Positions 1-64,000 of a stretch of DNA of 64,000 bases are shown piece by piece. Numbering within the stretch: the first letter of the stretch is position 1; every line of letters starts with the position of its first letter. A program made the position numbers and the translations under genes. The DNA is taken from positions 78,104 through 142,103 of the forward strand of contig JAFQSS010000028.1 in NCBI GenBank assembly GCA_017409455.1, written 5' to 3'. The notes beneath the pieces are model-generated. The model had not been told where the DNA came from. It did no database searches and worked only from the letters and a program-made list of their open reading frames with translations. Source of the DNA: Clostridia bacterium. Its GTDB lineage: Bacteria > Bacillota > Clostridia > TANB77 > CAG-508.

Positions 1-873
1 ATTTTCAACAGAACCATTTATTCTAATTTTTTTAGGCATTTCTTTTTGTAATCTGCCTATATAATAATCTCTTAATTTAGTCACATACTTTATATGTGTT
101 TCTATATTTTTATGGGCAATTTCACAAGCTTTACCTAAGCCAACTATACCTGCCACATTCTCAGTTCCAGCTCTTTTATCTTTTTCTTGATGTCCTCCAT
201 TTACGATTTTCTCCACTTGTATTCCATTTTTTATATATAATGCGCCTATCCCTTTTGGAGCATGTATTTTATGCCCAGATAAAGATAACATGTCAATTCC
301 CATTTTTGACACATCTATATGCATATTCCCAACTGCTTGAACTGCATCTGTGTGAAATACAATATTATGATTATGAGCTATTTCAGCAATTTGTTCTATC
401 GGCTGAATCGTACCAATTTCATTATTTGCTGCCATTACACTTATTAATATTGTTGATGGTCTTATTTCACTCTTCAATTCATCAATTTTAATAAATCCAT
501 TTTCATCTACATTTATATATGACACTTGAAAACCTTGTTTCTCCAAAAATTTGCATGTTTCTAATATCGCAGGATGCTCTATTTTTGATGTTATTATATG
601 ATTTCCTTTTTCTTTGTTGGCATATGAAAATCCTTTTAATGAGATATTGTCACTTTCTGAACCACCTGCAGTAAAAAAGATTTCATTTTGATTGCAATTT
701 ATTAGTTGTGCAACTTGTTTTCTTGCTCTTTCTATAGCCCTTTTAGATTTTCTCCCAATTGAATATAAAGATGACGCATTTCCAAATTCGGTTGTCAAAA
801 ATGGCATCATCTCATTTAATACTTCTGTTTTTATTTTTGTAGTTGCACTATTGTCAAAATATATTGTATTCAT
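1..873 (-). CDS. nifS: cysteine desulfurase (NifS/IscS family), first 291 codons; 3' end lies beyond the window edge
   Basis: Hand translation from ATG (rc of 871-873): MNTIYFDNSATTKIKTEVLNEMMPFLTTEFGNASSLYSIGRK...TAGGSESDN...SLSGHKIHAPKGIGALY. Frame is open to position 1, so it is absent from the ORF track (no stop in window). Confidence 0.85.
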   Translation of the reverse strand, partial: MNTIYFDNSATTKIKTEVLNEMMPFLTTEFGNASSLYSIGRKSKRAIERARKQVAQLINCNQNEIFFTAGGSESDNISLKGFSYANKEKGNHIITSKIEHPAILETCKFLEKQGFQVSYINVDENGFIKIDELKSEIRPSTILISVMAANNEIGTIQPIEQIAEIAHNHNIVFHTDAVQAVGNMHIDVSKMGIDMLSLSGHKIHAPKGIGALYIKNGIQVEKIVNGGHQEKDKRAGTENVAGIVGLGKACEIAHKNIETHIKYVTKLRDYYIGRLQKEMPKKIRINGSVEN

Positions 874-910
874 TTTTTTCACCTTACTCTCTTCTAATAT
901 TATATGCATG

Positions 911-1007
911 AAAAAAGGAGGGGTTTACCAAGGGGACGGATATAATGGTAAAAATATTCAGAAATTTACCATTATCTCCGTCCCCTTGGTAAACCCCTCC
1001 CTTTTTT
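911..1007. terminator. very long near-perfect hairpin (about 40-bp arms, 12-nt loop) between the patatin-like gene and nifS
   Basis: Arms AAAAAAGGAGGGGTTTACCAAGGGGACGGATATAATGGTAAA (911-952) and TTTACCATTATCTCCGTCCCCTTGGTAAACCCCTCCCTTTTTT (965-1007) are reverse complements except about 2 positions. An A-run and a T-run flank the stem. Confidence 0.6.
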
Positions 1008-1864
1008 CACATTTGTTTTATTTTCTCTAAATTCTGTATAACTGAATCATATCCAAACTTATAACATTTATCTAATTTGTCTATATCAAATAATCCTGCT
1101 CTATCTGTTGGAACAGTTAGTAAAAAATCGCATTGTTGTAGAGCTTCTTCTGAAATTTTATTTCCCATAATATCTAGCGTTTTCATGATAATATCCATGA
1201 CATCACTATCTTCTTGTACTGGATCAGCCGCAAAATTAACAGCCATTATTTTGTTTTGACACATTCTCTTCAGAGGAATTACTGGAATGTTGTCTAATGT
1301 TCCACCATCCATAAACATATGATTTTTAAATTCACATGGGCAAAACATTGCTGGAAAACTACTACTTGCTCTTACCGCTTTTCCTATTCCAATTTCGGTT
1401 ATATAATTATCATAAGGATTATTTCTAGGTGCACAATTTGTAAATATATATTCTTTTGAATCTAATATATCAACTGCAGGAATGGCTAATGGCATTTTTA
1501 TATCACCAATTACTTTTATACCTTTTTTTAAGGCTACCTCATTATACATTTTTTCAAATGCTGTTCCATCATTTATACCTGCAAATCCAATTTTTCTGTT
1601 TCTCACAAAATTCCCTATTCCATTAACTATTGGTGCATTCCCTATATTTATTATTTCTTGTGCATACTTTTTAAATAATATATATATATAATATGGCTTA
1701 TATCCCATTGCATATAATGCTGCCACAATGCTTCCTGCACTAGTTCCACTTATAGCTTCAATTTTTATATCATTTTCTTCTAAAGCTTTTAAAACACCCG
1801 CATGTGCAATTCCTCTAATTCCTCCACCAGTCAAAGCAATACCTATTCCCATAAATACCTCCAA
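1007..1864 (-). CDS. patatin-like phospholipase
   Basis: GGGIRG oxyanion motif, GTSAGS (GxSxG) nucleophile elbow and DGG motif in the translated ORF. The likely true start is MGIGIAL at 1852. Confidence 0.8.
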   Translation of the reverse strand: MEVFMGIGIALTGGGIRGIAHAGVLKALEENDIKIEAISGTSAGSIVAALYAMGYKPYYIYILFKKYAQEIINIGNAPIVNGIGNFVRNRKIGFAGINDGTAFEKMYNEVALKKGIKVIGDIKMPLAIPAVDILDSKEYIFTNCAPRNNPYDNYITEIGIGKAVRASSSFPAMFCPCEFKNHMFMDGGTLDNIPVIPLKRMCQNKIMAVNFAADPVQEDSDVMDIIMKTLDIMGNKISEEALQQCDFLLTVPTDRAGLFDIDKLDKCYKFGYDSVIQNLEKIKQM

Positions 1865-1867
1865 TAA

Positions 1868-1909
1868 TAAAAAGAGTAAATAATCTTAATAAATTATTTA
1901 CTCTTTTTT
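1868..1909. terminator. bidirectional rho-independent terminator
   Basis: AAAAAGAGTAAATAAT-loop-ATTATTTACTCTTTTTT directly after the stop of the 465-aa gene. Confidence 0.6.
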
Positions 1910-1922
1910 ATGTTTTTAAACC

Positions 1923-3320
1923 CTATTTTGTGATAATTTTTCCATTATCATCAAGAAAGCTTTCTTGTTCATTATTATAAACTCTTATTCCATCAGCTAA
2001 AAGTTCAATATTTGCATTAGTTATTTCAAGTGATAAATCAAATTTATCATCATAAATATCAGTTTTATTTGTAGAAAAGTCAATAGCTTGAACTATATTT
2101 TTCCCTTTTATAATTTGGATTAAATCATAATTATATTCAACTATCACATTTTCCTCTAAATCAATCATTCCAACCTTATCTTGTTCATTTGTAACAATAA
2201 AATATGTTTCATAAGCATGTTCTATGAATTTATAGTTCTGCTTTGTAAGCTTCTTTAGTTCAGTATTTACTATTGAATAATTACCAACATCATTTCTAAT
2301 AAAATATTTTGAATTAGAAGTTTTGTTTATAATTGTATTAAAAGGAATATTTATTTCATTTCCTTGCTGGTTAAAAACTTTTTGTTCCCCATTTTTCACG
2401 CTATATAAATAAATTCCATTTATAGTTAACTCAGAATATTCTGTTTGTAATATTTGCACTCCTTTTAAATTAATAGCACCATATTTATCTGTTTTTTCAA
2501 CTATAAACATTTCCATATCTGTATTATAATTTATTGTTTGATATTCAGTATTAATTATTTTACTGTTATTTACAAATACACCATATTGACCATTTTTAGC
2601 AGCAATCAAATAAATATTATCACTTTTGATTTCTGATAATCTTGTTATCTGATTATATTCTTCCTCTAAAACTTGGATTCCTTCATAATCATAATATCCA
2701 TATCTATATCCTTGTTCTGTAGTAACTTTAACAATATAACCTGCTTTTTGGTATTGATTTTCCTCTGTATAATATTCATCTAATTGGATTTCATCATATT
2801 TATTTTTTATTATTGTATTTCCATTACCATGTAGAATTCCATATTTTCCATCTTTTTTTGATAATAGTGGTCCTTGTTGATAACCTAAACTTGAAATTTC
2901 CTCATATTTTGCATTTGTTATTGTTTCTCCATTAATACTTAAAAGTCCGTATTCTCCTTCTTTTTCATATATCAATATATCTTTTTCATATATTCCATTA
3001 GAAATTTCAATTGGTTGTACATTATCGTATTTTTGAAAAATTTCTTGATTTTTATTATTTACAATTTTTTGTTCATCTTTTAATTGGCAAACAAATACTG
3101 CTTTATGCGGATTCACAATAATTATTTTCTCATATTGTGGCTCTATTATAATATTTTCATCTTGATCTATTATACCAAATTTCCCATTTTTTTCTATAGT
3201 TGAATAATTTATTGATATATCTTCACTTTCTATCTTTCCCTTATTAGGAAAATATATTGATAAAAATAAACTTATTAAAATAACTATAAAGATTAAAATA
3301 ACACTTATTTTTTTCGACAT
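1923..3320 (-). CDS. membrane-anchored WG/KWG-repeat protein
   Basis: N-terminal TM helix, then about 10 repeats of the type GKFGIID / EYGLLS / KYGILH / QYGVFV / KYGAINLKG. Confidence 0.6.
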   Translation of the reverse strand: MSKKISVILIFIVILISLFLSIYFPNKGKIESEDISINYSTIEKNGKFGIIDQDENIIIEPQYEKIIIVNPHKAVFVCQLKDEQKIVNNKNQEIFQKYDNVQPIEISNGIYEKDILIYEKEGEYGLLSINGETITNAKYEEISSLGYQQGPLLSKKDGKYGILHGNGNTIIKNKYDEIQLDEYYTEENQYQKAGYIVKVTTEQGYRYGYYDYEGIQVLEEEYNQITRLSEIKSDNIYLIAAKNGQYGVFVNNSKIINTEYQTINYNTDMEMFIVEKTDKYGAINLKGVQILQTEYSELTINGIYLYSVKNGEQKVFNQQGNEINIPFNTIINKTSNSKYFIRNDVGNYSIVNTELKKLTKQNYKFIEHAYETYFIVTNEQDKVGMIDLEENVIVEYNYDLIQIIKGKNIVQAIDFSTNKTDIYDDKFDLSLEITNANIELLADGIRVYNNEQESFLDDNGKIITK

Positions 3321-3397
3321 TTTTCTACCTCTTTCGATTTTGTTATTTTTATTTTACTATTTTCAAGCTATTTTTTCAATATTTTTTTGCATTTTCC

Positions 3398-3426
3398 TTG
3401 TTTTTTATTGAATATTATTGTATAAT
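3398..3426 (+). promoter_or_regulatory. sigmaA-type promoter for asnS
   Basis: TTGTTT-17 nt-TATAAT with TG at -15/-14, about 85 nt upstream of the asnS ATG. Confidence 0.4.
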
Positions 3427-3509
3427 CTTAACATAATATTTATAATGGTTAAAATTGGATTAAGCTAGTGTTTTAGCCTAATCCCACTACATTAGAAAGA
3501 AGGAATTTT

Positions 3510-4901
3510 ATGAAACATTTGACTATAAAAGATTTATTTAGAAACACATCTGAATATGCAAATAAAACTGTTACACTTGAAGGATGGGTTAAAACAGTAA
3601 GAGATTCAAAAACATTTGGATTTATTGAATTAAATGATGGTTCATTTTTCAAAAATGTTCAAATTGTTTTTACAGATAAATTAGCAAATTTTGATGAACT
3701 TGTAAAACTTACTATATGTTCTACAATCAAAGTTACTGGAACTTTAATTATTACAGAAAATGCTAAACAACCTTTTGAAATACAAGCAGATGAAGTTATT
3801 ATCGAAAGTTTAAGTCCAGCTGATTATCCACTTCAAAAGAAAAGACATTCTTTTGAATATTTACGTACTATTGCACATTTAAGACCTAGAACAAATACTT
3901 TTAATGCTGTATTTAGAATCAGAAGTGTTGCAGCATTTGCAATACACGAATATTTCCAATCAAATGGATATGTATATGTAAATACTCCAATTATCACTTG
4001 TGCAGATTGTGAAGGCTCTGCTGAAATGTTTAAATTAACAACTTTAAACACAGATACCCCACTTCCAACAAATGAAGATGGTACAACAAATTATTCTGAA
4101 GATTTATTTGGTAAAAAAGCTTTTATTACAGGCTCTGGACAATTACATGGAGAAACATATGCACAAGCTTTTGGAAAAATTTATACATTTGGCCCAACAT
4201 TAAGAAGTGAGAATTCAAACACAAAAACACATGCAAATGAGTTCTGGATGATAGAACCAGAAATATCTTTCTGTGATTTAAATGGTCTTATGGATGTTGA
4301 AGAAGATTGTTTAAAATATATAGTTAAAGCAGTTTTAGAAAGATGCCCTGAAGAAATGGAATTTTGTGATAAATTTATTGAAAATGGATTAATTGAAAAG
4401 TTAACTAAATTAATTAATTCAGATTTTGTTAGAATTGATCACAAAGATGTTATAGATATCTTGAAAAAAGCTGATAGACAATGGGAATTTCAACCTGATT
4501 ATGGTGAAGATTTAGCTAAAGAACATGAAAAATATATTACTGAATATTTTAATGGTCCTGTTTTCGTTAAAAACTGGCCAAAAGATATTAAATCTTATTA
4601 TATGAAAGTAAATCCTGATGGTAAAACTGTTGCTGCAGTTGACCTTGAAGTTCCGGGTGCTGGTGAAATTATGGGTGGCTCTCAAAGAGAAGAAGATTAT
4701 GATAAATTAGTTTCTCGTATGAAAGAAATGGGAATTGAAACAGACCCATTATATTGGTACTTAGATCTTCGTAAATATGGTACTGATATCCATTCAGGTT
4801 TTGGTCTTGGTTTTGAAAGATTACTTATGTATATTACTGGTATTGAAAATATAAGAGATGTTATTCCTTTCCCAAGAACACCTAATAATTGTGATTTTTA
4901 A
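3510..4901 (+). CDS. asnS: asparagine--tRNA ligase
   Basis: 463 aa. N-terminal OB anticodon-binding domain, class IIb core motifs (FRIRS, GEIMGGSQRE, GFGLGFERL) and AsnRS length. Confidence 0.9.
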   Translation: MKHLTIKDLFRNTSEYANKTVTLEGWVKTVRDSKTFGFIELNDGSFFKNVQIVFTDKLANFDELVKLTICSTIKVTGTLIITENAKQPFEIQADEVIIESLSPADYPLQKKRHSFEYLRTIAHLRPRTNTFNAVFRIRSVAAFAIHEYFQSNGYVYVNTPIITCADCEGSAEMFKLTTLNTDTPLPTNEDGTTNYSEDLFGKKAFITGSGQLHGETYAQAFGKIYTFGPTLRSENSNTKTHANEFWMIEPEISFCDLNGLMDVEEDCLKYIVKAVLERCPEEMEFCDKFIENGLIEKLTKLINSDFVRIDHKDVIDILKKADRQWEFQPDYGEDLAKEHEKYITEYFNGPVFVKNWPKDIKSYYMKVNPDGKTVAAVDLEVPGAGEIMGGSQREEDYDKLVSRMKEMGIETDPLYWYLDLRKYGTDIHSGFGLGFERLLMYITGIENIRDVIPFPRTPNNCDF

Positions 4902-4902
4902 T

Positions 4903-4972
4903 TTGGGGACGGTCCTCTTTTTCGCGAAATGGGGGACGGTCCTTTTTTTCGCGAATTTTGGGACAGTCCTTT
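4903..4972. repeat. REP-like palindromic repeat cluster (3 units), left flank of the RAYT-like gene
   Basis: TTGGGGACGGTCCTCTTTTTCGCGAAATGGGGGACGGTCCTTTTTTTCGCGAATTTTGGGACAGTCCTTT. Each unit contains a GGACNGTCC palindrome. Confidence 0.8.
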
Positions 4973-4979
4973 AAATAAA

Positions 4980-5762
4980 TTATGTTTGTTGCCATGATTT
5001 TTCTATAACTCTTCTCCCTAATCTAGTTATTCTAGCAACTTGTGTAACATTTATTCCTTTTATTTTTGATAATTCTTTTAAATTTATTTCAAGATCTTTT
5101 TTGTTTTGACTCTTAAAAAAATTAGGCACATCTTCTATATTATTAATATTAAATTTTCTCATTATGTATTTTATTAATTGTTCATCCACTAGCTTTTCTA
5201 TCATTTCATATTCTATGTAAGAATTTAATTCTTCATTTTCATTCTTTTTTAGAGTATAATCAATAAAATTTTCTTGCCTGTTTTCTAAATAATACAATAA
5301 TACCTTTTTATTTATTATATTTGCTTTTCCCATGTATTCCTTATAACTACTCCATTCATAATTTTGAGTTAATGCTATTCCAGCTTTTTCAGGATTTCTG
5401 TGTACATATCTACACAAATCAATAAAATATGTTTCATTTTCTACGCATTTACTTTTATATCTATTTTGCATTAATGGGCCTTTTCTTTTATACTTTTTAT
5501 TAAAGTAATGAACATATCTTACCAATAAACTTTTCATCGCTGTAGCTAGGAAAACATCTTCACATTTTATCACTAAATGAATATGATTTACCATTAAGCA
5601 ATACGCATATACTATGTAATTAAATTCATTTTTGGTTACTGAAATTTGTTTTAGAAAAAATTTTCTATCTTTATCATCATAAAAAATTGTTTGATCATCT
5701 ATCCCTTTTAAAATAATATGATAGACTTTAGAATTACTATAGAATCTTGATGTTCTTGGCAT
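4980..5762 (-). CDS. REP-associated tyrosine transposase-like protein (IS200/IS605 Y1 HUH fold plus C-terminal HTH)
   Basis: HUH motif NHIHLVI and catalytic-Tyr context RYVHRNP. The C-terminal tail NVTQVARITRLGRRVIEK looks like an HTH. Flanked by inverted REP clusters. Confidence 0.75.
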   Translation of the reverse strand: MPRTSRFYSNSKVYHIILKGIDDQTIFYDDKDRKFFLKQISVTKNEFNYIVYAYCLMVNHIHLVIKCEDVFLATAMKSLLVRYVHYFNKKYKRKGPLMQNRYKSKCVENETYFIDLCRYVHRNPEKAGIALTQNYEWSSYKEYMGKANIINKKVLLYYLENRQENFIDYTLKKNENEELNSYIEYEMIEKLVDEQLIKYIMRKFNINNIEDVPNFFKSQNKKDLEINLKELSKIKGINVTQVARITRLGRRVIEKSWQQT

Positions 5763-5880
5763 TTTACCTCCTTTCTTTCCCCATCAAGTTAAAATTCAAG
5801 ATAAAATCCCTATTTTTTTATCTTGTAGCAACTATGTTAACATATTTATTTCATAATTTCAATCTTTTTAATAAAAATGT

Positions 5881-5930
5881 AAAAAAAGGACTGTCCCCAA
5901 TTTCGCGAAAAAAAGGACCGTCCCCAAATT
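5881..5930. repeat. REP-like repeat cluster (2 units), right flank of the RAYT-like gene, inverted relative to 4903-4972
   Basis: AAAGGACTGTCCCCAATTTCGCGAAAAAAAGGACCGTCCCCAAATTT. Its reverse complement matches the left cluster almost base for base. Confidence 0.8.
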
Positions 5931-8900
5931 TACATTTGCACTTCTATATTAAAAACTTTTCCTGAGCCATCAAGTTGAATCTTATTTTCAATCTCTATAC
6001 CATCTAATATAACTTTACTAACTCCCCTATTTTTTCTACTAATATTTTTAACTTTAATATTATAAATACTTTCACCAAATTTATATCTTATAACAAATTC
6101 TTCCCAATCTTTTGGGATACAAGGATTAAAGCTCATAAAATTATGATAAATATTTAATCCAAGGATATATTGAATTCCAGCTAGATAATACCAGCTACTT
6201 GAACCAGTATACCAAGTCCAGCCTCCTGAACCAGCTAAGTTTTGAGCACCATAAACATCTGCAGCAATAACATATGGTTCAACTTTATATTTATTAGCAG
6301 CTTCTTTTGTACGAGAATGTTCAATAGGCGTTATCATTCTATATAGTTCAACAGCTTTATCTCCTTTTCCTAACATTGCTTCTGCAATAACTGCCCAAAT
6401 GGCTGAATGTGTGTATTGTCCTCCATTTTCTCTGACTCCTGGTAAATATGCTTTAATATATCCTGGCTCTAGTTTTCCTTTAACAAATGGTGGATCTAAT
6501 AATTTTATTATTCCATTTTCTTTGTCTACTAGATGATTTTCTAAACTTTCCATAGCTTGTATTTTTTTTGATTCTTCTCCTGCTCCTGAAATTACTGACC
6601 AACTTTGTGCAATACTGTCTATTCTACATTCTTCATTTTCCATACTTCCATAAGCATCTCCATTATCTGCAAAAGCTCTTTTAAACCATCTTCCATCCCA
6701 AGCATTTGTATTTAAACTTTCTTCTAGTTGAGTAGCAATACTTCTATATCTTTCAGCAAGTGCATCATCATTCTTGTAATTAGCTAACTCTGCAAATTCT
6801 TGTAAAATTTGATACAAGAAAAATCCTAACCATACACTTTCACCTTTTCCTTCTGGTCCTATTGTACTAAATCCATCATTCCAGTCACCTATACCTATTT
6901 TAGGTAATCCATTTGCCCCAAAATCACATATAATATTACATTCTTCTGGCACTTCTGTTCCAGGCAAGCCTCCAAAATTACATGCTCTGCTTATTGCCCT
7001 TTTACAATGTTCATATATACTTTCTTCAATATCACTTGGTAGATATAAATCATATCGTTCTTTCTCGGCATCAAACAATTCCAAACCTTGTAAATATGGT
7101 GTTTTTACATCTAAAATACTGTAATCACCAGTATGTGAGATATATTGAATTACCATATATGGAAGCCATAATAAATCATCTGAGAATTTTGTTCTTATTC
7201 CTCTATTATTTTCTTCGTGCCACCAATGCTCAACATCTCCTTCTAAGAATTGATGTTTACTGTGTCTAATTATTTGATCATATAAAATGTTTGTATCTAA
7301 AAATTTAGTTCCAAATGCATCTTGTAATTGATCTCTAAATCCAAAAGCTCCACCTGATTGATAAAATCCGCTTCTACCAAGTAATCTACTAGTAATTGTT
7401 TGATACATTATCCATCCATTTAACATTATATTTATAGATTCATATGGTGTATATACTTGAACTTTAGTAAGCATATCATTCCATTTATTTTTAACTTTAT
7501 CTAATTCAGTTTTACAGTTCTGAACTTTAGAATATTTATATGCTGTATCTTTTGCAACCATCATATTTTCATTTGCACCTAGAATTATCGAAATCTTTTT
7601 CTCCGAGAAGCTTTCAATTTCTACTTCAAGTTCAATTGCCATACAAGATTTTTTTCCAATTCCAGTGTCATTATCAAGTCTCATATGATGCATTGCATCT
7701 GGGTTTAAAACTCCACCTTTTCCTAAAAAGTTCTTTTTATTTCCTGTAAATGATTTTATTTTTTCACTACTTGAAATATAAATTGTGTCTTTAAATTCAT
7801 CAACATTATATAAATTTTTAGCAATCAAAATATTAGAATTTTCTTCATATTGAAGCTTTATATATGAATCAGATTTTATTTCATCTTCACCGATTACTGG
7901 TTTGGCATAATAAACAATTTTTATTTTTTTCTTTTTAGGCGCACTATTTTTTAATGTTAATATATTAATTTTTACACTATCTTCTTCTGGAACGAAAACT
8001 TCTACTTCTTGCACTATTTCATCACTTGTGTGAATATATTTTGCATAACCAAATCCATATATTGCATTATAATTTTTATCATCTGGCATAGGCATTGCTG
8101 TAGGTGTCCAAATTCTGCCATTTTCTTCATCTTTAAGATATATGATTTCAGAAGGTATATTTGTTGAGCTACTATTATGCCAAGTTGTTACTCTATTTAA
8201 TCTGCTATTTTTATACCAAGTATATCCTCCACCACTTTCAGTAAGAACTGAACCAAATTGATCATTCGCTATAATATGACTCCAAGTTGTTGGTAATTTA
8301 TTTTCTTTGTTTGTTCTAATTATATACTCTTTTCCATCTTCTGAAAAAGCTCCATATTCATTGTAGTATTTAGGATTTTCAAGAACATTTAGCATATCAA
8401 AGTCTTTTGTATTATCTTCTTCTATTGTTACATTTTCTATTTTTTCAATTGTTCTATAATTTTCAAGAATTTCTTCCTCCATATCTTTAATTATATTTTC
8501 TAAATTACCCAAATGGCTGTCAATTACTAAAGTTGAAACAAATTTTATTAAATTAACATCTTGTATATCCATTTCACTTTTTGAAAGTACAAAAATTCCA
8601 CCTTTAATATTTTTCAAAAATGCTTGATGACTATTTAATATTGCACTTTCGATTTCATCTCTTATATAATTTTCATAGCTATAGTTTTCTTCATTAATAA
8701 TTACAAGTTCTACTTTTATATTTTTTGTTCTAAAAAATTCATAAGCTTTCAATATTTGTTTAATTACATACATATCATTTATATATTTTATTGTAACTGT
8801 TATAATTGGTAAATCTCCTGAAATACCATATTTCCATAAATCCGGTTGTTCATAAACTTTGTATGCTAAATTTGAAATTTTTCTTACAGGATTATCAAAC

Positions 8901-11900
8901 AATATATATGATAAAATTGTTTGATATATATCCATATCTTTTCCTTTGATTTCAAGATATCTTGCTTCAGCTTCTGTTTTTGCTTTTACTATTTCAAATT
9001 CTCTTGTTACATTTTCCATCACTTTATATTTTTCCATATTTTGAATTGCTAAATCTCTATCATATTCAATAGAAACAAGTAAATCTACATATACTTTTTC
9101 ATCTGGTTTTACTTTGATTGTATTTTTTAATGCTACAACACCTTCTGTCGTTAATCCTGTTTTCCTAGACAATGGTGTCGAAAATTTTATTGCATCTGGT
9201 ATTCCTAAATTGTTTCTTCCTATAAATTTTGTTTTATCTATTTCAAATTCTGTTTCACCTATTTTTTCAGAATTTGTTTGCATTTTTGCAGCTAAATATA
9301 TTCTTTGACCATATCTTTCTCTATTCCTTCTCTTAACTACAATTGCATCTTCATTCTCATCATATTTATATACTAAAAATAAATTATTAAATGCTTGATG
9401 TGCATAATCTTGTTCTCTTTTAGATAATATTGGTTCAAAATATGATGTTACTTCAAATATCTTTTCTTCTTCACTATTATTTCGAATTTCTAATCTACGA
9501 ATTTCAACAGGCTCATTGCTATCTACTGTAATTTTTAATTTTGTTTTTATATCTCCATTTATTTTTTCAAATTTATCTTTGTCTGGCATAAATTGTGTTA
9601 CAAATGAATCACAATTGTCTTCTCCTGTCGCAGACCAAATTTCATTTGTTTGTATATCTTTAATATAGAAAAATATCCCTTGATTATAATCATCTGTTGT
9701 TTTGAATCTATTTATATAATTTTCATCAAATTTGCTTACACCATTTCCATTTTGATTTATTGCAACAACATATTTTTCATTTCCAATTACATTTCCTCTT
9801 TGAATTCTTTCATCAATTTTGTTATATTCTCTTACAGTATAATTTTCATAATCTTGATACTTAATTTTTTCTGGTTTTTCTTTGTTTTCTTTAGTTGCAA
9901 TAAATGTTTCAGGCATTCTTTCCTGTAGTAAAATACTTACAGCTTCAATTTCTGGATTTTCCATAAATCTTTTTTGAAATACATTATCATTAAATAAATT
10001 ATTTATTGAAAGCAATATTAGTGCTTGATGATGTGCCATATATGTCCTTACAGGCTCTGATTGCTTTCCTTTTGAAACTCTCTCAGGTGTATAATCTATA
10101 GATTCGTAAAATCCATATTTATTGTACATACCTTCCTTTTCTAAGATTTTCAAATTTTCTACTACTTCACTTGGCTTATCTGTTACTGCTAAAACACTTC
10201 CATATGTTGATGCTACCATATCATCAGCCAGTCCTCTTTTTAATCCAAGCCACGGAACTCCAAATGCTTTATATTGATAATTTGAATGTAAATCCTTTAA
10301 ATTAAATGCTGCTTCAGATATTCCCCAAGGTATTCCTAATTTTTTACTATATTCAAATTGATTCATGATGGCAAATTTACATGATTCATCTAATAAACTT
10401 CCTTCATATCTTGGAATATTTATATTTGGCATTAAATATTCAAATGCAGTACCTGACCAAGATATCAAGCCTTTATATTTCTTCAATACTGTCATTGTTC
10501 TACTTAAATTATTCCAATGTTTTGGTTGCACATCTTTTTTGGCTATTGCTACTAAACTTGCTTGTCTCGCTTCTGATGCTAATAAATCATAATATGAATC
10601 AGTTAATTTGTTTTCTTCTATATTAAACCCTATTGAAAATAAGCGTTGTTCTTCACTATATAATACTCTAAAATTTGTTTCCTCTATCATTTGTGTTAGT
10701 TTATTTATAGTATCTTCTGATACATTTGTATTTCTTAGAAAAGTTCTTGTTGTATACATATATCCCACTAAATTTCCACTGTCAACTGTTGATACATATC
10801 TTGGTATTAATGGTTGTTTAGTTTTTATATTATACCAATTGTATAAATGCCCATTCCATTTTGGAAGTTCATATATTGTGTTTATAATTTTAGTTAATAA
10901 TTCTATCGTTTGTGGAAGTTCTTCAAATCCCATATCATAAGCAGAAATTACAGCAAGCATAGAAAGCCCTATATTGGTTGAAGAAGTTCGTGGCACTACA
11001 AGTTCTTTTCTATCTTCTTGATAATTATCTGTTATTAAATAATTATTTTCTGAAGTTAAATAATCTTTAAAAAATTGCCATGTTTTTTGTGCAATTTCTT
11101 TTAAATAGATTTTTTCATTTTCCGGCAATATTTTTTCAGTTTTTTTAGGTGTAATGCTTATTTTGTACATTATATAAGGTGTAATTATCCACAAAATACC
11201 AATAATTGTTAATAACCAGTTATATTTTAGTGATGAAACTACTATTAATACTGCTCCTATCACTACATTTGCTATCATCATTTTATAATAATTTGTTATA
11301 CTTGTTTTTGATTGTTTTTCCGCTTCTTCTGATGTCATCCATTCTAATAAATGTTTATGTGAAATCATTAATCTATAAATTGTTTTACATATTGCAGTTA
11401 ATTCTATATAAGCTTTATAAGGTACACATCCTAAAGTTAATACAGCTCTATATATTGAACCTTTAAATCCTGTTATATGTGGGACAAATGTTTTCTGTTT
11501 TTTCTCTCCTTCTTTTCTTGAAAAAGCAAGACTAAACATTTCTAATATAAACGGAAATATAATAATTCCAATGGATAAATACGTTAGCCAGTTTGCATTT
11601 AGAAAAATTGACCACCCTAGCAAAATAATTACAAAAATTTCAAATAAACTTCTTCTTAAATTGTCAAAAATCTTAAACTTTGAAAGCAGATTTAATTTTC
11701 CTTTCAGCCATTCTGTTATTTGCCAATCCCCTCTTGTCCATCTTGCTAATCTATTCATAAAACTTGCATATTTAGTAGGATAGCCATCCATTAACATTAT
11801 ATCTGTAACAAGCCCACATCTTAAATAACTACCTTCTAACAAATCATGGCTTAATACTTTATTTTCTGGAATTTCATTTTTCAAAACATCTGAAAATGCT

Positions 11901-12844
11901 TGTACATCATAAATTCCTTTACCTGTAAAAATTCCTTCTCCAAAATTATCTTGATATACATCTGATATAGCATTTGTGTAATTGTCAATTCCTCCTGCTC
12001 CGGCAAATATTTTTGTAAAAAGATTTTTATGACTTACATCTAAATTCACTCCTACTCTTGGTTGCATTAATGCATGACCTTTTTGTACTATTCCATTTTT
12101 GACTTCTGGTTTATTTAATATATGTGCCATTGCTCCAACAAGTTCAAATGCAGTATTTAAAACTAAATCTGTATCTGAATCTAATGTTATTACATATCTA
12201 ATTTGTGGTAAATTTTCTTGATTTATAGTATTAATTTTGAATTTATTTTTTTCGTGTTTTAAAATATATTCATTAAATTGTGTAAGTAATCCTCTTTTTC
12301 TTTCCCATCCCAAATATTTCTCTTCACTTTTATTGTATTTTCTCTCTCTATAAATAAAATGAAATATTGGAAATTCTTGATTATTATACTTTTCATTTAG
12401 TTCTTTAACTTGTTTTAGACCTTCATCAATTACATCTTGGTCAAATTTTTCATCTTTTATGTTGCTTTCAGAACAATCTCCTAAAACAGCAAAATACAGG
12501 TTTTCACTTTTATTTGCCAAATAAAATACTTCCATTTTTTTGAACAGTTCTTCAACTTTTTCTTTTGTTTTTATAATTGTGGGTATAACTACAAATGTAG
12601 AATTTTCTTCATCTATTCCATTTACAAAATCCATTTTTGGTATTAGTTTTGGTTTGACTATTTTTCCTAATATATATTGAATTACTTGAGTTACAAATTC
12701 TGATATTGGTATAATTAAAATCATTGTTGTTAAAATATATTTGGTTAAGTCATTTGTTACTGCTTTTGCTAAAATTAAAGATGCCAGTATTGTTAACAAA
12801 CAAATTGTAGCAATATAAATCTTTACTTTTGTCTGATTTTTCAT
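5930..12844 (-). CDS. cyclic beta-1,2-glucan synthase-like giant protein, main part (TM region, GT84-like DSDT glycosyltransferase, central domain, C-terminal GH94 phosphorylase-like domain)
   Basis: 2304 aa. ITLDSDTDL glycosyltransferase motif amid TM helices. C-terminal GGAFGFRDQLQD, RTKFSDDLLWLPY and GDWNDG motifs are typical of GH94. The reading frame stays open upstream of its ATG into the preceding ORF. Confidence 0.8.
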   Translation of the reverse strand: MKNQTKVKIYIATICLLTILASLILAKAVTNDLTKYILTTMILIIPISEFVTQVIQYILGKIVKPKLIPKMDFVNGIDEENSTFVVIPTIIKTKEKVEELFKKMEVFYLANKSENLYFAVLGDCSESNIKDEKFDQDVIDEGLKQVKELNEKYNNQEFPIFHFIYRERKYNKSEEKYLGWERKRGLLTQFNEYILKHEKNKFKINTINQENLPQIRYVITLDSDTDLVLNTAFELVGAMAHILNKPEVKNGIVQKGHALMQPRVGVNLDVSHKNLFTKIFAGAGGIDNYTNAISDVYQDNFGEGIFTGKGIYDVQAFSDVLKNEIPENKVLSHDLLEGSYLRCGLVTDIMLMDGYPTKYASFMNRLARWTRGDWQITEWLKGKLNLLSKFKIFDNLRRSLFEIFVIILLGWSIFLNANWLTYLSIGIIIFPFILEMFSLAFSRKEGEKKQKTFVPHITGFKGSIYRAVLTLGCVPYKAYIELTAICKTIYRLMISHKHLLEWMTSEEAEKQSKTSITNYYKMMIANVVIGAVLIVVSSLKYNWLLTIIGILWIITPYIMYKISITPKKTEKILPENEKIYLKEIAQKTWQFFKDYLTSENNYLITDNYQEDRKELVVPRTSSTNIGLSMLAVISAYDMGFEELPQTIELLTKIINTIYELPKWNGHLYNWYNIKTKQPLIPRYVSTVDSGNLVGYMYTTRTFLRNTNVSEDTINKLTQMIEETNFRVLYSEEQRLFSIGFNIEENKLTDSYYDLLASEARQASLVAIAKKDVQPKHWNNLSRTMTVLKKYKGLISWSGTAFEYLMPNINIPRYEGSLLDESCKFAIMNQFEYSKKLGIPWGISEAAFNLKDLHSNYQYKAFGVPWLGLKRGLADDMVASTYGSVLAVTDKPSEVVENLKILEKEGMYNKYGFYESIDYTPERVSKGKQSEPVRTYMAHHQALILLSINNLFNDNVFQKRFMENPEIEAVSILLQERMPETFIATKENKEKPEKIKYQDYENYTVREYNKIDERIQRGNVIGNEKYVVAINQNGNGVSKFDENYINRFKTTDDYNQGIFFYIKDIQTNEIWSATGEDNCDSFVTQFMPDKDKFEKINGDIKTKLKITVDSNEPVEIRRLEIRNNSEEEKIFEVTSYFEPILSKREQDYAHQAFNNLFLVYKYDENEDAIVVKRRNRERYGQRIYLAAKMQTNSEKIGETEFEIDKTKFIGRNNLGIPDAIKFSTPLSRKTGLTTEGVVALKNTIKVKPDEKVYVDLLVSIEYDRDLAIQNMEKYKVMENVTREFEIVKAKTEAEARYLEIKGKDMDIYQTILSYILFDNPVRKISNLAYKVYEQPDLWKYGISGDLPIITVTIKYINDMYVIKQILKAYEFFRTKNIKVELVIINEENYSYENYIRDEIESAILNSHQAFLKNIKGGIFVLSKSEMDIQDVNLIKFVSTLVIDSHLGNLENIIKDMEEEILENYRTIEKIENVTIEEDNTKDFDMLNVLENPKYYNEYGAFSEDGKEYIIRTNKENKLPTTWSHIIANDQFGSVLTESGGGYTWYKNSRLNRVTTWHNSSSTNIPSEIIYLKDEENGRIWTPTAMPMPDDKNYNAIYGFGYAKYIHTSDEIVQEVEVFVPEEDSVKINILTLKNSAPKKKKIKIVYYAKPVIGEDEIKSDSYIKLQYEENSNILIAKNLYNVDEFKDTIYISSSEKIKSFTGNKKNFLGKGGVLNPDAMHHMRLDNDTGIGKKSCMAIELEVEIESFSEKKISIILGANENMMVAKDTAYKYSKVQNCKTELDKVKNKWNDMLTKVQVYTPYESINIMLNGWIMYQTITSRLLGRSGFYQSGGAFGFRDQLQDAFGTKFLDTNILYDQIIRHSKHQFLEGDVEHWWHEENNRGIRTKFSDDLLWLPYMVIQYISHTGDYSILDVKTPYLQGLELFDAEKERYDLYLPSDIEESIYEHCKRAISRACNFGGLPGTEVPEECNIICDFGANGLPKIGIGDWNDGFSTIGPEGKGESVWLGFFLYQILQEFAELANYKNDDALAERYRSIATQLEESLNTNAWDGRWFKRAFADNGDAYGSMENEECRIDSIAQSWSVISGAGEESKKIQAMESLENHLVDKENGIIKLLDPPFVKGKLEPGYIKAYLPGVRENGGQYTHSAIWAVIAEAMLGKGDKAVELYRMITPIEHSRTKEAANKYKVEPYVIAADVYGAQNLAGSGGWTWYTGSSSWYYLAGIQYILGLNIYHNFMSFNPCIPKDWEEFVIRYKFGESIYNIKVKNISRKNRGVSKVILDGIEIENKIQLDGSGKVFNIEVQM

Positions 12845-12893
12845 TTTGTTTTCCTTAAATTCTAGCTTTTTGAATAATGTCTCTCTTCCTTCA

Positions 12894-14036
12894 TCAATTA
12901 AGTAATATCCTATGTGACTTTGTTTTGTTCCGAGACTCTGCCCTATTACAAAGTTCTATTGTTTTTTTAGCTATATATATTTCAGACATATTTGTTTTTC
13001 TTGCAATTTCTTTTATTGTATTTCTATAATATTCTTTTGTCTTATGATCCATATTTTCATATATTCCTGCTGGTTCTCTATTTAATATTCCTTCTACTCC
13101 ATTTATTTTTTCAAATATATCTAAAAAATTTATTCTTTGAATTTTTTTGATACTTGTTATACAATTTGCCATTGTCATTTTTCTAATAGCTGTATCAAAG
13201 TGTTCTCTTTGTATTGCTTCAGGCACAGTTGTTCCTATTTTTTCTACTTCTTCTTCTAAAATATTAAGATATCCATATGCTTTTTTACCATATTTTTTTA
13301 ATGAATATGACATATATTCTATAAAAGGATATCTCATACTTTTAAATTGATTATTTCTTAGTTTTGTTCCTGTTATTTGATTATATTTTAATTCATTTTT
13401 TTCCTTCTTTTCTACAAGCCTTTCTATAATACTTTTTACTCTATATTTTTGAATTTGAGTACTAAAGATTTTGTCACAAATTTCTGCAATGTTGTTTATT
13501 ATCGCAATTTGAAGAAATATTCCAATATTCCATATTTCCTCCATATTTAATGTTTTTTTAGTTTGATATGCTTGTAGATATTTTTCTAAGTTTTCTGCAT
13601 TTATTTTATTGTCTGTATATGCTACTATTTCAGTTGCTAACACATATATTCTCGCAAATCCTATATATTTTCCATTTTGAATTCCAACAAAGTTTGTATA
13701 TTTTTTTATTGTTATCTCTTTTTCAATTTGTCTTACTGATTCTTCTATTATATAGAAATTATCTAATATCCATTCTCCTGCTGGATGTATACTTATTCCA
13801 AGTTTTATATGTTCATTTAATAAATTATATACACTTTTTATTTTGATATAGTTTTCTAATAATAATGGCACTGGATATGTGCTTTTACTTGATTTTACTC
13901 TTAATGTATGTTGCATTGCCATTTTCTCTAAATGCTTTTTTAATTGTTCTTCATCTAATATTGCTCCTTCTATATCTAATTTTTGATATTTTTTCAAGAA
14001 AATCCACTCCTTGCTTTTTTCTGATATTATTTGCAT
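12894..14036 (-). CDS. N-terminal segment of the same cyclic glucan synthase-like gene, separated by a 1-nt frameshift
   Basis: 380 aa with PAGEWILDNFYIIEESVRQIEKE, as in Cgs/NdvB N-termini. Shifting frame near its end gives HIGYYLIDEGRETLFKKLEFKENK-MKNQ..., continuous with ORF 5930..12844. Confidence 0.75.
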   Translation of the reverse strand: MQIISEKSKEWIFLKKYQKLDIEGAILDEEQLKKHLEKMAMQHTLRVKSSKSTYPVPLLLENYIKIKSVYNLLNEHIKLGISIHPAGEWILDNFYIIEESVRQIEKEITIKKYTNFVGIQNGKYIGFARIYVLATEIVAYTDNKINAENLEKYLQAYQTKKTLNMEEIWNIGIFLQIAIINNIAEICDKIFSTQIQKYRVKSIIERLVEKKEKNELKYNQITGTKLRNNQFKSMRYPFIEYMSYSLKKYGKKAYGYLNILEEEVEKIGTTVPEAIQREHFDTAIRKMTMANCITSIKKIQRINFLDIFEKINGVEGILNREPAGIYENMDHKTKEYYRNTIKEIARKTNMSEIYIAKKTIELCNRAESRNKTKSHRILLN

Positions 14037-14059
14037 TTTGTGGATTTTTTATACAAGAG

Positions 14060-14110
14060 AAAAAGGGACCCGGCCCAAATTGCACAATTTAAGACCCGGT
14101 CCCTTTTTTC
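14060..14110. repeat. REP-like unit pair overlapping the recD2 stop
   Basis: AAAAAGGGACCCGGCCCAAATTGCACAATTTAAGACCCGGTCCCTTTTTT has the same architecture as the RAYT-flanking units. Confidence 0.65.
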
Positions 14111-16326
14111 AATTTAAACTCTAACCCCGTGTTTCTCTTTTTACTGTCTACATTTTTAATCATATAATCTACAACTCTATCATTTCCTATAACTATTAAT
14201 AATTTTTTTGCACGAGTTATTCCTGTATATAATAGATTTCGAGTAAGTAACATTGGTGCTGCTTGTGGTACAATCATAATAACAACATCAAATTCACTTC
14301 CTTGTGCTTTGTGAATTGTTATACAATAACTATGCTCAATTTGTTCTAATTCATTAAATTGATACCAACAAACTTTTTCATCATCAAATTTAACTCTAAC
14401 ATTTTTTTCTTTTTCATTTATATTTGTGATAGTTCCTGTTTCTCCGTTAAATACTCCATTTCCAGTTTCAATACTATCATCAATTCTTTTTTCCCAATAC
14501 ATATCATAATTATTTTTGATTTGCATTACTCTATCACCAATTCTAAAAATCGCCCCCATGCTAGATTTTTCTTCTTCGCCTTCTCTAGAGGGGTTTAACT
14601 CTTGTTGTAATGCTTTGTTCATTTCTTTAGTTCCTAATAAACCTTTTTTGGTTGGAGTTAGAACTTGTATACTTTCAAAAAAGTCATAATCTCCAAATTT
14701 CTTTAAACGTCCATTACATAGTGATAAAACTTGTTCTAATACTTTTTCTTGATTGTTTTCTCTTATAAAGAAAAAGTCTTGTTTTGAATCTTCTTCAAAT
14801 TCGCTATCTTCTTTTGCTATAAAGTTTTTACCACTATTTACTCTATGGGCATTTACTACTATTTTACTTTTTGCAGCTTGTCTAAAAATTTTGTCAAGAT
14901 GGACTGTTTGTATTCTCTCTGATGCTATTAAATCATGTAATACACTTCCTGGTCCAACTGATGGAAGCTGGTCACTGTCCCCTACTAATATTAATTTTGT
15001 TCCTAAATATATACAATCTAATAAATAACTCATTATAAACATATCAACCATTGAAACTTCATCAACTATGATAATATCTCCATCTATTGGCGCTCCTTGA
15101 TATTCATTATCTTTTTTGAATAGTGATTCTTCATCTACTTTTCCTATTTCTAATAATCTATGTAATGTACTTGCTTCTTCTCCTGTTGTTTCAGTCATTC
15201 TTTTCGCTGCACGGCCTGTCGGCGCACAAAGCACAATTTTGTATTTCTTTTGTTTGTATATTTCTATTATACTTTTTATTATTGTTGTCTTACCTGTACC
15301 TGGTCCACCAGTTATTATTGTTACATTATTATCATTAATTGCTTTTATCGCTTCCTTTTGCTTTTCAGATAATAATATCTCTGTTTTTTCTTCAACTAAT
15401 TTTAATTCTTTTTCTATATTTGATACTTTTTTCATGTTTTTAGCTTTATCTAATTTCGTTATTCTTTCTGCTATTTGAGTTTCCGCTTTATAGAAACTAT
15501 ATAAATATACCCATTCTTCTTCATCTCTATCTTCAATTACAATTTCATCATTTACCTTTAAATTGATTAATCCATCTTCAATAATTGCTTCACTAACATT
15601 TAATAACTGTTTTACATATTCAATTAGATTAGCTTTTAATGTACAGCAATGTCCATTATAAGTTATTTTAATTAATGCATATTTGATTCCACTTTTGACT
15701 CTTTTTTGATTTTCTCTTTCAACACCAAGCTCTAATGCCATTTTATCAATCTGCTGAAAATCTACACCTCTTGATATATCTATTAATATATATGGGTTTG
15801 CCTCTATTTCAGCAATTGCATTTATTCCTAATAAATCATATACTTTTTTGGCACTTTCCGCACCAATTCCGAATCTTTCAAGAAATCCAACTATTTGCCA
15901 TACTTCCCAATTTTCTACGAAACTTTCTGACATTTCAATAGCTTTATTTTTACTTATTCCTTTTATTCTAGCTAATTTGTGTGGTTCATATTTTAATACA
16001 TGTATTGTATCTTCACCAAATGTATCTATTATTTTTGTTGCAGTTGCAGGTCCTACTCCTTTTACATTTCCACTTGCCAAATATGTTTCTAATGCTGCTA
16101 AGGTTTGTGGCATTAGCTTTTCAAATGTTTCTATTTTGAATTGTTCTCCATAGTCTTTATGTTCTACAAATCTCCCTGTTATTTTTAAAGAATCTCCTTT
16201 GCTTATAAATGGCAAATATCCAACTACTGTTATTTGTTCTTCTTCTGTTTCAAAGATTCCAACCACATAACTATTTACTTCATTTTGATATATTATTTCT
16301 GTTAATACGCCTTCTATTTGTTCCAC
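14089..16326 (-). CDS. recD2: SF1B ATP-dependent DNA helicase RecD2
   Basis: 745 aa. N-terminal OB/HhH region, Walker A GGPGTGKTT, DEVSMVD, and C-terminal ITIHKAQGSEF...LLYTGITRAK. Confidence 0.9.
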   Translation of the reverse strand: MEQIEGVLTEIIYQNEVNSYVVGIFETEEEQITVVGYLPFISKGDSLKITGRFVEHKDYGEQFKIETFEKLMPQTLAALETYLASGNVKGVGPATATKIIDTFGEDTIHVLKYEPHKLARIKGISKNKAIEMSESFVENWEVWQIVGFLERFGIGAESAKKVYDLLGINAIAEIEANPYILIDISRGVDFQQIDKMALELGVERENQKRVKSGIKYALIKITYNGHCCTLKANLIEYVKQLLNVSEAIIEDGLINLKVNDEIVIEDRDEEEWVYLYSFYKAETQIAERITKLDKAKNMKKVSNIEKELKLVEEKTEILLSEKQKEAIKAINDNNVTIITGGPGTGKTTIIKSIIEIYKQKKYKIVLCAPTGRAAKRMTETTGEEASTLHRLLEIGKVDEESLFKKDNEYQGAPIDGDIIIVDEVSMVDMFIMSYLLDCIYLGTKLILVGDSDQLPSVGPGSVLHDLIASERIQTVHLDKIFRQAAKSKIVVNAHRVNSGKNFIAKEDSEFEEDSKQDFFFIRENNQEKVLEQVLSLCNGRLKKFGDYDFFESIQVLTPTKKGLLGTKEMNKALQQELNPSREGEEEKSSMGAIFRIGDRVMQIKNNYDMYWEKRIDDSIETGNGVFNGETGTITNINEKEKNVRVKFDDEKVCWYQFNELEQIEHSYCITIHKAQGSEFDVVIMIVPQAAPMLLTRNLLYTGITRAKKLLIVIGNDRVVDYMIKNVDSKKRNTGLEFKLKKGTGS

Positions 16327-16401
16327 TTTTGTCCTCTCTTCTCTCTTTTTTATATTTCAAATTATAGCAATTTCAGTAGTGTTTTTCAAGTAGTAATAAA
16401 C

Positions 16402-16437
16402 AAAAAATCCTTAAGCAACGAAACCTAAGGATTTTTT
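16402..16437. terminator. hairpin with A/T-run flanks downstream of the antitoxin/toxin-remnant locus
   Basis: AAAAAATCCTTAAG-loop-CCTAAGGATTTTTT. Confidence 0.5.
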
Positions 16438-16509
16438 CTTCATTACTTATATGAAGAAAATATTTTTTATTATCGATTTTAATTTAGAATAAAACTTTTT
16501 GAATTTTAA

Positions 16510-16663
16510 TTATTTATAAATTTGTCCTCTATTATTAATTTTTGTGACTAAAATTATGAATTCATTTTGATTTAACTCATATATAATTTCTAAGCCTCTG
16601 TATTTTATCTTGTTTTTCAATAAATTTAAGAGCTTTGGGTCTAATCTTAATCTTGTAAATCAT
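16510..16663 (-). pseudogene. decayed RelE/ParE-family toxin gene (N- and C-terminal pieces in different frames, middle missing)
   Basis: An ATG overlapping the antitoxin stop gives MIYKIKIRPKALKFIEKQDKIQRLRNYI*. A second frame gives ...KYRGLEIIYELNQNEFIILVTKINNRGQIYK*, a typical RelE/ParE C-terminus. Only about 150 nt in total. Confidence 0.5.
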
Positions 16664-16937
16664 CAAGTGTCAACCCCTCTCTTTTAAGTATTTCTTCAAA
16701 AGATACAGCATTTTTTATTTCTTCTTTTCTAGTATCTTTACTTTCTGTCAAATACTCCAAATACATTACTTTTTCTGTAATATCCATGTTTTCTAGAATA
16801 ATTGTTGGCTCTAATTTTAAAAGTTGAGATTCAATTGCTTTTTCCATTAAAGTCCTAACTGAATATAAACATTCAACATTTAATTTAGGTGTCATTTTCA
16901 TAACATCTTTAATAGCTTGAATTTGTGCTTCTGACAT
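16647..16937 (-). CDS. putative antitoxin (assigned by position upstream of the toxin remnant)
   Basis: 96-aa acidic protein whose stop overlaps the ATG of the RelE/ParE-like remnant. No family recognised from sequence alone. Confidence 0.4.
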   Translation of the reverse strand: MSEAQIQAIKDVMKMTPKLNVECLYSVRTLMEKAIESQLLKLEPTIILENMDITEKVMYLEYLTESKDTRKEEIKNAVSFEEILKREGLTLDDLQD

Positions 16938-17030
16938 ATTTTTTCACTCCTTTCAAATTATATTTTTATATTACCATATATTTACATAACTTTCAAGCAT
17001 TTCACAAAATTTTTACAAAGTTGATTTTTA

Positions 17031-17059
17031 TAATATTTTTTGTTATAATTTATTCACCT
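17031..17059 (+). promoter_or_regulatory. strong sigmaA-type promoter with no downstream ORF
   Basis: TTGATT-17 nt-TATAAT with TGn extended -10 (TGTTATAAT). Confidence 0.5.
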
Positions 17060-17065
17060 TTTACT

Positions 17066-17201
17066 GTGGCTTTCTTTTGTGCATTAAATTGCAAATGTAG
17101 TGCGAATCCGTACTTTCATCAAAAAAAGTTACTTTTGAAGTACATTTTAGCAAAACCGCTATAATGGGAGAGAAAATTTCAATTGAGATTTTCTCTTTTT
17201 T
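17066..17201 (+). ncRNA. candidate small RNA (orphan promoter-to-terminator unit, about 135 nt)
   Basis: Bounded by the promoter at 17031-17059 and the hairpin GAGAAAAT...ATTTTCTC plus T-run at about 17168-17201. Internal hairpin GTACTTTCA...TGAAGTAC. No ORF with an SD sequence. Confidence 0.3.
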
Positions 17202-17232
17202 ATATTCAGAAAAAATAGAGAGCTAAAGCTCT

Positions 17233-17877
17233 CTAAAATCTTCTATACCTATTATTTCTTCCACATCCACAATTTGAAGAATTATCACTTGTTGTCAATA
17301 TGTTCCCATCTGTAAGCGCTATATTTCCATTATCAGAAACTAGACTCACGCCTGGATTATTGCATCCACATCCGCATCCATTATTGTCATTATTATCAAG
17401 ACATGTAACATTATTACCACTAATTCTTGCTACAACACGCCCATTACTGTTTAAAATAGTAAGTGTTTCATTAGAATTGTTTCCACAATTACAGTTGCAG
17501 TTACAATTACAGTTGCAGTTACAATTACAGTTGCAATTATTTCTTCGTCTTCTTCTACGACGTCTGCTGCCAAAAGTTACATCATCTTCTTCATCGTCTT
17601 CATCGTCGTCCTCATCACAATCACAGGTTAGGCATTTATTGTTTCTAAAAAATCTAGAACGCCTGAAAACACAATCTAAAAATGCTACTATAAATGCTAA
17701 TATTCCTAATGCAATTGCGACTATTACTAATGCTACACTATCAAAAATTGCCGCTACTATCAAAAATGCTGCGAAAAATGCAAATCCTACTAAAATTGGA
17801 CAATGTATTATTCTTTCTAAAACTATGGTAAATATTATTGTTGCAAAAATTACTGCAAAAATTATAAGTAAAGTCAT
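17233..17877 (-). CDS. membrane protein with extreme low-complexity tail (poly-D/E, Arg8, (NC)8, GCGCGC)
   Basis: 214 aa. About 70 N-terminal hydrophobic residues (2-3 TM helices), then CDCDEDDDEDDEEDD, RRRRRRRR, NCNCNCNCNCNCNCNC, GCGCGC and CGCG. Terminator hairpin AGAGAGC-TTT-AGCTCTCT follows the stop. Confidence 0.6.
   Translation of the reverse strand: MTLLIIFAVIFATIIFTIVLERIIHCPILVGFAFFAAFLIVAAIFDSVALVIVAIALGILAFIVAFLDCVFRRSRFFRNNKCLTCDCDEDDDEDDEEDDVTFGSRRRRRRRRNNCNCNCNCNCNCNCNCNCGNNSNETLTILNSNGRVVARISGNNVTCLDNNDNNGCGCGCNNPGVSLVSDNGNIALTDGNILTTSDNSSNCGCGRNNRYRRF
17485..17538. repeat. 3 x 18-bp perfect/near-perfect tandem repeat encoding the (Asn-Cys)n tract
   Basis: ACAATTACAGTTGCAGTT x2 followed by ACAATTACAGTTGCAATT. 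Confidence 0.9.
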
Positions 17878-17943
17878 AATTATATCTCCTTTTTCTATGT
17901 TTTGATATATATTATGAATTTATTTATTATTTGGTTACAAAGG

Positions 17944-17967
17944 AAAAAAGGGACCTGGTCCCTTTTT
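17944..17967. repeat. single REP-like palindrome directly after the truA stop
   Basis: AAAAAGGGACCTGGTCCCTTTTT. Confidence 0.6.
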
Positions 17968-18703
17968 ACCCATATATTACATTTAGCAAATACAACCCAT
18001 TAGGAGGAAGAGTTTTTCCTGCATTTTCTCTTTTTTGACTCTCTATAATTTCAGTAATCTTTTCTGGTTCAATTTTTCCATTTCCTACATCTACAAGTGT
18101 TCCAGCTATAATTCTTACCATGTTGTATAAAAATCCATTTCCTGTTAGTTCTATAAAAATTTTATCTCCCTGTTGATATACATCAGCTTTATATATTGTT
18201 CTTACACTACTTTTGCTACTTGTTCCACTTGCTTTAAATGCTTTAAAATCATGTTCTCCTTCAAAATATTTTACAGCTTGTTTCATTTTTTCTACATCTA
18301 ATTTTTGTGGAATATGTGTTTCAAAATTTCTATAAATCGCTGTTCCTTCTTCAGAATTGTTTATTATATATCTATATGTTTTCTTTTTACAACTTAGTCT
18401 ACTATGAAATCTTTCATCTACTTCTTCAGCTTTTTTAATAACAATTGATTTCTTTAATCTTGAATTTATTGCAATTGCAAACTTTTCTATTGGTATTTGT
18501 GAATTAGTTTTGAAATTCGCTACTTGCCCAAGAGCATGAACTCCTGCATCTGTTCTTCCTGATGCATTTAATTCTACATCTTCTCCTGTTATACTTTTTA
18601 TTGCTTGTTCTATTGTTCCTTGTATATTTAATTTGTCAGGTTGTCTTTGCCACCCATTAAAATCTTTTCCATCATATTCTATTGTTAGTTTGATATTTCT
18701 CAT
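17966..18703 (-). CDS. truA: tRNA pseudouridine(38-40) synthase
   Basis: 245 aa. YDGKDFNGWQRQ, ASGRTDAGVHALGQV (catalytic Asp) and FLYNMVRIIAG. Confidence 0.9.
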   Translation of the reverse strand: MRNIKLTIEYDGKDFNGWQRQPDKLNIQGTIEQAIKSITGEDVELNASGRTDAGVHALGQVANFKTNSQIPIEKFAIAINSRLKKSIVIKKAEEVDERFHSRLSCKKKTYRYIINNSEEGTAIYRNFETHIPQKLDVEKMKQAVKYFEGEHDFKAFKASGTSSKSSVRTIYKADVYQQGDKIFIELTGNGFLYNMVRIIAGTLVDVGNGKIEPEKITEIIESQKRENAGKTLPPNGLYLLNVIYG

Positions 18704-18745
18704 AATTACTCCCTCTATTTAATAAGAGTTGCAAAATGCAACTCT

Positions 18746-19657
18746 TTAGTCTTTCTTAAATAAATTTTTGATTGTTTCTTTTAAAGGTTTTCTTTGCTTT
18801 TTTTCTTTTGCTTCATTCAATCTTTTGGTAACTATATTATTTATTAATATTTTTTTCAAAACATCTTCTCTAACATCTGCTATTAATGTACCATCTTTTG
18901 CAACTGAAACTTTTCCAGTTTCTTCTGATACTATTATTGCTATACTATCAGATTCTTTTGAAACACCAATTCCTGCTCTGTGGCGAGTTCCTAGCTCTTT
19001 TGCTATATCATTATCACTTGCTAGTGGTAACATACATGCTGCTGCTGCTATTTTGTTATTACTTATTACAACTGCACCATCATGTAATGGTGTATTTGGA
19101 ACAAATATATTTACTAATAATTGAGGAGATACTTCTGAATCCATAGGAATTCCTGTTGCTATTATATCTTTAATTTGTATATCTCTTTCCATTACAATTA
19201 ATGCACCTGTTCTTTTTTTGGCTAATTCATATACTGCTATAACTACTTTATAAATATCTTCTTTTGTTTTAGTTATTATATCTTTGTCAAGTCCAAAAAA
19301 TCTTGCGAATCTATTAGTTCCCCCTAATTGCTCTAGTGCTCGTCTTATTTCTGGTTGAAATATTATTATTATAAGAATAACTCCCCAATCCATTACTGTT
19401 GATAATATGTAATTTAATACATTTAAATTAAAAAATGAACTTACAGATGTAGCAATTATCAAAAAAGCTATTCCTTTTACTAATTGCCATGCACGTGAAT
19501 CTTTTACTATTTGCAATAGTTTATATCCCAAAAATATTACTATTACCAAATCTAATATTAATGTAACTAATTTAATTGGATATTCTTGCCATAGTCTTAT
19601 ATGTGATAATATGTTTTGATCATAAAAGCTATTTAAGATATCTCCTATATTATTCAT
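18746..19657 (-). CDS. cdaA: diadenylate cyclase CdaA (DisA_N domain, three N-terminal TM helices)
   Basis: RRALEQLG, GALIVMERD, LHDGAVVI and RHRAGIGVSKESDSIAIIVSEETGKVS. Confidence 0.85.
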   Translation of the reverse strand: MNNIGDILNSFYDQNILSHIRLWQEYPIKLVTLILDLVIVIFLGYKLLQIVKDSRAWQLVKGIAFLIIATSVSSFFNLNVLNYILSTVMDWGVILIIIIFQPEIRRALEQLGGTNRFARFFGLDKDIITKTKEDIYKVVIAVYELAKKRTGALIVMERDIQIKDIIATGIPMDSEVSPQLLVNIFVPNTPLHDGAVVISNNKIAAAACMLPLASDNDIAKELGTRHRAGIGVSKESDSIAIIVSEETGKVSVAKDGTLIADVREDVLKKILINNIVTKRLNEAKEKKQRKPLKETIKNLFKKD

Positions 19658-19673
19658 TTAAATTCTCCTTTTA

Positions 19674-19817
19674 TTATTTTACTGCTGCCATAACATAATA
19701 TATACATGTTGAACAAGATGCTAATATCATTGCTGATAATAAAATTATTGCCATTAATTTTCCAAATATTTTTCTTTTATCTGATTTATTTTTTATTTTT
19801 TCTTGTTTATTTTTCAT
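19674..19817 (-). CDS. small hypothetical membrane protein (47 aa)
   Basis: Hand translation: MKNKQEKIKNKSDKRKIFGKLMAIILLSAMILASCSTCIYYVMAAVK*. GAGAGGA SD sequence about 8 nt upstream. Too short for the ORF track. Confidence 0.35.
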   Translation of the reverse strand: MKNKQEKIKNKSDKRKIFGKLMAIILLSAMILASCSTCIYYVMAAVK

Positions 19818-19879
19818 TTTTCATCATCCTCTCTCTATTTATGACTACAAAATATATTATAACATAATTTTTGCTTTTT

Positions 19880-21139
19880 TCAATATATTTTGTAAATTTC
19901 CAATATTCTTCTCTCAGCTTCTTTTAATTTTATTTCATCATTAGCACATACATATGCTAAGAAATCATTTTCTACAACTTCATCTCCAACTTTTTTATTT
20001 AAAATGATTCCAACATTTGATTCAATTGTATCTTCTTTATTAACTCTACCAGCGCCTAAATAACATGCTAATTTTCCGATTTCTTCAGCGTTTATTTCTT
20101 TAACTTTTCCTGTTTTTTCTGCTACAACAGCTGAAATATATTTAGATTTTTCAAATTTAGTTGTATCTTCTAAATAACTAATATCTCCGCCTTGATTTTG
20201 AACCATTTCTTTGAATTTGTTATATGCAGCTCCATTTTCTATATTTTCTAGCATCTTTAATTTATTTTCTTCTATATTATTCCCTTTTCCTGCAAGTTGA
20301 AGCATATTAGCCCCAAGTTCTAGTACTACTTCTTTTAAATCTTTTGGCATATCTCCTTTTAAGAAATTTATTGCCTCTATTACTTCTAAAGAATTTCCTA
20401 CAGCATACCCTAATGGTTGATCCATAGGTGTTAACACACATCTAACTTCTTTTCCTGCTAAATTTCCTATCCTTACCATTTGTTCAGCTAGTTTTTGCGC
20501 ATCTTCTCTTGTTTTCATAAATGCACCTTTTCCAACAGTTACATCTAAAACTATTTTATTTGCTCCACTTGCTATTTTTTTACTCATTATACTTGATGCT
20601 ATAAGAGGAATATTTTCTACACATGATATTGTATCTCTTAAAGCATATATTTTTTTATCAGCCGGAGCTAAATTCATTGTTTGTGTTATCATACTTATTC
20701 CAACTTTTTCAACATTTGAAATAAATTGTTCTATTTCTGCATTTGTTCTATATCCTGGTATTGATTCCATCTTATCAGCAGTACCACCAGTAAAACCAAG
20801 TCCTCTTCCTGACATCTTAGCAACTGGTACTCCCATTGATGCTATTGTTGGCAGTAAAATAATTGAAACTTTATCACCTACTCCACCAGTACTATGTTTA
20901 TCAACAACATCTGTTCCAAAACGTGACAAATCTAGTACATCTCCAGAATGCGCCATTGCTAATGTTAAATCTGTTATTTCCCTATCATTCATTCCATTTA
21001 TATATATTGCCATTATTAATGCCGCTGCTTGATAGTCTTTTATTTTATCTTCTGTATATCCTTTTACAAAATATTCTATCTCTTCTTTGCTTAATTCTTT
21101 TGCATCTCTTTTGTTAGCAATAATGTCTAAAATATTCAT
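19880..21139 (-). CDS. pdp: pyrimidine-nucleoside (thymidine) phosphorylase
   Basis: 419 aa. DKHSTGGVGDK and GRGLGFTGGTADK motifs with conserved N-terminal helical domain. Confidence 0.85.
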   Translation of the reverse strand: MNILDIIANKRDAKELSKEEIEYFVKGYTEDKIKDYQAAALIMAIYINGMNDREITDLTLAMAHSGDVLDLSRFGTDVVDKHSTGGVGDKVSIILLPTIASMGVPVAKMSGRGLGFTGGTADKMESIPGYRTNAEIEQFISNVEKVGISMITQTMNLAPADKKIYALRDTISCVENIPLIASSIMSKKIASGANKIVLDVTVGKGAFMKTREDAQKLAEQMVRIGNLAGKEVRCVLTPMDQPLGYAVGNSLEVIEAINFLKGDMPKDLKEVVLELGANMLQLAGKGNNIEENKLKMLENIENGAAYNKFKEMVQNQGGDISYLEDTTKFEKSKYISAVVAEKTGKVKEINAEEIGKLACYLGAGRVNKEDTIESNVGIILNKKVGDEVVENDFLAYVCANDEIKLKEAERRILEIYKIY

Positions 21140-21154
21140 TTGTAACCTCCTGTT

Positions 21155-21781
21155 TTAAACGAAGTTTTTGGTAAAACTCCTTCTATGTATTGGACAAAGT
21201 CCATGTTCTTTAATTGCTGAAATGTGTGCAGAAGTACCATATCCTTTATGTTTTTCAAAACCATATTCAGGATAAACTCTATCCCATTCACGCATAATTC
21301 TATCTCTTGTAACTTTAGCAATTATAGAAGCTGCTGCAATTGAATAACATTTAGCATCACCTTTAATTATAGAGTCATAAGGAATTCCTAATGTATCAAT
21401 TCCATTTAATGCATCAACTAAAATTAAATCAGGTCTTTGAGAAAGTTCTTGTAAAGAAACAGTTACTCCTTTTTTAGTTGCATTCAATATATTTATTTCA
21501 TCAATTTCATCTTGACCAATTATAGCAACTCCATAACTTATAGCCTCTTCTAATATTTGTTCATATATTTTTTCTCTTTTTTTCTCTGAAATCTTTTTAG
21601 AATCATTTACACCTTCAATCATTGAATCTACTGGCATTATTACACTTGCAATAACAACAGGACCTGCTAGAGGTCCTCTTCCCGCTTCATCTATTCCACA
21701 TATATATTTAAATCCTTTTTTTCTTAATTCATTCTCTTTTTCCTTTAGTTCTAATAATCTTGCTTCTTCTTTTTCTTTCAT
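21155..21781 (-). CDS. rnhB: ribonuclease HII
   Basis: GIDEAGRGPLAGPVV, DSKKIS and ASIIAKVTRD motifs. Confidence 0.9.
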   Translation of the reverse strand: MKEKEEARLLELKEKENELRKKGFKYICGIDEAGRGPLAGPVVIASVIMPVDSMIEGVNDSKKISEKKREKIYEQILEEAISYGVAIIGQDEIDEINILNATKKGVTVSLQELSQRPDLILVDALNGIDTLGIPYDSIIKGDAKCYSIAAASIIAKVTRDRIMREWDRVYPEYGFEKHKGYGTSAHISAIKEHGLCPIHRRSFTKNFV

Positions 21782-21797
21782 TTTGCTACATCCTTCC

Positions 21798-22325
21798 TTA
21801 TGATTGACCTTCAGTATTTGTACTTATAATTTGTGTTAATGTATATTTTCCGTTATATCCTTTTGTATTTATAACTTCTACATCTGCATTAGAAAAGTTA
21901 TATTTTACAATAATATATCCATTTTCTTCCTCATCAATATTTTTTATTCCCATTTCTGTTAGTGTTGCTTCATCTAAATAATAGCAACTTTCATCAAAAA
22001 CAACATCTGGTATATCTTTAACTGAATTTTGAACCTTTTCAGGAGAATTACTTAATATGGTTCCATCTAAATTTTGTTGTTTTGCTTCATTTATTTTTGT
22101 TAAATCATCCTCTTTACTTGCATCTAAATTCACCGTTTCAAAACACACTTGTTCAAGACCTTTCTTTGCTTCTGCTTGTATTAAAAGCATATCTGTTCTT
22201 AAATCTTGCACATTTGTTTCCATCATCATTTCTTTTGCATAATTTATTATAGTTACTGCTCCAATTATTATTAAAATTGTCATAATTAATAATATAACTG
22301 TTGACTTTCCACTTTCATTTCCCAT
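21798..22325 (-). CDS. hypothetical membrane-anchored protein
   Basis: 175 aa with one N-terminal TM helix. No recognisable family. Confidence 0.4.
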   Translation of the reverse strand: MGNESGKSTVILLIMTILIIIGAVTIINYAKEMMMETNVQDLRTDMLLIQAEAKKGLEQVCFETVNLDASKEDDLTKINEAKQQNLDGTILSNSPEKVQNSVKDIPDVVFDESCYYLDEATLTEMGIKNIDEEENGYIIVKYNFSNADVEVINTKGYNGKYTLTQIISTNTEGQS

Positions 22326-22389
22326 ATAATATCCTCCATAGGTATATTATATATATTGTGCACTTTATTTTCAAGCAATTAAATAAAAA

Positions 22390-22834
22390 TTTTAAAATTC
22401 GATGTGGAATGCCGGAGTTGCCCCTCAGCCCCTGTGGGTAATAAAATAAATGAAGGATTTTGTGTATCTAAATTTGGCATTAGATATTCTTATTCAATCC
22501 AATGAGGGATGTTCACGGACACGTAATTATTTGTGTATTTTTCATAAATCCCTCGGTTCCCCTTCATAACATTAACAAATTCTAAAACAAAAATCACAAC
22601 TATACCCGAAAACAGGACCCTTTATGATTTTTGTTTAAGAATTTGTAACACTATTGCGGTCGCATTCGTTATTTATTCAAAATACACAAATAATTACGTG
22701 TGCCTGAGTGAAAGAGGCTCATTGGATTGGATTAGAATTGCAATGACAAATTTGGCTTATCCAAAATTCGTAATGCATTTTATTACCCACAGGGGCTGAG
22801 GGGCAACTCCGGCATTCCACATCGAATTTTAAAA
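22390..22834. mobile_element. 445-bp palindromic MITE-like element (or long-hairpin RNA) with about 50-bp perfect GC-rich terminal inverted repeats
   Basis: TCGATGTGGAATGCCGGAGTTGCCCCTCAGCCCCTGTGGGTAATAAAAT (from 22399) is the exact reverse complement of the right end (to 22825). Internal arms pair partially, for example CACGTAATTATTTGTGTATTTT with AAAATACACAAATAATTACGTG. Confidence 0.65.
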
Positions 22835-22909
22835 AATATTTTTACTTGCTTTTCACAAAATTTTCACAAATATAGTGTATTATATAAATGTATTAAGGAG
22901 GATTTTATA

Positions 22910-24145
22910 ATGGAAGAAAACGAAAATAGATTTGAAGTAATTTCAGGTAGAAATTATAATACAAATTATAAACAATCAACTGGATTTGGAAAAACAATTT
23001 TATTACCATTTTTAAGTGGTATAGCAGGGTGTGCATTAGTTATAGGAACATGTTTCGGAGTACCTTCAATAAAGGAAAAAATAATTGGAGAAACTACAGT
23101 TAATACAACTATTCAAACTTCTATTCCAAGTGGAACAACAGCAAATTTAGTTTCACTTTCAAATTTTTCTAACACTGCTGTATTTGCTGCAAATAAAATA
23201 TTGCCATCAATTGTAGGAATACAAGTAACTTATACAGCAACATCAAATTCAATGTTTGGATTTGGTATGCCTATAACATCGGAGGCAACAGCAACTGGTT
23301 CAGGAATAATAATTAGTGAGGATGGATATATTGTAACAAATAACCATGTTATAGACACAAGCTCATCAAATTCTTCATATTCATATTATAGTATTTCTGA
23401 TGCCACATCAGTAAAAATTAAATTATATGGCTCAGATGAACTTTATGATGCTAAAATAGTTGGAAAAGATTCTCAAACAGATTTAGCTGTTTTAAAAATT
23501 GATAAAACTGGATTAACCGCTGCAGAATTCACAAATTCAGATGAAGCTACTGTTGGAGAATTTGCAATGGCTGTTGGTAGTCCTTTAGGATTAGATACAA
23601 CTGTTACAACAGGAATTATTAGTGCAGTTAATAGAGAAGTTGAAGCAGATGGAACTACATATGTATGTATTCAAACAGATGCAGCAATCAACTCTGGAAA
23701 CAGTGGTGGTGCACTTGTTAATAGTGAAGGTAAAGTAATTGGTATAAATACTTTAAAATTGTCAGGTTCAGGTGTTGAAGGTATAGGATTTGCAATTCCA
23801 ATAAACTCTACTATTGATGTAATTGATGATTTAATTGAATATAATAAAGTTTTAAGACCATATATAGGAATTGGCGGTATCGACTTAGATGAACAAACAG
23901 TTAAATATTATAAGTTAGCTTCATTGGGTGTTTATATCAAAAATGTCCAAGACTTCTCCCCTGCTGAAAAAGCCGGATTACAAGCTGGAGATATTATCAT
24001 TAAGGCTGATGGAAAAGATATAAAAAATATGGAAGAATTAAATCAAATCAAAAATTCCCATCAAATAGGAGAAACAATGACTTTAATAATCAATAGAAAT
24101 GGGACAGAAAAAGAAATTATAATAACACTTGAAGAAACTCCTTAA
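22910..24145 (+). CDS. htrA: HtrA/DegP-family serine protease with PDZ domain
   Basis: N-terminal TM helix, trypsin-like triad context (TNNHV, DLAVLK, GNSGGAL) and a C-terminal PDZ domain. Confidence 0.85.
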   Translation: MEENENRFEVISGRNYNTNYKQSTGFGKTILLPFLSGIAGCALVIGTCFGVPSIKEKIIGETTVNTTIQTSIPSGTTANLVSLSNFSNTAVFAANKILPSIVGIQVTYTATSNSMFGFGMPITSEATATGSGIIISEDGYIVTNNHVIDTSSSNSSYSYYSISDATSVKIKLYGSDELYDAKIVGKDSQTDLAVLKIDKTGLTAAEFTNSDEATVGEFAMAVGSPLGLDTTVTTGIISAVNREVEADGTTYVCIQTDAAINSGNSGGALVNSEGKVIGINTLKLSGSGVEGIGFAIPINSTIDVIDDLIEYNKVLRPYIGIGGIDLDEQTVKYYKLASLGVYIKNVQDFSPAEKAGLQAGDIIIKADGKDIKNMEELNQIKNSHQIGETMTLIINRNGTEKEIIITLEETP

Positions 24146-24250
24146 GTTTCCAAGATTTCACTTTAAGTTCACACAATGAACAAATTTCATTGTTATACTA
24201 TAACTATAGTCAGTAGAAACTGATTAAAACAAACATCCCCTTTTATTTTC

Positions 24251-24318
24251 AAAAACCCGGACCAAAAGGACCGGGTCTTTTTTTGCTAAAAGGATAAAAA
24301 GGGATCAAGTCCCTTTTT
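24251..24318. repeat. REP-like palindrome cluster between convergent htrA and the 285-aa gene
   Basis: AAAAACCCGGACCAAAAGGACCGGGTCTTTTTTT ... AAAAAGGGATCAAGTCCCTTTTT. Confidence 0.6.
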
Positions 24319-24322
24319 ACCT

Positions 24323-25180
24323 TTACATTACTACTATATCCATTTCACTTGTATGATTTTCATTACCATATGCATAAATTATATATAATGCATTATCTTT
24401 TCCCATAAAATAATCAGTAATATTATTAACACTATAAATATCACTTGTATAATCTCTAGCATAAATATTATATCCTAAATTCCTAAGTTCTTCTACTCTT
24501 TCTTGAACTGTCTTTATTTCATCTCTTATTTTTTGACCCGCTTCTTTTTTAGTAATACCTTTTAACTCTAGCATTTGGTCTATTGTGCATTTCTTTTTGT
24601 TTGCCAAATCATAATTATATGTTTGCACTATATCTCTTTGTGCATTTGCACCTTCTTTTAATGTTGATCTTACAACTAGTGATAATATGTTATTTGAAAT
24701 GTATGCACTATAATCTACAGTGTAAATTATATTATTATTTTGGCTATTTAAAACGCTTTTTGCTTTAGTTTCAAATATTTCTTTTATTTGTTCATTAAAT
24801 TCTTTTATTGTTTCATTTTGTATGTTTATATATGGTATATTTACATCTACTTCATAGTCATTTGATTTTGTATCATGATTTTTATATCCTATATATACAA
24901 TTTCTTCATCTTCTTTTATTTTAGATATTTTATATCTATTATTTTCTAAATAATTGACTTTATTTTCAAATATATTATTAAACTCTTCTTTATATTGACT
25001 TATTTTATCATTTGTTAATTCTGGTAGCTTAGTAGTCTCTCCTGTAGCCGGCTCATTATTGTTTGCTATTTGTATCATAAGAGCTGCTATTATTGAAATT
25101 ATACATATTGCTATTATTGATATATAAAATATTTTTAATAATGTTTTATTTTTGTTTTCCTGTTCCTTAATTACGTTCAT
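24323..25180 (-). CDS. hypothetical membrane-anchored extracytoplasmic protein
   Basis: 285 aa with an N-terminal TM helix. No motif I can assign confidently. Confidence 0.4.
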   Translation of the reverse strand: MNVIKEQENKNKTLLKIFYISIIAICIISIIAALMIQIANNNEPATGETTKLPELTNDKISQYKEEFNNIFENKVNYLENNRYKISKIKEDEEIVYIGYKNHDTKSNDYEVDVNIPYINIQNETIKEFNEQIKEIFETKAKSVLNSQNNNIIYTVDYSAYISNNILSLVVRSTLKEGANAQRDIVQTYNYDLANKKKCTIDQMLELKGITKKEAGQKIRDEIKTVQERVEELRNLGYNIYARDYTSDIYSVNNITDYFMGKDNALYIIYAYGNENHTSEMDIVVM

Positions 25181-25237
25181 CTTTTATCCTCCGTATCTAT
25201 ATTTTATTATCTTTTGAAAAAAATTGCAATACTTTGA

Positions 25238-25380
25238 CTAGTTTTTCATATATTTTAACTTGGTAGCCATTCCTCCTCTTATGTGTCTTTCAGCTTTGTT
25301 TTCATCTAATATTTCTCGTACTTCTCTAGCCAGCGCTGGGCTAATTTTTACTAACCTTTCTGTAATGTCTTTATGTACTG
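25238..25380 (-). pseudogene. spoIIID: spoIIID 3' segment (C-terminal 46 codons plus stop), separated from its 5' segment by the intervening element
   Basis: Hand translation: VHKDITERLVKISPALAREVREILDENKAERHIRGGMATKLKYMKN*. This is collinear with B. subtilis SpoIIID ...VHKDLTERLPEINPDLANEVKEILDYHKSIRHLRGGEATKLKY. Confidence 0.9.
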
Positions 25381-26948
25381 ATGTTACTTTCTGTAACGGT
25401 TAAAATATCTTCAAATTTTGTTATTACAGGTTGATTTGTTCCTATTTCATTTAGTAGTTTTAACCTTACTTCTATGTTTGCGTCATCGTCTACTTCAATT
25501 ACATCTATTATTGTTTTTAGCATTGCATTTGTGATTGTTTGATTGTTTAGAATATCATCTACAGTATTTATTGTTTTGCTAAGTTCTTTTTGTAGTACAT
25601 CTTTTTCTTTGATTTCTGATGTGATTAATTTTAGTTCTCTTTCTAATCTTGCAATATCTTCATTTAATGGATTCGTATATTTCTTTAATTCTTGTATATT
25701 GATTACTTCATTTTGAAACATTTCCATATATTTTTGTTTTTTTACTGTTACTTTTTCAATTTCTTGTAATAAGCTTTGTTCACTTCTTTCGTTTGTTTCT
25801 CTTAATTTTGTTATTTTTTCGAATTCTTTTTCTACAAATTTCATAAAGTTCTTTTTATTTGATATTATACTTTTTAGATATATTTTTATTGCATTTAATA
25901 ATTCTTCTTCATCTATTGTTGTTGCATTTGGGCAATGATTTACACCCATTGAATTTCTGCCACTACATACCCATCTTATATATTCTTTTCCCTCTGCAGT
26001 GTATTTTCTTTTCATTCTTCTAAATGAATAACCACAATGTTTACAATATATAAGTGTACTAAAAACATATTCTGTTTTTTCTCTTTTGTTGTTTAGTTTA
26101 AATTCGTTTGATCTTTGTTCCAAAAGTGCTTGTGCTCTATTGAATAGTTCATCTGATATTATTCTCATCTCTGGTCTTTGAACAACTACCCATTCTTCTT
26201 CTGGTAAGTCTTTTCTTGTTCCTGTTATAAAATCTGTTACCTCTGATTTTTTGTTTGTTACTCTACCTGTATATATTTGATTTTTAAGCATTCTTACAAT
26301 AGATGTTTGCACCCATTTTGATTTTGTTTTCTTTGTTCTTATTCCTCTATCGTTTAAGTTCCAAGCAATTTTTGTTGTTCCTACTCCTTTATATACATAG
26401 CTTTCAAATATTTCTTTTACAATTTTAGCTTCTTCTTCATTTATTTTTAAAGTATATCTTTCATCTGGAATTTTATCATACCCAAATACTAGGTTAGGCA
26501 CTCTTCCTTTTTGTGCAGTAATATCTTTACCGAATTTAACCCTTTTAGACATGTTTGCACTTTCTTGTTGTGCCATTGCTCCTAAAATTGTTAATATAAA
26601 TTCAGAGCCACCTTCCATTACTTCTCCATTGTTTAAGAAATCTACTTGCACACCATAAGATTTTAGCTCTCTTACACTCTGCAATAAATCTACTGTATTT
26701 CTTGCAAAACGACTTACGTCTTTTACAACTACTTTATCAAATTTTTTAAGTTTAGCATCTTGCATCATTTGCTGAAATTGTTTTCTATGTTTTATTTGCT
26801 TTCCTGATATTCCTTCATCTGCATATAGCTTGTACAATTCATATCCATTCTTTTTTGTAAATTCATTGAAAAACTCTATTTGCTTTTCTAATGAATCTAT
26901 TTGTGCTTCTTTTTCAGTTGATACCCTACAATATGCTGCAATTTTCAT
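25371..26948 (-). CDS. large serine recombinase (resolvase domain, recombinase domain, zinc ribbon, coiled coil)
   Basis: MKIAAYCRVSTEKEAQIDSLEKQ (catalytic Ser context), a CKHCG...C..RNSMGVNHC zinc ribbon and a long C-terminal coiled coil. 525 aa. Confidence 0.9.
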   Translation of the reverse strand: MKIAAYCRVSTEKEAQIDSLEKQIEFFNEFTKKNGYELYKLYADEGISGKQIKHRKQFQQMMQDAKLKKFDKVVVKDVSRFARNTVDLLQSVRELKSYGVQVDFLNNGEVMEGGSEFILTILGAMAQQESANMSKRVKFGKDITAQKGRVPNLVFGYDKIPDERYTLKINEEEAKIVKEIFESYVYKGVGTTKIAWNLNDRGIRTKKTKSKWVQTSIVRMLKNQIYTGRVTNKKSEVTDFITGTRKDLPEEEWVVVQRPEMRIISDELFNRAQALLEQRSNEFKLNNKREKTEYVFSTLIYCKHCGYSFRRMKRKYTAEGKEYIRWVCSGRNSMGVNHCPNATTIDEEELLNAIKIYLKSIISNKKNFMKFVEKEFEKITKLRETNERSEQSLLQEIEKVTVKKQKYMEMFQNEVINIQELKKYTNPLNEDIARLERELKLITSEIKEKDVLQKELSKTINTVDDILNNQTITNAMLKTIIDVIEVDDDANIEVRLKLLNEIGTNQPVITKFEDILTVTESNIST

Positions 26949-26998
26949 AAAACAATCTCTCCTTTACAATTTCAGTTTCATAGCTTTCGTTCTGTTAC

Positions 26999-27027
26999 AT
27001 TTTAGCATATCAGTTTCAATTTTTCAA
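26999..27027 (-). promoter_or_regulatory. sigmaA-like promoter upstream of the recombinase gene
   Basis: On the minus strand, TTGAAA-17 nt-TAAAAT preceded by TGc. Lies after the terminator hairpin CTATTCCTAAAAATAGGAGTAG plus T-run of the upstream gene. Confidence 0.4.
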
Positions 27028-27082
27028 TATAAAAGCACAAAAAAACTACTCCTATTTTTAGGAATAGTTTTAAACCTGACAA

Positions 27083-28603
27083 TTAAAATTTATTTATTAT
27101 ATATTTTCTATTTCTATTTGCTCCCTTAGCAATAATAAAATTATCCTTTGCCATTTTAGATAATATTGCTCTTGCTCTCTGTTGTGATAACCCTAATAAT
27201 TCACTTGCAATATTTGTTGTAATATATTCATTTTGTTTTAAATACTCTAAAATCTTATCGCTTGTTTTATCGCTTGTTTTATCGCTTGTTTTATCGCTCA
27301 TTTTTATATTTTCATGATTTTTTAATTCTTCTGGATATAGTTCAGGATACTCTCCATTATAGAATGTAACAACAAAATCTTCTCTTTCATTAATAAATAT
27401 GGGTTCTGGCAATTTGGCTTCTTTCATTTTATCTTCCATAGTCGAAATTCCCGTATGTCTATTTTCAATTATGCCACCCAATATTTCTAATAATTTTACA
27501 ATAGTTTCGTTTCTTACCTCCATTGCTTTTCTCGTTTTTAATAATTCTAAAGTATTTGATCCATATAAATTTCCGACATTTCTAAATTCAATTCTATCCT
27601 TATATATAGTAACCATACTATATACACCTGTTTTTAAATCGCTATAATCTCTATGAATAATCATATTAGCTATAGCTTCTCTCAATGCATCTATCGGATA
27701 TTGTGTTATATCTGTTCTAAATCCTGTTTTATCACTGATAATAACCTTGACCTTCATATTCCTACTTATAAAACTTATTGTTTCTTGATACATTTCAGCT
27801 ATATTGCCTTCAATTCTTTTATTATCATCAAATCTTTGCCCAATTTCTCCTAAGTTAGAAACCTCAAATCCAGGAATTACTATTGCTGCAACAAACCATT
27901 GTGGGAAGAACCTTTGTGGATATATACCAAAAACCATTAGACCTGCAACAGTAGGGAATATTTTATCTTCCACTTGTGTTAAAACTCCATATTGCAACAA
28001 TATTTCTTCATCACTAAATTCCGCAAATTTAGGCTTATCTATTTTAGCATTAACTATAAATTTATTTAAAAGATTTGCGTCTAAATCTTTTATAGTTGCT
28101 CTAGTAACGGCTTTTAAATCATCTTTTGCATTTTCTCTATATGAAATACACTTATATATTTCATATTCAGTCATATGATCATCTCTATCTCCAACTCTTA
28201 TATATGAACCATTGTGCAATCCTTTTGGCTTGTAATAGCAAGGTTTATTTCTTGGATTTAATGCATTAATTTCTACTACAACTATTTTATTATTATCTAT
28301 ATCTACTACACTTATTTCAGGTCTTACAATTGGTTCAAATTCTGTACTACATAAGTTAGTTATATGCCTTTGCAAATCACTTACATCATGAACTCCTACT
28401 GGAATAAATACTGTTTTATTTTTAATTTTCGTTTCTTCAACTCCAAATAGTATTGTACCACCCATAGTATTAGAAAAGCTTGATACAGTATCATAATATT
28501 TTTCTGGTTTGCCTTTATTGGCTGTTTTAGCTTCAATACAAATAGTTTCTGTTTGCTTTTCATTTAATTCTTGAATCAATTCTAAAACTCTTTCTTTATC
28601 CAT
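27083..28603 (-). CDS. AlbA_2 (Schlafen-type) DNA-binding domain protein with ATPase-like middle region and C-terminal wHTH
   Basis: 506 aa. N-terminus E.K....K.....YDTVSSFSNTMGGTILFGVEE resembles AlbA_2. REAIANMIIHRDY is typical of this family (often mis-annotated as RecG-like). C-terminal HTH LGLSQQRARAILSKM. Confidence 0.6.
   Translation of the reverse strand: MDKERVLELIQELNEKQTETICIEAKTANKGKPEKYYDTVSSFSNTMGGTILFGVEETKIKNKTVFIPVGVHDVSDLQRHITNLCSTEFEPIVRPEISVVDIDNNKIVVVEINALNPRNKPCYYKPKGLHNGSYIRVGDRDDHMTEYEIYKCISYRENAKDDLKAVTRATIKDLDANLLNKFIVNAKIDKPKFAEFSDEEILLQYGVLTQVEDKIFPTVAGLMVFGIYPQRFFPQWFVAAIVIPGFEVSNLGEIGQRFDDNKRIEGNIAEMYQETISFISRNMKVKVIISDKTGFRTDITQYPIDALREAIANMIIHRDYSDLKTGVYSMVTIYKDRIEFRNVGNLYGSNTLELLKTRKAMEVRNETIVKLLEILGGIIENRHTGISTMEDKMKEAKLPEPIFINEREDFVVTFYNGEYPELYPEELKNHENIKMSDKTSDKTSDKTSDKILEYLKQNEYITTNIASELLGLSQQRARAILSKMAKDNFIIAKGANRNRKYIINKF
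27255..27299. repeat. 4 x 12-bp tandem repeat inside the AlbA_2 gene, encoding (SDKT)n
   Basis: TTATCGCTTGTT repeated; the protein reads SDKTSDKTSDKTSDK. Confidence 0.85.
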
Positions 28604-29014
28604 ATTAGATAACTCCTCTTAAATATTTTTTATCATTCTATCATATTTGTATTATTTATTCTATACTCATTATAAATTTTACCTCAAAAAACTTTCTATT
28701 TTTTATTTTTCCTAATATATTTAATTTTATAAAAAAATTGCTACCCTTTACTATAATTATTTTAATCTTTTATTTTAATTTGATAACCTAATAATAAATG
28801 TAAAACTTAAACTATAAAATATAAAAAACATATAAATTGTAATTAGATAATACCTTTAACTGGCATTTAAATTCTTTCTCATTTTATTTTCAATCATCAT
28901 TTATAATTATAGGCTCATTTGCAGTTCTGCAAATTCCGCACAAAGGGTAGCAATAGGGCTGTTAAAATCTTTTTTCATTTAACTTGTTGAATGACTTTAC
29001 AAGCACCCAATATT

Positions 29015-29521
29015 TTAAATATTAACTTCAAATTCTATTGAGTTCAATTTTGATATTTCAAAATCAGTTTCTTGAATCTTCTTTTCTATTAATTCATTCT
29101 CATTCTTGATTTTCTCTATATCATAATTCAATGTTTTGCATTCGAAATATGAATTATTTACTTCTGTAACTCTTCTTTTAGAATTTCTCTTATTTAGTAA
29201 TGAACTATATAAAGACTTCATTTTTCTTAAGTTTGTATTATCAACTATAGCTTCTTGAATAGTTCTTCCATCTGGTAACTTAAATGTGTTATTTTTTTCG
29301 TATATAATTGATTTAATTTTTGTTATCTTTATTTGTGTTTGCTTATACTCTTCAAATATCTTCTTAAAATCTTCGGTATAATCCTCTATTACATTAATTT
29401 TTCCATCTAATTCTTGAATTGATGTGTTATATGCGTATTCATTTACATTACACCCATATTCTGCGAATTTTCTTTCTTCTTCTGCAACTACATTCATTAA
29501 ACTTGATAAATTTGTTTTCAT
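29015..29521 (-). CDS. hypothetical coiled-coil protein (element cargo)
   Basis: 168-aa ORF with no recognisable motif. Confidence 0.4.
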   Translation of the reverse strand: MKTNLSSLMNVVAEEERKFAEYGCNVNEYAYNTSIQELDGKINVIEDYTEDFKKIFEEYKQTQIKITKIKSIIYEKNNTFKLPDGRTIQEAIVDNTNLRKMKSLYSSLLNKRNSKRRVTEVNNSYFECKTLNYDIEKIKNENELIEKKIQETDFEISKLNSIEFEVNI

Positions 29522-29682
29522 TTAATTCACTCCATTCTTTTTGATTTTTTGTTTCAAACCTTTGTTTGATTATAATATTGCTTTTTCTTTTTGTCAATAT
29601 CCATTTTAAAATTTTTATATTTTTTACCAAAAGAAAAAAACATACTTATTAGTATGCTTTCTAGGTATTAATTATTTAATTT

Positions 29683-29874
29683 TTATAACTCTAGTTCATC
29701 TTCCATTTCTTCGTGAGAATTTTGATAAGAATTTGAATTTTTATAATCAAATATTACTTTGTCATCATTCTCAGCTAAATTATAAGCAAGAACACCAGCC
29801 ATAGCTTGTACTATTTGTTCTTCAGTATTAGGATTTATAAACGTTATCTTCAAACCCTTTTTCAAAACTCTCAC
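29683..29874 (-). CDS. small acidic hypothetical protein (63 aa)
   Basis: ORF only. Its position in the element makes it one candidate for an accessory or directionality factor (speculative). Confidence 0.3.
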   Translation of the reverse strand: MRVLKKGLKITFINPNTEEQIVQAMAGVLAYNLAENDDKVIFDYKNSNSYQNSHEEMEDELEL

Positions 29875-29946
29875 CTTCTTTCACTTCAATACTATTATTT
29901 AAAGTTTAAAAATATTACTAAAATAAAAAAATATACTCTGAACAAA

Positions 29947-30426
29947 TCAAAGTACATTTGACACATATATTCTTTTACTTTTTACACTACTTGCATTTAC
30001 AATATTACTTACTCTTTTTGGTACATCAAAAGCAAATTTAAATCCTCTTTTCAAGACTAAATCACTACTATTTTTATCGTATCTAAACATATCTCTATTC
30101 CATTTTACAAAAGATAAGTCTGATATTTCATTTGAATAAGATAATTCCTTACTTGCTTGATTATGCTGCATTTTTACATACTCATCCAATTGCTTATTAT
30201 AATCATTCTGTCTTTTGTTTCTAATCCATTCACGTTTGGCTATTTTGTGATTTTCTTTGCCGATATGAGCTCTATATTCCTTTTCTTCAATATATCTTGA
30301 ATCCTTTTTAATTATTTTTGTTACATATGATGGATTTACTCCTAATTCTTTGGCAATAACACTTGGTTTTAGATGTTCTTCATAAAATTTTTCAATAATA
30401 ATTTCTTTTACTTCCATAAAAACCAC
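29947..30426 (-). CDS. putative HTH DNA-binding protein
   Basis: The N-terminus KPSVIAKELGVNPSYVTKIIKK looks like an HTH. 159 aa; the likely start is MEVKE at 30417. Confidence 0.45.
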   Translation of the reverse strand: MVFMEVKEIIIEKFYEEHLKPSVIAKELGVNPSYVTKIIKKDSRYIEEKEYRAHIGKENHKIAKREWIRNKRQNDYNKQLDEYVKMQHNQASKELSYSNEISDLSFVKWNRDMFRYDKNSSDLVLKRGFKFAFDVPKRVSNIVNASSVKSKRIYVSNVL

Positions 30427-30610
30427 ATCCTTATTTGGTAAAATTTTCGTCTACAAATTTTAAATGTAGTTATACTACTTGACATTTTTAAGTAATTAGT
30501 GTAATATGTTATTGTATTAAATTTATTAATTGCAATTACATTATAAAGTAATACTTGTAATATGTCAAGTTATTACAGATAATTTTTTTGAATTTTTTTG
30601 GGGGTTCAAT

Positions 30611-31501
30611 ATGGAATTCAATTTTAAAAGTAACAGTCCATATTCATATTTGAGATATGGTAACTATGAAGCTAAATATAAAGGAAAAGAACAATATCTT
30701 GTACCAAATGTAGAAGGTATTATAAATATTAGAGATTTATATGATATGTTTAGTAAAATGGACTTAATTCTTGTTGATTTATTAAACATGGGAAGAATGT
30801 GTATAGAAGATGATGATGAACGTACAAAATTTGCTTCTGCTTACTTTTTTGTTAAACAATATGGTTTATTAGGATTTATGGTTGATATACCAATCAATAC
30901 AGACTTTATGCTAATGGATGAAGTAACATTAAAAGAAGATAATTTTATAAGCAAAAATTGTATAATGAAAACTAAAGATTATTTTGAATTATTCTTTCCT
31001 TTTGCTACTAATGATGAGATGAGTTATACCGTAACAAATGGAAAAGTTGTTATTGAATCAACATTTTATCTACAAGAAATGTTAAAGCAATCGTCATTAA
31101 GTAACCAATTAATATATTCTAATTTCTATTGTGAAAAAGTTGAATGGATAGTTGAATATGCAAAGAAAATGTATAGTATTTTTAAAAAAGTTTTTGACAA
31201 ACAAAACAATAATGCTCAAGAATTTAACATAAAAGAAGATGTAGTTAAATATTATTTTTCTGGTGTACCATATAAAATTAATATGTATGGAAAAACTCCT
31301 GAAATATCTTGGCAACCTAATTCATTAAAACAAGCCATAGACTTATCTTTTGGTTTTATGCTTTGTAGTGAAAAAAATCCTTTAAAAATTTGTAAACATT
31401 GTGGTAAAGTATTTTATGCTAAAAATCCAAAAGCTGAATATTGTAGTCCTCAATGTAGAAATCAAGCTAATGTTTATAAAAGTAGAGAAAAAAATAAATA
31501 A
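30611..31501 (+). CDS. hypothetical protein with C-terminal CxxC...CxxC zinc ribbon
   Basis: ORF track gives 30530..31501. MEFNFK at 30611 follows a GGGGG SD sequence. C-terminus is CKHCGKVFYAKNPKAEYCSPQCRNQ. Confidence 0.5.
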   Translation: MEFNFKSNSPYSYLRYGNYEAKYKGKEQYLVPNVEGIINIRDLYDMFSKMDLILVDLLNMGRMCIEDDDERTKFASAYFFVKQYGLLGFMVDIPINTDFMLMDEVTLKEDNFISKNCIMKTKDYFELFFPFATNDEMSYTVTNGKVVIESTFYLQEMLKQSSLSNQLIYSNFYCEKVEWIVEYAKKMYSIFKKVFDKQNNNAQEFNIKEDVVKYYFSGVPYKINMYGKTPEISWQPNSLKQAIDLSFGFMLCSEKNPLKICKHCGKVFYAKNPKAEYCSPQCRNQANVYKSREKNK

Positions 31502-31587
31502 CATAAAAAACCATATAAACTTATCAATTTATATGGTTTTTTATTTATTATTAACTTTCTTTAGTTTAAACCTAATTATTACCTTTT

Positions 31588-32385
31588 TTATTTAATTAAC
31601 TTTTTTGCATGTAGAATTATTCTATAATTATTGTTATTACCACATGTTGAAAGTGTTAAAATTTCATCATTATCACTAACATCAACATTAAAATTATATT
31701 TACTTCTATTTTTCATAGTATTTATAAATGTATTAAATTCTTTTCCTTTAAAATTTGTTTTTATATAATAGTCTTCATTCTCTATTTGATAAACTGAAAA
31801 CACTTCATAAATAGCATTTTCACTTTCTGTAATAAAAGTAATATATCTATTTTCTTCGTTTTCTTTCCACTCACTATCTAATACGTTTTTTAAGCTTGAA
31901 AACATTGTACCATTCTTCATATTATGACCGTAAATTATAATATTTTTATCAGCACCATCAAGATTATTCCTATAATCTACAAAAATCCAACCTGCACTAT
32001 TTTGTTTCTTTTCGAAATTATGTGATAAATAATAATTATTATCTTTGGATTTTACTACCACTTGTTCTATGTCTGTACCATTTACCTTTAAAAATCCTAC
32101 TACATCACTATTCTTTTGACTTAGGCTTTTAAAATCAATAATATAATTATTATCTTCCATACTATCATTAGGTATTTCTTGAATTTCAATGTCTTCTGCA
32201 ATCTCATCAAATACTTTTTCATTTTCTTTACTATCTTTTATATAATTTAATATATTAATTGCAGAGACAACAAATAATATAATAAAGAAAAAAAGTACAC
32301 TAAATAATATTAATTTTACTATCTTTTTACTTTTGACTTCTTTTTTGTTACTGCTCAAAATAAACTCCTTTATATATCTAATCAT
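31588..32385 (-). CDS. srtB: class B sortase
   Basis: N-terminal TM helix, VGFLKVNGTDIEQVVV, IIIYGHNMKNGTMFSSL and LTLSTC catalytic Cys. Confidence 0.8.
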   Translation of the reverse strand: MIRYIKEFILSSNKKEVKSKKIVKLILFSVLFFFIILFVVSAINILNYIKDSKENEKVFDEIAEDIEIQEIPNDSMEDNNYIIDFKSLSQKNSDVVGFLKVNGTDIEQVVVKSKDNNYYLSHNFEKKQNSAGWIFVDYRNNLDGADKNIIIYGHNMKNGTMFSSLKNVLDSEWKENEENRYITFITESENAIYEVFSVYQIENEDYYIKTNFKGKEFNTFINTMKNRSKYNFNVDVSDNDEILTLSTCGNNNNYRIILHAKKLIK

Positions 32386-32792
32386 TGTTTATAAAAAGTA
32401 TAATTCCCTGTAGTGCCTTTAATTCCTTTCAAGATTAGGTTTTCTTTTTCAAAAAAATACTCATAACTTGAATCTCTCGTTTCTTTACTTTCAAAATTTA
32501 TAAACAAATTATTTCCTTCTATTTTATATGTAAACTTATATTCACTTAAAGGAAGTTTTAAGGTTCCATTTCCATTTTCTTTAAACTCATAAACTGTTAC
32601 TCCATCTGTAGTCCATACCCCAATCAATGTCTTTTCCTGTTGGATATTTTCACTTTCAATATTTTTTTTATTAATATTTCCTTTAAACTTTACTATAAAT
32701 ACAACAACCAAAACAGATAAAATAACTGCAATAACTAATAATAGTTTATTTCTCTTTTTTCTATTATTTTTTATTTCTGTGTTATCGTTCAT
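32382..32792 (-). CDS. hypothetical membrane-anchored protein, translationally coupled to srtB
   Basis: 136 aa with an N-terminal TM helix. 4-nt ATGA overlap with the srtB start. Confidence 0.4.
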   Translation of the reverse strand: MNDNTEIKNNRKKRNKLLLVIAVILSVLVVVFIVKFKGNINKKNIESENIQQEKTLIGVWTTDGVTVYEFKENGNGTLKLPLSEYKFTYKIEGNNLFINFESKETRDSSYEYFFEKENLILKGIKGTTGNYTFYKQ

Positions 32793-32873
32793 AATGCACT
32801 CCTTTCTTATTAATATTTAAAAAGCGATAATAGTTTATACTACTATCGCTTTCAAATATATCATTAGATTATA

Positions 32874-35813
32874 TTAGTCTCTTTTCTTTATATATTTACA
32901 TGTTCCTAAAATTCCTAAAGTAGAAACTAAAATTAATACAACCCATAGTATTATATTGTCTCCAGTTTTTGGAGAAGAACTTGTAGTATTCTTATCTGTT
33001 CTATCTGTTGTTTCTTCTTTTATTTCTGTATCTACACTTGTGTCTGTATCTGTATCGTTTTTATCATTATCTGGTAATATATTAGTATCATCTTTAATCT
33101 CTTCTTTAACTATAGTAAAATCTGTTGATACTTCCCCATCTGAATATAAAAATGTTAATGTATGTTTTCCTTCTGCAAGTGTATTTAAATATTCTTTTTT
33201 TAGTGTTACTACTGTACTTCCTGAAACCACTATATAATTTGATGGTTCTAATATTTTATCATCAACTTTTAGCCCATCGAATTTAGATATTTCTCCATTT
33301 GCTTTTACTATAAAATCCTTTTCTTCTTCAACAATATATGTTTGATTTTCTCCTTCTATAATTTTATATATTATTTTTTCTGAAGGAGTAGTTAATTTAA
33401 CACCTAATTCAATATAATTGTCATAAATATAAAGTATTTTATCAACATTTTTTCCATTCACTATAACTTCAACATCGTCAGATAGAAAATATTCACTATC
33501 AGTTTCAATAAATATCCTTGCATAATAGTCTGTATTGTATTCAAAAGTACCAATAAATGGTTCAGGTTCAAATTCATACTCCAAACTAGTTATCCAATTC
33601 ATATAGTTACATTCTCCATCAAAATCAAATAAATGATAATTAGATCCATTAGGAATTGTTATTTCCACTTGTGGCTTTTGAGTATCCCAATTCCAAAAAT
33701 ATTCATCAAATTTCTCTATTGTAACTTTATCTCCAACTGTAGGTGTTTCTACATTAATGCTAATATTTTTTATAATATTTTCATTTTTAACCCATTTTGC
33801 ATAAAGTGTCATATCTGCATAAATTGTTCTACCAAAATAAAATTTAAATTGACATGTTGCATCCTCATACCAACCCATAAAAGTATATCCTTCTTTTGTA
33901 GGACTTTCCGGTTCTTTTATAGTACCTCCTCTAGCTACTGTTTGAGTTTCTACCATGCTCCCATCATCTACGTTAAAATTCACTTTGAATGATGATTTGA
34001 GTTCAAAATTAGCAAATAAATCAATATCACTATCTACAAATATTTGACTTCCTGGTAAATACAACTCTCCTAAATACATCCAACCTTTAAATTCAAAATT
34101 TTTATCATAATATTGTGCATCACAGTTTGGTAAAACATACATACCAGCAACATCTGTTACATCTGGCATTAAACCTTCTACTCCATTTATATGAAATTTA
34201 ACGGTATATGTATCTTTCTTCCATTGAGCATATAAATTAACAACAGTTTCATTTTCATCAGATAATCCATATACATTATCATAAACATTATAAGCTGTAC
34301 CACTTCCATCAGGTTTTGTATTCCATCCTATAATTTCTTTTTCATTTTCTGAAAATATATCTTTAGAAAAATCAACAGTTTGTCCATAAAAATAGCTCTT
34401 ATCTACATAGTTATTCGTTCCATCATTTGCATTATATCTTACAACATATGAATTAGTATATTTATCATCAAAACTGATATCTATGTCAATTGAATTATCT
34501 TCATTCTTTTGTAAATATGCAATCTTTATGTTTGTACTTTCCTTTAAATTAGAAGAAGAATCACTTATATTAGAATACCTTCTTGGAAAAAAGGCATCCT
34601 TTGGATTTTGTAATACACTAATAACAAAATCACCTTTTCTATCACATGCTTGATAAGCTCCAAGTTCATCATAACCAAGTTTATCAACTCTCCATATATT
34701 TATACCTTCATAATTAGAATAGCACGCATCTTCCAGATCATCAATGTCAGCCCAACGACTATACATAGTAATTTGTGATTCAAAGCTATCTGCTTTCCTA
34801 TTTTCAATAATATAATATTGATTATTATCTTCTGTAGGAACTATAACTATATTATACAAAGGGCTAGTAGTAGGATAAAGTTTAACAGTTGAATTTTTAT
34901 CAACAATTTCATAATCATGCCACCCAAAAGTAATTTTGTGAAGTGGATCAACATGAGCAGGAAGAGTATAGTTATTAGAAGCACCTGGATATCTTAAATC
35001 CGGAATAGTTGATTGAAGGGTAGTTTCTCCCATAAGAGTGGCTTGCCCTTTCTGTCCATATAAATCAGGCATTTCTATTGCGTGTCCTAATTCATGAGTA
35101 ACTGTTGATATTACAGAACTATACTTAATAACAGTAACAGAAGCAGAAAGGTTATCACATAAATCATATTCTGCCCAATGTTCAACCGCTATATTAGGGA
35201 ATATACATAAAACGTGTTTTTCTGGATTTGCTACCCAATATCCTGCACCAGATTCGTCTTTATGCCAAATCACATCAAATCCACTTGGAACAAAACCTTT
35301 ATCCGTTAAGGTTTTAAATCCTTCTTTAATATCAGATGAAAAGTTCTCCATATTGTAAGTTTTATTAAATCTTATAGGATAAATTCCTGTTGTATTATCA
35401 CCAATTAGTATTGGATTAAAATAAAATTTACCATTCGAATTTTCTTTATAAAAATCATTAACACTCCAAGTTTGTTCATCAATATTTCCACTACCAAATA
35501 TTTCGTTATGATATTTTGTTTCAATTTCTTGATCTGTCATATTAAAAACATAATCTGTTTTTTCATTATGGTCAATATAATCATCATATAAAAAGACCAT
35601 TACTAACAAATCATTTGGATTTGTTCTTTCTGACATATCAGGAAAAAATAGATTGTAACTATTTTCTTCTGTATTAGCATAACTATAATTACATGCACAT
35701 GTAAAACACAATACTAACAACATAAAAAATAAAACTAACGTTTTTTTCATCTCTACCACCCCATAATAAATATATATATACATATTATTATATATTCTTT
35801 TTTTTGTCAACAA
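32874..35813 (-). CDS. cell-wall-anchored zinc metalloprotease (HExxH, M6/InhA-like) with Listeria-Bacteroides (InlB B-type) repeats and an SPKTG sorting signal
   Basis: HELGHAIEMPDLYG; repeats such as GYTFMGWYEDATCQFKF and IIGWNTKPDGSG. C-terminus is SPKTGD followed by a hydrophobic helix and KKRD. The likely true start is MKKTLVLFF at 35750, after a GGTGGTAGAG SD sequence. Confidence 0.7.
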   Translation of the reverse strand: MLTKKRIYNNMYIYIYYGVVEMKKTLVLFFMLLVLCFTCACNYSYANTEENSYNLFFPDMSERTNPNDLLVMVFLYDDYIDHNEKTDYVFNMTDQEIETKYHNEIFGSGNIDEQTWSVNDFYKENSNGKFYFNPILIGDNTTGIYPIRFNKTYNMENFSSDIKEGFKTLTDKGFVPSGFDVIWHKDESGAGYWVANPEKHVLCIFPNIAVEHWAEYDLCDNLSASVTVIKYSSVISTVTHELGHAIEMPDLYGQKGQATLMGETTLQSTIPDLRYPGASNNYTLPAHVDPLHKITFGWHDYEIVDKNSTVKLYPTTSPLYNIVIVPTEDNNQYYIIENRKADSFESQITMYSRWADIDDLEDACYSNYEGINIWRVDKLGYDELGAYQACDRKGDFVISVLQNPKDAFFPRRYSNISDSSSNLKESTNIKIAYLQKNEDNSIDIDISFDDKYTNSYVVRYNANDGTNNYVDKSYFYGQTVDFSKDIFSENEKEIIGWNTKPDGSGTAYNVYDNVYGLSDENETVVNLYAQWKKDTYTVKFHINGVEGLMPDVTDVAGMYVLPNCDAQYYDKNFEFKGWMYLGELYLPGSQIFVDSDIDLFANFELKSSFKVNFNVDDGSMVETQTVARGGTIKEPESPTKEGYTFMGWYEDATCQFKFYFGRTIYADMTLYAKWVKNENIIKNISINVETPTVGDKVTIEKFDEYFWNWDTQKPQVEITIPNGSNYHLFDFDGECNYMNWITSLEYEFEPEPFIGTFEYNTDYYARIFIETDSEYFLSDDVEVIVNGKNVDKILYIYDNYIELGVKLTTPSEKIIYKIIEGENQTYIVEEEKDFIVKANGEISKFDGLKVDDKILEPSNYIVVSGSTVVTLKKEYLNTLAEGKHTLTFLYSDGEVSTDFTIVKEEIKDDTNILPDNDKNDTDTDTSVDTEIKEETTDRTDKNTTSSSPKTGDNIILWVVLILVSTLGILGTCKYIKKRD

Positions 35814-35943
35814 ATTAACAGCTTTTTTGTTAATTTATAACTTAATAAGTTTTAGCGGTGTTAAATTATCTGTGTTTTATCTTTATAATCTATATATAAA
35901 CAATTTTTATATTATTAATTTAATATAAAAGAAGGAGGAATTT

Positions 35944-36207
35944 ATGACTTCTATGGAATTAGTCGGACTTAATACTAAATGGTATAGGTATCAAAATAAT
36001 TTAACTCAAGAACAATATGCAAATAAAACAAAATTTAAGATGGCTTATATTAGTGTTATTGAAACTGGAAATGCTAATCTAACTTGTAAAAATATAGATT
36101 TTATAGCAAAATCATTTAATATAAAACCAGAATTATTATTCAACGAAAAAACTGCTAAACTTGCTCAAAAACTACCTGTTAGAGTAGATATGTATAAAAG
36201 GAAATAA
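35944..36207 (+). CDS. XRE-family HTH transcriptional regulator
   Basis: 87 aa. LTQEQYANKTKFKMAYISVIETGNANLT is a typical Cro/CI HTH. Confidence 0.7.
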   Translation: MTSMELVGLNTKWYRYQNNLTQEQYANKTKFKMAYISVIETGNANLTCKNIDFIAKSFNIKPELLFNEKTAKLAQKLPVRVDMYKRK

Positions 36208-36237
36208 ATTTTAAAAGTTTATTTCCTTTTATTTTTA

Positions 36238-37494
36238 TTACCTTTCTAAATCCCATTCTTTTTCTCTTTCCTCATGTTTTATCTGTCTTTCTGGATCTAT
36301 AAAAGTATTTGTTTCTTCTTGAAAATCTCTAATTAAATTATCTTCTTCAGCAATATCAAATTTTCTAACAATCCATTTTATAAACTTCTTAACTGTTTTT
36401 TCAAAAGTATTTATAATCTTTCTTAAATACCTATTTTCACCTAATAAGTCATCATATTTTCTGTTAAATTCCCTTTTTAGTTCATATTCTTTATTACTAA
36501 AATTATCTTGCATTTTTTGCAATTCTGCATTATATTCCTTTTCAAGCTTTTTAGATTTTCTCTCAAGTTCTTCTTCCATTTCAGCACATTTACTTTTCAA
36601 TTTATATTGTTCTAATAGTATATTTTCTCTTTCTTTTTCAAATTTTTCTGCAGAGTCTATTATATTTACTTGCTTTTCCAATTTTTCGTGTAATTGTTTA
36701 TTATCATAATATAAAGTTTCAATAAGTTTATCTTTTGGCTTTATAATTTCATTTAAAATTTTTTCATCTCTACCAATCATAACTTTCTTTATATCTTTTA
36801 ATTCAGGAACTTCTGGTAATTCTAATTTTATATTTTTTAGTGTTTCTTTTGTTTTCTCAAAATTAGTTATATTTTTAAACTCTTGAATTGTATAATGCTC
36901 CCTGTTTGTTTCTTCTTTTGGTAATCCTCTCTCAAGTTCAAATCCTTTTTGTGTTACATACTCATAATAAGCATTTTGCAATTTCCTATAACTATCTCTT
37001 CCTTCCCAAAAATCTCTGCAACATATTTTATCAATATCATTTCCATCTTTATCTTGTGTATGAATTGTAGGAATATATATTAAATGCATATGTGGTGTAC
37101 CTTCATCTAAATGAACAACTGCTGATATTATATTTTCTTCTCCAAGATTTTTGTATTTACTTATAAATTTATAACTTTCCTCAAAATATCTTTTTGTTTC
37201 TTCTATACCAATTTTATTAAAAAACTCTTTATCTGATGTAAATATCATTTCACACATTATAATACTGTTGCTTCTGATTTGCCCTTGTAAATTATTCTCT
37301 TTTTTTATTCTGTCAAATTCTTTTATATAACTTAGCTTATTTTTCTTTAAGTAATAATTCAAATGTGTTCTTTCTACATCTATTTCTTTGTTTGAATGAT
37401 TTTTTGATTTTCTATTATTATGAACACATATTCCTTGTGCTTGCACTCTTGTTAATTTCTCATTTCTTACTATGGCATAACTCATAGTCTTCAC
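36238..37494 (-). CDS. mob: MobV-family (Pre/Mob) relaxase
   Basis: MSYAIVRNEKLT N-terminus and the HLDEGTPHMHLIYIP metal-binding motif (HxDE..PHxH), followed by a long coiled-coil tail. Confidence 0.85.
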   Translation of the reverse strand: MKTMSYAIVRNEKLTRVQAQGICVHNNRKSKNHSNKEIDVERTHLNYYLKKNKLSYIKEFDRIKKENNLQGQIRSNSIIMCEMIFTSDKEFFNKIGIEETKRYFEESYKFISKYKNLGEENIISAVVHLDEGTPHMHLIYIPTIHTQDKDGNDIDKICCRDFWEGRDSYRKLQNAYYEYVTQKGFELERGLPKEETNREHYTIQEFKNITNFEKTKETLKNIKLELPEVPELKDIKKVMIGRDEKILNEIIKPKDKLIETLYYDNKQLHEKLEKQVNIIDSAEKFEKERENILLEQYKLKSKCAEMEEELERKSKKLEKEYNAELQKMQDNFSNKEYELKREFNRKYDDLLGENRYLRKIINTFEKTVKKFIKWIVRKFDIAEEDNLIRDFQEETNTFIDPERQIKHEEREKEWDLER

Positions 37495-37528
37495 CGTCCT
37501 TTCTAATATAATAAATTTATTTGTCTAA

Positions 37529-37566
37529 CACACTAGACAAGTTTTTTCAAAACTTATCTGTGTGGC
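37529..37566. promoter_or_regulatory. candidate oriT (imperfect inverted repeat ending in GTGTG) upstream of the MobV gene
   Basis: CACACTAGACAAGTTTT-TTC-AAAACTTATCTGTGTG lies 35-70 nt upstream of the relaxase start. Confidence 0.4.
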
Positions 37567-37701
37567 AGGGATACCCCACACCCCAAACCTAAAAAAGCTA
37601 CTGCATTTTTAGGTTATTAAATAAAAAATGCTTGTCGCAATTTTTATTTAATTGAGCCAAAAAATAAATTTTTTGACTCACTCACTTTAGCTATTCCAAA
37701 G

Positions 37702-38088
37702 TAGAAACCAGAGGGAGAGAGCTAAAGTGAATTAGGCGTAATAATCCCTTATTTTAAAAAAAGGAATTATTACACCTATTTAAGCAGAAACCGTCGGTCG
37801 TTCGCCTCATTTCATAGGTAGTCTAGTAAGTAGCATTGCTACTATAATTGCTGATGCTTATAAGCACCTTTGTTCATACTTGTCCAAACTTTTTGCAATT
37901 ATAAATCCTCAGCCAAGTTTTGCCACCGAATACTCTTTTTTTTATTGTGAGTCTGTGTTCAAAAATCTCACTCACGCACTTCATACTAATAGACTGTTAG
38001 CATTTATACGAATGAACTTTATAGCATCGGCTCATTACACCTATCACTTTTTAAGAGTTTGAGGCATTATCTCTTGCATAAGAAAAAA
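37702..38088 (-). ncRNA. conserved structured element, copy A (RNA or single-strand DNA function; homologous to 55389-55765)
   Basis: The reverse complement aligns by eye with 55389-55765 over its whole length, with blocks such as AGTGCGTGAGTGAGATTTTT, CTACTTACTAGACTACCTATGAAA and GATTATTACGCCTAATT. Several hairpins are conserved. Confidence 0.5.
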
Positions 38089-38229
38089 CACACTTGCAAC
38101 TTTAAATTGCAAATGTGCTTATCTTACTAATATTTAATTTTGTTTGCCCTCACGTTTTATTTTCAGCCAAATAAAACTGCAAGGTAATAAATTATGCCTA
38201 CCCAAAAGAGTAGACACAAAATTTCTTAT

Positions 38230-38508
38230 TTATTTAATTACCAATCCTAATCTAACAACAGGATTTTTTGTACTTAAGAAAACTCCCTTAATTTCAATGC
38301 TTTTAGGAATAAGTTGTCCTTTATTTTTACCGTTCTGGAGTGTTACATCCGTGTGTACTGTGCTTTTACTTATACAAAACTTTTTAGCCGCCCCCCTTAC
38401 AGTATCTTTAGAATCTATTATATATTGTGCTAAATTTATAACACGTTCTTCTATTATCTTTTGCCCTGCTGCATTTGCAGGTATATTATGTTTTACTCTT
38501 TCATTCAT
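38230..38508 (-). pseudogene. spoIIID: spoIIID 5' segment (about 50 codons with the complete HTH) fused in frame to 42 element-derived codons
   Basis: ...KIIEERVINLAQYIIDSKDTVRGAAKKFCISKSTVH matches the SpoIIID N-terminus IKERTIKIGKYIVETKKTVRVIAKEFGVSKSTVH. Similarity ends at the TGTACTG core (38354-38360). Confidence 0.9.
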
Positions 38509-38577
38509 TTAAGAAAACCCCCATGCGAATACTTTTGTTTAATTCTATTCGCGTGAGGATTGTATTAGAACTGCTTT

Positions 38578-39228
38578 CTATATTTCATGGATTACATCAA
38601 TATAACTAGTTACAATTTTAGCCCCTTGTTTTATCAAATTATTTGTTCCTGTTGAAGTTTCTTTGTTTATATCTCCAGGAACAGCAAAAACTTCCCTTCC
38701 CTGTTCTAGCGCAAAATCCGCAGTTATAAGAGAGCCACTTTTTTCACTTGCTTCTACAACCAGAACACCTTTAGATAATCCACTTATAATTCTATTCCTT
38801 TGTGGAAAATTCAATTTATTAGCTGATGTTCCTATTGGATATTCAGATAAAATACATCCTCCAGATTTTATGATACGTCTTGCAAGTTGTATATTTTCTT
38901 TGGGATATATTTTATCTAGACCACTCCCCAATACTGCAATTGTCTTTCCTATACATTTTTCATGTAAAGTTCCCAAATGTGCAGCACTATCTACTCCTAA
39001 AGCCATTCCACTTATTATATTAATCCCAAGCTGACTTAGCTCTGTTGCAATTTGCTCAGCAACCTTTCTACCATACCCGGTTGCTTTTCTAGCCCCAACA
39101 ATTGCAACTCCTTTTTGTTTCAATATTTTCTTATCTCCTAAAACATATAGTTTCAATGGAGCATCATATATATTTCTTAATTGTTTTGGATATTCTTCAC
39201 TATCTATGCAAATCTCTTCGACCTTCAT
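38578..39228 (-). CDS. dprA: DNA processing protein DprA (Rossmann core only)
   Basis: AIVGARKATGYG, SGMALGVDSAAH, FPQRNRIISGLS and SGSLITADFALEQGREVFAVPG. Confidence 0.85.
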   Translation of the reverse strand: MKVEEICIDSEEYPKQLRNIYDAPLKLYVLGDKKILKQKGVAIVGARKATGYGRKVAEQIATELSQLGINIISGMALGVDSAAHLGTLHEKCIGKTIAVLGSGLDKIYPKENIQLARRIIKSGGCILSEYPIGTSANKLNFPQRNRIISGLSKGVLVVEASEKSGSLITADFALEQGREVFAVPGDINKETSTGTNNLIKQGAKIVTSYIDVIHEI

Positions 39229-39288
39229 AATTCAACTTCCTTTCCGTAAAAAAATGAGGGTAATACCTTTGTATTCCCCCATTTTATT

Positions 39289-40137
39289 TTAATTTTCACA
39301 TGCTTTAATTACATTATTCATAAGCATAGCTATAGTCATTGGTCCTACCCCACCTGGAACCGGAGTAATATAACTTGCTTTTTCATAAACATTATCAAAA
39401 TCAACATCACCTGTCAATTTGCCATCTTCGCCTCTATTAATACCAACATCAATAACCACTGCACCCAGCTTAATCATGTCAGCTGTTATGAATTTTGATT
39501 TTCCAATTGCAGCTATAACAATATCAGCATTTTGAGTATGTTGTTTTAAATCTTTAGTTTTAGAATGACATACTGTTACTGTTGCATCTTTATTTAAACA
39601 GCACTGTATCAATGGTTTTCCAACAATGTTGCTTCTCCCTATAACTGTTACATTTTTCCCTGCTAAACTAATGTTATAAGCTTCAAACATTTTCATAACA
39701 CCATATGGAGTACATGATACAAATGTATCTTGGTTTAAAGATAGTTTTCCAACATTTACAGGATTAAAACCATCAACATCTTTCTCAGGTGCAATTGTTC
39801 TAAAAGCTTCATTGATGTCTAAATGTCTTGGTATTGGACTTTGTAATAATATTCCATGTATACTATCATCTTGATTTAGTTTTTCTATCAATTCTATTAA
39901 AGTTTTTTGTTGTATATCTCCATCTAATAAATGTTCTTCAAATTCTATTCCTATTTCATCACATGCTTTACTTTTATTACGCACATATACTTGTGATGCT
40001 TTGTCATCTCCAACCATTATTACTGCCAATCTTGGTTTGATTCCTTTTTGTTTTAATTCTTCACATTTTATTTTTAAATCTTCTCTAATTTGTTGTGCTA
40101 ATTTTTTTCCATCTATTATTACAGCCATTTTATTCAC
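39289..40137 (-). CDS. folD: bifunctional methylenetetrahydrofolate dehydrogenase/cyclohydrolase
   Basis: 282 aa. LAVIMVGDDKASQVYVRNK, GRSNIVGKP and PVPGGVGPMTIAML. Confidence 0.9.
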   Translation of the reverse strand: MNKMAVIIDGKKLAQQIREDLKIKCEELKQKGIKPRLAVIMVGDDKASQVYVRNKSKACDEIGIEFEEHLLDGDIQQKTLIELIEKLNQDDSIHGILLQSPIPRHLDINEAFRTIAPEKDVDGFNPVNVGKLSLNQDTFVSCTPYGVMKMFEAYNISLAGKNVTVIGRSNIVGKPLIQCCLNKDATVTVCHSKTKDLKQHTQNADIVIAAIGKSKFITADMIKLGAVVIDVGINRGEDGKLTGDVDFDNVYEKASYITPVPGGVGPMTIAMLMNNVIKACEN

Positions 40138-40372
40138 CCTCTATTATCTTATATTCTATATCCTCCATATAAGGAAATATTTCTTGAACTCTTTTTAATG
40201 TTATCATTGTCATTCTAGGTTGTGGATTTTTAGGATCATCAGATAATAATTTTTGTGTATAGCAATTGTTAGCTGTTTTAAATAATACATATCTGTTACG
40301 TACATATGTGTAATATATTTGATATCCATTTTTTAAATCTAACCAAATATCCTCAAAAGTATATTTCTCCAT
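40130..40372 (-). CDS. hypothetical protein (80 aa), overlaps the folD start
   Basis: ORF with an 8-nt overlap onto folD, lying between ligA and folD. Confidence 0.4.
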   Translation of the reverse strand: MEKYTFEDIWLDLKNGYQIYYTYVRNRYVLFKTANNCYTQKLLSDDPKNPQPRMTMITLKRVQEIFPYMEDIEYKIIEGE

Positions 40373-40419
40373 AATTAATTCCTTTCAGCATTTAGTACCA
40401 AATCTATTTTGTCGCATTT

Positions 40420-42426
<2,007 letters not shown>

Positions 42427-42481
42427 TCATTCCTCCTGGCATAAATTAAGGGCATGCTTTTTTTGAACATGCCCTTGATTT

Positions 42482-43168
42482 TTAAACATCTGCTTTTGCT
42501 AATATTATTATTCTTGCTTTACTATCATCTGTACATGTTGATAATGATATTTCAATTGCACCTTGTGTATCTCTTGTCATATAATCTGCGTAATTATCTT
42601 CAGCTTCAAATTTTTCATATATTGTATATGTTAATCTTTTTCCCTCTAAGTCTGTTATATATATTTTATCTCCCACATTTAACTTTTTATTATTTGAAAA
42701 AAATGTACCATTTCTATAATTATGTCCTGATATTGTTGTATTTCCAACTTGATTTAAACCTGGTCCATATATTTCTACCACAGATGTTTCTAGTGCTTTT
42801 GGAGAATAATCTGATCTTGAAATTATAGGACATTTTAAATTTGTCGCAGGTATTTCTATAGTTCCTGCTACTACAAATCCATTGAATTTTTGTACATTGC
42901 TATCTCCTGATGATGAATTACTTGTATTAGTTCCATCATTAACTCCGTCAAATATTTCATCGTCTGTTGTTGGTGGTATAACACTATCTCCTGTTGGATC
43001 TTGATTGTTTTGTGCATCTTCTACCCAAGTATTAACAAAATCTTCTGCTTCACTTTTGGTAGTATATGTTTGATAATATTTAAATCCTAAAAAACCAATT
43101 ATTGCAATAATTGCTATTATAATCAATATTAAAATTATTGTTAAAAAATTACTATACTTTTTATTCAT
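42482..43168 (-). CDS. sortase-family transpeptidase (chromosomal)
   Basis: N-terminal TM helix, TISGHNYRNGTFFSNN and LSTC catalytic motif. Confidence 0.7.
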   Translation of the reverse strand: MNKKYSNFLTIILILIIIAIIAIIGFLGFKYYQTYTTKSEAEDFVNTWVEDAQNNQDPTGDSVIPPTTDDEIFDGVNDGTNTSNSSSGDSNVQKFNGFVVAGTIEIPATNLKCPIISRSDYSPKALETSVVEIYGPGLNQVGNTTISGHNYRNGTFFSNNKKLNVGDKIYITDLEGKRLTYTIYEKFEAEDNYADYMTRDTQGAIEISLSTCTDDSKARIIILAKADV

Positions 43169-43232
43169 TTGTTATCCCTCCAATTTCCATATATTATAAT
43201 TATATCATATTTTTATAAAAATTGGTAGTTTT

Positions 43233-43580
43233 TTATACAATTTTTTCACCTAATTGCGTCCCTGCCAATAAGTGGAAATGCAAGTGTCCCACTTCTTGTC
43301 CTCCATCTTTACCACAATTTACTATTACTCTAAATCCCTTTTCTTTAAAACCTTGTTTTTCAGCAATTTCATTTATAACTTTATAAATTTTTGCTACTAT
43401 TTTTTCATCTCCATCTTGCATCTCTGCAAGTGATTTTATATGTTTTTTAGGAATTACTAGCACATGTATTGGGGCTGCAGGATTTATGTCATTAAAAGCT
43501 AATATTTCTTCATCTTCATATACTTTACTTGATGGAATTTCACCTTTAATTATTTTACAAAATATACAATTTTCATCCAT
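43233..43580 (-). CDS. HIT-family (histidine triad) protein
   Basis: CIFCKII...HVLVIPKKH...HLHFHLL. Confidence 0.85.
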   Translation of the reverse strand: MDENCIFCKIIKGEIPSSKVYEDEEILAFNDINPAAPIHVLVIPKKHIKSLAEMQDGDEKIVAKIYKVINEIAEKQGFKEKGFRVIVNCGKDGGQEVGHLHFHLLAGTQLGEKIV

Positions 43581-44264
43581 TTATCTACCATCTCCTTCAC
43601 TCGGAATTTGAGCTATACCTTCTTTATTATATCTAGCCTTTGTTTTTTGTATGGTTTTACTTGCTATTGTTTCTAAATTTAAATCGTAAGTTTCGCTTAT
43701 TTCTGCTAAATACCATAATGTATCTCCTAATTTTCCTTTAACCTTATCACTGTATAGAGGCGCATATTCTAATATATTTTCTCCAAACAATTCTGAAACT
43801 TCACCAATTTCTTTTATCATTCCCATTGCTAAATAACGTGCTTTTTCCTCTTGTGTACTAGGTAGTGTTTTATGTCTATAAGCAGTTATAGCATTTTGTT
43901 GGTAATCTTTAATAGTAAGTTTATCTGCATCATAATTTAGAAATTTCTTCCTATTTACCTTTTGTAAATTGGCAAGTGCTATTTGGTCAAGATCCAAATC
44001 TAATTGCATACCTATATGTGCAATATACCAAATTACATCACCAATTTCTTCTGATAAATGCGCAAAATCAATTTTTGTTTCATGAAAATTTCCACGTATT
44101 GACCTTCTGATAATACTTGTTACTTCTGCCCCCTCTTCATATAAACCCAATATCAATTCTATCTCTCTATCTCTTTGTGATTTATCTCTTACATATTTTG
44201 CCAATGTGTCTCTTACTTCATCTTCAAATTCATGAAAAGTCATTTCTACTTCCCCCAATTTCAA
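43581..44264 (-). CDS. mazG: MazG-type nucleoside triphosphate pyrophosphohydrolase (tandem MazG domains)
   Basis: Two EExxE-type segments (LYEEGAEV...EEIGDVIWY; IKEIGEVSEL...LGDTLWYL). Confidence 0.7.
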   Translation of the reverse strand: MKLGEVEMTFHEFEDEVRDTLAKYVRDKSQRDREIELILGLYEEGAEVTSIIRRSIRGNFHETKIDFAHLSEEIGDVIWYIAHIGMQLDLDLDQIALANLQKVNRKKFLNYDADKLTIKDYQQNAITAYRHKTLPSTQEEKARYLAMGMIKEIGEVSELFGENILEYAPLYSDKVKGKLGDTLWYLAEISETYDLNLETIASKTIQKTKARYNKEGIAQIPSEGDGR

Positions 44265-44269
44265 CTATC

Positions 44270-44491
44270 CTATTTTATTATTTCATTTAAGTCGATTCTT
44301 AATGCATCACTCATTTTTGACATTTCTGCATATAAATACCTTAGATTCTCTTTTACTTTTTCAATATTAGATTTTCTTTCATTTAAATCTTCTAAATATA
44401 ATATATTTTTTACATTTTCTGATATTTTTCCTGTTGTCTCTATAAGGCCAAATTCTGCATCTATTAGTTGTTCTCTTTTACTTTCTTTCAT
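44270..44491 (-). CDS. hypothetical protein (73 aa)
   Basis: ORF only. Confidence 0.3.
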   Translation of the reverse strand: MKESKREQLIDAEFGLIETTGKISENVKNILYLEDLNERKSNIEKVKENLRYLYAEMSKMSDALRIDLNEIIK

Positions 44492-44513
44492 GTGTCATCA
44501 ATCCCCTTTTTAT

Positions 44514-44942
44514 TTATTCTAAGATTGCTTTGATTCTTCTAATTCCAGATGAGCTTGATTCTTCTTTTTTTATTTTGAAATGTCCTAATTCAGATGTATT
44601 TGATACGTGAGGTCCCCCACATAACTCTAATGATTTATCTCCAATTCTATATACAGACACAATATCTCCATATTTTTCAATAAACATAGCTTCTGCACCT
44701 TGTGCAATTGCATCTTCTTTTTTCATTTCTACCTGTTCTACCGGAATAGCTGCTTTTATCCATTCATTTACTAAATTTTCTGTTTTTTGTTTTTCTTCAT
44801 CTGTCATTTTTGCCGGATGTGAAAAATCAAATCTCATTCTATCTGCAGTTATATTACTTCCTCTTTGATGTACATGTGAACCTAAAACCACTCTTAATGC
44901 TGCATTTAATAAGTGTGTTGCTGTATGATATTTTGTTTCCAT
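44514..44942 (-). CDS. alaS: alanyl-tRNA synthetase editing (tRNA_SAD/AlaX-type) domain; in frame with ORF 45000..46295 across a TAG
   Basis: HTATHLL...H and CGGPHV zinc/editing motifs. The 57 nt upstream of its ATG are open and in frame with the preceding ORF. Confidence 0.75.
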   Translation of the reverse strand: [142 protein letters not shown]

Positions 44943-44999
44943 TTCACCAGAACCAGCAAGTCCACCTTTAAATTTTTGTTCTGCCCCTGCTCTTGATTT

Positions 45000-46295
45000 C
45001 TATTGATGTTCTTTAAATAATTTTTCGAATTCTTCTTTATCTATTTTCATTCCATTTTCAGTTGCTAACTCTTCTGTTACTTCTGGTGGGAATCCATATG
45101 TATCATATAATCTAAATACCATTGTTCCTGGTATTGTATCTTTTCCTTCAGATTTTACAGTTTCCATTTCTTTAACAAATTCTTTTTCACCTTTTGTTAA
45201 TGTTTTTACAAATTTGTCTTTTTCTTCTAATATTACTGTTTTTATTGTTTCTTTATTTGTTTCAAGTGCTGGATACATTTCTTTTAAGTTTTCCACATTT
45301 ATATCTATTAATGTTGATAATTCATCTAATGATATTTGTAATTTGTTCATATGTCTTATCATTCTACGAATTAATCTTCTTAAAATATATCCTCTGTCAA
45401 CATTACTTGGTCTTCCACCGTCACAAGTTATCATCATACTTGAACGTAAATGTTCAGTTACTATTCTTCTACTTGCTATGTTATCTACTTTTTGTAATTC
45501 AGCTAATTTATCCATTATTGGAGCAAATAGTTCTGTTTCAAATGGTGTTTCTTTGCCTTGTAATAACATTGCCATTCTTTCTAATCCAAGTCCTGTATCT
45601 ACATTGTGTTGCTTTAATTTTGTATATTTTCCTTCTTTATCTTTAAAGAATTCCATAAATACATTGTTCCAGATTTCTACATATTTTCCACATCCACAAG
45701 ATGGATTACATTCTTCAGAACATTTTGGTTTTCCTGTATCATAAAACATTTCTGTATCTGGTCCACATGGTCCTTCTTCTCCTGCTATCCACCAGTTATC
45801 ATCTTTTCCAAAGAAGTATATTCTTTCTTCTGGTATTCCTGCTTTTTTCCAACATTCGGCAGTAACATTATCTCTTTCACAATCCTCATCTCCTGCAAAA
45901 CATGTTACAGATAGTTTTTCTACTGGTATATTTAATTCTTGTGTTAAGAAATCAAAACTCATTTGAACTGATTCTTCTTTAAAATAATCTCCTAATGACC
46001 AGTTTCCTAACATTTCAAAATATGTTAAATGACGATTATCTCCAACTTCTTCTATATCATTTGTTCTTACACATTTTTGATAATCTGTAAGTCTTATTCC
46101 TGATGGATGTGTTTCTCCTAATAAATATGGAACCAATGGTTGCATTCCAGCTGTTGTAAATAATACTGATGGATCATTTTCTGGTATTAATGGTGCTGAT
46201 GGAATTACAACATGTCCATGTTTTTGGAAAAATTTTAAATATTTATTTCTTATTTCAATTGCTTTCATTCTTATATCATTCCTCTCTCTTCTCAT
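45000..46295 (-). CDS. alaS: alanine--tRNA ligase catalytic and tRNA-recognition region, ending at an in-frame TAG
   Basis: FTTAGMQP, QKCVRTNDIEEVGD..HLTYFEMLGNWSLGDYFK, VEIWNNVFMEF and VDTGLGLERM. The likely start is MKAIEIRNKY. Confidence 0.8.
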   Translation of the reverse strand: MRRERNDIRMKAIEIRNKYLKFFQKHGHVVIPSAPLIPENDPSVLFTTAGMQPLVPYLLGETHPSGIRLTDYQKCVRTNDIEEVGDNRHLTYFEMLGNWSLGDYFKEESVQMSFDFLTQELNIPVEKLSVTCFAGDEDCERDNVTAECWKKAGIPEERIYFFGKDDNWWIAGEEGPCGPDTEMFYDTGKPKCSEECNPSCGCGKYVEIWNNVFMEFFKDKEGKYTKLKQHNVDTGLGLERMAMLLQGKETPFETELFAPIMDKLAELQKVDNIASRRIVTEHLRSSMMITCDGGRPSNVDRGYILRRLIRRMIRHMNKLQISLDELSTLIDINVENLKEMYPALETNKETIKTVILEEKDKFVKTLTKGEKEFVKEMETVKSEGKDTIPGTMVFRLYDTYGFPPEVTEELATENGMKIDKEEFEKLFKEHQ

Positions 46296-46336
46296 GACTA
46301 TGATTATACTCTAAAATAGCTAAATTTTCAAGTATT

Positions 46337-47017
46337 TTATTCATCTTCTGCATGTTTTTTGTAAAATCTTTCATTTAATGCAATTCCTACTAATATATCT
46401 CCACTTTTTACTACATAATCTTGCAATGGTGAAATAACTATATTTTTGTTTTTACATTTTACACATAACACATTTAAGCCATATAAACTTCTTAATCGCA
46501 ATTCAGATAAACTTTTGTTATTCCACTTTTCTTGTACATTTAATTCCACAACACTATAATCTTCAGACAAGTCAATCATTTCTATCAAACTTCTATTCAT
46601 TATACCTTTAGCCAACTTTATTCCCATTTCTTCCTCAGGTGAAATTATTTTATCAACATCCATTTTCTGTAGAATTTTTTTGTGTGTTTTATCATTCGCT
46701 TTTGCTATTACCATCGGAATCTTATTTTCTTTACAAACTAATGCAGTTAATATACTAGTTTGTATATCTTTAAAAGTTATAATTGCTATATCATATGAAT
46801 TTAATGATAGCTCTTCAAAATCATCCACATCCTGCATATTTAATTGCATTGCATAAGTTGCAAATTCATTTGCTATTTCAACTCTATCTAAATTTTTATC
46901 TATTGCTAAAGTTTCACAATTATATTTAGATAATTGTTTAATTGTGCTCATTCCAAAATTATCTAAACCTAATACTACAATATGTTTTTTATTCATATTA
47001 TCCCTTCTTTCTCTCAT
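46337..47017 (-). CDS. ktrA: potassium uptake protein, NAD-binding subunit (TrkA/KtrA type)
   Basis: HIVVLGLDNFG Rossmann motif plus a C-terminal TrkA-C domain. 4-nt overlap with the upstream ktrB fragment. Confidence 0.8.
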   Translation of the reverse strand: MRERRDNMNKKHIVVLGLDNFGMSTIKQLSKYNCETLAIDKNLDRVEIANEFATYAMQLNMQDVDDFEELSLNSYDIAIITFKDIQTSILTALVCKENKIPMVIAKANDKTHKKILQKMDVDKIISPEEEMGIKLAKGIMNRSLIEMIDLSEDYSVVELNVQEKWNNKSLSELRLRSLYGLNVLCVKCKNKNIVISPLQDYVVKSGDILVGIALNERFYKKHAEDE

Positions 47018-47613
47018 CCTATTATTATACTTCCTTGAGGGTATTGTGCTTTTTGTTGTTTCATTTCTTTATGTTTTTTAAATAGTGCTATTGAAATTGT
47101 TATTGGACCTAATCTTCCTATAATCATTAATAAAATGATTACTAATTTACCCGCAAATGTTAATTTTGAAGTTATACCTAATGTTAGCCCGACTGTTGCA
47201 AATGCCGAAACAACTTCAAATATTATATCTACAGTTGTCAAATTCATATTGTTTTCTCTTTTTAAATTCTCTGTTATTAATAATGTACTTATAGCCATAA
47301 TTATAATAAATATACTTATACTAATTACTACTATAGCTCTATTAACAGCATTTGTTGAAATTCTTCTATTAAATATATTTATTTCTTGTTTTCCTTTAAT
47401 ATAATTAATTACTAATAATATTATTACCCCTAATGTAGCTGTTTTTATACCTCCTGCTGTACTTGCAGGAGAACCACCTATAAACATTAAGCAAATAGCT
47501 ATTAATTTCGATACTGATGTTAATTCATTTTGTTGTACAGTGTAAAATCCAGCTGTTCTAAGAGTTGTTGATTGAAATGCAGACTTTAATATTTTAGCTC
47601 CGTATAGAATCAT
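47014..47613 (-). CDS. ktrB: TrkH/KtrB potassium transporter, C-terminal part (frameshifted gene)
   Basis: SAFQSTTLRTAGFYTV and GGSPASTAGGIKT selectivity-filter-type motifs. Overlaps the N-terminal fragment by 20 nt in another frame. Confidence 0.75.
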   Translation of the reverse strand: MILYGAKILKSAFQSTTLRTAGFYTVQQNELTSVSKLIAICLMFIGGSPASTAGGIKTATLGVIILLVINYIKGKQEINIFNRRISTNAVNRAIVVISISIFIIIMAISTLLITENLKRENNMNLTTVDIIFEVVSAFATVGLTLGITSKLTFAGKLVIILLMIIGRLGPITISIALFKKHKEMKQQKAQYPQGSIIIG

Positions 47614-48427
47614 TTCTTAATGTTTGTACATTGTTACACTCTAGAATAAAAATAAATATTGTTCCACTTATTAATAATATAGATGTTATAAATAATACAA
47701 GTTTTGTATGCAATGTTAATTGGTGGATTCTTTTTTTATTTTTTATATTTTCTATAACATCATCCCAAACAGTAAATCCTAATCCTCCTATTATTATTAA
47801 TGACATTATTGTTAAACATACTATCCAATCTTCTGAATATTGACTTATACTTGTACTTCCAAATAAATCGAATCCTGCATTACAAAATGCCGATATTGAA
47901 TGAAATATTGAAAACCAAATTCCTTTTCCTAATCCAAAATTTGGTATAAATCTTATTGATAATAAACATGCTCCTACAATTTCTAATATAAACGTATATA
48001 TACAAATCTTTTTTATTAATGTTGCTAATCCTTTAAAAGAGTCTTGATTTAATGATTCTTTTATTATTAATTTATCAGATAAATTCAATTTTTTACCTAT
48101 AATTATAAGAACTATTGAAATCAGTGTCATAAAGCCTATTCCACCTATTTGAATTAATGTTAATAATACAATTTGTCCTATAACTGTAAATTGTTCTGCT
48201 GGCACTATTGTTGTTAACCCAGTTACACATGTTGCTGAAGTCGCTACAAAAAATGAATCTATATTTTTTATTGGTTGTTTATTGCATATAGGAAGTTTTA
48301 GTAAAAGCGAGCCTATTAACAAGACTAGCATTAAATAAATTAATAAAATTTTAGTCGGTCCTATTTCTCTTTTTATTTTTATCATTAGATTTTTTCCTTT
48401 CTGCTTATATGTTTTTAATATTTTCAT
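47594..48427 (-). CDS. ktrB: TrkH/KtrB potassium transporter, N-terminal part (frameshifted gene)
   Basis: Multi-TM protein with SATCVTGL and ISAFCNAGFDL motifs. Ends 20 nt inside the next fragment. Confidence 0.75.
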   Translation of the reverse strand: MKILKTYKQKGKNLMIKIKREIGPTKILLIYLMLVLLIGSLLLKLPICNKQPIKNIDSFFVATSATCVTGLTTIVPAEQFTVIGQIVLLTLIQIGGIGFMTLISIVLIIIGKKLNLSDKLIIKESLNQDSFKGLATLIKKICIYTFILEIVGACLLSIRFIPNFGLGKGIWFSIFHSISAFCNAGFDLFGSTSISQYSEDWIVCLTIMSLIIIGGLGFTVWDDVIENIKNKKRIHQLTLHTKLVLFITSILLISGTIFIFILECNNVQTLRNDSIRS

Positions 48428-48462
48428 TATAGCAATTTACATTTATTTATATTAATTTCACC

Positions 48463-48496
48463 AAAAAATCTCGATATATTCTATATCGAGATTTTT
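48463..48496 (-). terminator. rho-independent terminator after groEL
   Basis: AAAAAATCTCGATATATTCTATATCGAGATTTTT. Confidence 0.75.
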
Positions 48497-48500
48497 ATTT

Positions 48501-50142
<1,642 letters not shown>

Positions 50143-50156
50143 TAAAATTCTCCTTT

Positions 50157-50456
<300 letters not shown>

Positions 50457-50483
50457 TCACGTCAAATAAAAGCTTATATATTA

Positions 50484-50510
50484 TTAGCACTCCTTTAATC
50501 CGACTGCTAA
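50484..50510 (-). promoter_or_regulatory. CIRCE operator (HrcA binding site)
   Basis: TTAGCACTC-N9-GACTGCTAA, one mismatch to the consensus TTAGCACTC-N9-GAGTGCTAA, between the promoter and groES. Confidence 0.9.
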
Positions 50511-50511
50511 T

Positions 50512-50540
50512 AATATATAACCATTTCTCTCCTTTGTCAA
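50512..50540 (-). promoter_or_regulatory. sigmaA promoter of groES-groEL
   Basis: On the minus strand, TTGACA-17 nt-TATATT immediately upstream of CIRCE. Confidence 0.6.
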
Positions 50541-50631
50541 TACCTTTGCTTTCTTTTCACACAAAATTCACATTTGTATTCATATTATTTTATTCAAGAC
50601 ATCACAAATTTAGAACAAGATTTTTTTGTTC

Positions 50632-50958
50632 TTAGATTTTTATATATTCTTTTTTATTTTTGATTTTTTGTTTTTGATTGTAAATATGTAAAATATTAAT
50701 TTCTTTTTCTTTTAAATTGATTTTATAGATTATAATATAGTTTTTGATTATAAATTTTCGATATTCAAAATTTTTTGTTTTTTTAATTAACTTGTAAGCA
50801 AATGGGAAATCATTTAATATTCGTATTTTTTCTTTGATTTTCTTTACTATTGTTTTTGCTATTCTTTGTTCTTTTAAATTTTCTCTTATATAAAAATATA
50901 TATCATCTAGTTCAAACATAGCATCATCATCATATTTTATTTTAAATTGTGTATTCAG
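50632..50958 (-). CDS. RelE/ParE-family toxin (homology extends upstream of the first ATG; possible CTG start)
   Basis: ORF track gives 50632..50919. The frame is open upstream and reads (L)NTQFKIKYDDDAMFELDDIYFYIRENL, a typical ParE N-terminus. An AGGAAGGTG SD sequence lies 8 nt before CTG at 50956-50958. Confidence 0.6.
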   Translation of the reverse strand: MNTQFKIKYDDDAMFELDDIYFYIRENLKEQRIAKTIVKKIKEKIRILNDFPFAYKLIKKTKNFEYRKFIIKNYIIIYKINLKEKEINILHIYNQKQKIKNKKEYIKI

Positions 50959-50981
50959 ATTTAGTTCACCTTCCTATTTTG

Positions 50982-51206
50982 TTAAATTCCGTATTTCTTT
51001 AAAAAATATTCATCTACTTCTTCCTGAGTATGATATCTTCCTTCAGCTATGTTTTTTTCTGCTCGTGCTATTCTTTCTCTAAATTCTAATCTAGCTTCTT
51101 CACATGGAAAAAACATATGCCATTCTTTGTCATATACTCTTTCACTTTTTCTCATCTTTAATTTAGGTAATTCAAATAATCTTTTTAAAGATAATGTTTT
51201 TATCAT
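50982..51206 (-). CDS. putative antitoxin of the ParE-type pair
   Basis: 74-aa ORF directly upstream of the toxin. The C-terminus AEKNIAEGRYHTQEEVDEYFLKK resembles antitoxin tails. Confidence 0.5.
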   Translation of the reverse strand: MIKTLSLKRLFELPKLKMRKSERVYDKEWHMFFPCEEARLEFRERIARAEKNIAEGRYHTQEEVDEYFLKKYGI

Positions 51207-51331
51207 TTTATTTCACCTCTCTTTTAGTATCAATATTATATACTCTCGTTTATTAGACGTCAATATTTCTGAGGCAATTCGTCAAACTTTTCATCGACAA
51301 TTTTCGACCTATATGAAGTGAACCCCAAAAG

Positions 51332-51859
51332 TTGGACAGTAAAAATATAACAATTGGAGGGGTTTTTATGTATTCTGTTAAACAGAAAAAAGAAGTAATT
51401 AATTATATTTTAGAAAATGATGCTTCGCTTTACCAAGCAGAAAAAAAGTTTAATGTTAGTAGAGAAACTATTAGAATTTGGATTGCTAGATATCAAAATG
51501 GTGGTGATAAAAAGTTAAAAAATTCTAACAAAAAAACTAAATATACTGGTCAATTTAAAGTTGATGTTGTAGAATATATGCATGAACATCACTTTTCACA
51601 CAAAAAAACTAGTATAAAATTTATGATTTCTGATTACTCAGTTAAAGAATGGGATTTAATTTATAGACACGAAAGTAAAGATGTTCTCTTGAAAGGGAAT
51701 TATATGAGTATGTATAAAAAGAAAAAACATAAACTTGAAGATAAATCTAAAGAGGAACTAATGGAAGAAGTTGAATATCTTAGAATGGAAAATGCTTACT
51801 TAAAAAAATTAAGAGCCTTAGTTCAAAAAGAAACAAAGCCAAACAATGGCAAAAAGTAG
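51332..51859 (+). CDS. IS3 transposase OrfA (HTH)
   Basis: YSVKQKKEVINYILENDASLYQAEKKFNVSRETIRIWIARYQ and a leucine zipper. The likely start is MYSVK at 51368, after a GGAGGGG SD sequence. Slippery CAAAAAG at 51850-51856. Confidence 0.85.
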   Translation: MDSKNITIGGVFMYSVKQKKEVINYILENDASLYQAEKKFNVSRETIRIWIARYQNGGDKKLKNSNKKTKYTGQFKVDVVEYMHEHHFSHKKTSIKFMISDYSVKEWDLIYRHESKDVLLKGNYMSMYKKKKHKLEDKSKEELMEEVEYLRMENAYLKKLRALVQKETKPNNGKK

Positions 51860-51909
51860 CTGTCATTGCTGAACTAAGGCGTGAATTTAAATTAGAGGCT
51901 TTATTAAAA

Positions 51910-52704
51910 TTGGCTCAAATACCTAGAAGCACATTTTATTACCATCTAAGCAAACTAAATAAAATCGATAAATATGCTGATGTTAAAGAACAAATTCAGT
52001 CTATTTATCACGAAAATAAAGGTAGATATGGATATAGAAGAATGACTGCAGAACTTCATAATAGAGGTTATTACGTTAATCACAAAACTGTTTTAAAACT
52101 TATGAAAGCCCTTGGATTACAATGTTTTATAAGAGCTAAAAAATATCGTTCTTATAAGGGGACTGTGGGTAAAATTTGTGATAATCTATTAAATCGTGAT
52201 TTTAAAGCAGATGCTCCTAATCAAAAATGGGTTACTGATGTTACTGAATTTAAAGTAAATGGTAGAAAATTATATCTTTCACCTATTGTTGATTTGTTTA
52301 ATGGAGAAGTTATAAGTTACAATTTATCTAGACACCCTGTTTTTAAGCAAGTCACAGATATGCTTTCAAAAGCTTTCGAAAAAATATCTGATACTACAAA
52401 TCTAATTCTTCACTCTGATCAAGGCTGGCAATATCAAATGAAAGAATACCAAGAATTATTGAAAGCAAAAGGAATTAGACAAAGTATGTCTAGAAAAGGA
52501 AACTGTTTAGATAATTCACTTGCAGAGAACTTCTTTGGGCTCTTAAAGTCCGAATTATATTATACAAATGATTATAATAATGTTGATGATTTAGAAAAAG
52601 ATATTAAAAATTACATAGATTATTATAATAATAAAAGAATTAAATTAAAATTAAATGGAATGAGTCCTGTTCAATATAGAACTCATTCATGTGTAGCTGC
52701 TTAA
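51910..52704 (+). CDS. IS3 transposase OrfB (DDE/rve integrase core), normally expressed as an OrfAB -1 frameshift fusion
   Basis: YGYRRMTAEL, WVTDVTEF, HSDQGWQY and a C-terminal ...YNNKRIKLKLNGMSPVQYR. The frame is open back to about 51850 in the -1 frame relative to orfA. Confidence 0.85.
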   Translation: MAQIPRSTFYYHLSKLNKIDKYADVKEQIQSIYHENKGRYGYRRMTAELHNRGYYVNHKTVLKLMKALGLQCFIRAKKYRSYKGTVGKICDNLLNRDFKADAPNQKWVTDVTEFKVNGRKLYLSPIVDLFNGEVISYNLSRHPVFKQVTDMLSKAFEKISDTTNLILHSDQGWQYQMKEYQELLKAKGIRQSMSRKGNCLDNSLAENFFGLLKSELYYTNDYNNVDDLEKDIKNYIDYYNNKRIKLKLNGMSPVQYRTHSCVAA

Positions 52705-52745
52705 AAATTTTGTCTAACTTTTTGGGTTCACAACAATAATAACAG

Positions 52746-52795
52746 AAAAAGGACTGTCCCAAATTTCGCAAATTTAAGGACCGTCCCAAAATTTA
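52746..52795. repeat. REP-like unit pair after the PAP2 gene stop
   Basis: AAAAAGGACTGTCCCAAATTTCGCAAATTTAAGGACCGTCCCAAAATTT is nearly identical to 5881-5930. Confidence 0.75.
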
Positions 52796-53404
52796 CATTG
52801 CTGTTATAAAAACTATTAAATATGATATCGCTACTAAAAAACCTGCAAGCACATCACTTGTATAATGTACGCCTAAATAAATTCTACTTGTACCTATCAA
52901 AAATATTAGTAAACTTAATATTGTTATTAATCCCCATTTTAAATATTTATTTTTTACATTTTTATAAATTAAGTATATCAAAAGCCCATAAAATGCTGCA
53001 CTAACCATTGAATGCCCTGATGGAAAACTGTATCCACTTTCATCTATTATTCTATGTTCTGTTGGTCTAGGTCTTTGTACAATATGTTTTAATATTTTGT
53101 TTAACAATGCTGAAGTTGCAAGATTTATCCATATAAAAAAACCTATTTTTTTGTTTTTTATTGCAACTAATAATATCGTAGCTAGAGCTATAAAAAAAGT
53201 AGCTCCTCCAAATTGTGTTATAATTTTTACTATTGGTGTTATATTATCTGATATTATATGTTTTGATATAAAATTATATCCTATAACATCTAATCTATAT
53301 ATTTCATTATCTAACACATCTTCCGCAATTCCTATAACTAATACTAAACATATAAATAGCGCTATCCATTTAACGTTTTTTTCTATAAATTCTTTTACTT
53401 TCAT
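52793..53404 (-). CDS. PAP2-family phosphatase (undecaprenyl-diphosphatase/BcrC-like)
   Basis: KILKHIVQRPRP, SFPSGHS and SRIYLGVHYTSDV (PAP2 motifs C1-C3). Multi-TM. Confidence 0.8.
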   Translation of the reverse strand: MKVKEFIEKNVKWIALFICLVLVIGIAEDVLDNEIYRLDVIGYNFISKHIISDNITPIVKIITQFGGATFFIALATILLVAIKNKKIGFFIWINLATSALLNKILKHIVQRPRPTEHRIIDESGYSFPSGHSMVSAAFYGLLIYLIYKNVKNKYLKWGLITILSLLIFLIGTSRIYLGVHYTSDVLAGFLVAISYLIVFITAM

Positions 53405-53838
53405 TGTTCCTCCGTTTTAGTACATTTTTATTAATGACTTCGTTTTTAGCATATCATATTTTTGTTTTGTATTCAAGATAAAGTTTTAGCAACTTGTCTC
53501 ACTCATCAAAATGTTTAAGAACAAAAAAACTCTATTATTACCATTGTAAAAGATGGTAATATGTCTGGAGTTGAACCCAGCGACATCGCAATCAAAATAA
53601 TGATGTCTACTGGAATCTATGACCTGGTAATTCTGAATAAAATTAAAAATGAGATGGAAGTGATTTTTTAATCACAAGAGACTTCCTTAATGTGTACAAG
53701 TATTAAGGAGGTCTTTTTATTATGTAGAGAATTTTTCAACCAAAGGTTGACACAAAAAAATCAGGTTTCAATAGCACTATTTGATATTGTTTTATATTTG
53801 AATTATATTTTTTAAAAATTTAATATTTATATTTTTAT

Positions 53839-53855
53839 TGTCCAAAGTGGAACTC
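53839..53855 (-). other. degenerate second copy of the tRNA-Leu 3' terminus
   Basis: The rc GAGTTCCACTTTGGACA compares with GAGTCCCACTTTGGGCA of the fragment at 54009-54061. Confidence 0.35.
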
Positions 53856-54008
53856 GGCAAGCCGCGTCGTAAAAAATGTCCACCGGACATTTTTTGTCTG
53901 CGTTTTGGCACTGCCTTAACCGTTCCAAAACTTGCCCACTCCTTTTCGAGCCCCACTCTTCAAAATCAAAAAAATAAAAAACACAGAAAAATCTGTGTTT
54001 TTTATTTT

Positions 54009-54061
54009 TGGTGCCCAAAGTGGGACTCGAACCCACATGGTTTCCCGCACGATTTTGAGTC
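54009..54061 (-). pseudogene. orphan 3' portion of tRNA-Leu(CAA): anticodon loop to CCA, 5' half absent (att-site-like remnant)
   Basis: The rc reads GACTCAAAATC GTGCGGGAAACCATGT GGGTTCGAGTCCCAC TTTGGGC A CCA: anticodon loop with CAA, long variable arm, T-arm and acceptor 3' strand. Sequence upstream of it is not tRNA-like. Confidence 0.7.
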
Positions 54062-54316
54062 TTTTAAGCTATTTTATACTTATTTATTTTTAGTATTAAA
54101 TATTACTTTTTAAGAAGCTCAAAACTATGGATTTTCTAACTCTCACCTTCGTTTTTATTACTTGCTCAAGTATAACATACGTTTTATTACTTTTGCAAGT
54201 TTTTTGAAAAAATGTTAGATGTTTTGTTAGATATGTTAGATGTAATAGATAGTTTATTATTGATGATTGAAAAATAAGACAAAATGTTGTATTATGTCGA
54301 TGGAGGTATCTATTTT

Positions 54317-55348
54317 ATGACCATTATCGATTTAATAACTGAAACTATTAGCTATAAATATTTGTTTTATTTAATTTGCATAGCTTTATTGTTACGTTAT
54401 ATTGTAACTGATTTCATTTTAGCTAATAAAAAATCTAAAATAGAAAATAGAAACGTTAACACTATAGACGGATGGATGGTAATTCCACATCTTACAGTTC
54501 TAATTATTTCTATAATACTAATAGTTAAAGTAAAAACTATTTATAATTTTATAGCTATATTATGCATTCCATTATATATATCTGTTTTAATTATATATCT
54601 TATTAAAATAATAGAAAATGTAAGGCAAGTAAAAGATAGAGAATTTAATGAATTAGAAATTAATTCATTTTTATCTTTTTCTCATTTTGCACTTTTAGTA
54701 TTTACTGAAAAAAGCCAAGAATTTTTTAAAGAATTTTTACAAATGTTAGAAAGTACTCATCCAACAATTTTTCAATGTTTTGCCATAATAGTATTGTTAT
54801 TAAAAACTTTTTTTGTAAGTTTCTTTACTTTATATAGCATACTTATTATTATAAAAAACTTTAAAATAATTATGAATAAGATTTTGACTAAATTGAATAT
54901 AAACTTTAATTTATTTAGTAAAATAAGTAATTTCTTTTTGAATAATGATTGGTATTTTTACGATTTTGTTTTACTGAAAAAGTATAAAAATATAAAAATA
55001 CTTATTCCTATATTATTCATTGTTGATTTAACTGTACTAATTATATGTGATATATTTACTTTTCTAATGTACTTCATACGATATCCTATATTAACTTTAA
55101 TGGTACTATTTAAATATGTATGTAAGTTTATAAAAAACATTGAAAATTTAAACATATCTTTATTTACTTTTAAATGGTTTAGAATTATGATTATATTTTC
55201 TATTACACTTACTTATATAATGTTAAAATTGTTCAATATTAACATACTACCAAATATAATGGATATATTTGAATTAATTTCTACCGTTATATTAATTCCT
55301 TTAATATTTGAACAAATATTTAATATTACACAAAAAAAGACTAATTAA
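54317..55348 (+). CDS. hypothetical polytopic membrane protein (very AT-rich)
   Basis: ORF track gives 54284..55348. MTIIDL at 54317 follows a GGAGG SD sequence. About 9 hydrophobic segments and no family motif. Confidence 0.45.
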   Translation: MTIIDLITETISYKYLFYLICIALLLRYIVTDFILANKKSKIENRNVNTIDGWMVIPHLTVLIISIILIVKVKTIYNFIAILCIPLYISVLIIYLIKIIENVRQVKDREFNELEINSFLSFSHFALLVFTEKSQEFFKEFLQMLESTHPTIFQCFAIIVLLLKTFFVSFFTLYSILIIIKNFKIIMNKILTKLNINFNLFSKISNFFLNNDWYFYDFVLLKKYKNIKILIPILFIVDLTVLIICDIFTFLMYFIRYPILTLMVLFKYVCKFIKNIENLNISLFTFKWFRIMIIFSITLTYIMLKLFNINILPNIMDIFELISTVILIPLIFEQIFNITQKKTN

Positions 55349-55388
55349 TATTTATACAAACCTAAGACTGTCTATTAAAAATAGATAG

Positions 55389-55765
55389 TCTTTTTATTAT
55401 GCAGAGAAATGCAGTACCTCTATAAAAGTACTAGGTTTGGCAAGCCGATGCTATAAAGTTTGCCCGTATTCGTATAAACGGTCTATTTATACAAAGTGCG
55501 TGAGTGAGATTTTTCAACCATAGACTCACAATAATAAAAGAGTTTTTGGGAGGCAAAGCTTGGATGTGGATTTGCAATTGTAAAAAGTGTGGACAAGTAT
55601 GCACATTGATAATTCATCAGCAATTGTAGTAGTTCTTCTACTTACTAGACTACCTATGAAACGAAGCGACTGACTGACGGTTTCTTATTTTTTAGGTGTA
55701 ATAATCTCTTTTAAGCATTGGGATTATTACGCCTAATTATCTTCGCTCTCTCCCTCTGGTTTCTA
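55389..55765 (+). ncRNA. conserved structured element, copy B (homologous to the rc of 37702-38088)
   Basis: See copy A. Lies directly after a terminator hairpin and upstream of the tnpV/mobC/relaxase module, in the same sense as those genes. Confidence 0.5.
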
Positions 55766-55793
55766 TAATAAAAATGAAAGGAATTGATTTAAT

Positions 55794-56146
55794 ATGAAAA
55801 TAGAATATACAAAAGTTGGTGATTACTATTTACTTAATTTATTGCACCAGAAAATATGAAAAATTTTAAAATAGGAAAATACGGAAAATTAAGATTAAGA
55901 TATTTAAAAGAACATAAAAAAGCTGAATACACTATCTTGTTAATGGATAATAAATTACAAAAACATTTAATGGAAATCGATAAAATTGCTAATGAAAGAT
56001 TTGAATTATTGATGAAACAATATGCATCAAAAGAAAATATTACTGAAGAATTAAAATCAAAAGACCAACTAAAATGGGTTGGATTAATGAACAATATAAA
56101 GCACTCTGTTGAAGAAATTATATTAAAAGAATTGATATACGTTTAG
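55794..56146 (+). pseudogene. tnpV: TnpV-like transposon protein gene with a 1-nt frameshift near codon 17
   Basis: ATG at 55794 gives MKIEYTKVGDYYLLNLLHQKI*. Shifting by one frame gives ...PENMKNFKIGKYGKLRLRYLKEHKKAEY..., continuous with ORF 55856..56146. This pattern matches my recollection of the TnpV family. Confidence 0.5.
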
Positions 56147-56157
56147 GAGGAATTGTT

Positions 56158-56484
56158 ATGTTAGAAATAAAATCATTTTACAAAGAATATGAAGATATGT
56201 TTGAAGAATTTTTAGATGATGTTAAAAGAATTTTAAGAAAGAAAAATGAAAAATATATAAAATTACAAGAAAAATATCACAAAATTTTAAATGAAAATGA
56301 AAATCTAGTTTGGGTTTTAGAAGGTCAAACTGAAGGCAGAAATTTATCAAATAAAGAGTGTGTTGCACTCGCAAAATTAGTACAAATTTATTACGAGATG
56401 CAATCAATAGAAGAAAAAGAAATATTCTTTTTAGGTGGTAAAGAAGCTTACTTTTTCTTCAAAAAAATTGGAATTTTAAGATAA
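56158..56484 (+). CDS. hypothetical protein (108 aa)
   Basis: ORF with a GGAGG SD sequence; no motif recognised. Confidence 0.4.
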   Translation: MLEIKSFYKEYEDMFEEFLDDVKRILRKKNEKYIKLQEKYHKILNENENLVWVLEGQTEGRNLSNKECVALAKLVQIYYEMQSIEEKEIFFLGGKEAYFFFKKIGILR

Positions 56485-56493
56485 AAATATAAA

Positions 56494-56560
56494 ATTGTAG
56501 CAGGAGTAACTAGAGCTTTTTATGTATTAGCAAGCACTGAATTGTTACTCCCGCCACAAT
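56494..56560. promoter_or_regulatory. candidate oriT inverted repeat upstream of mobC
   Basis: ATTGTAGCAGGAGTAAC...GTTACTCCCGCCACAAT (14 of 16 positions complementary), followed by the small hairpin GGGACTTTAGTCCC. Confidence 0.4.
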
Positions 56561-56615
56561 TCTGGATGGGACTTTAGTCCCAAACCCTACTATAAAAGAA
56601 ATGGAGGTAATTTTT

Positions 56616-56963
56616 ATGAGAAATAGAACAATAAAAAAACAAATTTGGTTAAATGAAACAGAGGATAATTTATTAAAAGAGAAATGTAAAAAAGCAAATA
56701 TATCTGAAGCAGAATTTTTTAGAAATTGTATAAATGGATTTGAAGTAAGAGAAAAACCTGATGAGAATTTTTATTATATTTTAAGAGATTTAAGAGGCAT
56801 TGCAACAAACATAAATCAATTAGCTAGAAATGCAAATAGATATGGCTATTATTCTGATGCAGAAAAATATAAAAAAGATTTTCAAAAGGTATCAGATTTT
56901 ATTGTTGATATACAGGAAATGTATTTAAATCCTGTTAGAAAGGAATTCTATGGCTACTACTAA
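56616..56963 (+). CDS. mobC: relaxosome accessory protein MobC
   Basis: ORF track gives 56601..56963. The likely start is MRNRTIKKQIW. LRGIATNINQLARNANRYG is the MobC signature region. Confidence 0.75.
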   Translation: MRNRTIKKQIWLNETEDNLLKEKCKKANISEAEFFRNCINGFEVREKPDENFYYILRDLRGIATNINQLARNANRYGYYSDAEKYKKDFQKVSDFIVDIQEMYLNPVRKEFYGYY

Positions 56964-58209
56964 GATATGGAAAATAAAAAATAGATTTGATAATGTTATT
57001 GATTATGTTTCAAATAAAGATAAAACAGATAATAAAAAATATGTATCAGGATTAAATTGTTTGCCAGAAACAGCTTTTAAAGAAATGTCTATTGTAAAAA
57101 AACAATATAATAAAACAAATGGTATTTTAGGATTTCATGCTTATCAATCTTTCAAAGGTTATGAAGTAACAAGTAATGAAGCTCACGAAATTGGAATAAG
57201 ACTTGCTGAAGAATTATGGGGCAATAGATTTCAAGTTATAGTTGCAACACATACTAATACAAAAAATGTTCATAATCACTTTTTTATAAACTCTGTTTCT
57301 TTTGTAGATGGAAAGGATAATAAAGTAAATTATGCAATTATGAGAAGAACATCAGATAATATCTGCAAAGAATATGAACTGCAAACCTTAGAAGAAAAAA
57401 GCTTTTATAAAAACATTTCTAATAGATATGCTAGAAGTAGTAAATATTTAGAGTGTATTCGTGTAGATATAGATTATGCTATATCTCAAGCAAGTATTTA
57501 TAATGATTTTACGAAGATATTAACTAAAATGGGTTATGAATTAAATCATGAACATAACAAAATGAGTATTAGGAAACCACCTTATAAAAGATATACCAGA
57601 GTAGAAAAAACTTTTGGAGAAGAATATTCAAGAGAAAGTATTTTATTTAGAATAAAGCACACACAAGCATTTAAAGTACCTTTTCTAGAATGTCACACTT
57701 TAACAGGAAGATATAAAAGAAAAAACAAAACTTCTATAAGAAATAAGCTAAAAGCTAAAGGCTTACGAGCATTATATTATTACTATTGTTATTTACTAAA
57801 GGTTTTTCCAAAGCAAAAATATCCCCCTAAATACTCAAAAGCTATGAAAGAAGAAATTAAGAAAATGGATAACTATTCAAATTCTGCAAGATTTTTAGTA
57901 AAATATAATATAACTACACTTACTGAAATTAAAGAATATAAATCTTCAGCTATAAATAAAATAGTTGAATTAAAAGGATTAAGAGAAAATTTATGGAGAA
58001 AGCACAAAAGAATTAAAACTGATGAAGAAGGACAATTTATTTGCTCCGAAATTCAAAAATTAGCCACTAAAATAGATGAGCTAAACAAAGATATTAAACT
58101 ATGTAATTTTATTGAAGATAACACTTTAAAGATGAAGAATAGTATTAAAGAAATCAGTGAAGAAGAACATAATATTAAAGTAAAAAATAAAAATAGATAT
58201 GAAAGATAA
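56950..58209 (+). CDS. relaxase/mobilization nuclease (MobA/VirD2-type)
   Basis: ILGFHAYQSF and ATHTNTKNVHNHFFINSVS (histidine triad), with a coiled-coil C-terminus. Overlaps the mobC end. Confidence 0.8.
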   Translation: MATTKIWKIKNRFDNVIDYVSNKDKTDNKKYVSGLNCLPETAFKEMSIVKKQYNKTNGILGFHAYQSFKGYEVTSNEAHEIGIRLAEELWGNRFQVIVATHTNTKNVHNHFFINSVSFVDGKDNKVNYAIMRRTSDNICKEYELQTLEEKSFYKNISNRYARSSKYLECIRVDIDYAISQASIYNDFTKILTKMGYELNHEHNKMSIRKPPYKRYTRVEKTFGEEYSRESILFRIKHTQAFKVPFLECHTLTGRYKRKNKTSIRNKLKAKGLRALYYYYCYLLKVFPKQKYPPKYSKAMKEEIKKMDNYSNSARFLVKYNITTLTEIKEYKSSAINKIVELKGLRENLWRKHKRIKTDEEGQFICSEIQKLATKIDELNKDIKLCNFIEDNTLKMKNSIKEISEEEHNIKVKNKNRYER

Positions 58210-58247
58210 AAATTTAATATTAATTATATTGTTTATTTAATAAAACA

Positions 58248-58278
58248 ATCCCCCTAAGAAAACTTAGAGGGATTTTTT
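58248..58278. terminator. bidirectional terminator between the relaxase and GNAT genes
   Basis: ATCCCCCTAAG-AAAA-CTTAGAGGGATTTTTT. Confidence 0.7.
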
Positions 58279-58311
58279 CTAACCATTCAAATCTGAATAG
58301 TCGATGGATAG

Positions 58312-58929
58312 TTATTTTACCTTGACAACAATAACTTGTGCATCCATTGTGTTCAAACGTTTAAATACATTGGAAATTTTGGCATTCCGAACAGTCTGAG
58401 AAATCTTTTTGTCAGGATACGCGTTTCTGACAATAAGAAATTCATCAGCCGAACTTACAAACTCATTTTTTCTAACAAGCTCATAAATCAATTCCGGAAT
58501 GTCTTCGTTATCCACATTAGGATAGAAATTACTTGTATCACAAGCAAATTTCATTAATGTTTCAAACATTCTAGAGTTATGCGTTTTGGCTGTAAGAAAT
58601 GTAGGATTTTCGTTCTTAATAACTGTTTCAATCATTTTAGAACTAAGTCCTTTTCCTTGCGCTCTAGGATGCAATACAATTCCATGTAAATGGAGAGTAT
58701 CAATATCCTTAAGCTTAGCAAAAATAGAAAAACCACCGAGTACGCCATTTTCATCAAATGCCATACAAATTTTGTAGTCCTCATTGCCGAAAAGATGAGA
58801 AAATACATCATCAAAATCGGTTGAAAATTGAGCTGCATTTGCAACATCTAAACATTGCAGTGCAATCTCCTCTTTGTTCCGAAAATTATTCGGAACGCCA
58901 AAACAGATTCGCCAACCACACCAGTCCAT
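58312..58929 (-). CDS. GNAT-family N-acetyltransferase, substrate unknown
   Basis: LHGIVLHPRAQGKGLSSKMIETVI (acetyl-CoA binding Q/RxxGxG/A motif). Visibly higher GC than the surrounding sequence. Confidence 0.7.
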   Translation of the reverse strand: MDWCGWRICFGVPNNFRNKEEIALQCLDVANAAQFSTDFDDVFSHLFGNEDYKICMAFDENGVLGGFSIFAKLKDIDTLHLHGIVLHPRAQGKGLSSKMIETVIKNENPTFLTAKTHNSRMFETLMKFACDTSNFYPNVDNEDIPELIYELVRKNEFVSSADEFLIVRNAYPDKKISQTVRNAKISNVFKRLNTMDAQVIVVKVK

Positions 58930-58988
58930 AGCTATTCCTCCTTATGATATTAGGTTCATCTTTGTTACCAACTGACATCACTGCTTGA

Positions 58989-60008
58989 TTAGTCTCTGCC
59001 AATAAAACCGACCGCATTATAGACCTGTTCAAGCTTTCCTCTTGCGATTTCATGTGCTTCCTTTGCTCCTTTTGCATAAATTTCTTTTAAGAAAGTGTCG
59101 TACTCTGGGGAATTCAATTCGTTATATTTTGCCTGAATTCTTTCCAAAGTATCAGCAACAATTTCGCCAACCGCTACTTTAAACTTTCCGTAGCCAAATC
59201 CTTCAAACTCTTTTTCAATTTCAGGAATAGTTTCTCCAGTAATTGAAGAATAAATATTGATAAGGTTCTGAATACCCGGCTGCTCATCAGAATATCTTAC
59301 GATATTTTCAGAATCAGTAACAGCCTTCTTAAACTTTTTGATGATAACATCTCTTGGGTCTAACAAAGAAATGTATCCATTCGGATTTGGGTCCGATTTA
59401 GACATTTTCTTTGTTGGGTCCTGCAGACTCATAATTCTTGCACCTGTTTCAGAAATAAAAGGCTCAGGAATTTTAAAGATATTCTGCTTGTAAGTAGAAT
59501 TGAATCTTCTAGCAAGATCTCTTGTAATTTCCAAATGCTGCCTCTGGTCTTCTCCAACAGGAACATAATCAGAATCGTACAAAAGAATGTCTGCTGCCAT
59601 CAGAACAGGATAATCAAACAGTCCAACACCAACGTTTTCCTGTTTCTGAGATTTGTCCTTGAACTGAGTCATTCTGCTAAGCTCTCCCATATAGGTAGAA
59701 CAATTCAGAATCCATGCAAGTTCTGCATGTTCGTGCACATGAGACTGGACGAAAATTGTATTGATGTGAGGATCAATCCCACATGCAATATACTGCATCA
59801 CAGCTTTTTTCGTGTTTTCACGTAACACATTAGGATCCTGACGAACTGTAATTGAGTGCAAATCAGCAATAAAAAACTTACAGTCATACTCATGCTGAAT
59901 TTTTACCCAATTTCTCAAGGCACCTAAATAGTTGCCAAGAGTAAGAACGCCTGATGGTTGAATGCCGCTTAAGATTGTTTTTTTGTTCATATTGAACGCT
60001 CCTTCCAT
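58989..60008 (-). CDS. trpS: tryptophan--tRNA ligase, second (xenologous, higher-GC) copy
   Basis: Full-length class I TrpRS with a KMSKS loop. About four-fifths identical by eye to the copy at 60509..61528. The likely start is MNKK at 59990, after an AGGAG SD sequence. Confidence 0.9.
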   Translation of the reverse strand: MEGAFNMNKKTILSGIQPSGVLTLGNYLGALRNWVKIQHEYDCKFFIADLHSITVRQDPNVLRENTKKAVMQYIACGIDPHINTIFVQSHVHEHAELAWILNCSTYMGELSRMTQFKDKSQKQENVGVGLFDYPVLMAADILLYDSDYVPVGEDQRQHLEITRDLARRFNSTYKQNIFKIPEPFISETGARIMSLQDPTKKMSKSDPNPNGYISLLDPRDVIIKKFKKAVTDSENIVRYSDEQPGIQNLINIYSSITGETIPEIEKEFEGFGYGKFKVAVGEIVADTLERIQAKYNELNSPEYDTFLKEIYAKGAKEAHEIARGKLEQVYNAVGFIGRD

Positions 60009-60070
60009 GAAGTTTGTAATATTGATTTGTCAATGTGCTCTAAACTATCCTCCTAATAGCTTACACCAAT

Positions 60071-60099
60071 ATTTTACAACTTTTTATGTTAATTGTCAA
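60071..60099 (-). promoter_or_regulatory. sigmaA promoter for the second trpS
   Basis: On the minus strand, TTGACA-17 nt-TAAAAT. The leader to the ATG is about 70-90 nt, too short for a T-box. Confidence 0.55.
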
Positions 60100-60159
60100 T
60101 CTTTCCTTCTGATTATATTGAATTTTTGCACATATTTCCTACTTTTTTTACAAAAAACA

Positions 60160-60188
60160 TTGACAAAGTAAAAATATTATGTTATCAT
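60160..60188 (+). promoter_or_regulatory. sigmaA promoter for the tRNA-Trp genes
   Basis: TTGACA-17 nt-TATCAT with TGn extended -10, about 25 nt upstream of the first tRNA. Confidence 0.55.
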
Positions 60189-60213
60189 ATCAATACAAGT
60201 GCTTTTACAGCGG

Positions 60214-60288
60214 GGGAGTATAGTTCAACGGTTAGAATAACGGTCTCCAAAACCGAGGATGTGGGTTCGATTCCTACTACTCCTGCCA
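60214..60288 (+). tRNA. tRNA-Trp (anticodon CCA), copy 1
   Basis: Manual cloverleaf: GGGAGTA TA GTTC AACGGTTA GAAT A ACGGT CTCCAAA ACCGA GGAT GTGGG TTCGATT CCTAC TACTCCT G CCA (75 nt; G1-U72 as read). Confidence 0.85.
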
Positions 60289-60367
60289 TCTTCCATTAAA
60301 TTTTAATGGAAGACAATGACTCTTAAAGAGTCCGAGGCTCGTAATAACGAGCCTCATTCTTATTTTT

Positions 60368-60442
60368 AGGGGTATAGTGTTAATGGTAGCACATCGGTCT
60401 CCAAAACCGCTTGTGTGGGTTCGAATCCTACTACCCCTGCCA
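60368..60442 (+). tRNA. tRNA-Trp (anticodon CCA), copy 2
   Basis: AGGGGTA TA GTGT TAATGGTA GCAC A TCGGT CTCCAAA ACCGC TTGT GTGGG TTCGAAT CCTAC TACCCCT G CCA (75 nt; A1-U72, G73). Confidence 0.9.
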
Positions 60443-60446
60443 TCAA

Positions 60447-60486
60447 AACAAAAAAGAAAGAAAAATTTTCTTTCTTTTTTGTTTTA
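60447..60486. terminator. bidirectional terminator shared by tRNA-Trp copy 2 and the native trpS
   Basis: AAAAAAGAAAGAAAAATTTTCTTTCTTTTTTG. Confidence 0.7.
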
Positions 60487-60508
60487 TTATACTAATTACT
60501 AATGCATA

Positions 60509-61528
60509 TTATAACTTGTTAAGAAATCCTACTGCATCATATACTTCATTTAATTTAGTTTCAGCTATTTTATGTGCTTCTTCAGCTCCTTTATTAAGTA
60601 TTTCAGTTATATATGAATTATATTCTGGTGAATTCAATTTATTATATTTTTGTTGTATAATATCAAGTTCATCAGCAACAACTTCTCCAACTGCTACCTT
60701 AAACTTTCCATATCCAACTCCTTGAAACTCTTTTTCGATATCTGTATAAGATTTTCCTGTTATAGCTGAATAAATATTAATAAGATTTTTTATTCCAGGC
60801 TGTTCATCAGAATATCTTACGACATTCTCTGAATCAGTAACAGCTTTTTTAAATTTCTTTATAATAGTATCTCTATCATCTAATAAAGATATATACCCCA
60901 TAGGGTTTGAATCTGATTTAGACATTTTTTTTGTTGGGTCTTGCAAACTCATAATTCTTGCACCAGTTTCAGGTATAAATGCTTCTGGAATTTTAAAAAC
61001 TTCTTTTCCATATGTCGAATTAAATCTTTGTGCAATATCTCTTGTAATTTCTAAATGTTGTCTTTGATCTTCTCCAACAGGAACATAATCAGAATTATAT
61101 AATAAAATATCTGCAGCCATTAAAACAGGATAGTCAAATAACCCCACTCCAACATTAACTTGTTTATGTGATTTATCTTTAAATTGTGTCATTCTACTTA
61201 ATTCTCCCATATATGTGTGACAATTTAGAATCCATCCTAGTTCTGCATGTTCATGCACATGTGATTGTGCAAATATAGTATTAATTTCTGGATCAATCCC
61301 ACATGCTATATATTGCATTATTGTTTTTTTAGTATTTTCTCTTAATACACTAGGATCTTGATGTACTGTAATAGCATGTAAATCTGCAATAAAGAATTTA
61401 CAATCATATTCAGTTTGGATTTTTACCCAATTTTTTAAAGCTCCTAAATAATTACCTAATGTTAATATTCCTGATGGTTGAATACCACTAAGAATAATTT
61501 TTTTGTTCATATTAAACACTCCTCTCAA
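60509..61528 (-). CDS. trpS: tryptophan--tRNA ligase, AT-rich (native-composition) copy
   Basis: 339 aa. GIQPSG.LTLGNYLGA and KMSKS. The likely start is MNKK at 61510. Confidence 0.95.
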   Translation of the reverse strand: MRGVFNMNKKIILSGIQPSGILTLGNYLGALKNWVKIQTEYDCKFFIADLHAITVHQDPSVLRENTKKTIMQYIACGIDPEINTIFAQSHVHEHAELGWILNCHTYMGELSRMTQFKDKSHKQVNVGVGLFDYPVLMAADILLYNSDYVPVGEDQRQHLEITRDIAQRFNSTYGKEVFKIPEAFIPETGARIMSLQDPTKKMSKSDSNPMGYISLLDDRDTIIKKFKKAVTDSENVVRYSDEQPGIKNLINIYSAITGKSYTDIEKEFQGVGYGKFKVAVGEVVADELDIIQQKYNKLNSPEYNSYITEILNKGAEEAHKIAETKLNEVYDAVGFLNKL

Positions 61529-61565
61529 ATTTCAATTTTTCTAAATAACATAACCCTTTTTCTAA

Positions 61566-62450
61566 TTATAACTTAATCAAAATTATAGCTATAAAAATAA
61601 TTATTGCTGCTACTATTTTTTTTGGTAGTTTTTCCCTATCTTTCAAAAATATATAACTTGCAATTACATTAACCAAAACACTTAATGCCGCAATAGGTGC
61701 AACTGTAGTCACGTTTCCTAATTGATAAGCTTTTAATAAAGCTACCATCATAAATCCCCAACCTAAACCGCATAAGACAATTGATTTTTTATCACCCTGT
61801 ACATATTCTTCTTTTATTTCTGAAAATTTAATTCTTCCAAATCCCCAAGTTAAAAAAGCAGGTCCTAATAAAACTAAAGAGCTATATATTGGCAAACTCA
61901 TATTGTCGGATATACTAATATCAAGCATTCTACCTATAGAAGTAAATAAATTAGATAATATTCCAACTAATAAATATTTATTTACACTAAAGCTTCCTTT
62001 AGTAAAAGATATAATTATATTACTTAATACAATTAATCCTGCTCCAATAAACCTAGTTACAATAAAATTCTCTCCAAAAAATAATACTCCTCCGACAGTC
62101 GTAAACACTGTTGGAATTTGGCGTAGTACGCAATATGTCGAAATATCAACATTTTTTATAACATTTGTATTTAATCTTCCTGCAATAGTATAAAAAATAA
62201 TTGCTAAAACTAAAAATACCCAAATTTTATAATCAGAAGGAAAATCCCATCCCATTAATGGACACAAAATTAGAACAGAAAAACCTCCTATTAATTCTAA
62301 AAGAACTGTTAATGCACCATTGTTTTTTACATTTTTTGTTGCTTTTTTATAATTTTGATTATATAAAGTTTCTAATACTAAATATAAGGCTATGAAAGTT
62401 ATCCAAGAATTAAGAATATTCATATTATTCCTCCTCTTATAACATATCAC
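61566..62450 (-). CDS. DMT/EamA-family transporter
   Basis: 294 aa, about 10 TM segments arranged as two EamA-like halves. Confidence 0.65.
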   Translation of the reverse strand: MICYKRRNNMNILNSWITFIALYLVLETLYNQNYKKATKNVKNNGALTVLLELIGGFSVLILCPLMGWDFPSDYKIWVFLVLAIIFYTIAGRLNTNVIKNVDISTYCVLRQIPTVFTTVGGVLFFGENFIVTRFIGAGLIVLSNIIISFTKGSFSVNKYLLVGILSNLFTSIGRMLDISISDNMSLPIYSSLVLLGPAFLTWGFGRIKFSEIKEEYVQGDKKSIVLCGLGWGFMMVALLKAYQLGNVTTVAPIAALSVLVNVIASYIFLKDREKLPKKIVAAIIIFIAIILIKL

Positions 62451-62470
62451 ATTCTACATTAATTTTAAAT

Positions 62471-63736
62471 TTAATTACCTAATTTTTTTTCTAATACTTC
62501 ATCTAATATTGTCATAGCATTAGTCAATTCTTCTTCATTTATTATTAACGGTGGTGCTATCATAATTAAGTTTCTTCTACTTAATGTCCAAAAGCCTCTT
62601 TCGATTAAATCTGGTATAATTTTCGAAATATCATTGTATGGTTGCTTTGTTTCTCTATCTGTTACAAATTCAATACACGCAAATAATCCTTTTACTCTTA
62701 CATCCCCAATATTCTTATATTTTTCCTTAAACTTATTTAAAATTTCACCAAGTTTAATTCCTAATTCCATAGAATTCTTGATTAAATCTTTTTCTTTATA
62801 TTCTTTAATGTTTGCCACTGTAGCAGCACATCCTAGTAAATGTCCATAATTTGTAGAACCACACATTAATGGATGTTCTATAAAAAATTCCGAAATTTCT
62901 TTATTTACGATAACAGCACCAAAAGCAATATATGAACTTGTTATTCCTTTCGAAGTAGTAATTATATCAGGAGTTATATCCCAATTTTCTATACCAAACC
63001 ATTTTCCAGTTCTTCCCCATCCAGTCATTACCTCATCACATACCATTAAAATTCCATATTTATCACATATTTTTCTAACTCCTTGTAAGTAACCTTCTGG
63101 TGGTATAATAACTCCATTACCACCTATTATTGGTTCAACAAAAATAGCCGCAATATCTTTTGGATTTTCATTAATAATTTGATTTTCTAACATTTTTATA
63201 TATATTTCACTCATTTCATTTTCATTTGAAAATTTTAAAATAGAATGATATTTGTCTGGAAATTCAAATTTTACAAATCCTGCAACATCTTTCTCACTAC
63301 TGAATCTTCTAGCATCTCCTGTAAGTGTTCCAGCTCCAATTGTAGAACCATGATAAGAGTTATATGCCGAAAAAATTTTAGTTCTTCCTTTAAACATTCT
63401 TGCTATTTTAATTGCATTTTCATTCGCTTCTGCACCAGATGCTGTAAAATATACCTTTTCCATTCCTAATGGTGCTACACTTAATATTTCTTCTGCAGCT
63501 AATTCTCTTATTTCATTTTTAAAAGCTGACGCTATAAACGGCAATCTATCACATTGCTCTTTTATTGCATTTATAATTCTTGTATTCTTGTGTCCTATAT
63601 TTACATTTATTGCTTGAGATGACATATCATAGCATTTTTTTTCATTAATCCATATATAAATTCCGTCTGCATCAGTTACTTCATAATGGTTATTATCTTT
63701 TTGCATACTCCAAGGGTAAAAATATTTTTCATACAT
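62471..63736 (-). CDS. class-III (omega) aminotransferase, PLP-dependent
   Basis: ASGAEANENAIK, DEVMTGWGRTGKWF and TTSKGITS (PLP-lysine context). Confidence 0.8.
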   Translation of the reverse strand: MYEKYFYPWSMQKDNNHYEVTDADGIYIWINEKKCYDMSSQAINVNIGHKNTRIINAIKEQCDRLPFIASAFKNEIRELAAEEILSVAPLGMEKVYFTASGAEANENAIKIARMFKGRTKIFSAYNSYHGSTIGAGTLTGDARRFSSEKDVAGFVKFEFPDKYHSILKFSNENEMSEIYIKMLENQIINENPKDIAAIFVEPIIGGNGVIIPPEGYLQGVRKICDKYGILMVCDEVMTGWGRTGKWFGIENWDITPDIITTSKGITSSYIAFGAVIVNKEISEFFIEHPLMCGSTNYGHLLGCAATVANIKEYKEKDLIKNSMELGIKLGEILNKFKEKYKNIGDVRVKGLFACIEFVTDRETKQPYNDISKIIPDLIERGFWTLSRRNLIMIAPPLIINEEELTNAMTILDEVLEKKLGN

Positions 63737-63738
63737 AT

Positions 63739-64000
63739 TTATTCTTCTCCTTCATTATAAAAATAATCTTCGTATATTAATTTACATTTTTGTCTTTGAA
63801 CTTTTCTACTTTCTGTTCTAGGAATTTTATTTCCTTTTAAAAATATTACATCATACACATCTAAATTCATTTTTTTCTTAATTTCATCTTTTATAGCTTT
63901 AAAAATAACATCTTTCTGTCCTTTTTGTTTTTCAGTTATCTCTTGAAATATTATTACTCTTTCCTCTCCTTTTTCTTCGATTGAAAAAGCAACATTACTT
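63739..64000 (-). CDS. AMP-dependent acyl ligase (adenylate-forming enzyme), C-terminal 87 codons; 5' part lies beyond the window
   Basis: Hand translation: ...VAFSIEEKGEERVIIFQEITEKQKG...LKGNKIPRTESRKVQRQKCKLIYEDYFYNEGEE* (C-terminal subdomain with the IPRT.S.K motif). The stop is 2 nt before the aminotransferase ATG. Confidence 0.6.
   Translation of the reverse strand, partial: SNVAFSIEEKGEERVIIFQEITEKQKGQKDVIFKAIKDEIKKKMNLDVYDVIFLKGNKIPRTESRKVQRQKCKLIYEDYFYNEGEE

Follow-up and report, generated by a model that had tools for sequence, protein, structure and literature searches.

What non-coding element could serve two mobilization modules whose relaxases are unrelated? Two such modules lie in the window, the 64,000-nucleotide stretch of Clostridia bacterium DNA analysed here, and each is preceded, in the same sense, by a copy of one element: the first module carries a Mob_Pre gene and the second a TnpV/MobC/Relaxase operon. 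The initial annotation took the element for a conserved, mobilization-linked folded RNA or single-stranded DNA, structured on one strand and outside known families. Our analysis supports this reading and, as to the choice between RNA and single-stranded DNA, the anatomy of the element leans towards single-stranded DNA.

The reverse complement of positions 37702-38087 (copy A) aligns with positions 55391-55765 (copy B) at 77.8% identity over 388 columns (blastn, E 1.1e-77), in agreement with the full-length, about three-quarters identical match first claimed for the two copies, and the four identical blocks quoted at that time are all visible in their MAFFT alignment. One 20-mer taken from the longest block is found at exactly two places in the 64-kb window, where shuffles lead one to expect 0.00 occurrences. 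The limits that a profile built from the whole family assigns to the conserved core are given in Table 1; both copies are real, and the 3′ end of copy A was found to lie about 20 nt beyond its originally drawn limit. Copy B, as read from its sequence, is without the last closing segment and adjoins the ribosome-binding site of tnpV. No open reading frame is conserved in the core. Antisense reading frames of 57-60 aa overlap both copies, but they differ between A and B and their translations are unrelated, so a coding role was rejected and the element is considered non-coding.

A truncated third relic had also been proposed. What stands of this proposal is a 21-nt match at 53711-53731 (blastn, E 0.003) and a similar flank: the sequence to the left, 53517-53720, is 91% identical to the flank of 5′-truncated copies in other loci (L185, L233, L225 and L151). 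The family profile detected no third copy at 53711-53765 with nhmmer at E<=1e-3. Because of the flank identity, we do not attribute the match to chance but regard the site as what is left of a copy after heavy deletion.

Table 1. Positions in the window of the two cores, their parts and the surrounding features
Feature	Positions	Strand	Counterpart in copy B	Basis or remark
Copy A, full-length core	37681-38073	-		nhmmer family profile, profile positions 3-393, E 4.4e-115
Copy B core	55402-55769	+		nhmmer family profile, profile positions 3-377, E 4e-102
Third-copy remnant, heavily deleted	53711-53765	+		blastn match and flank identity; preceding hairpin at about 53677-53715
5′ hairpin, conserved loop CTCTTAAAAAG, variable stem	38037-38067	-		at least 5 stem sequences in the family
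Conserved loop CCGATGCTATAAAG, like an extended -10 motif	38017-38030	-	55445-55458	covarying 7-bp closing helix
Near-invariant block CTACTTACTAGACTACCTATGAAA	37810-37833	-	55638-55661	exact 18-mer mostly kept
Long 3′ hairpin, 17-19 bp, T-G wobbles	37733-37778	-	55693-55735	helix 17 covariation
Pyrimidine-rich conserved tail GCTCTCTCCCTCTGGTTTCTA, mostly unpaired	37702-37722	-	55745-55765	conservation profiles
Terminator-like hairpin and T-run (T0) upstream of copy A	38086-38120	-		terminator scan
Terminator-like hairpin and T-run (T0) upstream of copy B	55364-55392	+		terminator scan
MobV (Mob_Pre) relaxase gene downstream of copy A	36238-37494	-		Pfam PF01076, E 1.6e-45
Copy B operon: tnpV (frameshifted), DUF6664, NikA/MobC, MobA/VirD2-type relaxase	55796-58209	+		Pfam; TnpV to relaxase also placed at 55856-58209
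Three A-tract/T-tract hairpins between core A and oriT	37588-37678	-		sequence reading
Predicted MobV oriT of copy A: inverted repeat GGGGTGTGGGGTATCCCTGCCACAC, then GTCTAGTGTG/TTAGAC	37523-37585	-		pMV158 likeness
Candidate oriT of the copy B module: 18-nt inverted repeat upstream of mobC	56493-56561	+		89% complementary

Further homologues proved to be numerous. Two collection scans yielded at least 240 loci with at least 169 distinct full copies, and the hosts of all copies listed are uncultured gut Clostridia and gut metagenomes; among the matches listed, several MAGs supplied two loci each. Secondary nhmmer matches in the loci were rejected as extra copies, being the palindromic long hairpin read on the other strand. 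A search for contigs encoding the proteins of the window retrieved the same organism only and added no diversity. The core is better conserved than the adjacent mobV (median 83% versus 64%), and, judged from these sequences, it is a common element and the best-conserved part of the relaxase cassette in uncultured Clostridia. Pair and motif counts given below were taken over the 169 distinct full copies among the matches listed.

Across the family, the core folds into about 17 helices with 98 pairs, which are 95.7% paired, and its hairpins are of variable length, with insertions of 50-90 nt. Covariation, by which the proposed fold was to be judged, is present: 36 pairs have changed on both sides, against 16.2 +/- 2.1 in shuffles (0/500). 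Since the copies are closely related, shuffle controls overstate this support; slid controls, which preserve relatedness, gave 19-27 such pairs, and 26-65 doubly changed cells compared to 217 observed. Helix 3 contains pairs distributed as AU 155/GC 14, UA 155/CG 14 and GC 123/GU 30/AU 15 over the 169 copies; in helix 17, 9 of the 18 pairs have changed on both sides, with UG/UA/CG alternation; and the long-range pair 172-230 is AU in 83, GU in 76 and GC in 10 of the 169 copies. The 5′ hairpin exists with at least five different complementary stems around one fixed loop.

The claim that pairing is kept only on the mobilization-sense strand, made initially from the two copies, holds for the family. 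The 169 full copies listed contain 1870 G-U and 124 A-C cells, and because of this 15:1 excess we conclude that the core folds on the relaxase-sense strand only. Consensus folding energies were -121 to -123 kcal/mol for the sense and -104 for the antisense strand; the consensus folded far better than shuffles with DNA energy parameters (z = -5.68), and with RNA parameters z was -4.44. Single-sequence folds of the two window copies did not discriminate between strands (z -0.75 to -2.66). An exact 18-mer of the near-invariant block is kept in 82 of 99 full metagenome copies that were found via a different block. This block carries TAGAC (169/169 copies listed), complementary to GTCTA in the loop of helix 5 (168/169), which suggests a pseudoknot.

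The cores occupy a recurrent position. The initial annotation correctly placed the start of both copies after a terminator hairpin, and took the hairpins themselves to be unrelated; they are, however, not incidental, for in 27 of 28 clusters of upstream sequence a terminator-like hairpin with a T-run ends 6-9 nt short of the core. The family alignment becomes conserved just after this T-run, a 5′ boundary limited by the fact that many of the upstream contexts may share one gene family. On the other side, among the matches listed, 196 loci have enough room downstream for a relaxase to be judged: 177 have MobV and 5 a MobC/MobA-type operon, in every case in the orientation of the core, and 14 have no adjacent relaxase. 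The presence of two unrelated relaxase families beside the element is thus confirmed across the family, and the element is not the 5′ untranslated region of one shared gene family, since mobV lies downstream in one arrangement and tnpV in the other. Genes of the copy B operon match, in order, PF14198, PF20369, PF21983/PF05713 and PF03432; tnpV, which by our reading is frameshifted, starts 30 nt after the end of the core.

In MobV loci, the sense strand carries a nick motif GTCTAGT(G/A)TG/TTAGAC in the interval from core to mobV; 50 of 81 such loci have AGTGTGTTA, and many of the others listed have AGTATGTTA. In copy A, GTCTAGTGTG/TTAGAC is located at 37538-37523, 29 nt upstream of mobV, and resembles the published oriT of pMV158 (L121), which we matched at 100% as GTATAGTGTG/TTATAC on the mobM-sense strand; the nick is predicted to fall between 37529 and 37528 on the relaxase-sense strand. 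Inverted repeats and a GTGxG/T nick core, as in a MobV oriT, thus lie just upstream of Mob_Pre. The possibility that the core is oriT itself was ruled out, the pMV158-like nick hairpin being outside it. The A-tract/T-tract hairpins between core and oriT recur in MobV-type loci and belong to that arrangement only. For copy B, the inverted repeat I3 (56493-56561) may be the oriT, at about 750 nt from the core.

Proteins encoded by the scanned neighbourhoods include TnpV, a SpoIIID-like HTH protein, DUF6664, MobC, relaxases and a serine recombinase, the last being nearby in 20 loci among the matches listed. In the common HTH-tnpV-core-mobV arrangement the core has an internal position, and homology between loci stops immediately after the mobV stop codon. 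Around locus L034, no recognisable recombinase was seen, and the few flanking proteins read, by eye, as ordinary chromosomal genes. On the best explanation, the element is the non-coding core of a mobilization cassette consisting of terminator hairpin, 390-nt core, predicted oriT and relaxase, a cassette carried around among uncultured gut Clostridia by integrated mobilizable elements.

Known families do not account for the element. With Rfam 15, the whole window gave two tRNAs only at gathering thresholds, and permissive scans of both copies gave weak hairpin-level matches far below threshold, none of them credible. A likeness to group II introns or T-boxes (GAGCC...GUUC, GGUGGCA) seen by eye was rejected, as the Rfam models did not match. 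Searches of 72,556 plasmids (PLSDB) with copy B (blastn, E<=1e-5) and with the family consensus (E<=1), of phages with copy B by blastn, and of viral contigs with the 20-mer returned no match, nor did nhmmer comparison of the family profile with pMV158, including its ssoA and the ssoU region 3110-3570. As proposed initially, then, no named single-strand origin (sso) or non-coding RNA family was matched among those compared, namely Rfam, pMV158 ssoU/ssoA, plasmids and phages. Several Rfam candidate motifs from mobile-element settings are likewise conserved, structured and non-coding with similar genomic context, and some of these, such as the Bacillus-plasmid and ssNA-helicase motifs, have been suggested to act as single-stranded DNA.

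Our leading interpretation, held tentatively and somewhat short of probable, is that the core is a single-strand origin of a new type. We infer that the folded strand is DNA, not RNA, and that its activity is priming. The relaxase would nick oriT, and transfer of the relaxase-sense strand would then proceed in the 5′ to 3′ direction; the core, which lies some hundreds of bases to the 5′ side of the nick, would enter the recipient almost last. As single-stranded DNA it would fold into many hairpins and recruit RNA polymerase or DnaG primase of the host as the priming enzyme, which would make a short primer from which host polymerases could copy the whole transferred strand to the duplex needed for integration or maintenance.

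Several lines of evidence favour a single-strand origin. The strand-specific fold is real, as covariation and the G-U excess demonstrate, and in the DNA-parameter model the consensus is far beyond its shuffles. Because the core accompanies two unrelated relaxase families, its role is likely relaxase-independent and related to transfer. The upstream terminator and T-run leave no room for a promoter, since they lie directly before the core in nearly all clusters, and the 5′ hairpin, located upstream of the sole conserved -10-like motif, appears to fold as a single strand because complementary stems replace one another around its fixed loop. Like sso regions, the core is non-coding, folds on one strand, is orientation-specific and lies on the predicted transferred strand, and its size is in keeping with that of known sso regions, 168-340 nt (PMC4595007). 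By analogy, its co-orientation with the relaxase and with a nick motif on the same strand has a precedent in pMV158, where oriT, mobM and the ssoA CS-6 (at 5292) are on one strand and ssoU fills the gap between tetL and oriT (PMC5737340), sso regions on either side of the mob cassette are important for transfer (PMC4595007), and the layout is that of our element: upstream gene terminator, structured region, oriT, mobV (PMC5737340, PMC4595007). The ssoU and ssoA of pMV158/pUB110 are also non-coding multi-hairpin regions of several hundred nt, orientation-specific and on the MobV-nicked strand. Integrated elements are known or predicted to carry sso regions as well, which would suit the proposed function: ICEBs1 has a functional, ssoT-like sso1 (PMC4595007) and IMESag-rpsI a putative ssoA beside mobSag (PMC5090054), both being Firmicutes elements with the real or predicted origin near the relaxase gene.

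The core nevertheless differs from all of these. Judged by the CS-6 motif and by sequence homology, it belongs to neither the ssoA nor the ssoU type: the ssoA type is marked by a conserved RSB region and by CS-6, TAGCG(T/A), in the terminal loop of a long hairpin, and TAGCG[TA] is found in only 12 of the 169 copies listed; nhmmer showed no homology to pMV158 ssoU. Compared with ssoU and ssoA, which are on plasmids, it is longer, has long-range helices and near-invariant loops, and resides in chromosomally integrated elements of uncultured Clostridia, also with a MobA-type relaxase. The sso regions of ICEBs1 and IMESag-rpsI follow the relaxase gene and were identified through their similarity to plasmid sso, whereas the core is upstream of oriT and resembles neither. 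Known sso regions mostly depend on structure and tolerate sequence change (PMC4595007), and here loops and single-stranded stretches are near-invariant, conservation exceeds that of mobV, and many G-U positions, common in RNA, hardly vary, a pattern more like that of a large functional RNA. The position of copy B, abutting the tnpV start and far from the presumed oriT, would suit a leader RNA equally well or better, and in MobV loci the A/T-tract hairpins between core and oriT could be the real sso. Finally, no candidate priming signal is strictly conserved. A single-stranded DNA promoter, GTGGCA-17-T(A/G)TAAT, inside the fold was rejected since about half of the copies have G in place of its key A. 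The primase of C. difficile prefers d(CCC) (PMC5204125), and initiation at CCC in the tail, found in 111 of the 169 copies listed, is a weak lead.

The same features admit a broader reading, rather unlikely in our estimate, by which the core would form a class of its own among large, ornate functional nucleic acids, one dedicated to conjugative mobilization. Binding of a conserved host machine by a specific tertiary structure would then explain why the core is more conserved than the relaxase gene, why its loops are near-invariant and why a pseudoknot may be present. As RNA, such a molecule of about 330-390 nt could govern or assist the relaxase as an antiterminator, sensor or relaxosome co-factor; as single-stranded DNA, it could be a folded machine that establishes integrase-less relaxase cassettes in new genomes.

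The main rival, which we consider rather unlikely, is a more specific RNA reading in which the core is a cis-acting leader of the relaxase operon, for example a riboswitch-like regulator or a processive antiterminator of the kind known from Tn916 (canT) and pLS20 (conAn2). Once folded, such a leader would control relaxase expression through its effect on the polymerase that transcribes it or on the message downstream, with the upstream terminator insulating the cassette from host transcription. Size and setting match both precedents: canT is an orientation-specific, cis-acting element of 341-452 nt in a Firmicutes conjugative transposon, with insulating terminators (PMC11658703), and conAn2 is part of the 383 bp between genes at the head of a conjugation operon (PMC8191782). 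These elements share with the core a length of 340-450 nt, orientation specificity, complex predicted folds, occurrence in mobile elements of Gram-positive bacteria, a location upstream of DNA-processing genes and insulating terminators. Consistent with a leader, the core among the matches listed is always upstream of and co-oriented with relaxase operons, copy B stops just before tnpV, the conservation, near-invariant G-U pairs and long hairpin insertions are typical of structured RNAs, and the consensus also folds well below zero z with RNA parameters. Of the 169 copies listed, 148 contain an extended -10-like motif, TGCTATAAAG, and a start about 7 nt downstream of it would coincide with the base of helix 4.

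The anatomy, however, speaks against a leader. In the canT and conAn2 systems an upstream promoter drives transcription, and the element precedes the terminators that are overridden (PMC11658703, PMC8191782). Directly in front of the core there is instead a terminator, which would keep transcription from entering, and a conserved promoter is missing ahead of the 5′ hairpins. Two covarying hairpins are upstream of or around the sole -10-like motif and would be outside a transcript started there, because of which the internal-promoter model, with RNA starting from helix 4, was downgraded. No sense-strand terminator to be bypassed was flagged between core and mobV in the three loci scanned; in L006 only the long 3′ hairpin of the core itself was flagged, and in the window nothing was flagged between core A and mobV, consensus scans being liable to miss weak or unusual signals. 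No sequence similarity to conAn2, or to canT from the orf8-xis region of Tn916, was detected, as far as the search of the 72,556 PLSDB plasmids, none of which matched the core, can show. The ConAn1 protein (Pfam pXO2-34, PF17362), which in the conAn system is encoded immediately upstream of the RNA element (PMC8191782), is absent from the neighbouring proteins scanned.

It is improbable that the core is an independent RNA gene, a trans-acting RNA or co-factor needed for mobilization in the manner of SGI1 sgm-sRNA. On this view the pyrimidine-rich tail of the core, CUCUCCCUCU, might pair with purine-rich ribosome-binding sites. Transfer of Salmonella Genomic Island 1 depends on sgm-sRNA, which is encoded beside oriT and the mobilization genes (PMC9299015), so there is a precedent for an essential RNA between a mobilization gene and oriT. 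The conserved single-stranded C/U-rich tail, flanking hairpins that could block transcription from both sides, and the listed loci where the core is without an adjacent relaxase (14/196) would agree with such a gene. Promoter and terminator are not consistent, though; in copy B there is nothing between core and tnpV; the tail lies beyond the sole terminator-like hairpin; no target complementarity was found; and the strict co-orientation with the relaxase is not required of an RNA acting in trans. The sgm-sRNA itself is unrelated to the core in sequence; it is small, arises by processing of an mRNA 3′ end, and comes from a Gram-negative island whose mobilization protein is of the tyrosine-recombinase type.

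Of similarly low probability is a folded single-stranded DNA site with a use other than priming: a recombination or integration substrate for cassettes that are without an integrase, in the manner of integron attC or CTX phage attP, a relaxosome accessory site, or a site of transfer termination. The fold is on the predicted transferred strand, some cassettes (L034, for example, judged by reading its flanks) have no recognisable recombinase nearby, homology ends directly after the mobV stop, conserved sequence starts just behind the T-run (in upstream contexts many of which may share one gene family), and several MAGs have two loci each. Against this, neither a target-site pattern, terminal repeats, empty sites nor a known recombinase site was identified; a serine recombinase is nearby in the 20 loci mentioned, and the core is internal to the HTH-tnpV-core-mobV arrangement. 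It is very improbable that the core is ordinary duplex DNA (promoter, operators, untranslated region) whose pairing stems from palindromic protein sites and shared ancestry: inverted repeats do flank the -10-like motif and relatedness does inflate the shuffle comparison, but the 15:1 preference for G-U over A-C has no meaning in a duplex, stems vary while loops are conserved, the opposite of operators, doubly changed cells far exceed the slid controls, and long-range helices covary, pair 172-230 among them.

Integrated mobilizable elements are among the most numerous vehicles of gene transfer in the gut, and their non-coding functional sites are almost unannotated; the element described here is invisible to Rfam and plasmid databases. 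If it acts as RNA, it would be a new class of large structured RNA linked to how conjugation is controlled. It would stand beside canT and conAn2, which still await a defined structure, and its own structure could be determined from an alignment of unusual richness. As a single-strand origin, it would represent a new sso type and a sequence marker of the transferred strand and of active mobilization cassettes in metagenomes, and it may provide a vector part for organisms that are currently intractable.

The reverse complement of 37702-38088 aligned with 55389-55765 from end to end, as the initial annotation had judged by eye; in blastn the two copies share 77.8% identity across 388 alignment columns (E 1e-77). 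The four long identical blocks which that annotation listed were all found in the alignment of copies A and B. A 20-mer from the longest shared block occurs exactly twice in the window (0.00 expected by chance), and the flanks of the two copies are unrelated to each other on both sides. The terminator-like hairpins and the same-sense relaxase modules ascribed to both copies were likewise recovered: Mob_Pre downstream of copy A and TnpV/DUF6664/NikA-MobC/MobA-VirD2-type relaxase downstream of copy B. The core is found with two unrelated relaxase families, MobV and MobA-type. Both insertions lie in low-GC chromosome (about 27% GC), where the surrounding genes include housekeeping ones (ligA, folD, dprA and a tRNA synthetase gene, for example).

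Features of the window around the two core copies and the putative relic
Feature	Coordinates	Strand	Basis
Mob_Pre relaxase gene downstream of copy A	37494-36238	-	
Predicted oriT motif of copy A, GTCTAGTGTG/TTAGAC	37538-37523	- (relaxase-sense)	likeness to pMV158
Three A/T-tract hairpins	37588-37678	-	
Terminator-like hairpin before copy A	38120-38086	-	terminator scan
SpoIIID-like HTH gene	38230-38508		
DprA homologue	38578-39228		
IS3-family transposase pair (HTH + rve)	51332-52704		
Two tRNA-gene 3' fragments (minus strand) and GTTAGAT repeat run	53840-54070 and 54191-54288		
354-aa ORF	54284-55348		
Terminator-like hairpin before copy B	55364-55392	+	terminator scan
TnpV, DUF6664, NikA/MobC and MobA/VirD2-type relaxase downstream of copy B	55856-58209	+	
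Candidate oriT of copy B, 18-nt inverted repeat upstream of mobC	56493-56561		

Neither copy matched any known Rfam 15 family at gathering or permissive thresholds, a check that had been proposed at the outset; 72,556 plasmids held no match to copy B or the family consensus, and 50,697 phage records none to copy B. Homologues beyond the window were found by two scans. An 18-mer searched against one genome per species returned at least 118 loci, nearly every one recorded as a MAG of uncultured Clostridia, Clostridium or Clostridiales and several coming from gut samples, and a different conserved block searched against metagenomes returned at least 120 more, mostly from human gut. So far, the core is confined to uncultured gut Clostridia. 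In several MAGs two loci were found. With a profile made from the first-scan set, 191 full-length copies, 169 of them distinct, were retrieved among the matches listed. Since 82 of the 99 full copies found via the second block keep the exact first-scan 18-mer, its conservation is not an artefact of locus retrieval. Where a full mobV gene was present (61 loci), 85% of pairwise comparisons showed higher identity in the core (median 83%) than in the first 1100 nt of mobV (median 64%).

The RNAalifold consensus energy was -121 to -123 kcal/mol for the sense strand and -104 kcal/mol for the antisense strand. In the 99-sequence alignment, 17 helices comprise 98 pairs, with 95.7% of cells paired. Both sides had changed at 36 pairs, a count reached by none of 500 shuffles (16.2 +/- 2.1) and lying above the 19-27 seen with slid partners; 217 cells were doubly changed against 26-65 in slid controls. 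These controls overstate the support, as the copies share ancestry and themselves served to predict the structure. The slid controls and specific helices are nevertheless persuasive. The helix closing the CCGATGCTATAAAG loop alternates between GAUGAGC/GUUCAUU and GGCAAGC/GUUUGCC, UA/CG and AU/UG/UA exchanges are seen in the helix-5 stem, and the hairpin that precedes the invariant block takes the forms GUAGC/GCUAC, GUAGU/ACUAC and GUAAC/GUUAC; at the long-range pair 172-230, 83 copies have AU, 76 GU and 10 GC. Because predicted pairs in the 169 copies include 1870 G-U and 124 A-C cells, the core folds on the relaxase-sense strand only, which extends to the family what had been noticed in two copies. 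Among the most conserved single-stranded segments are GTCTA in the helix-5 loop (168/169 copies) and TAGAC in the invariant block (169/169); these two segments, which show next to no variation, are complementary and may form a pseudoknot. One core hairpin tolerates insertions of up to about 70 nt, and other copies carry structured 50-90-nt loop insertions, some of which look, by eye, able to form hairpins. Insertion points fall after profile position 138 and near 183, 61 and 296 (loci L044:1787-2273, L046:1342-1826, L079:6562-7013 and L059:3256-3717); L044 and L046 have the same insertion.

The likeliest reading of the core is a new type of single-strand origin (sso), to which we give a little less than even confidence. 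Several features favour a DNA role. In 27 of 28 upstream clusters, the conserved part of the core begins 6-9 nt after a strong hairpin and its run of five to seven T; many of these clusters may share one upstream gene family, so that they do not all count as independent. No conserved promoter between this hairpin and the core was found in scans of both window copies or on reading the family's upstream sequences. The sole well-conserved -10-like motif, TGCTATAAAG (148/169 copies), forms part of a loop that a covarying helix closes, and a transcript begun there would exclude the hairpin 5' of it. Finally, the consensus fold has z = -5.68 with DNA energy parameters. In the hairpin upstream of TGCTATAAAG, the loop CTCT(A/T)TAAAAG is fixed while the complementary stem enclosing it comes in at least five different versions, which indicates a single-strand hairpin, not a palindromic operator. 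As for possible priming signals, an internal -35/-10-like pair is not conserved. The C. difficile primase prefers d(CCC) (PMC5204125); CCC occurs in the core tail of only 111/169 copies. A truncated copy at L181:254-512 and L216:298-556, with unrelated flanks, spans profile positions 67-326; position 67 is the helix 4 base, where a transcript would be predicted to start were TGCTATAAAG a promoter. This agreement may be coincidence, or it may hint that 67-326 is a separate unit.

Next comes a cis-acting leader or antiterminator RNA, which we regard as rather unlikely. Near-invariant loops, many conserved G-U pairs, conservation exceeding that of the relaxase gene, the 30 nt between the copy B end and the tnpV start, and the precedents of canT of Tn916 and conAn2 of pLS20 (PMC11658703, PMC8191782) all speak for RNA. 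Three points speak against an antiterminator: the terminator precedes the core instead of following it, no terminator on the sense strand was flagged between core and mobV at the three loci scanned, and the ConAn1 domain PF17362 was missing from the neighbour proteins scanned. A trans-acting or co-factor RNA, for which an sRNA needed for SGI1 mobilization provides a precedent (PMC9299015), appears improbable, and a folded single-stranded DNA with a role other than sso equally so. Plain duplex regulatory DNA is very improbable, since operators or a cruciform fail to explain the excess of G-U over A-C cells.

The pMV158 oriT sequence matched at 100% in a 5540-bp S. pneumoniae plasmid (L121), whose plus strand carries the nick-bearing sequence (3570-3609), mobM (3732-5216) and the ssoA CS-6 motif (5292). 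On this plasmid, ssoU occupies the 460-nt tetL-oriT gap (PMC5737340). The copy A motif mirrors GTATAGTGTG/TTATAC of pMV158, and this motif recurs between core and mobV across the family; the sense strand would, by analogy, be the transferred one. For copy B, the 18-nt inverted repeat is the likely oriT.

Among the matches listed, 196 loci had room downstream: 177 carry a same-strand Mob_Pre gene within 2.5 kb, five the TnpV-DUF6664-MobC-relaxase operon seen at copy B, and 14 neither; these family assignments were confirmed. The commonest order is SpoIIID-like HTH gene, tnpV, hairpin and T-run, core, three A/T-tract hairpins, oriT and mobV. The A-tract/T-tract-stem hairpins recur in MobV-type loci, two of the three having similar loops (TTGCGAnAAGCA and TGCGAATAGCA), and are missing from the copy B arrangement; they may represent a functional site of their own, perhaps the actual sso.

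Adjoining copy A, the DprA homologue has only 216 aa, the DNA_processg_A domain alone, and is followed by the SpoIIID-like gene, which belongs to the cassette family. A remnant at about 38130-38160 resembles sequence upstream of the terminator-like hairpin in other loci (…CGTGAGGGCAAACAAAATTAA), which suggests that a gene upstream of copy A, probably tnpV, was deleted. The tnpV after copy B (55796-56146) seems frameshifted: the frame starting with the ATG at 55796 has 21 codons (MKIEYTKVGDYYLLNLLHQKI*), and a different frame carries the Pfam TnpV match, from 55856 on. The shift is probably real and not a sequencing error, since the same 96-aa gene call appears in L001 and L002, two further assemblies of this organism. 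No Pfam family matched the 354-aa ORF that separates copy B from the GTTAGAT repeats, even at E<=0.05; this ORF looks like an insertion relative to locus L091, where the repeats immediately precede the upstream hairpin. The tRNA-gene fragments (weak Rfam tRNA match at 54012-54069) and repeats may serve the copy B element as an attachment site or as arm sites.

The initial annotation also proposed a third relic at 53711-53765. Its own 21-nt match (53711-53731, E 0.003) is weak taken alone. However, 53517-53720 is 91% identical to sequence directly 5' of 5'-truncated core copies (profile positions about 79-376 or 79-295) at four metagenome loci, and the site therefore holds a heavily deleted core remnant equivalent in position to those copies. 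The GTTAGAT segment is 86% identical to one in L185, with reversed order relative to the relic flank. About 1 kb separates the IS3-family pair from the relic and copy B island.

Either way the kind of element is already known, an sso or a cis-acting RNA beside transfer genes, and no relationship of this family to a described member of either could be detected. Compared with typical sso regions, the core is larger and far more sequence-constrained, and the possibility of a more unusual kind of element is a real one. A serine recombinase is near 20 loci, other loci show none within the stretch covered, and the hairpin-core-oriT-mobV unit (for example, L034:1500-4700; window 36238-38120) often has no recognisable recombinase nearby. 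Homology between loci ceases directly past the mobV stop codon, giving this unit a sharp 3' boundary.

Follow-up and report, generated by a model that had tools for sequence, protein, structure and literature searches.

Here, we report that positions 58.2 to 60.46 kb of the window (the whole 64,000-nucleotide stretch of Clostridia DNA analyzed) read, in a judgment that we put at about even, as a trimmed copy of a conserved block for tryptophan (Trp) supply and decoding, and not as a dedicated resistance cassette. The block reading is supported because the linkage of its acetyltransferase (GNAT) gene to Trp-related genes survives three gene orders and because the GNAT family is small and chromosomal. 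An earlier sequence-only reading had seen a mobile unit in the GC-richer of two tryptophanyl-tRNA synthetase (TrpRS) genes, its GNAT neighbor, and the nearby tRNA-Trp genes, one that could protect against an antibiotic or toxin directed at Trp-tRNA. The case suggests that a foreign-looking second aminoacyl-tRNA synthetase (aaRS) beside mobilization (Mob) genes is not necessarily a resistance cassette.

Genes and signals of the trpS region

Two intact trpS genes lie on the reverse strand, trpS_L (58989..59990), the GC3-rich copy, and trpS_R (60509..61510), the AT-rich copy specific to the species. The sequence-only reading had described two full-length genes in one orientation, which stands; the starts it gave do not, as ribosome-binding sites and the gene calls of public contigs both place them at the second ATG, leaving 333 amino acids each. 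Both copies are bacterial class I TrpRSs, with 368 bits (trpS_L) and 366 bits (trpS_R) against TIGR00233 (trpS cutoff, 176.75 bits), Pfam tRNA-synt_1b E values of about 4e-79 each, and KMSKS, Asp132, Met129, and GxDQ conserved alike. Their proteins are 80.9% identical (DNA, 75.2%), close to the four-fifths first estimated. The trpS_L protein is 55% identical to Geobacillus stearothermophilus TrpRS and retains every catalytic motif, and its dN/dS against its relatives is 0.04 to 0.07; we infer that it is an ordinary active TrpRS. With itself excluded, trpS_R has no relative closer than 83%.

The GNAT gene (58312..58929, reverse strand; 205 amino acids; Pfam Acetyltransf_1, E = 2.2e-6) lies second in the operon of trpS_L, 59 nt past the trpS_L stop codon. 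GC3 was 0.335 in trpS_L, 0.277 in the GNAT gene, and 0.109 in trpS_R; scored against 44 other long open reading frames (ORFs) of the window (mean, 0.133; standard deviation, 0.027), trpS_L had z = 7.5 and GNAT z = 5.4. The two genes are thus GC-richer at synonymous sites, as had been noticed at first, and the composition analysis proposed at that time sets the trpS_L-GNAT unit apart from the other window ORFs as foreign.

The predicted consensus promoter of trpS_L-GNAT, TTGACA-17-TAAAAT, was located at 60071..60099 on the reverse strand (11 of 12 positions matching), and its hexamers do not vary among 9 homologous loci. The trpS_L leader is only about 75 nt long and carries at its 5' end a short conserved hairpin (60041..60063, reverse strand; RNAalifold, 9 loci) for which 10 predicted pairs with 1 compensatory change are weak evidence. 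Downstream of GNAT, an intrinsic terminator (58247..58274, reverse strand; a 12-bp stem and then a T run) also closes the convergent relaxase gene. No T-box was detected near either trpS copy at the Rfam gathering threshold or in a search at E ≤ 1, so the lack of one, correctly noted for trpS_L, is no distinguishing mark of the left copy.

Between the trpS copies, ARAGORN and Rfam found the two expected tRNA-Trp(CCA) genes on the forward strand, divergent from trpS_L and convergent with trpS_R: type A (60214..60288; G1·U72, G73; Rfam, 63 bits) and type B (60368..60442; A1-U72, G73). They are preceded by a promoter, TTGACA-17-TATCAT with a TG extension (60160..60188, forward strand), and separated by a terminator-like hairpin (60334..60355, forward strand). 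A perfect 20/20 palindrome between type B and trpS_R (60445..60485) can serve as a bidirectional terminator.

The conserved block and the Mob segment

The fullest block comprises p181 (a 181-amino-acid protein of unknown function, often present), two oppositely oriented tRNA-Trp genes, an EamA transporter gene, TrpB1, TrpB2, trpS, and GNAT. Of these, the window copy retains trpS, GNAT, and both tRNA genes, along with the divergent promoters, and lacks EamA-TrpB1-TrpB2 (about 4.3 kb in locus L022), the gap lying at a junction at 60127..60153. Window positions 58306-60127 align to L022 10624-8796 and 60133-60464 to L022 4538-4208; the repeat AAAGTGGAAA is found at both breakpoints in L022, and homology to other blocks ends on the right at about 60464. 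A homologous two-tRNA region is present in L022 and L026, types A and B occur together in other genomes' blocks, and type A adjoins EamA in L005 and L010; the tRNA-Trp genes are, as first supposed, part of the trpS-GNAT unit and shared across loci. The AT-rich EamA-trpS pair that is the species' own directly precedes the trimmed copy; in this pair, an EamA-family transporter gene (61566..62423, reverse strand; Pfam EamA, tblastn) directly upstream of trpS_R encodes a protein 73 to 76% identical to EamA of other genomes' blocks. In the same species, genes for a TrpB-like PALP protein, a PepD-like M20 hydrolase, and a YbaK-like deacylase lie 7 to 10 kb past the window end.

The window copy would have entered by recombination from a relative with a GC3-richer version. 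The trpS_L-GNAT bicistron would be made constitutively from its strong promoter, with the tRNA-Trp genes transcribed divergently, and the unit may secure the supply of Trp-tRNA(Trp) apart from the long metabolic operon whose last gene is trpS_R.

The second trpS might instead have no selected function, the duplication being the neutral leftover of one recombination, in slow decay: EamA-TrpB is already deleted, a 100-bp deletion has destroyed tRNA-A in the commoner strain type, and the active sites of the two TrpRSs are redundant. However, both trpS copies and GNAT are intact on all 23 species contigs that were read and have trpS_R, 72 contigs are on record with the exact trpS_L protein, purifying selection is strong across the clade, and the promoter does not vary; we consider a neutral leftover improbable. 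The unit appears functional because dN/dS is low (0.07 to 0.28 for GNAT), the promoter is invariant, catalytic residues are intact, and the acetyl-CoA motif is conserved; the loss of tRNA-A makes at least part of the unit dispensable. In the commoner strain type, the relaxase is truncated and trpS-GNAT intact; the strain types are 97.7% identical over the Mob segment and 99.8% over the trpS part.

The Mob segment (55856..58209, forward strand; TnpV, DUF6664, MobC/NikA, and relaxase by Pfam) is a mobilization remnant of host-like composition (GC3, 0.13 to 0.20), and no recombinase ORF was found in 53 to 64 kb. A 3' fragment like tRNA-Leu(CAA), read by eye at 54008..54060 (reverse strand), is the probable att remnant at its left end; the strain types diverge at 54020, inside this fragment, which was the only tRNA-like candidate for an att end, with no intact partner tRNA. 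The segment thus has the relaxase and accessory Mob genes of a Tn4451-like integrative mobilizable element, and neither a recombinase or integrase nor paired att ends enclosing cargo. It is a neighbor of the block, not demonstrably its carrier. The Mob genes and the foreign composition of the unit, both pointed out in the sequence-only reading, are confirmed; its mobilizable island is not supported, given the missing recombinase, the host-like Mob genes, and the truncated relaxase.

The GNAT family, its neighbors, and its possible roles

GNAT relatives amount to 35 clusters among 5.8 billion proteins, 8 loci among 185,579 species genomes, and 27 representatives at E ≤ 1e-30 among 1.84 billion, with no match in 72,556 plasmids, 50,697 phage records, or IMG/VR. 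Hosts of the block are AT-rich, uncultured gut Clostridia that fall within a narrow clade. At 22 distinct loci (GNAT 25 to 100% identical to that of the window), trpS and/or tRNA-Trp lies within 3 kb of GNAT in 19; trpS was found near GNAT at 13 loci, tRNA-Trp at 11, and M20 at 12, and at 3 loci M20 is the only associated gene nearby. These three loci, like the loss of tRNA-A in the commoner strain type, speak against the block reading.

Linkage is kept in the orders trpS-GNAT, GNAT-trpS, and GNAT-tRNA-Trp-M20. Both trpS and GNAT are present at every locus with a GNAT at least 55% identical, and the order is reversed in some relatives at 40 to 44%, so the pair does recur elsewhere, the point for which a database survey had been proposed. 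Frequent neighbors are an M20 hydrolase (ArgE/DapE-like or PepD-like), an EamA transporter, p181, and TrpB1/TrpB2. In L019 and L028, the trpS-GNAT pair sits among core genes, with SecY and M20 upstream and GdpP, L9, and DnaB downstream; in L009 and L010, a T-box with the Trp specifier UGG lies upstream of TrpB2.

The most distant GNAT-family loci have host-like GC3 and are compositionally native, whereas in all closer-relative hosts that were examined (GNAT at least 39% identical), both trpS and GNAT show elevated GC3. The persistence of this excess in many AT-rich hosts poses an evolutionary puzzle. Mobile-element genes stand just downstream of GNAT in at least four different contexts. Both features would also be expected from repeated horizontal spread under selection.

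In one such account, trpS_L, GNAT, and tRNA-Trp spread horizontally as a unit that confers immunity to a tryptophanyl-adenylate mimic or to some natural inhibitor of TrpRS. The host would be protected by an extra or insensitive target together with acetylation of the inhibitor, and the M20 and EamA proteins of relatives would correspond to MccF-like cleavage and efflux; the set of GNAT, hydrolase, and exporter parallels microcin C immunity. The foreign composition and the unit's own constitutive promoter would fit, as would the different mobile-element genes that abut GNAT in the window, L005/L022, L009, L013, and L015. Tryptamine made in the gut is inhibitory to some gut bacteria at millimolar levels, with TrpRS as a suggested target (PMC12993505).

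The TrpRS copies themselves tell against an immunity unit. The indolmycin-related residues were to be inspected, and the copies proved identical at 28 of the 29 active-site positions checked, the His43 position included, with Ser versus Ala at the Gs44 position as the sole difference. In documented cases of resistance, the two aaRSs share about 30% identity (PMC9437257), whereas the pair here is 81% identical with the checked substrate and inhibitor contacts shared, so neither the divergence nor the contact-residue changes of the indolmycin-resistant auxiliary type were found. The resistance cassette proposed at the outset also fits poorly with a GNAT that had no match in the plasmid, phage, and viral collections searched, with a unit that was on all 23 species contigs read and is native in composition in the most distant lineages, and with Mob genes that have no recombinase beside them and whose relaxase is truncated in most strains. 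Resistance through TrpRS dosage or inhibitor acetylation may occur; an immunity unit as such we regard as unlikely.

The GNAT protein itself gives further indications. Its AlphaFold2 model (pLDDT, 92.5) has the GNAT fold, with Foldseek probability 1.0 to many GNATs, and motif A (Q/R-x-x-G-x-G/A) is present, the acetyl-CoA motif HP-x-AQGKGLS being kept across 28 homologues. An assignment to the MccE/RimL type had been suggested and fails: sequence matches are limited to the generic Acetyltransf_1/7/10 models, Acetyltransf_3 (RimJ/RimL class) matches 7 of the 28 members weakly (best E = 0.004, well below Acetyltransf_1/7/10), and no MccE-, RimL-, TacT-, or AtaT-described entry is among the best 50 fold matches listed, which are generic (TM about 0.55).

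Those fold matches lean slightly to protein N-acetyltransferases (NatD, GCN5, and RimI), and the L030 member matches TIGR01575 rimI (E = 5e-7). The GNAT might be a protein acetyltransferase dedicated to tuning TrpRS at a KMSKS-loop lysine or the N terminus, much as AcuA or Pat acts on acetyl-CoA synthetase; the pair would then consist of an enzyme and its regulator, the second trpS being a by-product of import of the pair. Tight pairing in both gene orders would agree, as would an acidic protein (pI 5.3 to 6.0), for which a protein or small-molecule substrate is a better fit than tRNA. But the lead over small-molecule GNATs is small, the most distant members (L048-L051, L053) have M20 and tRNA-Trp as neighbors and no trpS in reach, and the recurrent M20 deacylase and exporter suit a small-molecule cycle better; tuning of TrpRS seems to us unlikely.

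GNAT toxins that acetylate aminoacyl-tRNA are known, and a TacT/AtaT-like toxin acting on Trp-tRNA(Trp), with the extra TrpRS and tRNA-Trp as antidote, would explain the linkage of GNAT to both. Such a toxin is very improbable here: the gene upstream is trpS and neither an antitoxin-type gene nor a small ORF partner is adjacent, the protein is acidic and, at 205 amino acids, has a conserved C-terminal extension, no TacT or AtaT entry appeared among those 50 matches, and PADLOC gave no match. Its pI likewise does not fit the tRNA-binding character of TacT/AtaT/ItaT toxins.

For the block reading, our best guess at the GNAT substrate is the alpha-amino group (Nα) of tryptophan or of a Trp-like amine (analogue, D-Trp, or tryptamine). 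TrpRS has, to our knowledge, no editing domain, and gut bacteria are surrounded by indole derivatives, tryptamine, and Trp analogues that compete for it. Acetylation of a Trp-like amine could keep TrpRS from inhibition or mischarging, and the M20 deacylase, EamA exporter, and YbaK-like deacylase nearby (in the species and its relatives) could serve recycling, export, or editing. A possible, if doubtful, account is that the GNAT family, YbaK-like and M20 deacylases, and EamA exporter form an unrecognized quality-control or detoxification route for Trp look-alikes (editing in trans, N-acetylation, recycling, and export), or that the GNAT modifies TrpRS or tRNA-Trp directly; either way, the unusual GC3 of trpS-GNAT would reflect repeated interspecies exchange of the unit under gut selection. 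With links to trpS, tRNA-Trp, a deacylase, and an exporter that persist in three gene orders and down to 25% identity, the GNAT family is a cloneable candidate for a new means of protecting or tuning Trp decoding.

Comparison with known systems

The indolmycin-resistant TrpRS1 of Streptomyces (S. coelicolor and S. griseus) resembles the window arrangement in that a second trpS stands beside the first with its own regulation. Streptomyces auxiliary TrpRS pairs are distant, however, at about 30% identity, and biochemically distinct (PMC9437257), whereas the window copies have the same contacts. The trpS pair of the window has no producer gene cluster with it.

Processed microcin C and other aminoacyl-nucleotides are substrates of the GNATs RimL and MccE (C-terminal domain), which acetylate them. 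The likeness lies in a GNAT tied to an aaRS-related function, with a hydrolase and an exporter near it in relatives; the differences are that the window GNAT is outside the Acetyltransf_3 class, no microcin-type genes are present, and the hydrolase is M20 and not of MccF type.

In AcuA-AcsA (Bacillus subtilis) and Pat-Acs, the GNAT gene adjoins that of an adenylate-forming enzyme which the GNAT acetylates. The window likewise has a small GNAT of protein-acetyltransferase-like fold beside an adenylate-forming enzyme, but the most distant members of its family have no adjacent trpS.

Among solved structures, the top sequence match (PDB 3dr6; E = 0.0035) is YncA/MnaT (MddA), an L-amino-acid N-acyltransferase that modifies free amino acids and their toxic analogues at the alpha-amine. 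The match spans the acetyl-CoA motif; it covers only about 50 residues, and the conserved N- and C-terminal parts of the window GNAT family have no counterpart in YncA/MnaT.

In Deinococcus radiodurans, a second TrpRS (TrpRS II) is functionally coupled to a Trp-modifying partner enzyme, nitric oxide synthase (PMC9437257), much as is proposed for the window. It differs in being a divergent paralogue, in its partner, and in its organism group.

Two trpS copies and their transcription units

The window is AT rich (GC content, 27.7%) and carries two intact trpS open reading frames on the minus strand, with an acetyltransferase (GNAT) open reading frame (58312 to 58929, minus strand) directly after the left copy and two tRNA-Trp(CCA) genes, tRNA-A and tRNA-B, on the plus strand between the copies. 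From ribosome-binding-site positions and public gene calls, the second ATG was taken as the start of both trpS genes, placing the left copy (trpS_L) at 58989 to 59990 and the right copy (trpS_R) at 60509 to 61510, each encoding 333 amino acids. Protein identity between them was 81%, in agreement with the four-fifths given by the sequence-only reading, and DNA identity was 75%. That reading had also held trpS_L and the GNAT gene to be GC-richer at synonymous sites, which composition analysis bore out: GC3 was 0.33 for trpS_L, 0.28 for the GNAT gene, and 0.11 for trpS_R, and relative to 44 other open reading frames in the window (mean, 0.133; standard deviation, 0.027), trpS_L stands at z = 7.5 and the GNAT gene at z = 5.4. 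At conserved residues, trpS_L has a G/C-ending codon and trpS_R an A/T-ending codon 78 times; the opposite occurs 12 times. Translational selection was rejected as the cause; the shift is compositional, because it is seen in all codon families (CAG, AAG, GAG, CTG, and NNC) and because ribosomal-protein genes and GroEL are AT rich like the remainder (GC3, 0.10 to 0.17).

The trpS_L-GNAT operon and the tRNA genes have divergent, near-consensus promoters (60099 to 60071, minus strand, TTGACA-17-TAAAAT; and 60160 to 60188, plus strand, TTGACA-17-TATCAT), and the hexamers of the former are invariant in nine loci. The trpS_L leader contains, at its 5' end, a predicted short, conserved hairpin with GGAGG in its loop (60041 to 60063, minus strand; one compensatory change), followed by a conserved AGCACATTGACAA box. 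A terminator with a 12-bp stem lies 3' of the GNAT gene (58274 to 58247, minus strand), a hairpin lies 3' of tRNA-A, and a perfect 20/20 palindrome lies between tRNA-B and the trpS_R end. The promoter and missing T-box ascribed to trpS_L thus both stand, the latter for trpS_R equally: no T-box, other riboswitch, or other Rfam element was found at either gene. trpS_R lacks a promoter-like site, and the upstream gaps are short (EamA to trpS_R, 55 nt; class III aminotransferase to the called EamA start, 47 nt, or to the upstream GTG of the EamA open reading frame, 20 nt), so the gene probably closes a long operon.

A conserved gene neighborhood around a small GNAT family

The GNAT gene belongs to a new small family lying in a conserved gene neighborhood, and no description of the GNAT-trpS-tRNA-Trp unit was found in the literature searched. 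The family comprised 35 clusters among 5.8 billion proteins, 27 representatives at an E value of ≤1e−30 among 1.84 billion, 17 loci in the metagenome collection, and 8 loci in 185,579 species genomes. Seven of these 8 were labeled uncultured Clostridia or Firmicutes metagenome-assembled genomes (MAGs). The other (L027), a 3.6-kb TrpB2-trpS-GNAT contig (DBFNNF010000078.1) binned as a Lactobacillus johnsonii MAG, is probably misbinned, because its TrpB2 is 100% identical to that of locus L005.

Dereplication left 22 loci with GNAT proteins 25 to 100% identical to that of the window, and trpS and/or tRNA-Trp lay within 3 kb of the GNAT gene in 19 (trpS in 13 and tRNA-Trp in 11), so that the GNAT-trpS pairing first noticed in the window recurs elsewhere. 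For genes present in one or a few copies per genome, adjacency this frequent would not be expected by chance. The association survives rearrangement: every member with ≥55% identity to the window GNAT has the order trpS-GNAT, and other orders are GNAT-trpS in L030, L033, and L052, M20 hydrolase-GNAT-trpS in L045 and L046, and GNAT-tRNA-Trp(-tRNA-Trp)-M20, on one strand with 60- to 70-nt gaps, in L048 to L050 and L053; L051 reads GNAT-tRNA-Trp-tRNA-Trp up to the contig end. M20 genes occur at 12/22 loci, some encoding ArgE/DapE-like deacylases and others PepD-like dipeptidases.

The fullest form of this tryptophan gene block (L022 and L040 to L042) consists of a gene for a 181-amino-acid protein (p181) and two opposite-strand tRNA-Trp genes, then EamA, TrpB1, TrpB2, trpS, and GNAT. 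L026 lacks TrpB2 and L005 lacks p181; a T-box with specifier UGG lies upstream of TrpB2 in L009 and L010. In L005, EamA and TrpB1 are separated by a 264-amino-acid open reading frame (1329 to 2123) whose C-terminal domain resembles PemK/MazF toxins. On contig L056 of the window's species, positions 1 to 3140, 7 to 10 kb past the window's right end, encode a TrpB-like PALP protein, a PepD-like M20 hydrolase, and a YbaK-family aminoacyl-tRNA deacylase; these precede a metabolic operon (acyl-CoA dehydrogenase, ETF, SDR, ADH, AMP-binding enzyme, and aminotransferase) that ends in EamA-trpS_R. L030 and L015 likewise have YbaK-like genes close to the block.

Origin of the window copy and its strain types

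By DNA alignment, window positions 58306 to 60127 are ~80% homologous to the GNAT-trpS-promoter part of the L022-type block, and positions 60133 to 60464 are homologous (78 to 86%) to its tRNA-B, tRNA-A, and tRNA-promoter part; tRNA types A (G1·U72) and B (A1-U72) also occur together in other blocks. The window unit (~2.2 kb, between the trpS_R terminator and the relaxase gene end) lacks EamA-TrpB1-TrpB2, which spans ~4.3 kb in L022. As AAAGTGGAAA is present in L022 at both breakpoints of the missing stretch, its loss by deletion between short repeats is plausible. The nearest relatives of trpS_R (80 to 83%) are the GNAT-linked GC3-rich clade, to which it is sister in a neighbor-joining tree, and the window EamA is 73 to 76% identical to block EamA proteins; trpS_R has no close relative in the database, other than itself, from which its native neighbors might be read. 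On the simplest reading, a species already carrying an AT-rich EamA-trpS pair of its own would have acquired another block from a relative, with later loss of the redundant EamA-TrpB genes. An apparent 548-amino-acid fusion (P0008) proved to be an internally duplicated TrpRS of another organism and irrelevant.

The GC3 excess is shared by the loci in which GNAT identity to the window protein is about 39% or higher (L005, L009, L013, L015, L019, L022, L026, L029 to L032, and L039 to L044), all with trpS at 0.33 to 0.43 and GNAT at 0.25 to 0.38; EamA (0.21 to 0.31) and p181 (0.15 to 0.32) are usually raised too. Other block genes (TrpB1, TrpB2, and M20), some of them lying between the raised genes, are at 0.12 to 0.17, core neighbors (SecY, DnaB, and ribosomal proteins) at 0.10 to 0.17, and the most distant members (L033 and L045 to L053) are AT rich like their hosts. 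Pairwise dS among the GC-rich copies is 0.6 to >3, largely saturated, and no GC-rich host context was seen at any locus. The excess may reflect one old import with amelioration continuing, repeated exchange from an unseen reservoir, or recombination-linked GC bias.

Window proteins matched NCBI entries MBQ2836273-78 exactly (uncultured "Clostridia bacterium" MAG, gut metagenomes), and the exact trpS_L protein was recorded on 72 contigs. Among the contigs read, 23 encode trpS_R, and every one of these also has trpS_L-GNAT; no empty-site strain was seen among them. Two strain types were found, that of the window and a commoner one, which has a 100-bp deletion (window positions 60243 to 60342) destroying tRNA-A, an IS200-family transposase gene inserted at 58237 to 58244, and a truncated relaxase. 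Between types, the Mob genes (TnpV, DUF6664, MobC/NikA, and relaxase) are 97.7% identical versus 99.8% for the trpS part. The Mob genes are host-like (GC3, 0.13 to 0.20), with no recombinase among them, and searches of plasmids, phages, and IMG/VR viral contigs did not detect the GNAT. The mobile tryptophan-decoding unit proposed from the sequence is partly borne out, in that the trpS-GNAT-tRNA-Trp unit is conserved and foreign in composition.

At its left end, the Mob segment has a 3' fragment resembling tRNA-Leu(CAA) (54008 to 54060, minus strand) that retains the acceptor-CCA, T arm, long variable arm, and anticodon loop; another incomplete copy lies near 53838 to 53860. The strain types diverge at 54020, inside the T arm. 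The fragment looks like an att remnant left by an integrative element that has lost its integrase and intact tRNA. A predicted 354-amino-acid membrane protein (54284 to 55348, plus strand; 19% GC; no family match) is replaced by a DUF6602 gene at the corresponding place of the Mob segment in the other strain type. The window's largest open reading frame by far encodes 2,304 amino acids (5930 to 12844, minus strand).

Function and the resistance question

Purifying selection acts on both genes (dN/dS, 0.04 to 0.07 for trpS and 0.07 to 0.28 for GNAT). We infer that trpS_L encodes an active, constitutively expressed TrpRS and that the GNAT would modify tryptophan, or a look-alike, at its alpha-amine; the deacylase, exporter, TrpB, and YbaK-like genes that recur nearby would form a context of tryptophan homeostasis and quality control. 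The main alternative is that the GNAT acetylates TrpRS itself.

The GNAT, which had been likened to MccE and RimL, matched only generic GNAT models in Pfam, and a RimJ/RimL-class model matched weakly in 7 of 28 members. Its AlphaFold2 model (pLDDT, 92.5) gave generic fold matches (TM, ~0.55) led by NatD, GCN5, RimI, PaiA, and a phosphinothricin acetyltransferase; the 50 best listed include none labeled MccE, RimL, or TacT. The search for a specific structural relative gave generic matches alone. The best PDB sequence match was YncA (E = 0.0035). The protein is acidic (pI, 5.3 to 6.0), and PADLOC defense-system models gave no GNAT match.

Active-site positions were numbered by Geobacillus stearothermophilus TrpRS, whose sequence matches PDB 1I6K exactly. 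The two copies agree at 28 of 29 checked positions, including Q9, N18, H43, Y125, M129, D132, I133, V141, V143, Q147, and KMSKS; they differ at position 44 alone (Ser versus Ala), and the F5 position is Leu in both copies and the whole clade. No resistance substitution was present among the 29, and the indolmycin-linked H43 does not set trpS_L apart. From these shared residues, the generic GNAT matches, and the host-like Mob genes lacking a recombinase, neither target insensitivity nor a RimL/MccE-type detoxifier is supported, and the proposed resistance cassette is likewise unsupported. Gene dosage may still protect, as may acetylation of an inhibitory amine such as tryptamine; tryptamine inhibits some gut bacteria, with TrpRS suggested as the target (PMC12993505).

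Another species carries a second, very divergent TrpRS (identity, ~32%) in which Gln occupies the positions of His43 and Met129 (L015, 3589 to 4599; L044, 690 to 1664). Its gene follows degraded trpB/trpA fragments and lies upstream of M20, p181, tRNA-Trp, EamA, trpS, and GNAT. More than anything encoded in the window, this enzyme looks like a paralogue that is specialized or resistant. Documented resistance aminoacyl-tRNA synthetase pairs are ~30% identical and biochemically distinct (PMC9437257), whereas the TrpRS pair of the window is 81% identical.
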